Shown piece after piece: positions 1 through 45,601 of a DNA stretch of 45,601 nt. Each line of letters starts with the position of its first letter. Position 1 is the first letter of the stretch. The notes beneath the pieces were generated by a model. It did not search any database and was not told the origin of the DNA. It was given only the letters and a program-made list of their open reading frames with translations. This stretch comes from an uncultured Candidatus Saccharibacteria bacterium. Lineage in GTDB: Bacteria > Patescibacteriota > Minisyncoccia > Minisyncoccales > Staskawiczbacteraceae. Location of the stretch: contig CAZMKW010000002.1 in NCBI GenBank assembly GCA_964567205.1, forward strand, positions 1-45,601, given 5' to 3'. The position numbers and the translations under genes were made by a program.

Positions 1-123
1 TATAATGTATTAATTCGTGAATTCTGTATTTTGAAGTTAGGAGTTAGAATAGAATAAAAAATTCAAGATTCGACATTCCAAATTCTATTCAGACTACAGA
101 ATACTAAATTCCGTATTCAATCT

Positions 124-531
124 ATGGAACAATATCCTATACCTCAATTTATTGAACAGGAGGGCAAAATTGCTTTCTTTATTTCTTTTCGACAATTTTT
201 TTATCTTGTAGGAGCCGGCGTTATTTGCTTTTTTTTGTATTGGATTTTACCTCCTATTATTTTCTATTTAGTTGCAATTGTGCTTTTTATTGTTGCTCTG
301 GCTCTTGCCTTTGGAACAGTGGGGGGCACACCGATATTAAATGTAATTTTAGGAGCAATCGGGTTTTCTATGGGAGGTAAAAACTATACATGGAAAAAGA
401 AAGAATCTCCATATCCTTTTAAACCTATAAAAAGAACCCAAATCAAAAAAATAGAACAAGGCCCTGTTTTGCAAGCGCAAACCAGCCAACTAAGAAGAAC
501 CAAAACGCAAGTGGAACTAAAGACTAAATAA
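124..531 (+). CDS. PrgI/VirB3-like small membrane protein (T4SS-associated)
   Basis: 135-aa ORF. N-terminal 'YPIPQFIEQEGKIAFFISFRQFFYL' is followed by two long hydrophobic helices and a basic tail, the layout I associate with PrgI-family proteins preceding VirB4 ATPases in Gram-positive-type T4SS. It lies upstream of VirB4-like ORFs. Confidence 0.5.
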   Translation: MEQYPIPQFIEQEGKIAFFISFRQFFYLVGAGVICFFLYWILPPIIFYLVAIVLFIVALALAFGTVGGTPILNVILGAIGFSMGGKNYTWKKKESPYPFKPIKRTQIKKIEQGPVLQAQTSQLRRTKTQVELKTK

Positions 532-537
532 ACAGCA

Positions 538-1019
538 GGCTACCAATGTACTAATATATTACTAATATACAAATAGGTGACGCAAGAATTTTCTACTACA
601 AAAAACAAGGTTGACTTAATATATCCTGAACTAAGTTATAAAATTATTGGTATTTTATATGATGTTTTAAATGAGTTAGGTTCCGGACATAAAGAAAATT
701 ATTACCAAAAGGCGACATCCGCAGCTCTATTTAAATCTAATATTAGCTTTAAGGAACAGGTTTATTTGCCCATCACATTTAAGGATATAAATATTGGAAA
801 ATACTTTTTAGATTTTTTAATAGATGAAAAAATAGTATTAGAAATAAAGGCAAACGATCACTTTTCTAGAAAAAACATTGGACAAATATTTTCCTATTTA
901 AAAGCCACTAATCTTAAACTTGGAATTTTGGCAAATTTTTCGGGCAATGAAGTAAAATTTAAACGCATTCTTAATATTCGTAATTAGTATATTAGTGATA
1001 TATTAGTAAATTAGTAGCC
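538..1019. mobile_element. Inverted-repeat-flanked GxxExxY gene cassette sitting between two operon genes
   Basis: 33-nt arms at 538-570 (ggctaccaatgtactaatatattactaatatac) and 987-1019 (reverse complement ggctactaatttactaatatatcactaatatac) match at 30/33. The left arm starts 7 nt after the upstream stop; the right arm ends 1 nt before the downstream ATG. Confidence 0.45.
577..987 (+). CDS. GxxExxY-family protein (PD-(D/E)XK nuclease-like fold)
   Basis: 136-aa ORF with GTG start. 'ELSYKIIGILYDVLNELGSGHKENYYQKA' carries the G-x-x-E-x-x-Y signature. 'IDEKIVLEIKA' and 'YLKATNLKLGILANF' match the family core as I remember it. Confidence 0.8.
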   Translation: MTQEFSTTKNKVDLIYPELSYKIIGILYDVLNELGSGHKENYYQKATSAALFKSNISFKEQVYLPITFKDINIGKYFLDFLIDEKIVLEIKANDHFSRKNIGQIFSYLKATNLKLGILANFSGNEVKFKRILNIRN

Positions 1020-1020
1020 T

Positions 1021-1683
1021 ATGGAAAGCGCAACACAAGAATTTTTAGAAATACAGGATATAAGAGAAGGGGTTTTGCTTTTGAAAAATAATTCCATAAG
1101 GGGCGTTTTAATGGTTTCTTCTATAAATTTTGCGTTAAAATCAGAAGAAGAACAAACGGCCGTAGTTTATGCTTTCCAAAACTTTTTAAATTCTTTAGAT
1201 TTTTTCTGCCAGATTGTTATCCAGTCAAGAAAAATAAACATCACTCCATATTTAGATAGCTTAAAAGATTTAGAAGAAAGACAGACTAATACTTTACTAA
1301 GAGAACAAACATCTTCATACAGAGAATTTATAAAAAATATGGTTGTGGGGGACACAATTATGACAAAAAACTTTTATATGGTTATTCCATATAATTTGAT
1401 GGAAATTTTTGGATTGAAAGGTGGGTCAAAACAATTTAATATATTTAAAATGGGAAAACCGAGTGGCGCAAAAAATCAGCCCATGAAAGACGACGAATTC
1501 CAAAGATGCAAAACACAGCTTTGGCAAAGGATGGAATATGTGTCTATGGGTTTAAGAAGATGTGGGTTGGAAGCTGTACCACTAACAACACCAGAACTCA
1601 TAGAGCTTTTTTGGTCTATTCATCATCCAGATCAAGCAGAAATTGGATATTACCCGGAAATTCTTCCTGAACTGCTTAAGTAA
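1021..1683 (+). CDS. N-terminal domain of a ConE/Orf16/TcpF-type VirB4 ATPase, encoded as a separate ORF
   Basis: 220-aa ORF. 'EFLEIQDIREGVLLLKNNSIRGVLMVSSINFALKSEEEQTAVVYAFQNFLNSLDFFCQIVIQSRK' and 'KNFYMVIPY' resemble the first ~190 residues of ~800-aa Gram-positive conjugative VirB4 homologues. There is no NTPase motif of its own. Confidence 0.55.
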   Translation: MESATQEFLEIQDIREGVLLLKNNSIRGVLMVSSINFALKSEEEQTAVVYAFQNFLNSLDFFCQIVIQSRKINITPYLDSLKDLEERQTNTLLREQTSSYREFIKNMVVGDTIMTKNFYMVIPYNLMEIFGLKGGSKQFNIFKMGKPSGAKNQPMKDDEFQRCKTQLWQRMEYVSMGLRRCGLEAVPLTTPELIELFWSIHHPDQAEIGYYPEILPELLK

Positions 1684-1759
1684 TTACGAAACTACTAATT
1701 CGTACGAATATACTAATACGAATTCGTAAATTAGTAAAAATTGGTAAATTAGTAATTTT
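1684..1759. repeat. 76-bp AT-rich palindromic spacer related to the cassette IR arms
   Basis: Contains tactaat (1693-1699, 1711-1717) and attagta (1730-1736, 1748-1754) motifs in opposed orientation. Also has the palindromes attcgtacgaat (1698-1709) and tacgaattcgta (1717-1728), and the pair ttacgaa (1684-1690) / ttcgtaa (1723-1729). Its 3' end 'attggtaaattagtaa' resembles the cassette right arm 'attagtaaattagtag'. Confidence 0.6.
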
Positions 1760-3568
1760 ATGAATTTTTTAGATAATCTTTTAGGGAAAAAACAAGAGAA
1801 CTTGGCGGATGATAAAATTTTCCAAGAGGAGGCTTTTGATGTAAGGGATATTATAGCGCCTCCATACATTGGAGTATTGCAAGACCACATAAAACTGGGC
1901 GAAAGACTTGCGAAATCTTTCTTTGTTTTTTCTTATCCAAGGTATTTAAACACCGGCTGGTTTTCGCCTGTTATAGACTTGAATACGCCAATGGATATTT
2001 CGTTTTTCATACATCCTGTCAGCTCAGAATTAATTTTAAAAAAATTAAGAAAAAAAATTACAGAAGTTTCTTCAGAAGTTTTAGAAAGACAAGAAAAAGG
2101 ATTGATTAGGGATCCCGCTTTAGAAACCGCATATCGCGATATTGAAACTCTTAGAGATAATTTAATGACAGCCCAAGAAAAAATGTTTAGGTTTGGATTG
2201 TATATCACAATTTATGAAAATTCTGAAAAAGAATTAAGAGACACAGAACTCACGTTAAGATCAATTTTTGAATCAAGATTAATTTATATAAAACCGGCTC
2301 TGTTTAAACAAAAAGAAGGGTTTATTTCTTGTAGTCCTTACGGAATGGATTTAATAGAAGTCCATACGCCAATGGACACGGGGCCCCTATCAACATGTTT
2401 CCCGTTTATTTCTTTTGATTTAAGTTCCAATGAAGGAATTTTATACGGCACTAATAGGCACAACAATTCTTTGGTTTTATTTGATAGGTTTAGTTTGGAA
2501 AACGCAAACATGGTAGTTTTTGCAAAATCCGGTTCCGGAAAATCTTATGCTATAAAACTGGAAATTTTAAGATATTTAATGCAGGGAGTGGATTGTATTA
2601 TTATTGATCCTGAAAACGAATATGAATTTTTAGCCGATGCTGTTGGCGGGGCATTTTTAAAAATTTCTTTAACTTCGCCAAACCATGTTAACCCTTTTGA
2701 TTTACCACTGCCAGGGCCAGATGATAATCCCGAAGATATTTTAAGATCTAACGTTATAAACTTAGTTGGACTTTTAAGAATTATGCTTGGAGGGTTGTCA
2801 CCAGAAGAAGATAGCGTATTAGATGAGGCGCTGACAGAAACTTATGCTGTAAGGGATATTACCGCCCAGTCAGACCCTAAAACTTGGGCAAACAACACGC
2901 CGTTAATGTCTGATTTCCAAGAAGTTTTAGAGAGTATGTCAGGAACAGAATCTTTGGTAAAACGTATTAAAAAATTTACCAAGGGAACTTTTTCTGATTT
3001 CTTTAACCAGCAGTCTAATATTTCTATTGAAAAAAGTTTTGTTGTTTTTGGAATAAGGGATATGGAAGAATCTTTAAGACCAATCGCATTGTATATTATT
3101 ATGCGATATGTTTGGAATATGGTCAGATCTAAATTGAAAAAAAGAATTTTGGTTATTGATGAAGCGTGGTGGCTAATGCAATCAGATGACGGAGCTTCTT
3201 TTCTTTTTGGATTAGTGAAAAGGGGTAGAAAATATTGGCTGGGCGTTACAACTATTACACAGGACGTCGCCGACTTTATGCGGTCTGATTATGGAAGGGC
3301 AATTATCACAAACTCATCTTTACAACTTTTAATGAAGCAATCAACGGCAGATATTGATGTTGTGCAAAAAACTTTTAATTTAACCGAACAAGAAAAATAT
3401 TTATTAATCGAAGCGGCGGTCGGAGAAGGATTATTTTTTGCAGGCAGAAAGCACGTATATTTATCAGTTGTGGCAAGCCAGACAGAAAACCAGATAATAA
3501 CAACAAATCCTCAAGAGGTTCTGCAAAACAGAGAAGCAAAAAGAATTTTAGACTCCGCCCAAAATTAA
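1760..3568 (+). CDS. virB4: VirB4-like T4SS ATPase (C-terminal two thirds of a ConE/Orf16-type protein)
   Basis: 602-aa ORF. Has 'DIIAPPYIGV...YPRYLNTGWFSPVIDLNTPMDISFFIHP', Walker A 'FAKSGSGKSYAIK' and Walker B 'ILVIDEAWWLM', typical of VirB4/TrbE/ConE family ATPases. Confidence 0.85.
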   Translation: MNFLDNLLGKKQENLADDKIFQEEAFDVRDIIAPPYIGVLQDHIKLGERLAKSFFVFSYPRYLNTGWFSPVIDLNTPMDISFFIHPVSSELILKKLRKKITEVSSEVLERQEKGLIRDPALETAYRDIETLRDNLMTAQEKMFRFGLYITIYENSEKELRDTELTLRSIFESRLIYIKPALFKQKEGFISCSPYGMDLIEVHTPMDTGPLSTCFPFISFDLSSNEGILYGTNRHNNSLVLFDRFSLENANMVVFAKSGSGKSYAIKLEILRYLMQGVDCIIIDPENEYEFLADAVGGAFLKISLTSPNHVNPFDLPLPGPDDNPEDILRSNVINLVGLLRIMLGGLSPEEDSVLDEALTETYAVRDITAQSDPKTWANNTPLMSDFQEVLESMSGTESLVKRIKKFTKGTFSDFFNQQSNISIEKSFVVFGIRDMEESLRPIALYIIMRYVWNMVRSKLKKRILVIDEAWWLMQSDDGASFLFGLVKRGRKYWLGVTTITQDVADFMRSDYGRAIITNSSLQLLMKQSTADIDVVQKTFNLTEQEKYLLIEAAVGEGLFFAGRKHVYLSVVASQTENQIITTNPQEVLQNREAKRILDSAQN

Positions 3569-3579
3569 TCCTGTTAAAT

Positions 3580-3602
3580 AATTTTCGTCAAAACCGAAAA
3601 TT
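3580..3602 (+). other. Intercistronic hairpin between virB4-like gene and pilin-like genes
   Basis: aattttcg (3580-3587) pairs perfectly with cgaaaatt (3595-3602), loop tcaaaac. No T-run follows, so it is not a classical terminator; possibly a processing or stability element. Confidence 0.3.
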
Positions 3603-3637
3603 AAAATTTGGAATATTTTATTTAACTGGATAAAAAG

Positions 3638-6600
3638 ATGGCCAAAAAAACCTGGAGAACAATTCTTTTTTTGGGAGCGATTTTTAGCTTTTTTTTAGGA
3701 CACCCATTGGGTCGCGGTTTTGTTTTAGCATTTGAGGTTCACTATCCAACTATAGATATTCTTGGACAAACTTTTTCCATTAACGACACTTCTTCCTTGG
3801 GAGAATATATTTGTTATTTTTTTGGGTTAGGCACAAACCTGGCCGTTTTTATATCCGTTATAATTATAGCTTTTGGGGGAATTCTTTATCTTGTTTCCTA
3901 CGGAAGGGGAAAATTCACAAGCGATGCTGTAGATTGGATAAAAGGTGGAATTTTGGGTCTTTTAATAGTTATTTCTGCATCATTAATAGCCTACACAATT
4001 AATCCAAATTTAACCGATTGTAAGGTTGGTATTTTATCATTAATTAATATTGGCTATTCTAATACATACCCCACCACAGAACCAAGTGCTCCCTGGAGTA
4101 CATATCAAGAAATTCCTATTGGAAAATTAACTGAAAATCTTTTGACAAGAACAATGGATTGTTATGGCTTTGACCCGGAGGGAAATCCCGTTGCCGGAGA
4201 AAGAATAACAACCGAAGACTGTGGATTTTTTGGGGGTTGTCCCGAAGGACAAACTTGCGATAAAAAAACCAGCAAATGTTATATATCGGGTCCAACATAT
4301 TTAAATCATGACCGAGCAGACTGTTTAATAGAGTTAATAGACGGTGCGCAAAAAAAGGGACAGATGATCGCGGGGCTATCAGATAAAATAACAGGGTTAA
4401 TGAATACCTGTTCTTGTAGAATTAAAGATGCTCAGGGCAACGATACCAGTGAGAGTAAGTGCGACCCTGTTTGCGACCCATTAAACGGAGGGTGTGGACT
4501 TTTTTCAACGGGAAACCCCGCTGGAATAAACCAAGACTGTACTGGCTCCTGTAAAGGAGACTGTATAGGGGGAGCCTGCAAACAACCGCCAAACACAACA
4601 GACTGCTGTCCCCCGGGAGTTAAAAATCAAATTGAACACGGAGCAATTTCTTTATCTGTTGATGTAGGATCTGTTAATGGAGATAGTGGATCTTGTACAA
4701 CTCCAAAAAAAGATTATAAAGGATTAGATGAATTTAGATGCCCAAACCCAAATGACGGCGATATTAAAACTCCGTGCTCTGGCATACCGGGATGGGTTGA
4801 AGAAAAGATCCAAGTGGATAATAAAACAATTATTACAATAAACCAAAAAAAATGGGAACTATTAAATTCCATACAACAACTGACATATTTTAGAGAAAAA
4901 ACAGAAGAACTAAAACAAAGAATCCAAGCAGATAAAAATGAATTAGACAAGGCAAAATCTGCGCTAAATAACTGTTATATGGCAGTTCCGTATGTTGACC
5001 TTGTTAAAACTTACCAAACCACAAATCAGAAGGTTCGGCTTATCTCTATTACAAAAACATTTTCTGATCCGGAAACCAACGCGCCAATTGACGCTTCAAA
5101 ATATTGCGCGGGATTTAATTATAATAATTCCAGTTGCCTTAAAAAATGCAACGACCTCTGCCCAGATACAAGCAACCAGGCCATCGGGTTTTATCGGCAA
5201 GAAACAGGCTCGTGCGCAAAAAACGATACGGCATGTTTAAATAAGGCCATTGAAAAAGCTTACCAGGAAAGACCTTGTCCATATGCTCCAAGCTCGTCTG
5301 ATACTAAAACATTCGCAGGATGTATAACTGCGTGCGAGGGGGATCAGACAAATAGCTGCGGAAAAAAATATTTGTCGTGCTCTAACGAATATAATTTTTG
5401 TGAAGACCAGAGCACAAATAATTCACAATGTGTTATAGATAACTCTGATGTTTGTTTATTTGGCGGACAATCATTTCAAAATTGCGCGAACCAAACCACC
5501 GACCAGGGCAATACCAATTTTTGTATAGACAATGCTTACAAATGTAAAAATGGCTCTAATGAATATGCGGGATATATAGATTGTATTAAGCCAAACGCAA
5601 CATCTACCACAACTGATCCTTTAACTAAGGCATTAAAAACCTTAGGGTTTGGACAAGACGATATAGATGTTTTATCTCAAATTTTAAACCCAGTTAATGT
5701 TTTAGACCTAACCAAAAATCTTAATGTCTTATCTATTATCCTGCGGAAAGCAGGAGTGCCACAGAATGATATCGACGCGCTCAAAGGTGGGAGCATTTCT
5801 CCCGCTTTGACTAAGGGCTTAAAATCATTAGGACTAACACAGGGTGATATTGACACTTTGTCCCAAAATTTAAACCCAGTTAATGTTTTAGACCCAACTA
5901 AAAACCTAACTAATGTTTTAACTAACATCCTGCGGGCAACAGGAGTGCCACAAAACGACATCGACGCACTTATAGGCGGTGCTAATCCTGTTAATATTTT
6001 AAACCGCATATTAGGGATCACGGGATCTGCGAATATTGATTGTTCACAAGACTATTCGGCTTCATTTTTATTTGAGCATCCGGAATGCCAAAAATGCACA
6101 AGCCCATATATTTCACTGCCTAATGGTGGTGGGAAGTGCCAGGACGTATATCCTGAAACCGCAAAGTGCCCAACTTCTTCTAATTGTCCTGCATGCCCGT
6201 GCGACCAGATAGACGCCACTCTCAAATCTTATGTTCCGGTTGAAAGTAGCCAAAAGGTTGCAGGCGAAGATATTTATTACACAACGGAACAGCCAATTTT
6301 AGCCCACCAGATAGTTGGACCCCAATGCAATAAATATTCCCGCAACGATGATCCTTTAACTTTTTATTGCCAAAACAATTGGTGGTTAGATCCAAATAGG
6401 GAAATAAGCGGAACAACACCAATAGGAACAGAAAAAGTTTGTCCTAAAACAAGAGAAATACCTGTTGGTCAAACCGTTGATAATGCTGAAAATTGGGCCG
6501 TCGGTTTAATAAACAGCGCGAATAAAATGCAAAATGACATACAGGACATAATTGGCGAGATGTATATAATAGGTAGGGCAAAAGATCCAGAAAATCCAAT

Positions 6601-7168
6601 AAAAGATTACTGTAAATGCAATGCAAAATATGTAAGTGAGGAACCAATTTGTGAAACAGACTGCCAATATTGGCAAGTAATCGTGCCACCAGACACGTTC
6701 TGTGGCTGTGGTCTTGTAAAATGTAAAGGAAGCCCGTGTGATCAAATTACAGATTATTTGGCACAGCTTTGGGATTATTATAGAAAATTCAAGCTCGATT
6801 TTACTAGTTTTTATATAAATGCCCTAAAAGAACCCAGAAGCGATATTATGAAGGAGTTAACTTATTCTAGGCAGACAACAAGCAGTTGTAGCTTAATATC
6901 CAATAATTCCGATTCTCAAAACAGGTTATTAAGTTGTACAAGGGTTGAAGACGAATTAATTTCTCCTATTACCACCGGCAAAATAACAATTAACGGCGAA
7001 ACCGCAAACTCTTATTGTTATGGAAAAGAAGTAGGTAAACTTTTTAGTGTGGATCCGTCAAGTAGCCAATACTTATCGCAACAAAACCAACCACCCTCAA
7101 TAGATAACTGGTTTTGTTGCCAAGAATATCAAAAAACTTCCGGTGCGCAGGGCGCCGCCGCTCAATAA
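3638..7168 (+). CDS. Giant secreted cysteine-rich protein with N-terminal VirB2/TrbC-topology (T4SS-pilin-like) module
   Basis: 1176-aa ORF with a signal-like N-terminus. Two hydrophobic helices ('YICYFFGLGTNLAVFISVIIIAFGGILYLV' and 'GGILGLLIVISASLIAYTINPNL') are separated by a short polar loop. About 1050 aa follow with dense Cys motifs (e.g. 'CDPVCDP', 'CTGSCKGDCIGGACKQ', 'CCPPG'), a coiled-coil stretch and internal repeats. Confidence 0.7.
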   Translation: MAKKTWRTILFLGAIFSFFLGHPLGRGFVLAFEVHYPTIDILGQTFSINDTSSLGEYICYFFGLGTNLAVFISVIIIAFGGILYLVSYGRGKFTSDAVDWIKGGILGLLIVISASLIAYTINPNLTDCKVGILSLINIGYSNTYPTTEPSAPWSTYQEIPIGKLTENLLTRTMDCYGFDPEGNPVAGERITTEDCGFFGGCPEGQTCDKKTSKCYISGPTYLNHDRADCLIELIDGAQKKGQMIAGLSDKITGLMNTCSCRIKDAQGNDTSESKCDPVCDPLNGGCGLFSTGNPAGINQDCTGSCKGDCIGGACKQPPNTTDCCPPGVKNQIEHGAISLSVDVGSVNGDSGSCTTPKKDYKGLDEFRCPNPNDGDIKTPCSGIPGWVEEKIQVDNKTIITINQKKWELLNSIQQLTYFREKTEELKQRIQADKNELDKAKSALNNCYMAVPYVDLVKTYQTTNQKVRLISITKTFSDPETNAPIDASKYCAGFNYNNSSCLKKCNDLCPDTSNQAIGFYRQETGSCAKNDTACLNKAIEKAYQERPCPYAPSSSDTKTFAGCITACEGDQTNSCGKKYLSCSNEYNFCEDQSTNNSQCVIDNSDVCLFGGQSFQNCANQTTDQGNTNFCIDNAYKCKNGSNEYAGYIDCIKPNATSTTTDPLTKALKTLGFGQDDIDVLSQILNPVNVLDLTKNLNVLSIILRKAGVPQNDIDALKGGSISPALTKGLKSLGLTQGDIDTLSQNLNPVNVLDPTKNLTNVLTNILRATGVPQNDIDALIGGANPVNILNRILGITGSANIDCSQDYSASFLFEHPECQKCTSPYISLPNGGGKCQDVYPETAKCPTSSNCPACPCDQIDATLKSYVPVESSQKVAGEDIYYTTEQPILAHQIVGPQCNKYSRNDDPLTFYCQNNWWLDPNREISGTTPIGTEKVCPKTREIPVGQTVDNAENWAVGLINSANKMQNDIQDIIGEMYIIGRAKDPENPIKDYCKCNAKYVSEEPICETDCQYWQVIVPPDTFCGCGLVKCKGSPCDQITDYLAQLWDYYRKFKLDFTSFYINALKEPRSDIMKELTYSRQTTSSCSLISNNSDSQNRLLSCTRVEDELISPITTGKITINGETANSYCYGKEVGKLFSVDPSSSQYLSQQNQPPSIDNWFCCQEYQKTSGAQGAAAQ
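5621..5980 (+). repeat. Tandem ~58-aa (about 174-186 nt) intragenic repeat, two copies
   Basis: 'LTKALKTLGFGQDDIDVLSQILNPVNVLDLTKNLNVLSIILRKAGVPQNDIDALKGG' versus 'LTKGLKSLGLTQGDIDTLSQNLNPVNVLDPTKNLTNVLTNILRATGVPQNDIDALIGG'. The second copy starts at 5807. Confidence 0.9.
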
Positions 7169-7206
7169 TATTTGATAATTATAAAATAATAAAATTAATA
7201 AAAAAT

Positions 7207-8598
7207 ATGAAAATTATAATTAGTATAAAAAATAAGTTTTTATTATTTTTAAGTTTTTTAATTGTCTTTATTTTTTCCAGTATTGCTTTCGCTTCCGCTT
7301 TAGAGGTTCCTCTACCTGGACTGAAAAATAATCCTTCTCTTTCAGAATATGTGGTATATTTATTTGGATTTATTATTTCTATCGCGGGAGTCATAGCCTT
7401 AATATCTTTTGTTGTGGGAGCAATCGGATTAATAAATCCTAACGTTGAGGCCCATGGCGATGCTAAAGACCGGATGATAGGAGCTGTTTTGGGTTTAGTA
7501 CTCACGGCTTGCGCCTTTTTAATTTTACAAACAATTAATCCTAATCTTGTATCGCCAACCTTAACACCTCTACCCGGCGTAGCGGGAGTTTTTTATACTA
7601 ATGGAAGTGAGAAAGCCGCCGTGTCTGACCAGGTTGGAGATGTAGCAAAAAGAGGAGATGATTTAATAAAAAATGGATATAATAAATTACTTCTTGATTG
7701 CACTAATTCTAATGGATCGAACGACCCGGTGCTTTTAGTCTGGGAATTTCCCAAGGCAGGTTTTCAAGGAAATGACAGTAATTATAGTGGAGCCAGTGTT
7801 AAAAGAATAGGTTGTGGAGAAAGCGAAGACATTTCCAGCCTTGGTTCTTTTAAGTGGGCATTTGAAACCCCCGGAGTTTATTATTATTTGGGCGCGAATT
7901 GTGGCGGGCTGGGTTCTAGTGTGGTCACCAGCTCCCAAAACAGCATAGAGGCCCCGTTTAGGGGGAATATAAAATCAGTTAAAATTGTTAATAACCCAGC
8001 CAAAGACCTTTATTACGGCGTTATTTTTCACGCAAATGCCGGACTTGAAAATGGCGGTGCGTGTAGTCTCCCAATAACAAAGAATGATTGTAACCCAATC
8101 GGCATAAATAACTTAAATCCCTTTGCCGCTGATATTTTTTTAATGAACAAAACCCCGGCTACTTCCGGAACCGGAGTAATTTTTTACAGCGAAGCTTATG
8201 GTTGGAACACGGGCATTAGCGCCGGAAAAAAAATATTAACAAACACAGATATAGCGGCGCGCAATGGAAGTTATGAGACGTTTGCGTCAGAGTTATCTTT
8301 TGATTATACAAACATTAATAGGCCGGAGGCATATAAACATAAATGTAACCCTAACAAGCCTTCCGACGCCGAAGGTAATAAAGAGGGGGTTGATTGCTCC
8401 CAAAATGGTTGTGAAGCATTCGAAGATTGTATGGGATCTATAAAAATAAACGGGAGATATTTAATTAAGATTACTTGGATGGATAAAAGTTCTATTTGGG
8501 GCCCTTGTCAAACATTTACTCAGGATGTCGAAGAGTTAGATGCTAAACAAATTGGAGGCAGTAAAGCATATTTTGTTGATGTAATTGCTACAAACTAA
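7207..8598 (+). CDS. Secreted T4SS-pilin-like module fused to Cys-containing C-terminal domain (paralog 1)
   Basis: 463 aa from the ATG at 7207; the track start 7114 overlaps the previous gene. Has a signal peptide, 'ALEVPLPGL', two hydrophobic helices flanking 'NPNVEAHGDAKDRM', and 'LQTINPNLV'. The C-terminal domain has motifs shared with the next ORF. Confidence 0.75.
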   Translation: MKIIISIKNKFLLFLSFLIVFIFSSIAFASALEVPLPGLKNNPSLSEYVVYLFGFIISIAGVIALISFVVGAIGLINPNVEAHGDAKDRMIGAVLGLVLTACAFLILQTINPNLVSPTLTPLPGVAGVFYTNGSEKAAVSDQVGDVAKRGDDLIKNGYNKLLLDCTNSNGSNDPVLLVWEFPKAGFQGNDSNYSGASVKRIGCGESEDISSLGSFKWAFETPGVYYYLGANCGGLGSSVVTSSQNSIEAPFRGNIKSVKIVNNPAKDLYYGVIFHANAGLENGGACSLPITKNDCNPIGINNLNPFAADIFLMNKTPATSGTGVIFYSEAYGWNTGISAGKKILTNTDIAARNGSYETFASELSFDYTNINRPEAYKHKCNPNKPSDAEGNKEGVDCSQNGCEAFEDCMGSIKINGRYLIKITWMDKSSIWGPCQTFTQDVEELDAKQIGGSKAYFVDVIATN

Positions 8599-8604
8599 CA
8601 ATTA

Positions 8605-9954
8605 ATGGCAATGAAAAATAAGTTTTTATTATCTTTAGTTTTTTTTATCGCTTTCCTTTTTCTAGGGGCTAATTTTGTTTTTGCATTAGAGGCCAAGTAT
8701 CCTGATATACCCGGCCTGCCAAGCTTAAATGGAGGCAGTCTTAATATCAGCTCATATATCGGATATTTTTTTGGGTTTTTAATTTATGTAGGAGGAGTGT
8801 TGGCCTTAATCTCTTTTGTTGTGGGAGCAATTGGGCTAATAAGCCCCAATATAGAATCCCATAACGACGCCAAAGACCGAATGAAAAACGCCCTTTTGGG
8901 ATTAATATTAACGGCTTCCTCTTTTTTAATTTTGCAGACAATTAATCCTACTTTTGTGGCGCCGACTATGACGTCATTACCGGGCGTTGCAGGAATTTTT
9001 TATACCAATGGAAGTGAAAAAAAACCGTGCCCGTCAGAAAATCCAGATACATCAACTATTCCGCAGGGATTTAACAATATCCAATACATCTGCTCAGGAA
9101 GCGACCCTGCGTTATTAATTTGGATGTTCCCGGATAAAAACTTTGAAAACTACCAAAAGGCCAGCGTAAAAAGAATAACTTGCAATAATACTATTCCAAT
9201 TGGCGAAGGATCTTTTCAATTGGCGTTTGAAACTCCCGGTATTTACTATTGCTTAGGAGGGTGCGGAGGCGACAATATGTGTTCAGGATATATGTCTAAT
9301 GCGATCAGCTCCTCACAAGATGTTATAGACGCGCGGTTTAGCGGTAAAATAGGAGCCGTAAGGGTTGTTAACGACCCGGAAAACAACACTTATTATGAGG
9401 CTATTTTTCACCAGCAGACAGGACTAGATAATGTTGGCAAATGTTCTTATCCCATACCTGCGGAAAATAATAATCAAAAAATCGTGTGTGAGGGTCTTGA
9501 TTTTCCCAACGCTTCCGCCGTAAATATTTTTATGTGGAATAAAGGACCCGCATCAACCAGTGGTGGTGGCGTTACTTTTTATAGCGAGGCTTATGGGGCC
9601 AGTATTGGAACGCAAAACAGAGGAGAGGGTTTTTGCGCCATTAATAATGATAAAATAATCGGCCTCTTTTCCGTAAAATCCGACAAACTTGTTTTTAATA
9701 GCGGTAATTCTGTTTATAGTTGCGGTTATTCCGAGAAAACCATGTCACAATATAAAGATCTTTATAAAACCTTCAGCGAAAGACACGGATCAATAAATAT
9801 TAAGGGGAATTATTTGGTTGGCTTGTTCAGCAGCCCGAACACGGGTGGCGCATACTGCCAAGTTTTCGAAGGTGATGCCAATAATTTAAACATGGAACCG
9901 TTTATTGCATCGGGACAATCCATAGAAAGTATTTATATTCTTCCTAAAAAATAG
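8605..9954 (+). CDS. Secreted T4SS-pilin-like module fused to Cys-containing C-terminal domain (paralog 2)
   Basis: 449 aa. Clearly paralogous to 7207..8598: 'LPGVAGIFYTNGSEK', 'ASVKRITC', 'FETPGIYYCLG', 'YYEAIFH', 'GVTFYSEAYG', 'GSINIKGNYLVGL', 'CQVF'. Confidence 0.75.
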   Translation: MAMKNKFLLSLVFFIAFLFLGANFVFALEAKYPDIPGLPSLNGGSLNISSYIGYFFGFLIYVGGVLALISFVVGAIGLISPNIESHNDAKDRMKNALLGLILTASSFLILQTINPTFVAPTMTSLPGVAGIFYTNGSEKKPCPSENPDTSTIPQGFNNIQYICSGSDPALLIWMFPDKNFENYQKASVKRITCNNTIPIGEGSFQLAFETPGIYYCLGGCGGDNMCSGYMSNAISSSQDVIDARFSGKIGAVRVVNDPENNTYYEAIFHQQTGLDNVGKCSYPIPAENNNQKIVCEGLDFPNASAVNIFMWNKGPASTSGGGVTFYSEAYGASIGTQNRGEGFCAINNDKIIGLFSVKSDKLVFNSGNSVYSCGYSEKTMSQYKDLYKTFSERHGSINIKGNYLVGLFSSPNTGGAYCQVFEGDANNLNMEPFIASGQSIESIYILPKK

Positions 9955-9985
9955 ACTCCTGTTATAATCTAAAAAAACAAAGTTG

Positions 9986-11140
9986 ATGCCCAAAAAATAT
10001 ATAAAATTTTTATTTGCCATTATTTTTTCTACCATTCTTTTATGTGGTATTTTTTCCTATTTTTTAGTAAACAAAAGTTTGGCGGCGGGACTAGAAGTAA
10101 AAACCTATCCCACAATAGCCGGAAAAACCGTAACAGCCGAGACAAAGCTGCCAGATTTTATGGTTTATCTATTTAACGCCGGGATGATTTTAGGGTTTGG
10201 CTCTGTTATTATTTCCCTGGCTTTGGCTGGAGTAATGTATATATTGTCTCCCATAGACCCCGGCGCCGAATTTTTATCTCGCGCCAAAGACCGTGTCTCT
10301 GGAGCAATATCGGGTTTGCTTGTTTTAATTTTGACATATCTGATTATAACCACTATAAATCCCCAACTTAGTGTTTTTAAACCGAGTGACCCACTAGAAA
10401 CCCCTCAAATATCACAAACAGAAAAAACAGCCCCGGGCGTATATTTGTATAAAGACTCCGGATGCTCTAATAAAGACGCCGATGTGTATGCATCAAATGT
10501 CGGCGACTTGGGCTCATTGAGAAAAGATGTAAATTCCGTAAAAATAGTCCCAGATTCAGATAATGACACTTATTATTTTTCTATCTTATATGAAACTATA
10601 AATTTTCAAGGAAAGTGCCAATATATTAACCCGGATAATAGTTGCCAGAGAACAAGCCTTTCTGCTTCGTCGGCATCTATTTATAAATATAATTTTGACC
10701 CCAACGGCGATGGAGTGTATTTTTACCGCAAATCATACTTTAACCAAGAGGGCGGATATTTATTTATTCCAAACGATGATATTGGAGACCTAAATAGAAG
10801 GGGCCCATATGCAAATAAATTAGACCAATTACAGTTTATAGGTGTGCCAGAAGAGGAACAAGATTGTATAAAATATGACGATAAGGGGAAGTGTGCCGAA
10901 AGGGCTATCCCAACTCTCGCTGGAGAAAATATTTCCTCAATAAAAATACGCGGGGATTATCTTGTTTTACTCACCTATGCCGGACCAAAAGAATCGTGTG
11001 AAGACGTTGTAAACACCTCGTGCCAAGAATTTCCTACACCAGATGATATAAATAAAACCGGACCACAACAAATAAAATGGGAAGAAATTAGAAACTATAA
11101 CGGAGTAATTCCCAATTGTTTAACTATTATCCCAATATAA
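9986..11140 (+). CDS. Secreted T4SS-pilin-like module fused to Cys-containing C-terminal domain (divergent paralog 3)
   Basis: 384 aa from the ATG at 9986. Same N-terminal plan ('GLEVKTYPTIAGK', helix, 'DPGAEFLSRAKDRV', helix, 'TTINPQL'). The C-terminal domain has 'APGVYLYKDSGC', 'NSVKIVPDSDNDTYYFSILY', 'GDGVYFYRKSYF', 'SSIKIRGDYLVLL', 'CQEF'. Confidence 0.7.
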   Translation: MPKKYIKFLFAIIFSTILLCGIFSYFLVNKSLAAGLEVKTYPTIAGKTVTAETKLPDFMVYLFNAGMILGFGSVIISLALAGVMYILSPIDPGAEFLSRAKDRVSGAISGLLVLILTYLIITTINPQLSVFKPSDPLETPQISQTEKTAPGVYLYKDSGCSNKDADVYASNVGDLGSLRKDVNSVKIVPDSDNDTYYFSILYETINFQGKCQYINPDNSCQRTSLSASSASIYKYNFDPNGDGVYFYRKSYFNQEGGYLFIPNDDIGDLNRRGPYANKLDQLQFIGVPEEEQDCIKYDDKGKCAERAIPTLAGENISSIKIRGDYLVLLTYAGPKESCEDVVNTSCQEFPTPDDINKTGPQQIKWEEIRNYNGVIPNCLTIIPI

Positions 11141-11160
11141 TTTTTAGCAATAAACAATAA

Positions 11161-11196
11161 AAAACCGCCCTGAGTTTATCGAAGGACGGTTTTTTA
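11161..11196 (+). terminator. Rho-independent terminator after the pilin-like gene array
   Basis: Stem ccgccct (11165-11171) / aggacgg (11183-11189, one mismatch), flanked by an A-run and a T-run (11190-11195). Confidence 0.6.
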
Positions 11197-11219
11197 TTGT
11201 TTGATAATTATTTAGCCTT

Positions 11220-11349
11220 CCCCGTTAGAAGTCTTGAGTAAAAATTATTATTTCAATAATAATTTTTACATACTCATTCCAATGTTTTTTATTATTTGTA
11301 ATTTTGACTTGCTAAAAATTTTATAGAACTATCCAGACTTCTAACGGGG
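11220..11349. repeat. 130-nt palindromic intergenic element with 15-bp perfect terminal inverted repeats
   Basis: ccccgttagaagtct (11220-11234) is the exact reverse complement of agacttctaacgggg (11335-11349). There is an internal perfect 14-bp hairpin gtaaaaattattat/ataataatttttac (11238-11269). The right arm overlaps the jag stop codon (11341-11343). Confidence 0.7.
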
Positions 11350-11847
11350 CTTTATAATAATATGCCTATCTATCCCATATCCTTGGCTTTCTGTCAGAAC
11401 GTCTGTTCTTTCAGATAATTCTGCGTGTATAATTCTCCTCTCGTAAGATGACATCGGCGGAAGCGCCTTTTCCCCTTTATTTAAGGCCACCTGATCTGCC
11501 AACTCTCTGGCTGTGCTTTTTAAATATTCTGTTTTTTGCTTTTTATAATCATTAATGTCTAAATTTAAATAAAAAACCCCTTGCAATCTCCTGCTTAAAA
11601 TGGCCCTTAAAAGACGCTGAATTTCAAAAAGAGTTTGGCCTTGCTGGCCGATCAAAATTTGGGGCTCGTCTAGTTTTAAACTTAAGTCGACTATTTCTAT
11701 TTTCTCTTCGGACACATCCTGTCCTCCTCCGAGTTTTTTTTTGGCAGAGGTCAAATCAACACTCATATTAGAGGTTGGTATTGTCATCTTCTCAAAAAAT
11801 TCCTCTGCTATCTGTTTAATTTTATTTATTTTTTCGGATTCTGACAT
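11341..11847 (-). CDS. jag: Jag/KhpB-like KH + R3H RNA-binding protein
   Basis: 168 aa. KH-like 'LIGQQGQTLFEIQRLL' and R3H 'PMSSYERRIIHAEL'. Conserved position downstream of yidC. Confidence 0.85.
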   Translation of the reverse strand: MSESEKINKIKQIAEEFFEKMTIPTSNMSVDLTSAKKKLGGGQDVSEEKIEIVDLSLKLDEPQILIGQQGQTLFEIQRLLRAILSRRLQGVFYLNLDINDYKKQKTEYLKSTARELADQVALNKGEKALPPMSSYERRIIHAELSERTDVLTESQGYGIDRHIIIKPR

Positions 11848-11851
11848 ATCT

Positions 11852-12595
11852 CTAATTATTTACCGACTCTGACTTATTGTTCTTTTTAAAAATTAAATAC
11901 TGCTGAATTATAGAAAATAATCCGCTGGTTGTCCAGTATAATCCTAAAGCGGATGGTAAACCTATTAATATAATAATTGTAAAAACAGGAAAAAAGTAAA
12001 GTGTCTGCTTTTGCATCATTTGAGAAAAGTCAGCCCCCTTGCCCTGCACACTACTCTTTGAATTGGTTTGGGGAATTAGCATTTTTGTCTGGAAATATTG
12101 TACTAGACCAGCCAAAATAGCCAACACCAGATTTGGTTTAGATAAGTCTATTATATGCAAAAATAAAGGATTTATTTGCCCGGGATTAAAAATAAATCCA
12201 TATAGGGCGCTTAATTCTTGAGGATTAACTCCACCCCAAAAAACCCTGTAAAGGGCAATTAATATAGGAATTTGTATAAGGCCTAAAAGAAGTCCTGAAA
12301 AGGGATTTATTTTTTCTGTTTTATATAAATTTAAAATCTCTTTCGCCTGCTTTTCTTTGTCGTCCTTGTGTTTTTTTTGCAACTCTTGAATCTTTGGTTG
12401 CAACTCTTGAAGATTCTTTTGGGATTTGACGGCTTTGGCTGAAAATGGAAAAAGTATAACCCTAATTATTATAGTTAAAAGTATTATAGCTATACCAAAG
12501 TCGTGACCGGGCACATAATTATATAACAATATAAGAAAGTTAAATAATGGCTGGTATAGTGTAATATAGAAAAAACTTACTATGGATTCAAACAT
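11852..12595 (-). CDS. yidC: YidC/Oxa1-family membrane protein insertase (short form)
   Basis: 247 aa, multi-TM, with lysine-rich loop 'QELQKKHKDDKEKQAKEILNLYK' and 'INPFSG'. Lies in rnpA-yidC-jag synteny. Confidence 0.9.
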   Translation of the reverse strand: MFESIVSFFYITLYQPLFNFLILLYNYVPGHDFGIAIILLTIIIRVILFPFSAKAVKSQKNLQELQPKIQELQKKHKDDKEKQAKEILNLYKTEKINPFSGLLLGLIQIPILIALYRVFWGGVNPQELSALYGFIFNPGQINPLFLHIIDLSKPNLVLAILAGLVQYFQTKMLIPQTNSKSSVQGKGADFSQMMQKQTLYFFPVFTIIILIGLPSALGLYWTTSGLFSIIQQYLIFKKNNKSESVNN

Positions 12596-12602
12596 TTTAC
12601 TT

Positions 12603-12962
12603 TTAATTTTTAATTAATAACCCTGTCTTAATTAGGGCGCTTTTTAGAGCCTCTTTTATTATGGAAAAGTCTTTTTTCTCTATGCCAGATAAAGCAATTA
12701 AAATTAAGTCTGTCCCTAATTTTATATTCTTTGTTTCGGCTCCGACCGCCTCGACCAGCCTCCTTCTAATTTTATTCCTTATTGTGGCCTTTTTTGAGAC
12801 TTTTAGGCTGACTATAAATCCAAATCGATTTATCCCTAGATTATTTTTTACTGTTTTTAAAATAAAAAGATTATTTTTAAAGCTTTGGGACGGCTTTACG
12901 GCCCCCCTAAAAATAACTTCGAAGTCTTTCTTTTTTTTAATTCTATTTTTTTTTGGAAGCAT
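12603..12962 (-). CDS. rnpA: Ribonuclease P protein component
   Basis: 119-aa basic protein 'MLPKKNRIKKKKDFEVIF...' located between rpmH and yidC. Confidence 0.85.
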   Translation of the reverse strand: MLPKKNRIKKKKDFEVIFRGAVKPSQSFKNNLFILKTVKNNLGINRFGFIVSLKVSKKATIRNKIRRRLVEAVGAETKNIKLGTDLILIALSGIEKKDFSIIKEALKSALIKTGLLIKN

Positions 12963-12969
12963 TAAACAC

Positions 12970-13104
12970 TTATAGGGCTATCTTTTTTCTTCCTTTCCTC
13001 CTTCTTTTTTGTAACACCTGCCTGCCGGTTTTTGTTTTTTTTCTTCGCAAAAAGCCGTGAGTGTTGGCTCTTTTTTTCTTTTTCGGCTTATATGTTATGC
13101 TCAT
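12970..13104 (-). CDS. rpmH: 50S ribosomal protein L34
   Basis: Not in the ORF track (44 aa). My translation of the minus strand gives MSITYKPKKKKRANTHGFLRRKKTKTGRQVLQKRRRKGRKKIAL, with the L34 core 'THGF..R..T..GR.VL..RR.KGRK'. Its stop lies 7 nt upstream of the rnpA start. Confidence 0.9.
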   Translation of the reverse strand: MSITYKPKKKKRANTHGFLRRKKTKTGRQVLQKRRRKGRKKIAL

Positions 13105-13434
13105 TGTATGTATTTTTTAATTAAGTATAATATTAATTAGTATAGTTTAAAAAATCGGAAATTACAAGGCGCCGTTGTTTTTATTCTGGTTCTAATATTT
13201 TACAACATTTTAAAAAATGTTATAAAATATTTATTGTGCGTCTCCACATAGACGGACCGCACAAGTTATACACAGTTTAATAACAGCTCTCTTCGTTTTG
13301 TTTCTATTTGACAAAGCCCCAATAAAAGAGAAAAATATACTTATTAGAAACTCTTTCTTAAACTGCGCACAAAATTACAACAATTAATTACTTGGTCGAT
13401 AAAAAATAAACTTTAACACCTCTCGCTTCAAATT
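13105..13434. promoter_or_regulatory. rpmH-dnaA divergent intergenic region with DnaA-box-like 9-mers (possible oriC part / dnaA promoter)
   Basis: ttatacaca at 13266-13274 has one mismatch to TTATCCACA. gtctccaca lies around 13250-13258 (two mismatches). There is an AT-rich palindrome aacattttaaaaaatgtt. Confidence 0.45.
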
Positions 13435-14814
13435 ATGGATAATCTCGAGCTTTGGCAGTCGGTCTTAGCGCAAATGCAGTTTCATATATCTAAGGCCAAT
13501 TTTGCTACCTGGTTTCAAAACACTGAAATTATTTCCAAAGACAATGAAAAGATAATAATTTCAGTTCCAAATGCGTTTTCCAAGGAATGGTTAAGTAATA
13601 AATATAATAAACTAATCTTAAAAACCCTACACGATATAGATGACTCTATAAAGGATTTAGATTTTATTATAAAACCCCAATCTTCAAGAACCACCCCTGA
13701 TATAACCGGTCACACGGGTGGGCGTCCGGGAACGCCCGAGAGTGAAAAACAGGAAGACACTCAATTAAAATTTGAAGAGTTTAAAATAAACAAAGAAACA
13801 AACCTCAATCCACGATATACTTTTAATAGTTTTGTGGTTGGGTCATTTAATGAGTTGGCCCATGCGGCCGCCCTAGCCGTAGCCGACAACCCGGGGTTCA
13901 CATATAATCCATTATTTATTTACGGGGGTACTGGACTGGGTAAAACACACTTGATACAGGCTATTGGAAATAAAATAAATGACGAAACAAAAAAGAAAAA
14001 AGTAAAATATATCTCTTCAGAAAAATTTGTTTCGGGTATTGTTTCTGCTATTAGAACAAACAGTATGGAGGCTTTTAAAGCAAGCTTAGCGCCTATAGAT
14101 GTTTTAATTCTAGATGATATACAATTTATTGCCGGTAAAAACAAAAGTCAGGAGGAGTTTTTTCATGTTTTTAATTCTTTATACGAAAAAAATAAACAAA
14201 TAATTCTTTCTTCTGATAGACCACCAAACGCTATTGCCGAGCTAGAAGAAAGGCTAAGATCTAGGTTTGAGGGTGGCATGATCGCAGACGTTAGTTTGCC
14301 AGACTATGAAACAAGGCTGGTAATTTTAAAAACTAAACTGCAAGAAAAAAACATAGACGTGCCTGAAGATATTTTAGATTATATCGCCACTAATGTTAAA
14401 AAAAACATAAGAGAATTGGAGGGCGCCTTAAATAAAATATTAATTTACAGTAAAATTAACCAAGAGCTTAATATAGAAACCGCTAAAAAACTACTTAAGG
14501 GTTTTATTTTTTCTCCTTTTGATGTGGCAAATTATAAAAAAATAATAGAAACTGTGGCTAAATTCTACAACTTAGAGGAAAAAAACCTGTTTGACCCCAC
14601 CAGGCGCAAAGAAATTGTAAGGCCCAGGCAAGTCGCAATGTTTTTATTAAGAAGAGAATTAAAATATTCTTTCCCAGCTATAGCAAGAAAATTTGGGGGT
14701 AAAGATCACACAACCGCTATTTACGCATATAAAAAAATATTACAAGAAAACGAAGAAAATAATAAATTAACCGAGGAATTAAATTTAATAAAACAGAGGA
14801 TATATAGTGGATAA
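13435..14814 (+). CDS. dnaA: Chromosomal replication initiator DnaA
   Basis: 459 aa. Walker A 'GGTGLGKTHL', 'LILDDIQF', and a C-terminal DNA-binding domain 'RPRQVAMFLLRREL...GGKDHTTAIYAYKKI'. Confidence 0.95.
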   Translation: MDNLELWQSVLAQMQFHISKANFATWFQNTEIISKDNEKIIISVPNAFSKEWLSNKYNKLILKTLHDIDDSIKDLDFIIKPQSSRTTPDITGHTGGRPGTPESEKQEDTQLKFEEFKINKETNLNPRYTFNSFVVGSFNELAHAAALAVADNPGFTYNPLFIYGGTGLGKTHLIQAIGNKINDETKKKKVKYISSEKFVSGIVSAIRTNSMEAFKASLAPIDVLILDDIQFIAGKNKSQEEFFHVFNSLYEKNKQIILSSDRPPNAIAELEERLRSRFEGGMIADVSLPDYETRLVILKTKLQEKNIDVPEDILDYIATNVKKNIRELEGALNKILIYSKINQELNIETAKKLLKGFIFSPFDVANYKKIIETVAKFYNLEEKNLFDPTRRKEIVRPRQVAMFLLRRELKYSFPAIARKFGGKDHTTAIYAYKKILQENEENNKLTEELNLIKQRIYSG

Positions 14815-15043
14815 ATAAAGAGAATATGTGGTGAATAAATAGTGTTAAAAAGGATTATAATTTTAACAATAAAAACATACATTATAAAATATATTACTTA
14901 TTATATTTCTCTATCCACATTTTTTTCACAAAAAACTTTAAGAACAAATAAAAACATCTACACTTAGTTTTTTATAAAAAATAGTAAAAAATAAAATACA
15001 TAATAATAATAAGTTTATTTAATTAAAGAATTAATTAATAATT
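14815..15043. promoter_or_regulatory. Candidate oriC: very AT-rich dnaA-dnaN spacer with DnaA-box-like sites
   Basis: 229-bp spacer. ctatccaca at 14911-14919 has one mismatch to TTATCCACA; tgtggtgaa at 14827-14835 has two mismatches to TGTGGATAA. Long A/T tracts could serve as an unwinding element. Confidence 0.5.
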
Positions 15044-16180
15044 ATGAAAGTAGAAATTCTAAAAGAAAACCTTAAAAACGGGTTGTCTATGGTCGAAAAA
15101 ATAGTTGGTAAAAATTTATCGCTACCGATTTTAGATAATGTTTTAATAGACACAGAAGATAGTTTTTTAAGTTTAAGCTCAACGGACCTAGAAACTGCCA
15201 TAAAGTTGTGGATACTTGCTAAAATTATAAAAAAGGGAAAGGTTGTGGTTCCCGCTAAGTTTTTTTCAAGTCTTGTTTCTTCTTTGCCAAACGAAAAGAT
15301 TATATTGGAAGAAAAAAAACAAGGATTATCCGTTGAGTGTAAGAGCTTTAAAAACCAAATTCAAGGATTTAATCCAGAAGAATTTCCCCTAATCCCAGAA
15401 TTTAAAGACGCGGATTATTTAGAGGTTGATAATAGAATTTTTTGCCAAGGTTTATCTCAAATAGTGGATGTTGCCTCCCCCTCCCAATCAAGGCCGGAAA
15501 TTTCTGGTATTTATTTTATTTTTTCTAAAAACACTATAAAAATAGTTGCCACAGACAGTTTTAGGCTGGCAGAAAAAAATATTATTTTAGAAGAACCAGT
15601 TCAAAAAGATGTATCGTTTATCCTGCCCCAAAAACCAGCCAGAGAGTTAATTAATATTTTAAGTGGCCCAGTGGGATATCCGGAAGGAAAAATAAAAATA
15701 TATTTTTCTCCAAACCAGACATTATTTGAACTTCCAATGAAAGATGCACCACACCCGCAAGTCCAGGTTGTTTCTAGGCTGATTGAGGGCGAATATCCTA
15801 ATTATGAAGAGATTATTCCTAAAAAGTTTAAAACGCACGTGGTTGTAAAAAGAGATGAATTTTTGAGCCAAGTTAAAACAGCCTCCTTATTTTCTGGAAA
15901 AATTAACGAGGTAAAAATTAAAATAAATCCTCAAGAGAAAGAAATCCAAATTTTTGCCCAAGACCCGGATGTCGGTGAAAGCCAATCTAATATCCCCGCA
16001 AAAATAGAAGGAGAAGTAATAGAGGCCTCTTTTAACCATAAATTTTTAATAGATGGATTGTCTAATATTAAAAGTTCAGAAATTATATTTGATTTAAGTA
16101 AAGAAGAGGGGCCCTGTATATTAAAACCCGTTGGAGATGCGAGTTATATTTATGTGGTAATGCCCATTAAGTCCACGTAA
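15044..16180 (+). CDS. dnaN: DNA polymerase III beta sliding clamp
   Basis: 378 aa. Position after dnaA; 'LPILDNVLI', 'ATDSFRLAE', 'EGEYPNYEEIIP' are typical clamp motifs. Confidence 0.95.
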   Translation: MKVEILKENLKNGLSMVEKIVGKNLSLPILDNVLIDTEDSFLSLSSTDLETAIKLWILAKIIKKGKVVVPAKFFSSLVSSLPNEKIILEEKKQGLSVECKSFKNQIQGFNPEEFPLIPEFKDADYLEVDNRIFCQGLSQIVDVASPSQSRPEISGIYFIFSKNTIKIVATDSFRLAEKNIILEEPVQKDVSFILPQKPARELINILSGPVGYPEGKIKIYFSPNQTLFELPMKDAPHPQVQVVSRLIEGEYPNYEEIIPKKFKTHVVVKRDEFLSQVKTASLFSGKINEVKIKINPQEKEIQIFAQDPDVGESQSNIPAKIEGEVIEASFNHKFLIDGLSNIKSSEIIFDLSKEEGPCILKPVGDASYIYVVMPIKST

Positions 16181-16192
16181 TTATATATAAAT

Positions 16193-16230
16193 AAAAAACA
16201 ACCCTAATCGTTTCGACTGGGTTGTTTTTT
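16193..16230. terminator. Bidirectional rho-independent terminator between convergent dnaN and PBP genes
   Basis: aaaaaacaaccc (16193-16204) pairs with gggttgtttttt (16219-16230). Confidence 0.7.
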
Positions 16231-16242
16231 ATTATAAAAATA

Positions 16243-18462
16243 TTACTGCTGACACAGCGCTCCGGTTGTAGGATTATAAATAGCTCCCGCTGTGCACCCA
16301 GTGATTAGTGATGAAGTTTGGGTTGTTTTTCCTAACCAATTATCTATCCCCGCCTGCCACAAAGAATATTGAGGGTCTGTTTGGGGGTTTTCTGGTTGCG
16401 ATCCTAAAATATTATTTTTATTAACATAATATAAAATGGTGCGATTATTGTTTGATGGTATTTGTCCCATCAATGCGGGGCTTCTATTTGTGATAGGATT
16501 CGGCGGAGTAAAATTTTCAATAGGATTTGATGAAACTATTTTTTCCATAACCTTATTCCACATAGGAGCCGCTATTCCGACACCCTCGTCATTTGTTGGA
16601 TGGTTATTATTATTACCCGTCCATACGCCTACAACTGCGAAGGGGGTATATCCCATTGTCCACCCGTCAACAAAATTTTGAGTAGTTCCTGTTTTAGCAG
16701 CTACTTGATATCCTGGTAAATACAATGGAGAGTTGGCGCCAAAAACCGGAGCTCTAGCGTTATTATCAGAAAGAATATTATTTATTTGTCTCGCAGTTTG
16801 TGTGTCTAAAACCTTTGTCGGCTGGCCCTGGTTTTGCTCAATAATATTACCGGCAGAATCAGTTATTTTTAAAATACTTACCGGAGATAGATAATTACCC
16901 TCTGTTGCAAAAACTCCATAAGCAGAAGCCATTTCCAATAAATTAACATCTCCTCCTCCAAGTACTAAAGATAATCCATAATTATTAACATCTGTGAGCG
17001 TTGTTATTCCAAAATCCTTAGCTGTTTTTAGGGTGTTTGAAATTCCGGCTAAATAAAGAACCTTCACGGCTGGTATGTTTAATGAACAGTCGAGGGCTGT
17101 GCGTAGGGTAACCGCCCCCCTATTTCTTCCGTCATAATCTTGCGGATTATAGCACGCCTGTCCATATATATCCGTTTCAGCGTTTCCGCCAGGGTCACAA
17201 TTAGGATTAAATTCGGTTTTTACATCCCATACAATAGTATCTGGGGTTAAGCCTTTTGCAAGGGCGGTGGCATATGCGAAGGGCTTAAAAGATGATCCAG
17301 GTTGTCTTTGTCCCATTGTGGCTACGTCATATTTAGGATCAAACAAACAACTTCTCGTTGCTGTTTCATCACAACCCTCAGGATAAGGGGCGGCAAAATA
17401 ATCTTTAGACCCTATTAGCGCTAAAATTTGGCCATTTCTCGGGTCAATAACAACCATAGCGGCGTTATTGGCGCCCTTACTTAGGTTTGTTTTATCCGCA
17501 TCTTTTATAACCTGTTCTGCATATTCTTGAATATCCCAATTTAAGGATGTATATACCCTAAGGCCTTTTTCTTTTAAATAATCTTCGCCATATTTTTCAT
17601 CCAGATATTTTTTAACATACAAAACAAAATCGGGCGCCTTTATAGACATTTTACTTTTTGAAAAGTTTATTTTTTCGTCCTTGGCCGTACCCAATTCCTC
17701 TGGAGTAATATACCCAAGCTTCTCCATTTTTTCTAAGATAATATTTTTTCTTTGTAGAAGTTCTGCTTTATTCGGACCATAAGGAGAGTAATAACTTGGA
17801 GCCGGGAGCATGGCGGTTAAAACAGCTGCCTCGGCCAAAGAAAGGTCTGATGCCGGCTTATTAAAATAAGTTTGACTGGCGGCCTCCGCTCCGTAAGCAT
17901 TTCCCCCAAAGGGGATTTCATTTAAATACCATGTAAAAATTTGGTCTTTAGAATATCTTCTTTCCAGCTCTATACTTAAAACAATTTCTTTGATTTTTCT
18001 TGCAATACTCTTTTGGTTTGTGAGATACACGGATTTTATTAATTGCTGGGTTATAGTTGATCCGCCCTGGTTTCTAGATTGAGAAGTTAAATCAATCCAT
18101 GCGGCTCGCATTATACCCCCAAAATCCACTCCTCCGTGCTGGTAAAATCTGGAGTCTTCTGAGGCTAAAACGGCGTGTTTTAAATTATCTGAGATTTTGT
18201 CGAAAGAAACTATCTCCCTTTTTTCTTCTCCATAAATATCATATAAAAGAACCTTGCCGGTGTTGTCATAAATTTTGGTTGACTGTATAAATGGTGTTTC
18301 TGTAAACTTTTCCGGCCGTGGGAGATCCCAAGTGTAATAAACAAACAATGCTAAAAGTAATAAACATCCGCCCAAAAATAAAAACGCCAAATATTTTCCG
18401 GCAGTAAGCAGTGTTTTTTTGTTTATTTTTTTATAGAGGTTTTTAATATTTTTTATTTTCAT
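16243..18462 (-). CDS. Class A penicillin-binding protein (glycosyltransferase + transpeptidase)
   Basis: 739 aa with an N-terminal TM anchor. GT51 motifs 'EDSRFYQHGGVD' and 'GGSTITQQL'; transpeptidase 'SSFKP' and 'KTGTT'. Confidence 0.9.
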   Translation of the reverse strand: MKIKNIKNLYKKINKKTLLTAGKYLAFLFLGGCLLLLALFVYYTWDLPRPEKFTETPFIQSTKIYDNTGKVLLYDIYGEEKREIVSFDKISDNLKHAVLASEDSRFYQHGGVDFGGIMRAAWIDLTSQSRNQGGSTITQQLIKSVYLTNQKSIARKIKEIVLSIELERRYSKDQIFTWYLNEIPFGGNAYGAEAASQTYFNKPASDLSLAEAAVLTAMLPAPSYYSPYGPNKAELLQRKNIILEKMEKLGYITPEELGTAKDEKINFSKSKMSIKAPDFVLYVKKYLDEKYGEDYLKEKGLRVYTSLNWDIQEYAEQVIKDADKTNLSKGANNAAMVVIDPRNGQILALIGSKDYFAAPYPEGCDETATRSCLFDPKYDVATMGQRQPGSSFKPFAYATALAKGLTPDTIVWDVKTEFNPNCDPGGNAETDIYGQACYNPQDYDGRNRGAVTLRTALDCSLNIPAVKVLYLAGISNTLKTAKDFGITTLTDVNNYGLSLVLGGGDVNLLEMASAYGVFATEGNYLSPVSILKITDSAGNIIEQNQGQPTKVLDTQTARQINNILSDNNARAPVFGANSPLYLPGYQVAAKTGTTQNFVDGWTMGYTPFAVVGVWTGNNNNHPTNDEGVGIAAPMWNKVMEKIVSSNPIENFTPPNPITNRSPALMGQIPSNNNRTILYYVNKNNILGSQPENPQTDPQYSLWQAGIDNWLGKTTQTSSLITGCTAGAIYNPTTGALCQQ

Positions 18463-18519
18463 ATTGTGCTTATTTTTATTATTTTTTGTGGCAATACCGC
18501 GGATTGCCGGCTCTCACAG

Positions 18520-18529
18520 CCCCCCCCCC
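18520..18529 (-). repeat. Homopolymeric G10 tract (C10 on plus strand) in the PBP gene leader
   Basis: Ten consecutive C at 18520-18529, about 58 nt upstream of the PBP start codon. This sits just downstream of a minus-strand TTTTAC-N17-TATAAT promoter-like pair (18566-18571 / 18543-18548). Confidence 0.9.
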
Positions 18530-18607
18530 ACGGCATTTTTATATTATACCCCTAAAAAATATTTCGTAAAAGAAAGACGAGTGCCCAGATTCATATGCTA
18601 TCATTAA

Positions 18608-18637
18608 ACAAAAAAACCGTCCATAGGCGGTTTTTTT
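18608..18637. terminator. Bidirectional rho-independent terminator
   Basis: The hairpin core ccgtcc-ata-ggcgg sits within aaaaaaaccgtccataggcggttttttt, flanked by A- and T-runs. Confidence 0.65.
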
Positions 18638-18656
18638 GTTTAATAAACAATTTTAC

Positions 18657-18812
18657 TTATTCTTCTTCTGCCGGTGAGTCATCGTCGTCGACAGCTACTT
18701 CGTCATCTTCCTCTTCTTCTTCATCGCTATCTGTATCCAAGTCGTCGTCAAAATTACTGTCTTCGAGGTCTTCGTCTTCGTTGATAAACCTAGTTAAAAA
18801 TTCCTCTTCCAT
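18657..18812 (-). CDS. Hyperacidic 51-aa protein (unknown function)
   Basis: Not in the track (<60 aa). Minus-strand translation: MEEEFLTRFINEDEDLEDSNFDDDLDTDSDEEEEEDDEVAVDDDDSPAEEE. About 30 of 51 residues are D/E. It is preceded by a strong promoter and followed by a terminator. The plus-strand Ser-rich ORF 18595..18834 is its mirror image. Confidence 0.45.
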   Translation of the reverse strand: MEEEFLTRFINEDEDLEDSNFDDDLDTDSDEEEEEDDEVAVDDDDSPAEEE

Positions 18813-18903
18813 TTTTTTTATTTTGTCCCTTTGATAAGTTCAGTTGTCCACTGGACTTATTAAGAGGGCCAATAATTTATATATTACCTATCTGTTGCCC
18901 TTT

Positions 18904-18931
18904 ATTATATTTTTTCACAAACTATTGTCAA
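18904..18931 (-). promoter_or_regulatory. Sigma70-like promoter (TTGACA-N16-TATAAT) on the minus strand
   Basis: Plus-strand tgtcaa at 18926-18931 and attata at 18904-18909. It would give a ~85-nt leader for the acidic ORF. Confidence 0.5.
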
Positions 18932-18985
18932 TACCTCTTTTTCCACAAGTCGTAAAAAGGTTTTTTATAAAAATAAAAGAGGATA

Positions 18986-19489
18986 TTAATATGTTTTTAT
19001 TGCGGCGCAAATTGCCACCCCAATGGCGTCAAAAGCGTCGTCTTTTTTGCGGTTATTCTTTTTTAAATCAAAGTGTCTTATATCGACAGTTTTTTTAATC
19101 ATTTCTTGAACCTGTTTTTTTTCTGCCCGGCCGTATCCTGCAATAGTCATTTTCATTTGTAGCGGAGTAAACTCGAAAATCCGTAATTTTTTTTCTGCAG
19201 CTGCCAATAATATTACCCCCTTGGTTTGGCTCACAGGCATTACGGTTTTAAGATTTTTAAAAAAGAATAAATTTTCAATAGACATAACGTCCGGTTTATG
19301 TTTTTCTATCAGTTTTGTTATTTCTTTGTATATTTTTTTTAATCTTTCGCCCGTTGTAGCAAATTTATCTGTTATTATGCAACCAAAATCGACAACCTCA
19401 AAACATTGGTCCGGGTTGCCCGTGGGCCGTTTTTTAATAATAGAGTATCCTACTATTACTGACCCTGGATCGATTCCAATAATAATCAT
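18986..19489 (-). CDS. ruvC: Holliday junction resolvase RuvC
   Basis: 167 aa. Has 'MIIIGIDPGSVIVGYSII' and the RuvC-type acidic catalytic positions. Confidence 0.9.
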   Translation of the reverse strand: MIIIGIDPGSVIVGYSIIKKRPTGNPDQCFEVVDFGCIITDKFATTGERLKKIYKEITKLIEKHKPDVMSIENLFFFKNLKTVMPVSQTKGVILLAAAEKKLRIFEFTPLQMKMTIAGYGRAEKKQVQEMIKKTVDIRHFDLKKNNRKKDDAFDAIGVAICAAIKTY

Positions 19490-19495
19490 GAGTGA

Positions 19496-20221
19496 TCAGT
19501 TTTTGATATTTGAGTAAATATCGTTTACGGCGTCATTCTCGTCTAGAGCCTCAAAAAGTCTTTGAGTTTGTTCTTTGTCCTTTTCTGAAAGCTCTACTTC
19601 TTCTTTTGGAACTAAGTCTATGGAAGTAGAATCAATTTTTAATCCCTTATCTTCTAATGTTTTTTTAGTTGCCTCCAGTTCTTCTGGCTTTGTATAAACT
19701 TCTAATATGTCTTCTTGCCATTTAACATCTTCTGCCCCAGCCTCAATAGCCGCCAGCTCTAATTCTTCTTTCTCTTTGTTTTCTAATAAAATAGCTATAA
19801 CTCCTTTTGCATCAAACATCCATCGTACTGCTCCCTCTCCCGCCATTTTCCCGTTGTTTTGGTTTAGTGTGGTTTTTATTTCGCCTAGCGTCCTATTTGT
19901 ATTATCTGTAATTCCATTAATTATTAGGGCAATTCCTCCGGGGCCGAACCCCTCATAAGAAACGGACACCAAGGCTTCACTGGCCAATTCTCCTGTGCCT
20001 TTTTTAATTGCCCGATCGATATTATCCTTGGGCATGTTCATATTTTTAGCCTGTTCTATAATGGTTTTTAGTTTTGAGTTTTTTTCCGGGTCTCCAGATC
20101 CCCCGCCCTCTTTAACGGCTATTGTAATAAGTCTGCCATATTTAGAATATATTTTACCTTTTTTTGCGTCATTGGCCATTTTTGTGGCCATAACTGTTTT
20201 TGCATGACTATGTCCTGACAT
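19496..20221 (-). CDS. yebC: YebC/PmpR-family transcriptional regulator
   Basis: 'MSGHSHAKTVMATKMANDAKKGKIYSKYGRLITIAVKEGGG..DPEKNSKLKTIIEQAKNMNMPKDNIDRAIKKG' matches the family. I start at the internal Met (20221) rather than the track start 20245. Confidence 0.85.
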   Translation of the reverse strand: MSGHSHAKTVMATKMANDAKKGKIYSKYGRLITIAVKEGGGSGDPEKNSKLKTIIEQAKNMNMPKDNIDRAIKKGTGELASEALVSVSYEGFGPGGIALIINGITDNTNRTLGEIKTTLNQNNGKMAGEGAVRWMFDAKGVIAILLENKEKEELELAAIEAGAEDVKWQEDILEVYTKPEELEATKKTLEDKGLKIDSTSIDLVPKEEVELSEKDKEQTQRLFEALDENDAVNDIYSNIKN

Positions 20222-20288
20222 ATGAACGAAGTGAGCACTCAGCACTAATTTCCGTGGTTAGTTTTTAAGGTCACACTTACAAAGGAAA

Positions 20289-21299
20289 TTAGTGTTGGGT
20301 TTCTCGTTTATTGCGAAAAACTCGAAATTTAATAAATAATACAGCTCCAGCTAAAAGTAAAGTTATCGCCAAAACAGTAAAAAATAAAAACCAAGGATTT
20401 TTTGTGCTATGAAATATTTCTTGATTCTTAAGTGTGTTTTGGCCAACATTTACCAGGCCGGCGACGGTATCCTCTTTTTTAACAGAAATATTTTTATTTG
20501 ACAAGGTTTTTGTATCAACAACAATATTTTTAGTTCCTGCGGTTAGGACCGTGCTCCAGGCCCACGACCCAATAATTTTGTTATAAGATTGGCCTAAGGG
20601 GGCTTTTATATAACTTACAGAATCAATAATTTTGCCGTCTGGTGTTAATAGATTTATCCCATCTTCATCATTATTCAGCATTATTTTTGTTTCGGGCCTT
20701 TTGAAAACTAAAAATCCATAGGATAGAATTTTTGCCTGTCCTGAGCCTGTCGAAGGGGTTTCTTTTTTAATAGTGTGTGTTTTCGTTGTGCCGGTTGTGT
20801 CCTGGATTTTCCAACCCGATAAGTCAACCTCAAAGCTGTTAGAGTTATATAATTCAATCCATTCATCAGTTTCATCCGGTCCTTCGGGGTTTGGTAGAAT
20901 TTCATTTATAAATATGCCAGAGGGGTAAGGTGCTGTCTCTGTGGGGTCGCTAGGCGCGTCAGCTGGCTCTGGGGGATCGGTTTCTGCAGGGACGGTGTTT
21001 TGTACCACTGCGATATTTTCATCTTGTGGCGAGCCCCCTGAGACATAAGCTAATCCCTGGTCTTTTATTTTTTGTAATGTTTTTTCTCCGATACCGCTCA
21101 CCCTTAATAAATTATCAACCGAAGAAAATGGCCTTGCGTCAATAATCGCCTGCGCTTTTACAATTCCAATTCCCGTCAGTGTTTTTAACTGCTGTAGTGA
21201 AGCTGTGTTTATCTCCACCCTATCTGTGGCCAAGATAAGACTCGGATAAAAAAATAAAATAAAAAGAAAAATAAAAATAAAAAGAAATACTTTTTTCAT
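20289..21299 (-). CDS. ComEA-like helix-hairpin-helix DNA-binding protein fused to a lamin-tail domain, with C-terminal TM anchor
   Basis: 336 aa with a signal/TM N-terminus. HhH 'INTASLQQLKTLTGIGIVKAQAIIDARPFSSVDNLLRVSGIGEKTLQKI'; LTD-like 'IFINEILPNPEGPDETDEWIELYNSNSFEVDLSGWKIQD'; hydrophobic C-terminal helix 'WFLFFTVLAITLLLAGAVLFI'. Confidence 0.75.
   Translation of the reverse strand: MKKVFLFIFIFLFILFFYPSLILATDRVEINTASLQQLKTLTGIGIVKAQAIIDARPFSSVDNLLRVSGIGEKTLQKIKDQGLAYVSGGSPQDENIAVVQNTVPAETDPPEPADAPSDPTETAPYPSGIFINEILPNPEGPDETDEWIELYNSNSFEVDLSGWKIQDTTGTTKTHTIKKETPSTGSGQAKILSYGFLVFKRPETKIMLNNDEDGINLLTPDGKIIDSVSYIKAPLGQSYNKIIGSWAWSTVLTAGTKNIVVDTKTLSNKNISVKKEDTVAGLVNVGQNTLKNQEIFHSTKNPWFLFFTVLAITLLLAGAVLFIKFRVFRNKRETQH
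20734..20756 (-). repeat. In-frame copy of a short CCTTCGAC...CTCAGGACA-type repeat element inside the comEA-like gene
   Basis: The plus strand gcctgtcctgagcctgtcgaagg reads on the coding strand as ccttcgacaggctcaggacaggc, encoding 'STGSGQA'. It is related to the two uvrB insertions and to the intergenic copy at 39182-39195. Confidence 0.6.
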
Positions 21300-21384
21300 A
21301 TTCTCTAATTATATAATAAAAATAGTTGACAAAATAGTTGCAGGGCGTAAACTGAAGAAAAAGATTATTAAATTAATTAAAAAT

Positions 21385-21633
21385 ATGGCAAGACAAGAAA
21401 GAGAGCCACAACAAAATGAGCCTCAAGCAGAAGAGCTTGATGTTGAAAAATTAGATGTAGAAACTTTAAAAACTGAAATAAAAAGAAGGCAAGATATTAT
21501 AGACCGAGGCGCAGAGTTTAGCAGAGAATTCGGCGTAAATTTAAGTGATAATAATTATTTACAAGATGCTTATTTAGAAAGAGATAAGTTTCAGGCCGAA
21601 TTAGATAAAAAGGGTGATAAATCAGAAAAGTAA
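21385..21633 (+). CDS. Hypothetical acidic coiled-coil protein
   Basis: 82-aa ORF with an upstream TTGACA-like box and a downstream terminator. I recognise no family. Confidence 0.4.
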   Translation: MARQEREPQQNEPQAEELDVEKLDVETLKTEIKRRQDIIDRGAEFSREFGVNLSDNNYLQDAYLERDKFQAELDKKGDKSEK

Positions 21634-21653
21634 TTTTTTAGGACCCTTAAATT

Positions 21654-21678
21654 AAAAACCGCCCTTCGGCGGTTTTTT
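21654..21678. terminator. Bidirectional rho-independent terminator
   Basis: aaaaaccgcc-cttc-ggcggtttttt. Confidence 0.75.
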
Positions 21679-21679
21679 G

Positions 21680-22693
21680 TTAGAATAAATTGCTTTGCTT
21701 TTTTAAATGTTTTAAATCTAAGTGCTCGTAGGCTAAGTTTGTGGCAATGCGGCCCTTGGGAGTTCTTTCTAAAAGTCCACATTGCATTAAATAAGGCTCA
21801 TAAATATCTAAAACGGTGTCTTCTTCTTCCATGGCAGCAGCTGATAAAGATTGTAATCCTACCGGCCCGCCGTTAAATTTTTCAATTAAGGCTCGCAAAA
21901 TATTTCTATCAGAAGGGTCTAACCCCATCATATCTACCTCTAAGGAGTCCAGCGCGTGTTCTGTTATCTCTTTTGTGATTACGCCTGCATTTTTAACTTG
22001 CGCAAAATCTCTCACTCTTTTTAAAAGCCGGTTGGCAACCCTTGGGGTAAATCGCGAACGCTTAGATATGGCTTCTACTGCCTCGGGCTCTATTTGTATT
22101 TTTAAAAGTTTACCAGACCTTTCTATTATTTTTTGTATATCTTCTTTTGTATAAAAATTAAGCTGGAAAGTGGCGCCAAAACGGTTTCGTAACGGAGCCG
22201 ATAATAATCCGGGTTTTGTTGTGGCCCCAATTAATGTAAATTTTGGCAGTTTTAGTTCCATTGTTCTTGCCATTGGCCCTCTGCCCAAAATCAGATTCAA
22301 TTTATAGTCTTCCATGGCGGGATACAAATATTCTTCGATAGTTTTATTTATCCTATGGATTTCGTCTAAGAATAAAACATCTCCTTCTGATAAATTTGTT
22401 AAAATTGCAGCCAGGTCTCCCGCCCTTTCCAGTGCTGGGCCGGAAGTGACCCTTATTGTTTTTCCCATTTCGTTTGCTACAAGGTACGCTAGGGTGGTTT
22501 TTCCTAATCCTGAGTTTCCATAAAATAGTAAATGATCTGGGCTCTGGCTTCTTTGTTTGGCGGCTGTTATAATTACCTGTATGTTTTCTTTAATTTTGTC
22601 TTGGCCAACATAATCTGACCAGGAATTAGGCCTTAAAGTGGAATCTAACACATCTTCCTCTTTTTTTGGTTTTTCTATTATTGCACTTGACAT
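21680..22693 (-). CDS. ruvB: Holliday junction branch-migration ATPase RuvB
   Basis: 337 aa. Has 'LRPNSWSDYVGQDKIKENI', Walker A 'GNSGLGKTTLA' and 'LFLDEIHR'. Confidence 0.95.
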   Translation of the reverse strand: MSSAIIEKPKKEEDVLDSTLRPNSWSDYVGQDKIKENIQVIITAAKQRSQSPDHLLFYGNSGLGKTTLAYLVANEMGKTIRVTSGPALERAGDLAAILTNLSEGDVLFLDEIHRINKTIEEYLYPAMEDYKLNLILGRGPMARTMELKLPKFTLIGATTKPGLLSAPLRNRFGATFQLNFYTKEDIQKIIERSGKLLKIQIEPEAVEAISKRSRFTPRVANRLLKRVRDFAQVKNAGVITKEITEHALDSLEVDMMGLDPSDRNILRALIEKFNGGPVGLQSLSAAAMEEEDTVLDIYEPYLMQCGLLERTPKGRIATNLAYEHLDLKHLKKQSNLF

Positions 22694-22774
22694 AAGCTAT
22701 ATATGGTGATATAATTGAAAATATTAAGAGTTACAATTAAAATATAACATTTTAGTAGTAAAAGGTATATACGT

Positions 22775-22909
22775 AAACAGCCCTAGAATTGGAGGTATTT
22801 ATTTGGATTTATCTTAGCTTCGGATAATTTTGCTCCGGCTCAATTATTCCTCAGATAAATCTTTCTTTATGTCCCAGACATAAAAGTACCTCCAATTCTA
22901 GGGCTGTTT
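22775..22909. repeat. 135-nt palindromic element (three-way-junction fold) between pilB and ruvB
   Basis: There is a 23-bp perfect outer stem aaacagccctagaattggaggta (22775-22797) / tacctccaattctagggctgttt (22887-22909). Inner perfect stems are gatttatct (22806-22814) / agataaatc (22853-22861) and tttatgtc (22866-22873) / gacataaa (22877-22884). Confidence 0.8.
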
Positions 22910-22926
22910 TTGTTTTTAAATATTCC

Positions 22927-24249
22927 TTATATTTGTTCCTCGTCTTCTTCAACAACTCGGGCAACCTCATCAAAGGTTGTTTTTCCTTCTATAATATCGA
23001 TTAATCCGGATTGGTACATTGTTACCATCCCCTTTTTTATGGCTAAATTTCTAATTTCAGAAACCGGGGGATTGGTCAAAATAAATCTCTCTATTTCAGA
23101 ATCTACCAAAAATGCCTCAAACAACCCTTGTCTTCCTCGATACCCCGTAAAATTACAAGCGGGGCAACCCCCATCCTTTACTTTTGCAATCTGTATTTTT
23201 TCTAAATTAGGAATTTTTATCGAAGAAGGCAGCCCCTTTAATCCCTTTTTAATTTCTGATAATTCTTTTGTGGATGGCTTTATCAGCGTTGAGCATTTTT
23301 TACAAACTTTTCTAACTAACCTTTGAGCCACAGCCATTTTTAATCCAGAAGCAATGGTGGCTGAATCGGCACCAAGATCCACTAGTCTGGGAATGGTTCC
23401 GGCCGCGTCATTTGTATGTAAAGTAGAAAGAACCAGGTGTCCGGTTAATGACGCCTGTAAAGAAATTTTTGCGGTTTCTAAATCTCTAATTTCACCAACT
23501 AAAATAACGTCCGGGTCCTGCCTTACAATTGATCTTAATCCGTCTGAAAAATCATATCCTTTTTCCGGGGACACTTGTGTTTGAGAGATCCCTTTTAAAT
23601 GATATTCAATTGGGTCTTCTATTGTGATAATTTTAATCTCCGGATTCTGTATTTTTTTTAAAAAAGCATATAAGGTCGTCGTTTTTCCGGAACCAGTTGG
23701 TCCGGTGACGATTATCATTCCATTTGGTTTTGTAATTTCTTTTTTAAAAGTTTTATAAAGGTCGTCTCTTAATCCTAAGTCTTCCAAAGAAATTAGGCTT
23801 TTTGGATTTAAAATTCTCATCACAATAGACTCTCCGTATTCGGCTGGTAAGCTGGAAGTTCTTACTTCAATAAGAGATTCTCCAACCCCAATTGTAAATC
23901 TGCCGTCTTGGGGTTTATCTGTGATATTTAGTTTTAGTTTTGAAAGAAGTTTTAAGCGGCTAAGTAGGTGATGGTATGTGTCGTGGCCAAAAAAAACAAC
24001 ATCCTGCAAGATGCCGTCTAGTCTTATTCTAAGCCTCGCCTCTTCTTCTTGCGGCTCAATATGGATATCAGACGCGTCAAGGATTATCGCCCCATACAAA
24101 ATAACGTCTAAAAATTCTGTAACATTTCCAACAAGATATTCTTCTATCTTTTTTTTAAATCCGCTGATATCTTTTACTTGGCTGGTCACCTCCTCAATAA
24201 TTTTTGGGGAGATTGCCACGCTTCCTAATAATTTTTTTGTGTCTTCCAT
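22927..24249 (-). CDS. pilB: Type IV pilus / type II secretion assembly ATPase (PilB/GspE family)
   Basis: 440 aa. Has 'DASDIHIEP', Walker A 'GPTGSGKTTTLYA', 'DPDVILVGEIRD' and a tetracysteine motif 'CKKC...CPAC'. Confidence 0.9.
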   Translation of the reverse strand: MEDTKKLLGSVAISPKIIEEVTSQVKDISGFKKKIEEYLVGNVTEFLDVILYGAIILDASDIHIEPQEEEARLRIRLDGILQDVVFFGHDTYHHLLSRLKLLSKLKLNITDKPQDGRFTIGVGESLIEVRTSSLPAEYGESIVMRILNPKSLISLEDLGLRDDLYKTFKKEITKPNGMIIVTGPTGSGKTTTLYAFLKKIQNPEIKIITIEDPIEYHLKGISQTQVSPEKGYDFSDGLRSIVRQDPDVILVGEIRDLETAKISLQASLTGHLVLSTLHTNDAAGTIPRLVDLGADSATIASGLKMAVAQRLVRKVCKKCSTLIKPSTKELSEIKKGLKGLPSSIKIPNLEKIQIAKVKDGGCPACNFTGYRGRQGLFEAFLVDSEIERFILTNPPVSEIRNLAIKKGMVTMYQSGLIDIIEGKTTFDEVARVVEEDEEQI

Positions 24250-24251
24250 AA

Positions 24252-24992
24252 TTATTTAATATTATCTGTTATTTGTTTTAAATCTACTCCAGTCTTCATT
24301 AAACTCGAGGCCGTCTCGAAGATGCCCGCGGTAATTTTGTTTTTAAAATTTTCAGTATAAATTACTAATCCCGACAAAAGACACGTAGAGGGTTCTTTTT
24401 TAATGGAGTTTTCATTTATACCTTTTATCAAGGAAAATATAATCTCTGTTAAGGAGTTTTCTCCTAATAGGTTAATTTTACCAAATTTTTGGTTGTCTTG
24501 CATATTGCCCGCACTGAGCGGAGCCGAAGTGTCGATATTCACAACCGGCGAATCAAGTAAAAAACCGAAAGAATTTAATTTTTCTGACAGCTCTTTTTGA
24601 TAATCTTTTATACCCACGGTTATAATAAGGTCCGGTTTAGCTTCTGCAAAATAAAATGAGATATTGTCTTTCTTTATATTTCCCCCTGCCAACGTCAAAT
24701 GTATTTTTAGTGCTTCAGTGTTTTTTTCGTAGTAAATTTGCGATATTTGGGCAACACTATTTGGAATAGAAACAACAAAGTTTTTAGGATAAGAAATAAA
24801 ATCTAGAGATGGAGACAAAAATTTCAGATTTTCAGGTAAATTTTCTAAAATTAGGTTTACATTTTTGCCTAATTCTTTTAAAGTATAAAAAAGAGCCAAT
24901 ATAGAAGCTATAGCCTCCGGCTCTTGTGAAGGTATGAGATAAACATTTTTTGATTCAGCGATAATATTTTTAAATTCTGAAATGTTTTCCAT
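24252..24992 (-). CDS. NrnA/DHH-like protein with degenerate catalytic motifs
   Basis: 246 aa. The N-terminus aligns by eye to DHH phosphoesterases ('IIAESKNVYLIPSQEPEAIASILALFYTLKELGKNVNLI'). However, the H..PDGDA position reads 'PSQEPEA' and no DHH triplet is present. It ends 2 nt before the pilB start. Confidence 0.4.
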   Translation of the reverse strand: MENISEFKNIIAESKNVYLIPSQEPEAIASILALFYTLKELGKNVNLILENLPENLKFLSPSLDFISYPKNFVVSIPNSVAQISQIYYEKNTEALKIHLTLAGGNIKKDNISFYFAEAKPDLIITVGIKDYQKELSEKLNSFGFLLDSPVVNIDTSAPLSAGNMQDNQKFGKINLLGENSLTEIIFSLIKGINENSIKKEPSTCLLSGLVIYTENFKNKITAGIFETASSLMKTGVDLKQITDNIK

Positions 24993-25021
24993 TAAAATAC
25001 CCTATTCGATTTTAAAAAATA

Positions 25022-25522
25022 ATGCAAGTGGAAAAGATATACACAACTAAAAGCTATAAAGAAACTCAAAAACTTGGCCAAAATTTTGCTCGGGAAATTT
25101 TAGCCCTGAGCCTGCCGAAGGGCGAAAATGACTCTGCGGCGGTTTTGGCTTTATGTGGAAATTTGGGTGGAGGTAAAACAACTTTTTTACAGGGCTTCGC
25201 GAAGGGTTTAGGAATTAAAGAAAAAATTTTAAGCCCCACTTTTGTAATAATAAAAAAGTTTAAAGTCTCAAACCGTCCTGTCGTGAAAAGTACGCTATCG
25301 CGCACTTTTCACGACAGGTACTTCTACCATTTTGATTGTTATCGCATAAATAATCCGGAGGAAATTTTAGATCTAGGTTTTGAGAAGATAATTTCTAACC
25401 CAAAAAATATCGTAGCAATTGAATGGCCGGAAAAAATAAAAAAAGTTTTGCCAAAAAATATTATCAAAATAGATTTTAAATTTATCAACGAAACTAAACG
25501 AGAAATATTTTTTAAAATATGA
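25022..25522 (+). CDS. tsaE: tRNA t6A37 biosynthesis ATPase TsaE
   Basis: 166 aa. Has P-loop 'GNLGGGKTTFLQGFAKGLGI', 'SPTF' and 'YHFDCYRI'. Confidence 0.85.
   Translation: MQVEKIYTTKSYKETQKLGQNFAREILALSLPKGENDSAAVLALCGNLGGGKTTFLQGFAKGLGIKEKILSPTFVIIKKFKVSNRPVVKSTLSRTFHDRYFYHFDCYRINNPEEILDLGFEKIISNPKNIVAIEWPEKIKKVLPKNIIKIDFKFINETKREIFFKI
25277..25318 (+). repeat. 42-nt perfect palindrome inserted in frame in tsaE
   Basis: cctgtcgtgaaaagt (25277-25291) and acttttcacgacagg (25304-25318) are exact reverse complements around a 12-nt loop. 42 nt equals 14 codons ('PVVKSTLSRTFHDR'), lying in the short loop between the SPTF and YHFD motifs. Confidence 0.85.
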
Positions 25523-25533
25523 TAAGATAAGGA

Positions 25534-26409
25534 ATGGAAAAGCGGTTAATTATTATTGATTCGAATGCGCTGTTGCACAGGTCTTTTCATGCGCTTCCGC
25601 CATTGATGACAAGATCCGGGCAGGAAACGGGAGCCGTTTATGGATATTTGCTGACGCTTTTTAAGGCTATAAATGATTTAAAACCCGATTATATTGTTGC
25701 CTGTTTCGATACAAAAATGCCAACCTTCAGGCACGAAATGTTTAAAGATTATAAGGCTCAAAGGCCAGTTACGCCATCGGGAATTATTACTCAAATACCA
25801 GTTACTAAGGAAGTTTTAGAAGCTTTTAAAATTCCAGTTTTTGCAAAAGAAGGCGTTGAAGCAGACGACTTGATTGCAACAATTTGTGCCAAAAATCCCG
25901 ATTTGGGAATATATATTATATCCGGGGATTTAGATAATTTACAGCTGGTTAATAATAGAATAAAAGTTTATACTTTAGGAAAGGGTATAAAAGATACTGT
26001 AATTTATGATATAAATAAGGTAGTAGAGAGATTTGGAGTTGAGCCCGCGCAAATGGTGGATTTTAAAGCTTTAACCGGAGATCCATCTGACAATATTCCC
26101 GGTGTTGAGGGTATTGGTAAAAAAACAGCAGCGGAAATAATACAAAGATACGATAATATAAAAAATCTTTACGAAGAACTTGCCACAGATACGGCAGTTT
26201 TAAAACCAAAAGTAAAAGAAGCGCTGAAAAAAAATAAAGAGTCGGCCCTAATGTCTCGCGACCTGGCGCAGATGAAAAAAGATGTTGATATAAATTTTTC
26301 CATTGAAGATTGTAAATTCGGTAGTTTTGATAAAAATAAAGCAGAAGAAATTTTTAAAAAATTAGAGTTTAATTCGTTAATTGCCCGTTTGCCGTCGCTT
26401 AAAAATTAA
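25534..26409 (+). CDS. 5'-3' exonuclease / flap endonuclease (Pol I N-terminal-domain homologue)
   Basis: 291 aa. Has 'LIIIDSNALLHRSFHA', 'EADDLIAT' and H3TH 'GDPSDNIPGVEGIGKKTA'. Confidence 0.9.
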   Translation: MEKRLIIIDSNALLHRSFHALPPLMTRSGQETGAVYGYLLTLFKAINDLKPDYIVACFDTKMPTFRHEMFKDYKAQRPVTPSGIITQIPVTKEVLEAFKIPVFAKEGVEADDLIATICAKNPDLGIYIISGDLDNLQLVNNRIKVYTLGKGIKDTVIYDINKVVERFGVEPAQMVDFKALTGDPSDNIPGVEGIGKKTAAEIIQRYDNIKNLYEELATDTAVLKPKVKEALKKNKESALMSRDLAQMKKDVDINFSIEDCKFGSFDKNKAEEIFKKLEFNSLIARLPSLKN

Positions 26410-26424
26410 AAAGTATTTTTTTAC

Positions 26425-27012
26425 ATGGCCAAACTTACGTCAAAAATTGCTGTCCCCATAATCCTAGTCGGTGTTTTTTCTATAGCTGTGTTTATAGCTG
26501 CGGGTTACGAGCGATTAAACTTCAGTTTTTATATTATTATTTCTCTTCTTGCCATTTATGTTTTTTTCTTTGGGTTGGCAGTCGGTCAAAACCTCGCATC
26601 CCCTATTAAAAAAATATTAAACAAGGCGACAGAATTAAGCGAGGGCAATTTATCAAGCAGGGTATATATAGAAACTAAAGATGAGCTTTCAGAATTAGCC
26701 AGGGTTTTTAATAAAATAGCAGAGGAGTTGGAGGTTAGTCGCGAGCAGGAATCGAATACGGAAAAATCTGTTGGTATAAAAGTGAAAGCTAAAACCAAAG
26801 AGCTAGAAGAAACCATAAATGCATTAGAGCAAAAAGTGAAAAACAGAACCATTGAGCTGGAAAGATTAGTTAAAGATTCAAGCAAATTACAGGAAGATGT
26901 TAAGGGTAAAAAAGACGAAACCATTCAGCTCAAAAAGGAATTAGATTCTTTTAAGCAAAAAGTTAGTAAATATAGCAGGTCAAAAACAAAAACTACAGAA
27001 AACAACGAATAA
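26425..27012 (+). CDS. Membrane protein with HAMP domain and coiled coil (no output domain)
   Basis: 195 aa. Two TM helices, then HAMP-like 'LASPIKKILNKATELSEGNLSSRVYIETKDELSELARVFNKIAEEL', then a K/E coiled coil. Confidence 0.6.
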   Translation: MAKLTSKIAVPIILVGVFSIAVFIAAGYERLNFSFYIIISLLAIYVFFFGLAVGQNLASPIKKILNKATELSEGNLSSRVYIETKDELSELARVFNKIAEELEVSREQESNTEKSVGIKVKAKTKELEETINALEQKVKNRTIELERLVKDSSKLQEDVKGKKDETIQLKKELDSFKQKVSKYSRSKTKTTENNE

Positions 27013-27013
27013 A

Positions 27014-27895
27014 ATGCCCGAATTACCCGAAGTACAAACCACAGTTAATGGTCTAAAATTAAAGGTCCTAAAAAGGACCTTTAATGATGTCTGGTCTAAT
27101 TGGAATAAAATTATTAAAAAGCCAAAAGGTTTTAAACAGTTTAAAAAGGGAATAAAGAATAAAAAAATAATAAAAGTATGGAGAAGGGCAAAAAATATAA
27201 TTTTTGAATTGTCTGACGGACACTCTCTTTTAATCCATCAAAAAATGACAGGGCACCTATTAGTCGGCAAATGGCAATTCTTGGATGGGAAGTGGAAACC
27301 AGAAAAAGAAGGGCCGTTGAGCGATCCTTATAATAGATTTCTACATTTAGTATTTTTTTTCGATAACGGAGAGATGATGGCGCTTTCCGATGTAAGAAAA
27401 TTTGCTAAAGTTGAGTTATGGAAAACAAAAGAATTATTAAATTCAGAGGAATTTAATAATTTAGGGCCAGAGCCATTAGATAATGATTTTACTTTTATAA
27501 AATTCAAAGAAATTTTAAAAAATAAAAAAGGGAGAATAAAACAAGTTTTAATGAATCCCGAAATTATTGCCGGAATTGGGAACATTTATGCCTCCGAAAT
27601 TTTATGGCAGGCAAAAATACATCCGGAAGAAAGAGTTGAAAAATTGAAAACGCCAGAATTAAAATTACTTTATAAATATATAAAAAAAGTTCTAATATTA
27701 GGAGTTAAATTGGGAGGGGAGAGTTTTTCTGACTACAGGAAACCCGACGGAACTAAGGGAAATTTTGATATAGAAAGAAAAGCATATGGGCGTGAGGGGC
27801 AAAAATGTAGCCGGTGTAAAACAAAAATAGAGAGAATAAAAGTGGGCCAGCGATCAGCCTTTTTTTGTCCGTACTGCCAACAGTTAAAAAAATAG
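27014..27895 (+). CDS. mutM: Formamidopyrimidine-DNA glycosylase
   Basis: 293 aa. N-terminal 'MPELPEV' and a C-terminal zinc finger 'CSRCKTKIERIKVGQRSAFFCPYCQ'. Confidence 0.9.
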   Translation: MPELPEVQTTVNGLKLKVLKRTFNDVWSNWNKIIKKPKGFKQFKKGIKNKKIIKVWRRAKNIIFELSDGHSLLIHQKMTGHLLVGKWQFLDGKWKPEKEGPLSDPYNRFLHLVFFFDNGEMMALSDVRKFAKVELWKTKELLNSEEFNNLGPEPLDNDFTFIKFKEILKNKKGRIKQVLMNPEIIAGIGNIYASEILWQAKIHPEERVEKLKTPELKLLYKYIKKVLILGVKLGGESFSDYRKPDGTKGNFDIERKAYGREGQKCSRCKTKIERIKVGQRSAFFCPYCQQLKK

Positions 27896-27985
27896 AACAA
27901 TCTTATTGACTGTTAAGCCAAAGGGCGTTAACTTTAAATTAAGGATTGAAGTTAGTGTTCTTTAATATAGAAAGCGAGGTGCAAT

Positions 27986-28483
27986 ATGCTGATTATAGCC
28001 GTTGTTAGTTTGTCCGTGATAGCAGGAGTTTTTGCTGGTATTTCGTTGTTTGTTTCTATTAGAAATCAGCAAAAAGAATTTCAGCGCTCCAAGAGAGTAA
28101 TGAAGGCTCTCCGGCGCCACACTCGTCGTCGCCTTATAGGGGCGCTGTCGCGCCACACTAAAGAGACTGAACAAGTAGTGGTTGAATTAATGAAAAAGGT
28201 GGCCGCAAAAGAAGCGGGGTTTATTTTTTCAGAGCGTGCCGAGGGTCTTGTGTCTGCTAAAGTTAGCGAGGCAATGACCAGACAGATGAAAATACTAAAG
28301 GGCTCTTTAGTAGAAGAACTGGAAAAAACCAAGCTTGTACAAAAAGTCAGGATGGACAGCATGGACGAAGCTGTAACCAAAACAGACAGCCTTCTTTCAA
28401 AGATCATGCAGGGATTGCATTTTCAGAGAAAGAAAAATGGGGCGGTCCCAATTTCCCAACCATCCACTCCCATCCGAGAATGA
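27986..28483 (+). CDS. Hypothetical N-terminally anchored coiled-coil protein in a high-GC patch
   Basis: 165-aa ORF with a clear GAGGTG Shine-Dalgarno 6 nt upstream, which is rare here. It has one N-terminal TM helix. A hand count of 28081-28180 gives 57% G+C. Confidence 0.55.
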   Translation: MLIIAVVSLSVIAGVFAGISLFVSIRNQQKEFQRSKRVMKALRRHTRRRLIGALSRHTKETEQVVVELMKKVAAKEAGFIFSERAEGLVSAKVSEAMTRQMKILKGSLVEELEKTKLVQKVRMDSMDEAVTKTDSLLSKIMQGLHFQRKKNGAVPISQPSTPIRE

Positions 28484-28490
28484 GCCGAAA

Positions 28491-28677
28491 GAAGGTCACC
28501 CTCCGCCTTCTTAGCCATGCAGGTAGGTCTCCCTCCACCTACAAGAGTGTCATGGCGTCGGCTTCCCCCAGGGCGCGAAGGATCATGGTCGTTTTTTCCC
28601 CGCGCCCGGGGGTTTAATTATCAAGCGTTCGTTTTTGAACGCAGATTGGGTCCAGCTACGGTTGGACCACTTTTTTT
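28491..28677 (+). ncRNA. GC-rich multi-hairpin region ending in a terminator (candidate structured RNA or 3' UTR element)
   Basis: Stems: gaagg/ccttc (28491-28510); gccatg/catggc (28514-28556) enclosing gtaggt/acctac (28523-28542). A 12-bp all-GC stem cccccAgggcgcg/cgcgcccggggg spans 28565-28612. Further stems are gcgttc/gaacgc (28625-28642) and ggtcca/tggacc followed by T7 (28649-28677). Confidence 0.35.
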
Positions 28678-28713
28678 AAATAAATTTTTAGTTTAGAGTT
28701 AATTATATAGTTT

Positions 28714-29661
28714 ATGATTTATTTTATTTACGGAGAGGATTCTTATAGGTCAAAAAAGAAACTGGAAGAAATAATCGAGGGTTATAAAAAGGTCCACAAG
28801 TCCGGGTTGAATTTAATTTATATTGACGCAAAAGAAAAACTTTTCGACGATTTTTATAGTGGGCTTAAAATCAATTCAATGTTTGCCGAGAAAAAATTAA
28901 TTGTTTTAACAAACGTTTTTGGAGATGCAAAGTTTCAGGAGGATTTCTTAGAAAATACAAAAAAAATAGAAGAAGTAAAAGATATTATTATTATTTATGA
29001 AGACTGTGTACCCGATAAAAGAACTAAGTTTTTTAAAGCCTTACAGAAAAGCGTAAAGTGCCAGGAGTTTAGTTATTTACAGCCGGCTCATCTTAAGAAG
29101 TGGGTTTTTGGAGAGTTTGAAAAACGACCCAACGGGTACCCCACAAAAATAGATTCTGCCGCCTTAGACTTATTGTGTAATTTTGTTAAGAATGATTTAT
29201 GGAAAATGGCAAATGAGATAAATAAATTAGCAAATTTTAAATTAGGTGGCGCCATAAAAAAAGAAGATGTTGAGTTATTGGTAAAACCAAATACAGAAAA
29301 TGATATTTTTAAAACAATAGAAGCTTTGGCTTCAAAGGATAAAAAAAGAGCGCTATCTTTATTGCACAAACATATTGATGACGGAGATAACGCCCTTTAT
29401 CTGCTTTCCATGATTTCTTATCAATTTAGAAATCTTTTAATAATAAAGGAACTACAGGATGCGCAAAACCCATATAGTGCCGTGATTAAAAAAAGTGGGC
29501 TTCACCCTTTTGTGGTCCAAAAAAGTTATTATTTATGTAATCGTTTTTCTATGTCTGAATTAAAAAAAATCTATCGGAAAATTTTTCAGATAGATTCGGA
29601 CATTAAAACAGGAAAGATTGAATCGGAAACGGCCCTAGATTTATTGCTCGCTGAAATATAA
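28714..29661 (+). CDS. holA: DNA polymerase III delta subunit
   Basis: 315 aa. 'MIYFIYGEDSYRSKKKLEEI...' and the overall length and pattern fit HolA. Confidence 0.8.
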   Translation: MIYFIYGEDSYRSKKKLEEIIEGYKKVHKSGLNLIYIDAKEKLFDDFYSGLKINSMFAEKKLIVLTNVFGDAKFQEDFLENTKKIEEVKDIIIIYEDCVPDKRTKFFKALQKSVKCQEFSYLQPAHLKKWVFGEFEKRPNGYPTKIDSAALDLLCNFVKNDLWKMANEINKLANFKLGGAIKKEDVELLVKPNTENDIFKTIEALASKDKKRALSLLHKHIDDGDNALYLLSMISYQFRNLLIIKELQDAQNPYSAVIKKSGLHPFVVQKSYYLCNRFSMSELKKIYRKIFQIDSDIKTGKIESETALDLLLAEI

Positions 29662-29692
29662 AAAAATTAGGCATTGTTGCCTAATTTTTTTT
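29660..29692. terminator. Bidirectional terminator shared by convergent holA and rpsT
   Basis: aaaaaaattaggca-ttgt-tgcctaatttttttt. Confidence 0.7.
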
Positions 29693-29944
29693 CTCTACTA
29701 ACCTTGTTAGTCTTGATTTGTGCCTTGAGGCATTATTTTTTTTAATAACCCCAACTTTTGCAGCTTTATCTAGCGCGCCGTAAATCTTCGGTAAAAGTTT
29801 TTTCGCTTCATCAGCTTTTTTTGTAGAAACTAAAACTAAGACTTCTTTTACGAGTTTTTTTATATTGTCTTTATAAACAGCGTTCTGTTTTTTTCTCCTT
29901 GCAGACTGCCGAATAGCTTTTTTAGCTGATTTTGTTATTGCCAT
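29681..29944 (-). CDS. rpsT: 30S ribosomal protein S20
   Basis: 87-aa basic protein 'MAITKSAKKAIRQSARRKKQN...'. Confidence 0.9.
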   Translation of the reverse strand: MAITKSAKKAIRQSARRKKQNAVYKDNIKKLVKEVLVLVSTKKADEAKKLLPKIYGALDKAAKVGVIKKNNASRHKSRLTRLVEKKN

Positions 29945-30116
29945 AATTTTTTATGATAATGAAATAGTATCATATAATGTCTCATCTTGCAATAGTCTAA
30001 CCCTGTGTTATATTGTAAGAATCAGTTTTTTACTGTTTCCGGACATTGATAAATATACGGTGTGTGCCGTATAAAAACACAAACAACCAAAGATTCACTC
30101 ATAGAAAGGGAATGTC

Positions 30117-31793
30117 ATGTATTCTAAAAAGGTGCTTTTGAGCAGTGTCTTTGGCCCCTACGGCCAAGATGATGAGTACGGGAGTCGTAAAATAAATCCC
30201 ATGGAACTTTACCATAACCAGGTTACCAGAACACAAGGTCCGTTTTCCTTGAGAATGTTCCATCGGAGCTGGGGACTGATGATGATACAGGCAAATATTG
30301 ATGTACCATGTGTGGTGCTAGATTTTCCCACACTCGGCCGTTTTGTAGAAGAGATTAAGACACATCAGTATGATGTTGTCGGCATCTCAGCGATTATTCC
30401 TAATATCTGCAAAGTTGAGCAAATGTGCAAACTGATTCGGCAATACCAGCCCAAAGCAGTGATTGTTGTTGGCGGACACGTTGCCAATGTACCAGATTTA
30501 AGCGAGAGAATCGACGCGGACCACATTGTCAGGGGAGAAGGGGTTCGCTGGTTCCGTGAATATCTTGGCGAAGATTTAAGTCAGCCCTACCGCCACCCAA
30601 TGATTATTTCTGGTTTTGGAACGCGGAGTGTTGGAATCAAACTAAAGGATAAGCCCGGAGACGTTGCAGCCACACTGATCCCATCAGTCGGCTGTCCTCT
30701 GGGTTGTAATTTTTGCTCTACCTCGGCCATGTTCGGTGGTAAAGGAAAGTGCATACACTTTTATTCCACTGGCGGTGAGTTGTTCGACGTTATGTGCCAG
30801 CTTGAGAAGAATATGTGTGTGCGGTCGTTCTTCATTATGGACGAAAACTTTTTATTCCACCGTAGCCGGGCATTAAGCTTGTTGGAGCTAATGAAAATCC
30901 ATAACAAATCGTGGAGCTTGTATATTTTTAGCTCGGCCAACATGATTCGCTCCTACACAATAGAGCAACTTGTAGAATTGGGTATTTCATGGATCTGGAT
31001 GGGTTTAGAGGGCGAAAATAGTCAGTATGGCAAACTTCGTGGTATTGACACGTTTGCATTAATTCAGGAGCTTCAGTCGCACGGCATTCGGGTGATGGGC
31101 TCTACAATTGTCGCCCTAGACGAGCATACGCCACAAAATATTAACGCGGCGATAGATTATGCCGTTCGGCATAATACGGATTTTCACCAATTTATGCTTT
31201 ATACCCCTTCCGCCGGCACACCGCTACATGCGGATCTTACCGCCCGCGGATTGATGAAGCATACGTCGGAATTTGATCCGGCTGATATCCATGGGCAGTT
31301 TATTTTGAATTACCGCCATCCGCACATTCCGGCCGGAGATGAGACGGAGATGCTTTTGAGGGCCTTTAACCGAGATTTTTCTGTTAATGGTCCCAGCACG
31401 GTTCGGATTGTTCGCACCACGTTGCTTGGTTATCGGCGGTATAAAAATCATCCCGATCCTCGCATCCGCAACCGATTTGAGTGGGAAGCTCGCGGATTAG
31501 CCACAATGTCCTCTGCGTTGGTTGGCGCTGCAAAACTTTATTACCGCGACGATCCTGTTATGTACGCTAAGATCTCGTCTTTGTTGGAAGAACTGCACGC
31601 AGAGTTTGGCTGGAGGTCGCGCTTATTTTCATTTATCGGAGGCCGTTGGTTATTGAAGAAGATCCAACGGGAAGAAGAGCGGTTGGCAGAAGGATTCAGC
31701 TACGAACCGCAAACATTTTGCGAACGAAACCAAAGAGTGAAAGACCGCCCCAAAATTCCTCTTTGCCGTTTTGTTGATCCTTTGGCGCTTTGA
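30117..31793 (+). CDS. B12-binding-domain radical SAM enzyme (class B rSAM, methylase-like)
   Basis: 558 aa. A Rossmann-like cobalamin-binding segment ('YDVVGISAI...AVIVVGGHV') is followed by the CX3CX2C motif 'CPLGCNFC'. A hand count of 30421-30520 gives 48% G+C, against about 29% in dnaN. Confidence 0.8.
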   Translation: MYSKKVLLSSVFGPYGQDDEYGSRKINPMELYHNQVTRTQGPFSLRMFHRSWGLMMIQANIDVPCVVLDFPTLGRFVEEIKTHQYDVVGISAIIPNICKVEQMCKLIRQYQPKAVIVVGGHVANVPDLSERIDADHIVRGEGVRWFREYLGEDLSQPYRHPMIISGFGTRSVGIKLKDKPGDVAATLIPSVGCPLGCNFCSTSAMFGGKGKCIHFYSTGGELFDVMCQLEKNMCVRSFFIMDENFLFHRSRALSLLELMKIHNKSWSLYIFSSANMIRSYTIEQLVELGISWIWMGLEGENSQYGKLRGIDTFALIQELQSHGIRVMGSTIVALDEHTPQNINAAIDYAVRHNTDFHQFMLYTPSAGTPLHADLTARGLMKHTSEFDPADIHGQFILNYRHPHIPAGDETEMLLRAFNRDFSVNGPSTVRIVRTTLLGYRRYKNHPDPRIRNRFEWEARGLATMSSALVGAAKLYYRDDPVMYAKISSLLEELHAEFGWRSRLFSFIGGRWLLKKIQREEERLAEGFSYEPQTFCERNQRVKDRPKIPLCRFVDPLAL

Positions 31794-31841
31794 TGCCACT
31801 GTGACGCCGTTAATCGGTACAAGTATTTCCTAAGTTCATGG

Positions 31842-31868
31842 GCCAGCCCGAAAAGCTGGCTTTTTTTT
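31842..31868 (+). terminator. Rho-independent terminator after the radical SAM gene
   Basis: gccagc-ccgaaaa-gctggc followed by T8. Confidence 0.8.
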
Positions 31869-31925
31869 GACTGCGTTTTTTATTAGTGGTAAAATTAAAT
31901 AAATTAATATTTATTTCTTAAAAAT

Positions 31926-33335
31926 ATGGAAAATGGTGAAAATAAAAATATAGACAGTGCGCGAGAAACAGAGGCGCAAAAAGCTTATGCCGAAGAATTA
32001 AGAAAAGCAGGAATTATATCGCAAGAAGCTCCGCCCGATCCTGGTTTAGAAATGATGCCTCCACCAGAAAAAAAACTATCAGAACCTGCGCAAGGACCAG
32101 CCGAGGAATTATCTAAAGAAGAAATAAAAATACGCGCAGATGTCGCAGCGCTAAAACGAATGGCTGAGGAACACGAAAAGGGATCACGAGACGCAGTGGG
32201 AGAAACTATTTCTTCAGAGACACAAACAACCGCACAAACCGAAGTAGAAAAAGAACCAAAAGCTCAAGAACTTGAAAAAGAAAAAACGCTTAGGGAAAGA
32301 ATTTCTGATTTGAGGATAGAAGTTAAAGCCATGGTTCCGGGAACAGAAGACGCAAAAAAGAAACAAGAAGAATTAAAAACTCTAATAGTAGAATCAAAAG
32401 ACCATGCCCATGAGTTTTTATCGTCTGCTGATGTTACAAAAGAAAAACCGCGAAAATTAGCAGAAAGCTTTAGAGAGCTCACAGAAAAAGAAAATGAAGA
32501 GCCGCGTAATTTGGCGTGGGAAATAAATAAGATGGCAGAAAAAAGGCTCGAAACAGATGGATTGAAAATTATAAAAGGTCCCGAAGCAATAAAGGAGCAT
32601 AGGGATAAATTGGTGAAAAAAGAAGAAATCGAAATTCAGAAAGGCCAGCGGGACAAGGCCATTTCTGTTTGTTGGGCGCGCCTTTCGGAAAAAGAAAAAG
32701 CAAAACTCCAATCTACGGAATCACCCGCGTTTAAAGATTATATTAAAGGTCACGCGCAAAGATTGGGCGTTGCCGAAGATATATTTTATAGTTTAGTCGG
32801 CGCCGGAATTGTACCAGAAAAAACAAAAAAAGGATGGCTGGGCGGTTATAAAATTATGGATTCACACTTTCCCGGCTTAAAGAGCGTGTCTACAGAAGAG
32901 TTTAATAGGGTCACAGCAGAAATACAGAATGCGCAGTTTGAAGGGGTCGCCAAGCTCGCGGAGGCCCGCGCTGACTCGATAATTACCGAAGGTAAAAAGC
33001 TTCTACGGGTTACCAAGCGTATGTGCACAGAGAACATAATACAACAAGCAGTTTCAGGTTACAGTATAGAAAAGATAGAAAAGCAGTTAGAAGAGGTACG
33101 AGCATTGTTGGCCGCCAAGGAGAATGAAGCGAAAAATAGACAAGGGAAAAAACGCGGAGTTGGTGCAAGTGGCCCCAAAGAAAAATCGGGGCGGGAGAAA
33201 AATGGTCGTGGAAAGCCGAGCACACCGACAAGGCGTAGGAGGGTTGAAGTAACTAGGGTACCCCACACAGATATTATAAAAAGTAATAATTCTAATAGGA
33301 GGAATGGGCGATCAAAAATGTTGCCCAGCAAATAA
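31926..33335 (+). CDS. Hypothetical K/E-rich protein with arginine-rich tail
   Basis: 469-aa ORF, highly charged, with C-terminal 'RGKPSTPTRRRRVEV'. A hand count of 32101-32200 gives about 47% G+C. I recognise no family. Confidence 0.5.
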   Translation: MENGENKNIDSARETEAQKAYAEELRKAGIISQEAPPDPGLEMMPPPEKKLSEPAQGPAEELSKEEIKIRADVAALKRMAEEHEKGSRDAVGETISSETQTTAQTEVEKEPKAQELEKEKTLRERISDLRIEVKAMVPGTEDAKKKQEELKTLIVESKDHAHEFLSSADVTKEKPRKLAESFRELTEKENEEPRNLAWEINKMAEKRLETDGLKIIKGPEAIKEHRDKLVKKEEIEIQKGQRDKAISVCWARLSEKEKAKLQSTESPAFKDYIKGHAQRLGVAEDIFYSLVGAGIVPEKTKKGWLGGYKIMDSHFPGLKSVSTEEFNRVTAEIQNAQFEGVAKLAEARADSIITEGKKLLRVTKRMCTENIIQQAVSGYSIEKIEKQLEEVRALLAAKENEAKNRQGKKRGVGASGPKEKSGREKNGRGKPSTPTRRRRVEVTRVPHTDIIKSNNSNRRNGRSKMLPSK

Positions 33336-33338
33336 AAC

Positions 33339-33366
33339 TAAAAAGCCCGGTTATCCGGGCTTTTTA
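33339..33366. terminator. Bidirectional terminator overlapping the uvrB stop
   Basis: aaaaagcccgg-ttat-ccgggcttttt. Confidence 0.75.
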
Positions 33367-35378
33367 GTTTGAAGTTTATTTATTAAATCTCTAATTTCAG
33401 CTGCCCGCTCAAAGTCCAGGTTTTTGGCCGCGGTTTTCATTTCTTTTTCCAGAAGTTTTTTGTCGTGTATGGCAAAAAATTCTTCCGCTATGCTTTCCTG
33501 TTCTGAGTGAGCAGAGCGAGTCGAGGGGTTGGAAAATTTCCAATCTCTAATATCTGTGATAATTGTTTTGGGGATTATATTATTTTTTTTGTTGTATTTT
33601 TCCTGAATTTTTCTTCTTCTATCGATTTCGGTTATAGCCGACTGCATAGAAAAAGTTATTTTATCGGCATACAAAATTACTCGACCATTAAGATGGCGCG
33701 CAGCCCTGCCCATTGTTTGTATTAAAGTTGTTTTGTTTCTTAAAAATCCTTCTTTGTCGGCGTCTAAAATTGCCACCAAAGAAACTTCGGGCAAATCAAT
33801 CCCCTCTCTTAAAAGATTTATTCCAACTAAAACATCGTATTTTCCTTCGCGTAAATTTTTTAAAATTTCCGGCCTTTCCATAGTTTTAACCTCGGAGTGC
33901 AGGTATTGGGTTTTAATACCTTTTTCTACTAAGTAATCAGAAATTTCTTCTGCCAACCTTTTTGTTAAAGTAAGTACAAGAACTCTTTGTTTTTTCTCAA
34001 CAGTTTTTTTAATCTCTTCAATTAAATCTTTAATCTGATTTTCTGTTTTTTTTATTTCAATTAACGGCTCCAATAAGCCGGTAGGTCTTATAATTTGTTC
34101 TATAATATGTTTTCCTGATTTCTTTTGTTCAAAATCAGCCGGCGTGGCGGAAACATAAATTGTCTTATTTTGCCGTTTTTCAAATTCAGAAAAAGTTAAG
34201 GGCCTATTGTCAATTGCTGATGGCAGACGAAATCCAAAATCAATTAAAGTTTGTTTTCTAATTTTATCTTGAATTGACATGGCTCTTATTTGAGAAATAG
34301 AAATATGAGATTCATCTATAAACATTAAGAATCCTCCAGATTCTTGTCCTGAGCGAGCAGAGCGAGTCGAAGGATTAAAATATCCAAAGTAATCAACCAG
34401 TGAAAAAGGAGGCGATCCTGGTTTTCTAAATTCCATATGGGAGGAATAATTTTCGATGCCCTGGCACCTTCCGGTTTCGGTGAGCATTTCCAAATCATAA
34501 TTCGTTCTTTGCTCTAATCTTTCTGCCTCCAGATTCTTTCCTAATTTTTTAAGTTTTATTAATTGGTCTTTTAACTCTAATTTTATATTTGCAATTGCAA
34601 TTTTTAATTTGTCTTGCGGTGCCACCCAAAAAGTTGCCGGAAACAATCGCAAGTTTGAAATTTGAAATTTGAAATTTAAAATTGCGGAATTTTTGCCGGG
34701 CACCGCATAAGAAATTTTATTTATTAAATCTCCGTTGAGTTCTATCCTGAAAACTTTTTCACCCGTAACGGCAAAAATTTCGATTATGTCTCCCCTGACA
34801 CGGAAAGTACCTGGTTTAAATTCAATGTCATTTCTTTGGTATTGAAGGCTTGTTAATAAAAACAAAAAATCTTTTCTTTTTATTTTTTGATTTACATATA
34901 TTTCCAAAGAGGTGCCACCATAATTTTCTGGCGACCCAATATTATAAATGCAAGAGACCGAGGCAACCACAATTACATCCTTTCTCTGAGTTACGTCCTG
35001 GACTGCCGCATGCCTCAACCTGTCGATTTCTTCGTTGATTTTTGCGTCCTTCTCTATATATGTATCCGATTGGGGAATATATGCTTCGGGTTGGTAGTAG
35101 TCGTAATAAGAAACAAAATAGTGCACTGCGTTGTTTGGAAAAAATTCTTTAAACTCCTGGTAAAGCTGGGCAGCTAAAGTTTTATTGGGAGAAATTATTA
35201 GAGTCGGCTTCTGGATTTTTTGTATAACATTCGCTAAAGTAAAAGTTTTTCCGCTACCCGTAACACCTAAAAGCACCTGGTCTTTAATCCCAGATTTTAA
35301 ATTTTTAACCAGCTGTTTTATCGCCATTGGCTGATCTCCCGTTGGTCGATATTTTGATATTAAATTGAATTTACTCAT
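33351..35378 (-). CDS. uvrB: Excinuclease ABC subunit B
   Basis: 675 aa. Has 'GVTGSGKTFT', 'IDESH', 'TMGRAARH' and a C-terminal UVR motif 'LDFERAAEIRD'. Confidence 0.95.
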   Translation of the reverse strand: MSKFNLISKYRPTGDQPMAIKQLVKNLKSGIKDQVLLGVTGSGKTFTLANVIQKIQKPTLIISPNKTLAAQLYQEFKEFFPNNAVHYFVSYYDYYQPEAYIPQSDTYIEKDAKINEEIDRLRHAAVQDVTQRKDVIVVASVSCIYNIGSPENYGGTSLEIYVNQKIKRKDFLFLLTSLQYQRNDIEFKPGTFRVRGDIIEIFAVTGEKVFRIELNGDLINKISYAVPGKNSAILNFKFQISNLRLFPATFWVAPQDKLKIAIANIKLELKDQLIKLKKLGKNLEAERLEQRTNYDLEMLTETGRCQGIENYSSHMEFRKPGSPPFSLVDYFGYFNPSTRSARSGQESGGFLMFIDESHISISQIRAMSIQDKIRKQTLIDFGFRLPSAIDNRPLTFSEFEKRQNKTIYVSATPADFEQKKSGKHIIEQIIRPTGLLEPLIEIKKTENQIKDLIEEIKKTVEKKQRVLVLTLTKRLAEEISDYLVEKGIKTQYLHSEVKTMERPEILKNLREGKYDVLVGINLLREGIDLPEVSLVAILDADKEGFLRNKTTLIQTMGRAARHLNGRVILYADKITFSMQSAITEIDRRRKIQEKYNKKNNIIPKTIITDIRDWKFSNPSTRSAHSEQESIAEEFFAIHDKKLLEKEMKTAAKNLDFERAAEIRDLINKLQTKKPG
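33503..33528 (-). repeat. In-frame short repeat element in uvrB (copy 1, before the UVR domain)
   Basis: Coding strand cccctcgactcgctctgctcactcag encodes 'PSTRSAHS(EQES)'. It is near-identical to the copy at 34348-34373. Confidence 0.75.
34348..34373 (-). repeat. In-frame short repeat element in uvrB (copy 2, just before the DESH box)
   Basis: Coding strand ccttcgactcgctctgctcgctcagg encodes 'PSTRSARSG(QES)'. Confidence 0.75.
34653..34683 (-). repeat. AAATTTC heptanucleotide tandem tract inside uvrB
   Basis: The coding strand reads aattttaaatttcaaatttcaaatttcaaac (3 perfect AAATTTC units plus degenerate flanks), translated as 'ILNFKFQISN'. Confidence 0.85.
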
Positions 35379-35487
35379 TGCTGGGGATGGCTTGCCCCGT
35401 AGGCAGCTTTGCTGTTCTACTGGGGTCGCCGGTTGGCTTAAATTTTGATTTTAGCTCAAATTTCATATACTATATAGATAATACGTT

Positions 35488-36048
35488 ATGATAGCATTTT
35501 TAGAGGGTAGAATTATATTAAAAAAGGATAAATTTGTGATTTTGGAGGTGGTCGGCGTTGGCTATAAGGTTTTTTTGAACCGCCAGAATTTATCCAAATT
35601 ACCAGAAATCGGAGAAAATCTCAAGGTTTTCACTTACCAAAACGTAAAAGAGGAGGCCTTAGATTTATACGGATTTTTTACATACGATGAGCTGGAATTT
35701 TTTGAAACATTAATGGATATACGGGGAGTGGGTCCCAGGTCTGCTTTAGATATTTCAGCTTTGGGGTCTTTGGATAAAATAAAAGACAGAATATTAAAAC
35801 AGGACGAAAAGATTTTTGAAGGGATTCCGGGCATCGGCTCAAAAAAGGCAATGACAATAATTTTGGAACTTACAGGAAAAATAAAAATGCTTGGTCAAAA
35901 AAAGGGTTCTGCTGACGAAGCAGAAGATGCCCTAACACAGCTTGGATTTTCAAAACAGCAGGCAAAAGACGCCCTAAGCCGTGTTTCCACTAGCGTAAAA
36001 GATCCGGAAGAGCGCATAAAACTCGCATTAAAAAACTTAGGGAAATGA
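35488..36048 (+). CDS. ruvA: Holliday junction DNA helicase subunit RuvA
   Basis: 186 aa. Has 'MIAFLEGRI....VILEVVGVGYKVF' and HhH 'GIPGIGSKKA'. Confidence 0.9.
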   Translation: MIAFLEGRIILKKDKFVILEVVGVGYKVFLNRQNLSKLPEIGENLKVFTYQNVKEEALDLYGFFTYDELEFFETLMDIRGVGPRSALDISALGSLDKIKDRILKQDEKIFEGIPGIGSKKAMTIILELTGKIKMLGQKKGSADEAEDALTQLGFSKQQAKDALSRVSTSVKDPEERIKLALKNLGK

Positions 36049-37235
36049 GATTAAAAGAGTTGATTAAAAAAATTGTGCCGAAGTTTCTACTAAGAGCTTA
36101 TCATTTTTGCTGGGCGTTTTTGGGCGCCTGTTATTTTGGGTTCCCGGGAATGGGTAAAAAAATTAAGATTATTGGAGTAACGGGCACAAGTGGCAAGTCA
36201 ACAACCGTTGATTTTATAACAAGAATATTGGAAGAAGCCGGCAATAAGGTTGCGTCTATATCAACGATAAGATTTAAAATCGCAGATAAAGAATGGGAAA
36301 ATAAGTACAAGATGTCTATGCCGGGACGTTTTGTAATTCAGAAATTTTTAAGGCAGGCCAAGTTGGCCAGTTGTGGCTTTGTTGTTTTGGAAGTTACATC
36401 AGAAGGCATAAGGCAATTTCGCCACAAGTTTATAAATTTTGATTGTGCTGTTTTTACAAATTTATCGCCCGAGCACATAGAATCGCACGGAAGTTTTGAG
36501 AATTACAGAAATGAAAAATTGAAGTTATTTAGGGCAACAAAAAACGTCCACATAATAAATACTGATGACAAAAACTCAAAATATTTTTGGGATATTCCTG
36601 CAAAACAAAAAATCGGATTTTCAATTAAAGACGCTAGTAGTCTGGATTTCAAATTGAATCTAATCGGAGACTTTAATATTTTAAATGCATTAGCCGCAAT
36701 ATCTGTGGCAAAAGCCTACGGAATTAATTTTGACATTTGTAAAAAAGCTTTGGAAAAAGCAAAAGCTATATTCGGGAGGATGGAAGTTATCGCTGAAAAT
36801 CCCGTGAAGGTTATTGTTGATTATGCTCATACGCCAGACCAGCTCGAAGCGGTTTATAAAACCTTTGAGGGGGAAAATTTGGTTTGCGTTTTGGGTTCTT
36901 GTGGCGGTGGCAGAGATAAATGGAAGAGACCGGTATTGGGAGAAATTGCTAAAAAATATTGTAAGGAAATTATTATCACTAATGAAGATCCGTATGACGA
37001 GAATCCAATGGAAATTATAAATCAGGTTGCAGAAACCGCTGGCCAGAATGCTAAAAAAATATTAGACAGAAAGGAGGCCATAGAAACCGCGGTAAAATTG
37101 GCAAAGCCGGGGGAAGTTGTTATGATCACAGGAAAAGGGTCAGAGCCATGGATGTGCGTAGAAAATGGACGTAAAATTCCATGGGATGATCGGCAAATAG
37201 TTAAGGACGCGATAAATAAAAGTATAAAAAAATAA
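36045..37235 (+). CDS. Mur ligase family protein (MurE-like, lacking the usual N-terminal domain)
   Basis: 396 aa. Has 'IIGVTGTSGKSTT' and 'DYAHTPD'. Its start overlaps the ruvA stop (ATGA). Confidence 0.7.
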   Translation: MRLKELIKKIVPKFLLRAYHFCWAFLGACYFGFPGMGKKIKIIGVTGTSGKSTTVDFITRILEEAGNKVASISTIRFKIADKEWENKYKMSMPGRFVIQKFLRQAKLASCGFVVLEVTSEGIRQFRHKFINFDCAVFTNLSPEHIESHGSFENYRNEKLKLFRATKNVHIINTDDKNSKYFWDIPAKQKIGFSIKDASSLDFKLNLIGDFNILNALAAISVAKAYGINFDICKKALEKAKAIFGRMEVIAENPVKVIVDYAHTPDQLEAVYKTFEGENLVCVLGSCGGGRDKWKRPVLGEIAKKYCKEIIITNEDPYDENPMEIINQVAETAGQNAKKILDRKEAIETAVKLAKPGEVVMITGKGSEPWMCVENGRKIPWDDRQIVKDAINKSIKK

Positions 37236-37239
37236 AATT

Positions 37240-37587
37240 ATGACAACAGAACGTTCAAGAGGAGAAAATCAAGAAAGAGAAAATAATCCCGACCAGGCTG
37301 CGGTCGCGGTTTTAAACGAAGCCGTGTCTAACGCCGAAGTCAAGGAGGCGGTAGAGAACAATCCTGTCCCTCCGTCTGTCAAAAAAGCTAAAGAATATTT
37401 TAAGGAAGGCAGTAAATATGCGCTTAGCACGGGGAGTGTTATTTTTCAGACTGTTTGGGGATTAATTTCAGGTTTATTTAAACTAGCCAAAGAAGCCGTG
37501 GTAAAAAAGGGTAATGTTGGGTATAATAGGGGCAAAGAAATTGGAAAAGAGTCGTCTTTGATTGATGATAAAAAAGATAAAAAATAA
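37240..37587 (+). CDS. Hypothetical protein
   Basis: 115-aa ORF, tightly packed after the Mur ligase gene. I recognise no family. Confidence 0.4.
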   Translation: MTTERSRGENQERENNPDQAAVAVLNEAVSNAEVKEAVENNPVPPSVKKAKEYFKEGSKYALSTGSVIFQTVWGLISGLFKLAKEAVVKKGNVGYNRGKEIGKESSLIDDKKDKK

Positions 37588-37592
37588 TAAAA

Positions 37593-37874
37593 ATGAAGCC
37601 AGACAAAAATAAAACACCAGAAGATCTACCCGAAGATCAAAAAAAGCTTGGATTAAGGGTTTTTGATTTGGTGCTTGATAGAGTTTTAAGAAGAGTTTAT
37701 TTGGAATTTAATGAAGCAGAAAAGAGCGAGATGGAAAAAGCTTTTTCTTCGGATAGTGACAAAGAAAGAGAAAAATTTATCAAAAAATATGTGCCTAACT
37801 TTAAAGAACTTTTTGAGGAGGAAGCCAAAAAAATTGAGGCTGAACTTAAGGTTGAAATAGAAAAGCAGGTTTGA
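37593..37874 (+). CDS. Hypothetical charged helical protein
   Basis: 93-aa ORF, 5 nt after the previous stop. I recognise no family. Confidence 0.4.
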   Translation: MKPDKNKTPEDLPEDQKKLGLRVFDLVLDRVLRRVYLEFNEAEKSEMEKAFSSDSDKEREKFIKKYVPNFKELFEEEAKKIEAELKVEIEKQV

Positions 37875-37950
37875 CGGCCGCCTGCGGATAATTTGCTTTT
37901 TGTCTTAATTTATGGTAAAGTATAAAAGACAGAGAAATCGTCTTTTTTTG

Positions 37951-37979
37951 TTGAGAAATCGCTTATTAATTTATATAAT
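37951..37979 (+). promoter_or_regulatory. Sigma70-like promoter TTGAGA-N17-TATAAT
   Basis: ttgaga at 37951-37956 and tataat at 37974-37979, upstream of a small basic ORF and the NIF3-like gene. Confidence 0.45.
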
Positions 37980-38033
37980 AATTCGCCCGGTCGATATGAA
38001 AAAAATACGCTCATATTTTCCCTGCTTACCATT

Positions 38034-38177
38034 ATGGAAAACCAAAAAAGAGTACCGAACTCGGTAAAAAAATTTATCCGCACTCAGAAGGCGCAGATAC
38101 GTCGCCAGTTTTGGGACGTTAAAAAACAAGAGGAAATGATTAAAGAAATGTACAATAAGCTTAGTTTAGCAAAATAG
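38034..38177 (+). CDS. Possible small basic protein (47 aa)
   Basis: Not in the track. Translation: MENQKRVPNSVKKFIRTQKAQIRRQFWDVKKQEEMIKEMYNKLSLAK. It lies downstream of the promoter above and ends 7 nt before the next gene. Confidence 0.3.
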   Translation: MENQKRVPNSVKKFIRTQKAQIRRQFWDVKKQEEMIKEMYNKLSLAK

Positions 38178-38184
38178 TATATAT

Positions 38185-39135
38185 ATGAAGATACAAGATA
38201 TTTACAACTTAATGCTCAAAATGGGTATGGACTCTGATTTTAGGGGCAGAGACGGTGTACAAAAATTATTGGATGGCAAGAAAAAAAAGTTTGATAAATT
38301 GTCAGAAAAAGACAAGGAAGATTTTGACAAAGACGCGCTGGAAAATCCATATTTAGACTCGGGGGTTTATAATATCTCTGATGATAAAGAAATTAAAAAG
38401 GTTTTAGTTGGAATAGATATTGGATCAGAAGAAGTTTTGATTGCAAAAGAATTAGGAGACATTGATTTGGTTATTGCTCATCACCCGATGGGAAAAGGAT
38501 TAGCCCAATTAGCAGACGTTATGGAACTGCAGGCAGATGTTTATAATTATTATGGAGTGCCGATTAATGTTGCAGAAGGCTTGATGAGAGAAAGAATTTC
38601 AGAAGTTGCCAGAGGAGTTAATGCATCAAACCATCAAAGAACAGTTGATGCGGCCAAGCTCATGAAAGTTAACTTGATGAACTCTCACACTCCTTGCGAT
38701 AATTTAGCAGCTCAATTTTTAAAGAACTTTATTGAGGGAAAGAATATAACCACAGTGGGAGAGTTAATAGACGCCCTAAAAGAGATCCCAGAATATAAAG
38801 AGGCAATGAAAATTGGGGTAGGTCCTAAAATTTTTGTTGGATCTCCTAATAATCGTTGTGGAAAAATAGCGATGGCTGAAATAACCGGAGGCACAGAGGG
38901 TTCTCCCAAGCTTTACGAAAAAATGGCTCAAGCGGGAGTTGGTACCGTTGTCGGCATGCATATTTCCGAAGACCATAAAAAAGAGGCCGAAGCAGCAAAC
39001 GTTAATATTGTAATTGCTGGCCATATTTCTTCAGATTCTTTGGGCGTTAATTTATTTATGGATGAGCTGGAAAAACAAGGAATAGAAATTGTGTCTTGTT
39101 CTGGATTTACAAGATTTTCGAGGATCAGCAAATAA
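38185..39135 (+). CDS. NIF3/YbgI-family dinuclear metal centre protein
   Basis: 316 aa. 'DLVIAHHPM' and a C-terminal 'GHISSD'-type histidine cluster are consistent with the NIF3 family. Confidence 0.6.
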   Translation: MKIQDIYNLMLKMGMDSDFRGRDGVQKLLDGKKKKFDKLSEKDKEDFDKDALENPYLDSGVYNISDDKEIKKVLVGIDIGSEEVLIAKELGDIDLVIAHHPMGKGLAQLADVMELQADVYNYYGVPINVAEGLMRERISEVARGVNASNHQRTVDAAKLMKVNLMNSHTPCDNLAAQFLKNFIEGKNITTVGELIDALKEIPEYKEAMKIGVGPKIFVGSPNNRCGKIAMAEITGGTEGSPKLYEKMAQAGVGTVVGMHISEDHKKEAEAANVNIVIAGHISSDSLGVNLFMDELEKQGIEIVSCSGFTRFSRISK

Positions 39136-39181
39136 ACATGGAATATAAAAAACTGACTTTTAGTCAGTTTTTTGTTTATGT

Positions 39182-39195
39182 TGAGCTTGTCGAAG
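39182..39195 (-). repeat. Intergenic fragment of the CTTCGACA(A/G)GCTCA repeat family
   Basis: The plus strand tgagcttgtcgaag reads as cttcgacaagctca on the minus strand. It matches the comEA-gene copy cttcgacaggctca at 13/14. Confidence 0.5.
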
Positions 39196-39246
39196 TGTAA
39201 ATAGATGCTTCTATAGTTTAGTCTTGCTTGTTGTGTTTTAAAATAT

Positions 39247-39328
39247 GTCCCCGTAGTTCAATTGGATAGAACATCCCTCCCCACCTCCCCGAAGTAGAAG
39301 GCTGGCTGTTCAAATCAGCCCAGGGATA
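39247..39328 (+). tRNA. tRNA-like sequence with no foldable anticodon arm (probable tRNA pseudogene or tRNA-derived element)
   Basis: Acceptor gtccccg/cagggat gives 6 of 7 pairs including one G-U. D arm is gttc-aattggata-gaac; T arm is ggctg-ttcaaat-cagcc. The 30 nt between D and T arms (tccctccccacctccccgaagtagaaggct) are C-rich, and I could not form a 5-bp anticodon stem. Confidence 0.35.
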
Positions 39329-39377
39329 CATGTATAAAAACTGGGGATAGACAGTGTTTTTTAGGTGGATAAAACAA

Positions 39378-39405
39378 TTGACATTTAATTGTTTTAGAAT
39401 AAAAT
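39378..39405 (+). promoter_or_regulatory. Sigma70-like promoter TTGACA-N16-TAAAAT
   Basis: ttgaca at 39378-39383 and taaaat at 39400-39405. Confidence 0.45.
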
Positions 39406-39411
39406 AGCAGT

Positions 39412-39581
39412 TATGAGGGGGTGCGAGACTAGTGCTCAAGGACATAGTAGTTTGTAGCGAAAAAAGCGAAAGTATATACCTAAGTTCATTGTCCGAAGTT
39501 AGGCTCGAGAAACAGCTGAAATCGTTGTAAATTATTAACCCCCTCTTTAAAAACCATCAGGCATTGAACCTGGTGTTTTTT
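39412..39581 (+). ncRNA. Candidate ~170-nt small RNA (promoter to terminator, unknown class)
   Basis: It lies between the promoter above and the hairpin ccatcagg-cattgaa-cctggtg plus T6 (39554-39581). A closing helix gaggggg (39415-39421) / ccccctc (39539-39545) encloses about 117 nt. There is no plausible ORF. Confidence 0.35.
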
Positions 39582-39663
39582 AGTATAATCTTTAATTAGC
39601 ATAACCACTATGCTAATATAAGACAAAGGTCATATATATTAGTTAATAAGTAGTTTAAAAAAT

Positions 39664-39978
39664 ATGGTTATAAAAAAGAAATCGGCATCAAAACCTGCCC
39701 GCAAAGCTGTTGTTAAAACTTCAGCCAAAGAGGGTAAATTAATAGGCAGGATAACTCATTATTTTTCTAACATTGAGGTGGCTGTTATTAGGTTGGAGAC
39801 TTCCTTAAAAATAAGAGACATTATTAGAGTAGTCGGGGGACAAGAGACTGATTTTGAGCAAGAGGTTAGCTCTATGCAGGTTGACCATAAAGAAGTAAAA
39901 TCAGCCAAAAAGGGTGACTCTATAGGGATGAAAGTTGATGAAAAAGTTCACGAAGGATACAAGGTTTATAAGGTCTAA
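39664..39978 (+). CDS. Small translation-elongation-factor-like beta-barrel protein (EF-Tu domain-2-like)
   Basis: 104 aa. 'IGRITHYFSNIEVAVIRLETSLKIRDIIRVVGGQETDFEQEVSSMQVDHKEVKSAKKGDSIGMKV' matches the small EF-like proteins I recall from CPR and archaea. Confidence 0.5.
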   Translation: MVIKKKSASKPARKAVVKTSAKEGKLIGRITHYFSNIEVAVIRLETSLKIRDIIRVVGGQETDFEQEVSSMQVDHKEVKSAKKGDSIGMKVDEKVHEGYKVYKV

Positions 39979-40036
39979 GTTTTATAATAAGTTTAAAGTT
40001 TTACTGTCTCGCTTTGCGGGATGAATTTAAATTAAA

Positions 40037-41005
40037 ATGATAGGAAATATACAAAAAGAGATAGAAGATAAAATTATAGATTACATTAATTCAACCACCG
40101 GCGGGCGACTGATAACTTTTAAGCCAGAAAATAATATCTTTGGCGCTGATTTAGCAGTGGAAAGAAAGGGAAATTATAAGGGTAATGAAATGTATTTTAA
40201 AGTCAGTGGTTTGGTCGGTCATCCAAAAGATGGCAATTTTATTAAAGATTTTGTAAAAGGCGATTTTCGCCCAGACATAAATTTTTATCTATTGTTTGTT
40301 TCTTTTAACGAAATTACTCAAAGGATGAGTGAGAATATCTGGGTAGTGCCGTCTTTGTATTTTAGAGATTCTGCAGAAGTTGTAGAATCGGCGGAAGGTG
40401 TAAATTTGTTAAGGTTTCGGGCATTATTGGACATAAAAAATAAAGATAAATATTCAAAATTTGTAGTAAAAATCAGTGAGCTGGGTAAGTTAATATTAAA
40501 TGCGCTTGAAAAGGACGAAGAGATTGAGTTTGAAAAAGCGGACTATGTTGAGCAGATGGAAATAAATTTAGACAGCTTAAGGGAATTTTTATGCGAGGCG
40601 CGCAGAAATACCTATGCGGCGGGCGCATCTTCCCTCGACAATCCACGCCTTTTAGCTTCCAAGCAGTTAGAGTTTCAGAGAGGAGATTATTTTTATAGGG
40701 ATATTTATTTTATGGGGGATAAAAAGTTTATAGGACAAGAAGCTGTATATCAAAATTCAAAGCCAGTATGGGGTATGAATTATATTGGCAACACAATTAG
40801 CAAACTACAAACGAATTTTCTTAGAGAATCATTATCTAAACTTTCTGAAAAATGCCGGTTCGGCGAAGTTTGTAAATATAAAAAAAGAGAATTGGAATAC
40901 TGCGATAATGGACAGGGAAATTTGGATTCTTTTTTTGGCAAGGAAGAAATATTTTTGGACGGGAAAAATATTTATAAATTAGATTACCAGGGAGGACTAT
41001 TATAA
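40037..41005 (+). CDS. Two-domain protein: unknown N-terminal domain + DUF5680-like C-terminal domain
   Basis: 322 aa. The C-terminal half 'FLCEARRNTYAAG...GDYFYRDIYFMGDKKFIGQEAVYQNSKPVWGMNYIGN...FLRESL...YQGGLL' fits my memory of DUF5680. The N-terminal half has 'FGADLAVERKG'; nuclease-like is speculative. Confidence 0.5.
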   Translation: MIGNIQKEIEDKIIDYINSTTGGRLITFKPENNIFGADLAVERKGNYKGNEMYFKVSGLVGHPKDGNFIKDFVKGDFRPDINFYLLFVSFNEITQRMSENIWVVPSLYFRDSAEVVESAEGVNLLRFRALLDIKNKDKYSKFVVKISELGKLILNALEKDEEIEFEKADYVEQMEINLDSLREFLCEARRNTYAAGASSLDNPRLLASKQLEFQRGDYFYRDIYFMGDKKFIGQEAVYQNSKPVWGMNYIGNTISKLQTNFLRESLSKLSEKCRFGEVCKYKKRELEYCDNGQGNLDSFFGKEEIFLDGKNIYKLDYQGGLL

Positions 41006-42285
41006 TGAAATTTGTAGCAGACTTTCACATACATTCAAAATATTCTAGAGCCACCTCCCCTTTAATGGATTTAGAAAATTTGGACAGGTGGGCGAACATA
41101 AAAGGGATAAAAGTTCTAGGTACGGGAGACTTTACTCATCCAAGGTGGTTTGAAGAGATAAAAGAAAAATTAAGCCCCGCTGAGCGGGGTCTTTTTAGAC
41201 TGCGTGATGCAGATTCGGAAACAAGATTTATTTTGACATCAGAAATTAGTTGTATTTATTCTAAGGGCGGCAAGGTTAGAAAAGTTCATATTATCGTTTT
41301 TGCTCCCTCTATTACCGCCGTAGAAAAAATAAACTCAAAATTAAGCCAGATAGGAAATTTGAAGGCAGACGGTCGTCCGATTTTAGGGTTAGACGCGAAA
41401 GAGCTGGCAAAAATTGCCCTGGACGCAGATAAAAATTGCTTGATTGTGCCCGCCCACATCTGGACGCCGTGGTTTGCTGTTTTTGGGTCAAAATCGGGAT
41501 TCGATTCTTTAGAGGAATGTTTTGAAGAATATACAAAATATATTTACGCGGTTGAAACGGGATTATCTTCTGATCCTGCGATGAACTGGAGATTATCTCA
41601 ACTAGATAAAGTCGCGCTAATTTCAAACAGTGATGCACATTCGCTTCCAAAAATTGGAAGAGAGGCAAATGTTTTTGACACAGAATTAAGTTACGAAGGA
41701 ATTGCAGAGGCAATAAAGACAAACAACCCTACTTCGCCAAGGCTTCGCGGGGCAAGGTTTTTGTACACCATAGAATTTTTTCCCGAAGAAGGTAAATATC
41801 ATTATGATGGCCATCGCTTATGTAATTTAAGTTTGTCTCCAAAAGAATCAAAAAAATATAACAATATTTGCCCAAAATGCGCAAAACCGTTAGTAATAGG
41901 AGTTTTAAACAGAGTTGAGAAATTGGCTGACAGGCCAGAAGGTTTTATGCCAAAAGATGCAGTTCCGTTTAAAAATTTAATTCCGTTAAACGAAATAATC
42001 GCTGAGTCTATAGGCTCATCAGTAGCATCCAAGCGGTCTTTAAATTATTATGACAACCTAATAAGGGGGTTGGGTAGCGAGCTAAAAATATTATTAGAGT
42101 CAACAAAAGAGGAAATAGAGAAAGTCTCTTTACCAGAAATTGCAGAAGGGGTTATAAGGGCTCGCGAAGGTAAGGTTTTTGTCGAGCCAGGATACGATGG
42201 CGTCTACGGAAAAATCAAGATTTTTACAGAAAAAAATACTATAAATAATAAGAAAAATAGTTTTAGTCAAAAAACGCTACTTTAA
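41005..42285 (+). CDS. Endonuclease Q-like PHP-domain nuclease
   Basis: 426 aa. 'ADFHIHSKYSRATSPLMDLENLDRWANIKGIKVLGTGDFTHPRWFEE', a later 'CPKCAKP' zinc-finger-like motif and 'GYDGVYGKI' resemble EndoQ / the TIGR00375-type family. Its start overlaps the upstream stop (TAATG). Confidence 0.7.
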   Translation: MKFVADFHIHSKYSRATSPLMDLENLDRWANIKGIKVLGTGDFTHPRWFEEIKEKLSPAERGLFRLRDADSETRFILTSEISCIYSKGGKVRKVHIIVFAPSITAVEKINSKLSQIGNLKADGRPILGLDAKELAKIALDADKNCLIVPAHIWTPWFAVFGSKSGFDSLEECFEEYTKYIYAVETGLSSDPAMNWRLSQLDKVALISNSDAHSLPKIGREANVFDTELSYEGIAEAIKTNNPTSPRLRGARFLYTIEFFPEEGKYHYDGHRLCNLSLSPKESKKYNNICPKCAKPLVIGVLNRVEKLADRPEGFMPKDAVPFKNLIPLNEIIAESIGSSVASKRSLNYYDNLIRGLGSELKILLESTKEEIEKVSLPEIAEGVIRAREGKVFVEPGYDGVYGKIKIFTEKNTINNKKNSFSQKTLL

Positions 42286-42288
42286 GGA

Positions 42289-42317
42289 TTGACATTTTAT
42301 ATGAGCAGGAATAATAT
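42289..42317 (+). promoter_or_regulatory. Sigma70-like promoter TTGACA-N17-TAATAT upstream of greA
   Basis: ttgaca at 42289-42294 and taatat at 42312-42317. Confidence 0.4.
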
Positions 42318-42426
42318 AGATAAACCATGCACCCATATAATCACTGTGGTCGGTCAAAATAAATAAATTGCTATTCATTTATTTTTCCTTCGCTTGTAAT
42401 TATAATAACAAAATAAACAAACATAC

Positions 42427-42903
42427 ATGGACGGAAAAACTTTTTATATAACCAAAGAAAAACTTCGGGAGCTTAAAAAAGAGTATGAAGAGCTTTTAGT
42501 TGTCGAATATAAAAAATCCGTAAACCAAGAGGCGCCAAAAATTTTAGAGTCAGAAGACTTAAACCCCGAGTTTGTAAGTTTCCAGGAGGATGTTGGTTTT
42601 TTAAGGGCCAGGATTGACGAACTAAAAAATATTTTAGATCACCACGAGTTGATAAAAAATCCGTCAAAAGATAAGCAGGGCATCATCGGCCTGGGAGCCA
42701 AAGTTAAAATAGATGTAGACGGCCAAAAAGATGAATTTGTTATTGTGGGAACTCTCGAGGCAAACCCAGCTCTGGGGAAGATAAGTGACGAATCTCCGGT
42801 TGGCAAGGCTCTTTTGGGGCACAAAATTGGAGACGTGGTATTTGTTTCTTCCCCAATCAAAATAGCCTATAAAATAAAAAACATAAAATACGAAGTTAGC
42901 TAA
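42427..42903 (+). CDS. greA: Transcription elongation factor GreA
   Basis: 158 aa. An N-terminal coiled coil and a C-terminal 'ISDESPVGKALLGHKIGDVV'. Confidence 0.9.
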   Translation: MDGKTFYITKEKLRELKKEYEELLVVEYKKSVNQEAPKILESEDLNPEFVSFQEDVGFLRARIDELKNILDHHELIKNPSKDKQGIIGLGAKVKIDVDGQKDEFVIVGTLEANPALGKISDESPVGKALLGHKIGDVVFVSSPIKIAYKIKNIKYEVS

Positions 42904-42938
42904 TAAACCGATAAAGAAGAAATTCGTATTATTTTTAT

Positions 42939-43580
42939 ATGGACAAAATTATAAAATTTTTTTCGGAGGTGGGCAAACTGAAGGAGATGCCAAGGCGCGG
43001 TTGGGTTATAAGAGACATTAAAAATCCAGAGAGTATAGCAGATCATACATTTAGGGTAGCCATTATGGCGTGGGTTTTAGCTGTTAAAAGAAATAAGAAA
43101 ATCAACTTAGAAAAGCTTTTAAAAATGGCTCTGGTGCACGATATTTGTGAGGTTTATTCCGGAGATACAACCCCCTATGATTCTGTTCTTCCGAAAGATA
43201 AGAAAAAAAGACGAGAGCTGTTAAAAACCTGGCCCAGGTTTTCTGAAGCAGAGAAAAAAAGATTGGCAGAGAAAAAATATAAAAAAGAGAAAGCCGGACT
43301 TGAAAAATTGATAAAAGATTTACCACCGAGACTGAAGCAGGAAATAATGGGTCTCTGGTTAGACTATGAAAGAGGAGCTAGTGTGGAAGGTAAATTTTTT
43401 AAGCACGCAGACAGAATAGAAAGTTTTTTACAGGCATCAGAATATTGGAGAAGCAATAAAAAACTTCCCTTAAAACCATATTGGATACAAGCAGAAGAAC
43501 TTCACGATGATCCAACACTACTGGAATTTATTAGGGAAATAGACAAAGAGTTTCATAAAACAAAAAAACCAAAAGAATAA
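42939..43580 (+). CDS. HD-domain phosphohydrolase (YfbR-like 5'-deoxynucleotidase family)
   Basis: 213 aa. Has 'RRGWVIRDIKNPESIADHTFRVAIMAWVL' and 'ALVHDICEVYSGDTTP'. Confidence 0.75.
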   Translation: MDKIIKFFSEVGKLKEMPRRGWVIRDIKNPESIADHTFRVAIMAWVLAVKRNKKINLEKLLKMALVHDICEVYSGDTTPYDSVLPKDKKKRRELLKTWPRFSEAEKKRLAEKKYKKEKAGLEKLIKDLPPRLKQEIMGLWLDYERGASVEGKFFKHADRIESFLQASEYWRSNKKLPLKPYWIQAEELHDDPTLLEFIREIDKEFHKTKKPKE

Positions 43581-43819
43581 TGTTCACCCTAGACCTTATA
43601 GCTCAAATAGGCATAACAGTCTTCGGAGTAAGCGCCATAATTTTGGTGGCAAGAAAAAATAAATGGGGGTTTGTATTGGGACTGGCTAGCGAGCCTTTTT
43701 GGATAATAACGTCCTATCTTAATAAACAGTGGGGAGTTCTCATCTTAAGCGTAATCTATGTATTTAGTTGGGGTTACGGAACATATAACTGGTTTTATAA
43801 AAAAGACAAAAAGATATAA
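43580..43819 (+). CDS. Small three-helix membrane protein (PnuC/SemiSWEET-like, speculative)
   Basis: 79 aa with three hydrophobic helices and 'ARKNKWGF' and 'GYGTYNW' motifs. Its start overlaps the HD gene stop (TAATG). Confidence 0.45.
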   Translation: MFTLDLIAQIGITVFGVSAIILVARKNKWGFVLGLASEPFWIITSYLNKQWGVLILSVIYVFSWGYGTYNWFYKKDKKI

Positions 43820-43830
43820 AAGTTAATTTC

Positions 43831-43849
43831 ACCCCGGAAGGGGTTTTTT
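43831..43849 (+). terminator. Rho-independent terminator
   Basis: cccc-ggaa-gggg followed by T6. Confidence 0.7.
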
Positions 43850-43895
43850 GTTTAATTAAAAAACAATTATAGTATAATATATAAATATTATAGAT

Positions 43896-45601
43896 ATGAA
43901 AAATCAGGAATTGTCTAAAATATTTTTTGAAATGGCTGACCTTTTGGAAATGGAGGGCGTGAGTTTTAAGCCTTTTGCATATAGAAAAGCTGCACTGTCT
44001 TTAGACGACTTAAAAGAAGACGTGGGAGAAATTTACAGGAATGGCGGGGTTAAGGCTCTTTATAATATCTCTGGAGTTGGTGAGGGCATTGCCGCTGCGA
44101 TAGAAGAATATTTAAAGACGGGAAAATTAAAACAGTTGGGCGAGCTCAAAAAAAAGTTGCCGATGAAAATTGATGAGTTGTCAAAAGTGGAAAGTTTGGG
44201 GCCGAGAAAGATAAAAATCCTTTATGAAAAATTAGGGGTTAAAAATTTAAAAGATTTAGCAAAAGCCGCAAAAGCCCACAAGATAGCCCCCCTCTTTGGC
44301 TTTGGGGAAAAAACAGAAAAGAATATTTTACAGGGGTTGGAATTTTTAAAACAGAGCAAGGGAAGATTTTTATTGGGAGAAATTATGCCGGCTGTAAAAA
44401 TAATTGAAGAAAGGTTGAGGTCTCGGAAAGAAATAAGAGAAATTAGCGTTGCGGGTTCTGTACGCAGAAGAAAAGAAACAATTGGAGATATAGATATTTT
44501 AGTTGTGTCGAAGAACCCTAAAAAAACGTCTGATTTTTTTGTTTCTATGCCGGAAGTTAAAAAAATCTGGGCTCAGGGTGCAACAAAGTGTTCTGTAAAA
44601 TTTAGCGAAGGTTTTAATATTGATTTAAGAATGGTTCCACAAAAAAGTTTTGGTTCAGCTCTCCAATATTTTACAGGCTCAAAAGAGCATAATATTGCCA
44701 CTAGAAAAATTGCCATTGAAAAAGGATTAAAACTTTCAGAGTATGGAGTTTTCAGAGGCGCCGAACAAATCGCAGGTAAAACAGAAGAAGAAGTTTATAA
44801 GGCAATTGGGCTTCCTTTTATAGCGCCGGAAATGCGCGAAGATGATGGAGAGATTCAGGCGGCTATAGAAAATAGATTGCCCATTCTAATAGAGCAGAAA
44901 GACATAAAAGGAGATTTGCATTGTCACTCAAGTTTTGAAGCGCCGTTGCAAAAGAGAAGCTCAATTGAAGAAATGTGTAAAAGAGCAATGGAATTAGGTT
45001 ACGAATATCTTGGCATATCCGACCACACAAAATTTTTAAGAATTGAGACTGGCCTAAACGAAAAGCAACTTTTAAAACAAATAGACCATATCAAAAAACT
45101 TAACAAGAAATTTCAAATTTCAAATTTCAAATTTCAAATTTTATGTGGCTGCGAAGCAAATATTTTAAACGATGGCTCAATCGATATCAAAGATGAAGTT
45201 TTAGAAAAATTAGATTATGTTATTGCGGGCGTGCACTCTTCTTTAAAGATGCCGAAACAGGAAATGACGCAAAGAATAATAAGGGCGATGCAAAATCCAA
45301 ATGTTGATATAATTTCGCATCCCACCGGAAGGCTTATTGGAAGAAGAGATGAATACCAGATGGATTTTGATAAAATATTGGAAACCGCCAAAAAGACAGG
45401 AACGATTTTAGAAATTAATTCTTCTCCTTACAGATTAGATTTGAATGGGTTTAATATTCGTAGGGCAAAGTCTCAAGGAATAAAAATGATAATAAATACC
45501 GATAGTCACAAAAAAGAACAATTAGATTTAATGGAATATGGAGCTTGGCAGGCGCGAAAGGGCTGGGCAGAAAAGTCTGATATTATAAATACATTGCCAG
45601 T
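43896..45601 (+). CDS. polX: Family X DNA polymerase with C-terminal PHP domain (3' end outside window)
   Basis: Not in the track because no stop lies within the window. My translation from the ATG at 43896 is open to 45601. It shows 'KPFAYRKAA', HhH 'ISGVGEGIAAAI', 'GSVRRRKETIGDIDILV', then PHP motifs 'GDLHCHS', 'ISDH', 'ISHP'. Confidence 0.85.
   Translation, partial: MKNQELSKIFFEMADLLEMEGVSFKPFAYRKAALSLDDLKEDVGEIYRNGGVKALYNISGVGEGIAAAIEEYLKTGKLKQLGELKKKLPMKIDELSKVESLGPRKIKILYEKLGVKNLKDLAKAAKAHKIAPLFGFGEKTEKNILQGLEFLKQSKGRFLLGEIMPAVKIIEERLRSRKEIREISVAGSVRRRKETIGDIDILVVSKNPKKTSDFFVSMPEVKKIWAQGATKCSVKFSEGFNIDLRMVPQKSFGSALQYFTGSKEHNIATRKIAIEKGLKLSEYGVFRGAEQIAGKTEEEVYKAIGLPFIAPEMREDDGEIQAAIENRLPILIEQKDIKGDLHCHSSFEAPLQKRSSIEEMCKRAMELGYEYLGISDHTKFLRIETGLNEKQLLKQIDHIKKLNKKFQISNFKFQILCGCEANILNDGSIDIKDEVLEKLDYVIAGVHSSLKMPKQEMTQRIIRAMQNPNVDIISHPTGRLIGRRDEYQMDFDKILETAKKTGTILEINSSPYRLDLNGFNIRRAKSQGIKMIINTDSHKKEQLDLMEYGAWQARKGWAEKSDIINTLP
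45108..45142 (+). repeat. AAATTTC heptanucleotide tandem tract inside polX
   Basis: aaatttc x4 followed by aaatttt, translated as 'KFQISNFKFQIL'. It shares 24 identical nt with the uvrB tract. Confidence 0.9.

Follow-up and report, generated by a model that had tools for sequence, protein, structure and literature searches.

A chromosomal, non-conjugative type IV secretion locus of Candidatus Staskawiczbacteria encoding candidate pilin-ectodomain fusion proteins

Near the replication origin of a Patescibacterium, genes of a type IV secretion system (T4SS) stand beside genes for four large secreted proteins with pilin-like N-termini, which raises the question of what such a locus builds and whether it transfers DNA. 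The window is the whole 45,601-nucleotide stretch analysed. With a probability of roughly 70%, we regard its positions 124-11140 as a chromosomally fixed, origin-proximal, non-conjugative T4SS of Candidatus Staskawiczbacteria (Paceibacteria, Patescibacteria/CPR). A sequence-only reading had called the architecture uncharacterised, but the locus type is already known as the non-conjugative chromosomal T4SS of ultra-small Patescibacteria: PrgI/VirB3, TrsD, VirB4 and arrays of VirB2-like pilins, relaxase-less and near dnaA and rnpA, were surveyed across Patescibacteria, Staskawiczbacteria genomes included (Quinonero-Coronel et al. 2025, PMC12102498), and the saccharibacterial version was essential by Tn-seq in Southlakia (Wang et al. 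2023, PMC10633639); the shared architecture and the essentiality of the Southlakia pilin array and T4SS are treated in PMC12102498, PMC10633639 and PMC12857230. The less described part is the pilin-ectodomain fusion, with four "pilins" that have large folded, disulfide-rich outer domains in place of ~100-residue subunits; no mention of such fusions was found in the literature that could be searched. In the ORF list of the window, all ORFs of the locus are present on the + strand. Besides a PrgI/VirB3-like protein, TrsD and the ATPase VirB4, they encode four proteins that begin with a signal peptide plus T4SS-pilin hairpin:

124-531, + strand: small PrgI/VirB3-like membrane protein of 135 aa with two hydrophobic segments (PF12666)
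537-1020, + strand: inserted GxxExxY / PD-(D/E)XK cassette between PrgI and TrsD, ORF 577-987 (TIGR04256, PF13366)
1021-1683, + strand: soluble TrsD-like protein of 220 aa, equivalent to the first half of the VirB4 N-terminal domain as a protein of its own (NF041427)
1760-3568, + strand: VirB4-family ATPase, 602 aa (NF045971 conju_CD1110)
3638-7168, + strand: 1176-aa pilin-module protein, 65 Cys (family module profile, 87 bits)
7207-8598, + strand: 463-aa pilin-module protein, 11 Cys, module aa 1-122, ectodomain aa 123-463
8605-9954, + strand: 449-aa pilin-module protein (PF18895, 22.3 bits; AF2 model)
9983-11140, + strand: 385-aa pilin-module protein, 9 Cys (384 aa if the start is ATG 9986)
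11152-11202, no strand: hairpin flanked by A- and T-runs, arms 11152-11171 and 11183-11202

In profile searches, the first ORF matched PF12666 PrgI (E = 5.6e-7; 30.4 bits, cut-off 27), in agreement with the identity proposed from the sequence, and its hydropathy peaks at aa 16-34 and 45-63. The TrsD-like ORF matched NF041427 TrsD (E = 1.5e-5) and positions 108-232 of NF045975 (VirB4_plasma, E = 3e-9), and bears the precomputed Pfam label PF26593 TraC-like at its source. The VirB4 ORF lacks ~160 N-terminal residues that full-length monoderm VirB4 has; it matched NF045971 conju_CD1110 over profile positions 163-732 (E = 1.6e-106; 357 bits, cut-off 325) as well as P-loop_TraG (E = 2.6e-29), and a Walker A motif (GSGKS) and a Walker B motif (VIDEAW) were found by eye in its translation. 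The split of VirB4 noticed by the sequence-only reading is real: the TraC_F_IV profile (PF11130) is divided over the two proteins, with positions 14-175 in TrsD and 261-370 in VirB4, and 76 of 80 related genomes carry them as two genes.

Synteny and gene counts were taken from these 80 species-level genomes (Paceibacteria loci), most of which hold the same gene block, conserved across Paceibacteria. The survey across CPR genomes that had been suggested for this locus recovered VirB4 in 77, TrsD in 76, PrgI in 70 (immediately 5' of TrsD-VirB4), pilin-module ORFs in 64 and a VirB6-like gene in 54 of the 80; nearby, jag was present in 54, yidC in 54, rnpA in 52 and dnaA in 41. In dozens of species the block occupies one shared chromosomal site, with ksgA on one side and jag-yidC-rnpA-dnaA on the other, and in the window it adjoins jag-yidC-rnpA and dnaA, which upholds the earlier placement near the origin among core genes. 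The hairpin at 11152-11202 (arms 95% complementary, 11-nt loop) begins 12 nt past the last stop codon and precedes the convergent gene jag (11341-11847); it is likely a bidirectional terminator closing the operon. The cassette ORF at 577-987 (TIGR04256, E = 2e-31; PF13366, E = 3e-30), which the earlier reading did not mention, is flanked by a 38-nt inverted repeat (arms 537-574 and 983-1020, 89% complementary). Such a cassette is missing at this place in 78 of 80 related loci, one locus (L020) having one between PrgI and TrsD and another (L025) in a different spacer, and it probably plays no part in T4SS function.

VirB4, PrgI and TrsD are homologous to monoderm conjugation proteins, as would be expected if the locus were the mating-pair-formation module of an integrative conjugative element (ICE) transferring DNA. 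We consider this highly improbable: a relaxase, coupling protein, integrase or recombinase was found neither in the 8.2 kb upstream nor in the 34 kb downstream, the chromosomal site is shared as described, VirB4 is as conserved as DnaA, and relaxases lay near virB4 in only 15 genomes of the published survey (PMC12102498). The earlier view, of a locus derived from a T4SS that is no conventional conjugative element, stands; in profile searches, neither the window nor the 8.2 kb upstream yielded a relaxase, a VirD4-type coupling protein or an integrase. The list of missing parts drawn up from the window held for these and for VirB8, no VirB8-like protein being identified, but not for VirB6 and VirB1 once the flank is included: inspection of the upstream 8.2 kb revealed a gene for a conserved TrbL/VirB6-like polytopic membrane protein ~2.0-3.8 kb upstream of window position 1, and a LysM-Peptidase_M23 hydrolase gene likewise lies a short way upstream of the window. 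The VirB6 assignment is a putative one with a partial match, resting on the 5 of 44 family members that match PF04610 TrbL (best E = 1.8e-8).

The four pilin-module proteins open with a signal peptide and a helical hairpin of the T4SS-pilin kind, after which comes a Cys-rich ectodomain of 255-1045 aa. Their N-terminal modules are 34-39% identical, with invariant E33, P37, Y60, G81, D99 and a T-I-N-P motif, and each shows hydropathy peaks for the signal peptide, TM1 and TM2; module profiles, hydropathy and alignment bear out four consecutive pilin-type modules fused to large extracytoplasmic Cys-rich domains. When the modules were checked against pilin profiles, the result was divided. The window's own PF18895 matches (24.5, 22.3 and 13 bits) are all below the cut-off of 26.6, which counts against a T4SS-pilin reading, the 385-aa protein gave no match to PF18895, and PF04956 scored E = 0.04-3.5, whereas 45 of 69 homologues of the 449-aa protein matched PF18895 (best E = 5e-9). 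At family level, the link between module and PF18895 is solid. The family N-module profile scored 87 bits on the 1176-aa, 155 bits on the 463-aa and 68 bits on the 385-aa protein, and was matched by ~15,700 cluster representatives at 50% identity. The window and its upstream flank hold exactly four pilin-module ORFs and no small pilin; in related loci, such ORFs (n = 119) span 237-2095 aa (median 495, none below 200).

The 1176-aa protein consists of the signal peptide and hairpin (aa 1-131, nt 3638-4030), a low-confidence linker (aa 132-147) and a 1045-aa Cys-rich ectodomain with a Cys-free tandem repeat (2 x ~62 aa, aa 673-800, nt 5654-6037); its AF2 model (pLDDT 79.7, pTM 0.75) places helices at 54-89 and 95-121, and no structural neighbour was found in PDB or BFVD (best E = 0.46). 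It has at least 135 homologue clusters, a few carrying the NCBI name 'pilin', and this type is invariably the first gene 3' of VirB4 in the Staskawiczbacteria loci that have it. The 463-aa protein, read from ATG 7207 as in the JGI and ENA gene calls and not from TTG 7114, scored just below the PF18895 cut-off (E = 2.9e-5, 24.5 bits) and E = 0.042 against PF04956 TrbC, and its ectodomain belongs to a beta/gamma-crystallin-like family (ectodomain profile, 355 bits). In the AF2 model of the 449-aa protein (mean pLDDT 88; ectodomain ~95), a signal helix (aa 2-21), hairpin helices (48-78 and 83-113) and a flexible linker (114-126) precede an all-beta ectodomain (aa 127-448), and the top Foldseek matches were gamma/beta-crystallins and Protein S (E = 1.7e-4, probability 1.0), at a moderate TM-score of 0.56 normalised to the target. 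The 385-aa protein (module ~aa 17-130) had no direct Pfam match in the profile search, and its ectodomain (68 bits over aa 148-364) is related to those of the 463-aa and 449-aa proteins. All three ectodomains are confidently modelled as beta/gamma-crystallin-like multi-domain structures. Among related loci, pilin-module proteins (36-70% and 37-53% identity) and VirB6-like proteins (31-40%) diverge much faster than VirB4, which is 81-94% identical to its Staskawiczbacteria orthologues.

Some relatives fuse the module to SLT lytic transglycosylase domains or Peptidase_M23 segments (wall hydrolases), the latter inserted at two points in relatives of the 1176-aa protein, or chain 2-4 hairpins in one polypeptide, for which a membrane-platform role fits at least as well as that of a filament subunit. 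Together with the sub-threshold Pfam scores, these relatives would suit a hairpin that is a plain two-helix surface anchor for adhesins or wall-active enzymes, with VirB4, TrsD and PrgI serving, for example, effector export, and the genes being co-regulated neighbours; to our knowledge, the ectodomains also far exceed the size of any known polymerising T4SS pilin. We nevertheless judge this rather unlikely: the module forms a distinct, conserved family that keeps invariant residues, unlike a generic hydrophobic anchor, it adjoins VirB4 in 64 of 80 genomes and, if displaced, lies beside the VirB6-like gene, and the small homologous Southlakia pilins are essential together with the T4SS.

In the non-conjugative T4SS that we favour, the four proteins would lie in the membrane with both termini outside the cell, and their ectodomains would carry disulfide bonds. 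VirB4 extracts VirB2 from the membrane in classical systems; here VirB4, tethered by PrgI and TrsD at the VirB6-like platform, may pull the hairpins out of the membrane and build them into a surface structure, whether a pilus or a short stalk that crosses the wall. The pilin C-terminus faces outward in solved T4SS pili, and the ectodomains would therefore decorate the exterior, where they could make contact with the surface of the host cell. Of the four proteins, the three crystallin-type paralogues would more likely supply the repeated subunits, and the single 1176-aa protein a minor, tip or base component. We infer that the fused proteins assemble into a filament, display of head domains being plausible; on a classical five-start T4SS pilus, every ~100-aa hairpin with a 320-1045-aa domain would be crowded (a rough estimate from published pilus geometry), which counts against this explanation.

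Such a structure could also be an inward tube to the host cell, a DNA or nutrient import conduit like archaeal Ced or H. pylori ComB, with ectodomains that only dock. Import concerns the purpose of the structure and is therefore compatible with the assembly mechanism above. The F pilus is ~8.7 nm wide, close to an 8.6-nm tube that bridges parasite and host in another Patescibacterium. That tube was imaged by cryo-ET (PMC11880426) but not assigned to a T4SS, and a perspective named the T4SS as a candidate route of nucleotide acquisition (PMC11665869). Import would also suit the lack of relaxase and coupling protein, a comM-like gene conserved as upstream neighbour in 17 of 80 loci, and weak matches of the VirB4 C-terminal region to the DNA-import ATPase models CedB (E = 9e-14) and CedD (1.6e-4). 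These matches, however, are generic VirB4-family similarity, far below the respective cut-offs (700 and 600 bits), no CedA-like or ComB-specific part was found, and the window already encodes competence proteins, ComEA and a PilB-type ATPase. We consider the import reading unlikely. Searches of the window confirmed ComEA and PilB, as previously proposed:

20289-21299: ComEA-lamin-tail protein
22927-24249: PilB

Compared with microbial beta/gamma-crystallins (Myxococcus Protein S, nitrollin, Flavobacterium and Clostridium domains), the 449-aa ectodomain gave Foldseek E = 1.7e-4 to 9e-3 and, by eye, strands like 'NISSIKIRG' that resemble the Greek-key signature; it differs in its six invariant cysteines and the TM-score of 0.56, and it had no match to the Pfam crystallin profile, which counts against crystallin identity. 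Classical VirB2/TrbC pilins (Agrobacterium VirB2, F TraA) follow the same plan of a signal peptide and two hydrophobic helices connected by a short polar loop, with both termini on the outside, and their genes lie beside virB3 and virB4, as here. They are about 70-120 aa long with no extra domain. The PF04956 scores give no significant sequence link, solved pilins in PDB showed none to the modules, and profile-profile comparison with eight Agrobacterium-type VirB2 sequences yielded nothing (hhalign probability 0.6%).

The Mycoplasma ICE T4SS (MPF-FATA) belongs to a conjugative element. VirB4 matches its model NF045975 (Mbov_0397-family, E = 4.6e-84), TrsD matches the N-terminal region of that model, and 49 of 69 module-family members match NF045849, the small (~80 aa) Mbov_0395-family pilin-like protein (best E = 1e-9), all scores being below the equivalog cut-offs. 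The Mycoplasma VirB4 is one polypeptide (~894 profile positions), in contrast to the TrsD/VirB4 split here. Because those 49 members match a pilin-like protein of the monoderm class, with the strong NF045975 match and the null VirB2 comparison, the proposed hybrid of Gram-positive and Gram-negative parts is unnecessary.

The Patescibacteria-clade T4SS (PMC12102498; Southlakia epibionticum SEML1_0006-0019, PMC10633639) shares the order PrgI, TrsD-like, VirB4, a VirB6/TrbL-like gene nearby, an adjacent array of PF18895 pilin-module genes, a chromosomal position near dnaA and rnpA without relaxase or coupling protein, and peptidase/LysM proteins in place of VirB1. Two pilins of the Southlakia array also match TrbC/VirB2 PF04956, and the Southlakia pilins measure 126-138 aa (n = 3 with gene sizes), whereas every pilin-module ORF here and in all 80 Paceibacteria loci has 237-2095 aa and a folded ectodomain.

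The locus at window positions 124-11140 consists of eight co-directional ORFs separated by short spacers of 6-76 nt, as follows.

124-531, + strand, PrgI/VirB3-like protein, 135 aa (PF12666, 30.4 bits; cut-off 27)
577-987, + strand, GxxExxY / PD-(D/E)XK protein, 136 aa (TIGR04256, E = 2e-31)
1021-1683, + strand, TrsD-like protein, 220 aa (NF041427, E = 1.5e-5)
1760-3568, + strand, VirB4, 602 aa (NF045971, 357 bits; cut-off 325)
3638-7168, + strand, pilin-module protein, 1176 aa (module profile, 87 bits)
7207-8598, + strand, pilin-module protein, 463 aa (module profile, 155 bits)
8605-9954, + strand, pilin-module protein, 449 aa (module profile, 169 bits)
9983/9986-11140, + strand, pilin-module protein, 385/384 aa (module profile, 68 bits)

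The ORFs and layout described in the sequence-only reading were confirmed, and the GxxExxY ORF, which it had left unmentioned, was added. The 463-aa protein starts at the ATG at 7207 in both the JGI and ENA gene calls. The proposed PrgI identity of the first ORF held, with PF12666 matched above its cut-off, and the proposed splitting of VirB4 is genuine: on the NCBIfam full-length monoderm VirB4 models, TrsD covers approximately the first ~80-230 positions and the 602-aa protein the remainder, and the Pfam TraC N-domain profile is likewise divided between the two (TrsD takes positions 14-175, VirB4 positions 261-370). Walker A and Walker B motifs were read by eye in the translation of the 602-aa protein, which appears to be of the monoderm/FATA type by its NF045971 score and is 54-94% identical across 80 Patescibacterial species. 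Its identity of 81-94% to the VirB4 of Candidatus Staskawiczbacteria MAGs identifies the source organism. The operon is probably closed by a hairpin with a 20-nt stem and flanking A- and T-runs at 11152-11202, detected by inverted-repeat search; a promoter/terminator consensus scan of positions 1-11400 returned nothing enriched over shuffles, and an Rfam scan of the whole window gave zero families at threshold.

Several repeats accompany the operon. An 18-nt inverted repeat (11220-11237 and 11332-11349, 94% complementary) lies between the terminator and the 3' end of jag, and a perfect 15-nt palindrome pair without Rfam match (11238-11252 and 11255-11269) sits inside it. The GxxExxY ORF is enclosed by a 38-nt inverted repeat (89% complementary, window 537-1020), and a related 'empty' hairpin of similar sequence is present in the TrsD-VirB4 spacer (1684-1704 and 1717-1737). 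The gene was also found in the operon of two further species, in the PrgI/TrsD gap of one related locus (L020) and the TrsD/VirB4 gap of another (L025), and the unit looks like a small mobile cassette landing in intergenic hairpins.

The first ~130 residues of the four pilin-module proteins have pairwise identities of 34-39% and invariant positions in common, and in their alignment a T-I-N-P motif ends helix 2 in all four. Hydropathy peaks in each module correspond to a signal peptide and two hydrophobic helices, and AF2 places the hairpin helices at residues 48-78 and 83-113 of the 449-aa protein (31 residues each) and 54-89 and 95-121 of the 1176-aa protein, so that hydropathy, alignment and AF2 all recover the VirB2/TrbC plan of signal peptide, two hydrophobic helices and short polar loop. 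The AF2 model of the 449-aa protein (mean pLDDT 88) comprises a signal helix, the hairpin, a flexible linker and an all-beta ectodomain. The expected kinship with T4SS_pilin (PF18895) stood at family level: among 69 homologues of the 449-aa protein, 45 matched (best E = 5e-9), whereas the window's own modules scored below the cut-off of 26.6 bits (24.5, 22.3 and 13 bits) and the 385-aa protein gave no direct PF18895 match in the Pfam search. Scored with the N-module profile of the 449-aa family, the 1176-aa protein reached 87 bits and the 385-aa protein 68 bits, and some of the proteins closest to the four-module profile match PF18895 at 46-96 bits; judged from these profiles, the family-level assignment is firm. 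The parallel expectation of a TrbC/VirB2 match did not hold: PF04956 gave non-significant values on the modules (E = 0.042 and 3.5), the four-module profile, run against PDB sequences, found nothing relevant and no solved pilin, and hhalign of the module family against eight plasmid VirB2/TrbC sequences returned a probability of 0.6%, on which grounds membership in PF04956 was rejected.

In size, the module proteins (385-1176 aa) lie far from the small mature VirB2-type subunit (about 70-120 aa). Across 80 related loci, 119 pilin-module ORFs ranged from 237 to 2095 aa (median 495), with zero under 200 aa. Stand-alone small pilins were sought among the nearest module relatives and rejected: three of the shortest matches from the global search (121-129 aa) stop within a few residues of TINP, and two slightly longer ones break off mid-ectodomain, so that they look like contig-end fragments. 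Pilin-ectodomain fusions without a small pilin at the locus appear to be the rule in Paceibacteria, and no description of this variant was found in the Patescibacterial T4SS literature examined. Some metagenomic relatives (P0215, P0217, P0222, P0216, P0218, P0248 and P0272) chain 2-4 T4SS_pilin hairpins per polypeptide, and three of them have a terminal SLT lytic-transglycosylase domain of VirB1 type (E from 1e-19 to 4e-28); neither covalently chained pilins nor pilin-VirB1 fusions were found described in the literature examined. The chained hairpins and the SLT and M23 hydrolase fusions in relatives show that the module serves generally to carry functions directed at the wall and the surface. 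They are also compatible with a rival reading, in which the module forms a membrane platform and not part of a filament.

Cleavage of the signal peptide ahead of the two membrane helices would put the C-terminal domains outside the cell, a location that fits their 9-65 cysteines and the many cysteines invariant across homologues. With a C-terminal-region profile of the 449-aa family, the 463-aa protein scored 355 bits and the 385-aa protein 68 bits, and the 1176-aa protein was left unmatched. Foldseek with the ectodomain of the 449-aa protein (pLDDT about 95) returned gamma/beta-crystallins, Myxococcus Protein S and other microbial beta/gamma-crystallins as neighbours, the best match being moderate (E = 1.7e-4, probability 1.0, target-normalised TM-score 0.56). 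The ectodomains of the 463-, 449- and 385-aa proteins are thus predicted, on a moderate structural match, to be like the beta/gamma-crystallin superfamily, whose fold is a paired Greek-key beta-sandwich; the Pfam crystallin profile gave zero matches to the ectodomains in a sequence-profile search, and the profile of the whole 449-aa family, run against PDB sequences, gave chance Ig-like matches only.

The 1176-aa protein, which models well (AF2 pLDDT 79.7, pTM 0.75), belongs to a family of at least 135 clusters, for the most part from Staskawiczbacteria, a few of which carry the NCBI name 'pilin' and across which dozens of cysteines are invariant. Foldseek searches of PDB and BFVD found no structural neighbour for its fold (best E = 0.46), in a whole-chain search, which is insensitive for a multidomain model. 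The family has two variable insertion points, occupied in some relatives by Peptidase_M23 segments above the Pfam cut-off, in one relative by a matrixin-like segment and in others by long helical segments. At the second insertion point, the window's protein carries a tandem repeat that lacks Cys (2 x ~62 aa; aa 673-800, window 5654-6037) and is predicted to be helical at low pLDDT, where some relatives have a Peptidase_M23-like segment. An M23 peptidase in the 1176-aa protein itself was rejected, as it shows no Pfam match and no HxH motif; M23 is an insert of some relatives.

Six metagenome contigs carry an identical VirB4, and one of them, L001, reaches 8.2 kb upstream of the window. The upstream order in L001 is comM-like, LysM-Peptidase_M23 (- strand), ksgA, methyltransferase, 600-aa polytopic protein, 175-aa protein and SPFH/Band-7 (- strand), of which the following three are conserved neighbours of the T4SS block.

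L001 1090-2055, - strand, LysM-Peptidase_M23 protein, upstream of the window, conserved neighbour of the T4SS block
L001 4424-6226, 600-aa polytopic TrbL/VirB6-like protein, 2.0-3.8 kb upstream of the window
L001 6838-8079, - strand, SPFH/Band-7 protein, upstream of the window, conserved neighbour of the T4SS block

The 600-aa protein itself had zero Pfam matches, and 5 of 44 members of its family matched PF04610 TrbL/VirB6 (best E = 1.8e-8). This makes it a VirB6 candidate some 2 kb beyond the window, within which the sequence-only reading had seen none. The LysM-Peptidase_M23 protein is a possible VirB1 stand-in. No relaxase, coupling protein or integrase was found in the window or, on upstream inspection, in the 8.2 kb of L001. 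Over 80 species-representative genomes, the recurrent block is [comM]-LysM_M23-ksgA-polytopic protein-[..]-PrgI-TrsD-VirB4-(1-4 pilin-module genes)-jag-yidC-rnpA-dnaA, with VirB4 in 77 loci, TrsD in 76, PrgI in 70, a pilin module in 64, the polytopic protein in 54 and dnaA in 41, and the PrgI-TrsD-VirB4 order is kept in 70-76 of the 80. An integrative conjugative element was rejected, since the relaxase, coupling protein and integrase are lacking nearby and the same site is fixed across species.

Downstream, jag-yidC-rnpA are convergent (11341-12962), followed by dnaA at 13435 and dnaN, and the remaining window is housekeeping (PBP1, RuvABC-related, PilB-type ATPase, ComEA-lamin-tail, Fpg, UvrB, Mur ligase and others). 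One-mismatch DnaA boxes were not significantly enriched window-wide (18 observed vs 12.6 expected), and we therefore infer the origin position from gene context. Six such boxes lie close together at 13266-15215, in the surroundings of dnaA and of the dnaA-dnaN spacer, which fits an origin there. Separate competence/type IV pilus machinery was confirmed on the minus strand amid ruvB and ruvC/yebC, namely a ComEA-like protein that has HHH motifs plus a lamin-tail domain (20289-21299) and a PilB/T2SSE ATPase (22927-24249, E = 3e-113). GC content is 0.44-0.46 at 30001-32000, where a B12-binding radical-SAM gene lies (30117-31793), against about 0.30-0.40 in other bins, and the next ORF, 31926-33335 (469 aa), encodes a highly charged, E/K-rich protein without Pfam match and lies in a stretch of AT skew 0.36. 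Many species representatives among the related loci (L007, L012, L014, L016, L017 and others, from TPA assemblies) bear the title 'uncultured Candidatus Saccharibacteria bacterium'. VirB4 in these loci has 60-94% identity to that of Staskawiczbacteria and the locus is Paceibacteria-type; the title looks like a placeholder or misassignment.

Component identities were computed against the 12 closest species.

Amino acid identity of locus components and neighbours to the 12 closest species
VirB4: 81-94%
DnaA: 85-91%
TrsD: 72-86%
PrgI: 60-85%
Housekeeping neighbours: 45-76%
1176-aa protein: 36-70%
449-aa type: 37-53%
VirB6-like protein: 31-40%

This pattern is what would be expected if the fast-diverging parts were surface-exposed and under pressure, and the big ectodomains, together with evolution faster than that of the ATPase, point to a host surface or wall function, not DNA conjugation. 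In classical systems, VirB4 extracts VirB2 and assembly proceeds on VirB6; in solved T4SS pili, the pilin C-terminus is at the outer surface, where the area per subunit is, by rough estimate, about 700 square angstroms. Three crystallin-like domains would therefore fit only as radial 'bristles', and the 1045-aa ectodomain is more plausibly placed on a minor, tip or base component. By analogy, VirB4 with TrsD, PrgI and the VirB6-like protein would extract the hairpins and assemble a surface structure, with the ectodomains facing outward for host contact. We tentatively propose, at roughly three chances in ten, that the Paceibacteria T4SS operates without a classical small pilin, that VirB4 polymerises hairpin-ectodomain fusions into a 'decorated' conjugative-type pilus or stalk on a monoderm cell, and that the fast-evolving heads determine host specificity and break through the host wall, the heads being crystallin-like in this locus and M23 or SLT hydrolases in relatives. 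If true, large multidomain subunits would for the first time be seen to make up a T4SS filament, and there would be a concrete handle on host attachment and feeding by non-Saccharibacterial CPR bacteria. Across a large part of the phylum that is uncultured, the 'pilins' are carriers of big extracellular domains, which include crystallin-like domains, a Cys-rich scaffold for which no structural neighbour was found and, in relatives, domains that hydrolyse peptidoglycan. The binding partners of the ectodomains and the polymerisation of the fusions are testable targets, and interest would be greater if the fusions prove to polymerise.

The locus belongs to an already described Patescibacterial T4SS. 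While the observations of the sequence-only reading were confirmed, its interpretation was partly supported, and its view of an uncharacterised, hybrid architecture is outdated: Quinonero-Coronel et al. (2025) surveyed exactly such T4SSs across Patescibacteria, with Staskawiczbacteria genomes in their dataset and a VirB4 clade akin to MPF-FATA (PMC12102498). In that survey, TrsD and PrgI/VirB3 adjoin virB4, PF18895-detected VirB2-like genes are often arrayed (2-11), relaxases are nearly never close to virB4, and the Paceibacteria locus lies near dnaA, dnaN, rnpA, ksgA and rpmH (PMC12102498). The present locus likewise has VirB4, separate TrsD and PrgI upstream and a four-gene pilin array, lacks a relaxase or coupling protein, and is chromosomal near dnaA/rnpA. 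In the Saccharibacterial relative Southlakia epibionticum, the T4SS cluster including its pilin array is essential by Tn-seq (Wang et al. 2023; PMC10633639), and the three pilins whose sizes appear in the supplementary table are 126-138 aa, whereas all modules of the Paceibacteria clade carry a large ectodomain. Essential in the sole species tested, the system has yet a role called 'completely unknown' in a 2024 perspective (PMC11665869), and a 2025 review likewise calls its function unknown. Imaging has shown an 8.6-nm tube between a Patescibacterium and its host, to which no machinery was assigned (PMC11880426) and which is a candidate for what such T4SSs build. In comparison with the DNA-import systems archaeal Ced and H. 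pylori ComB, similarity of the window's VirB4 to the Ced ATPases CedB and CedD is weak (E = 9e-14 and 1.6e-4, far below cut-off). The survey allows that pilins were co-opted from Gram-negative systems, since MPF-FATA 'lacks' pilins (PMC12102498). The module need not have been borrowed in this way, as it has a counterpart in Mycoplasma ICEs, whose pilin-like protein model NF045849 is matched by 49 of 69 module-family members (best E = 1e-9). The window's VirB4 also strongly matches the Mycoplasma ICE VirB4 model, and together these matches make a monoderm origin of the pilin module plausible.
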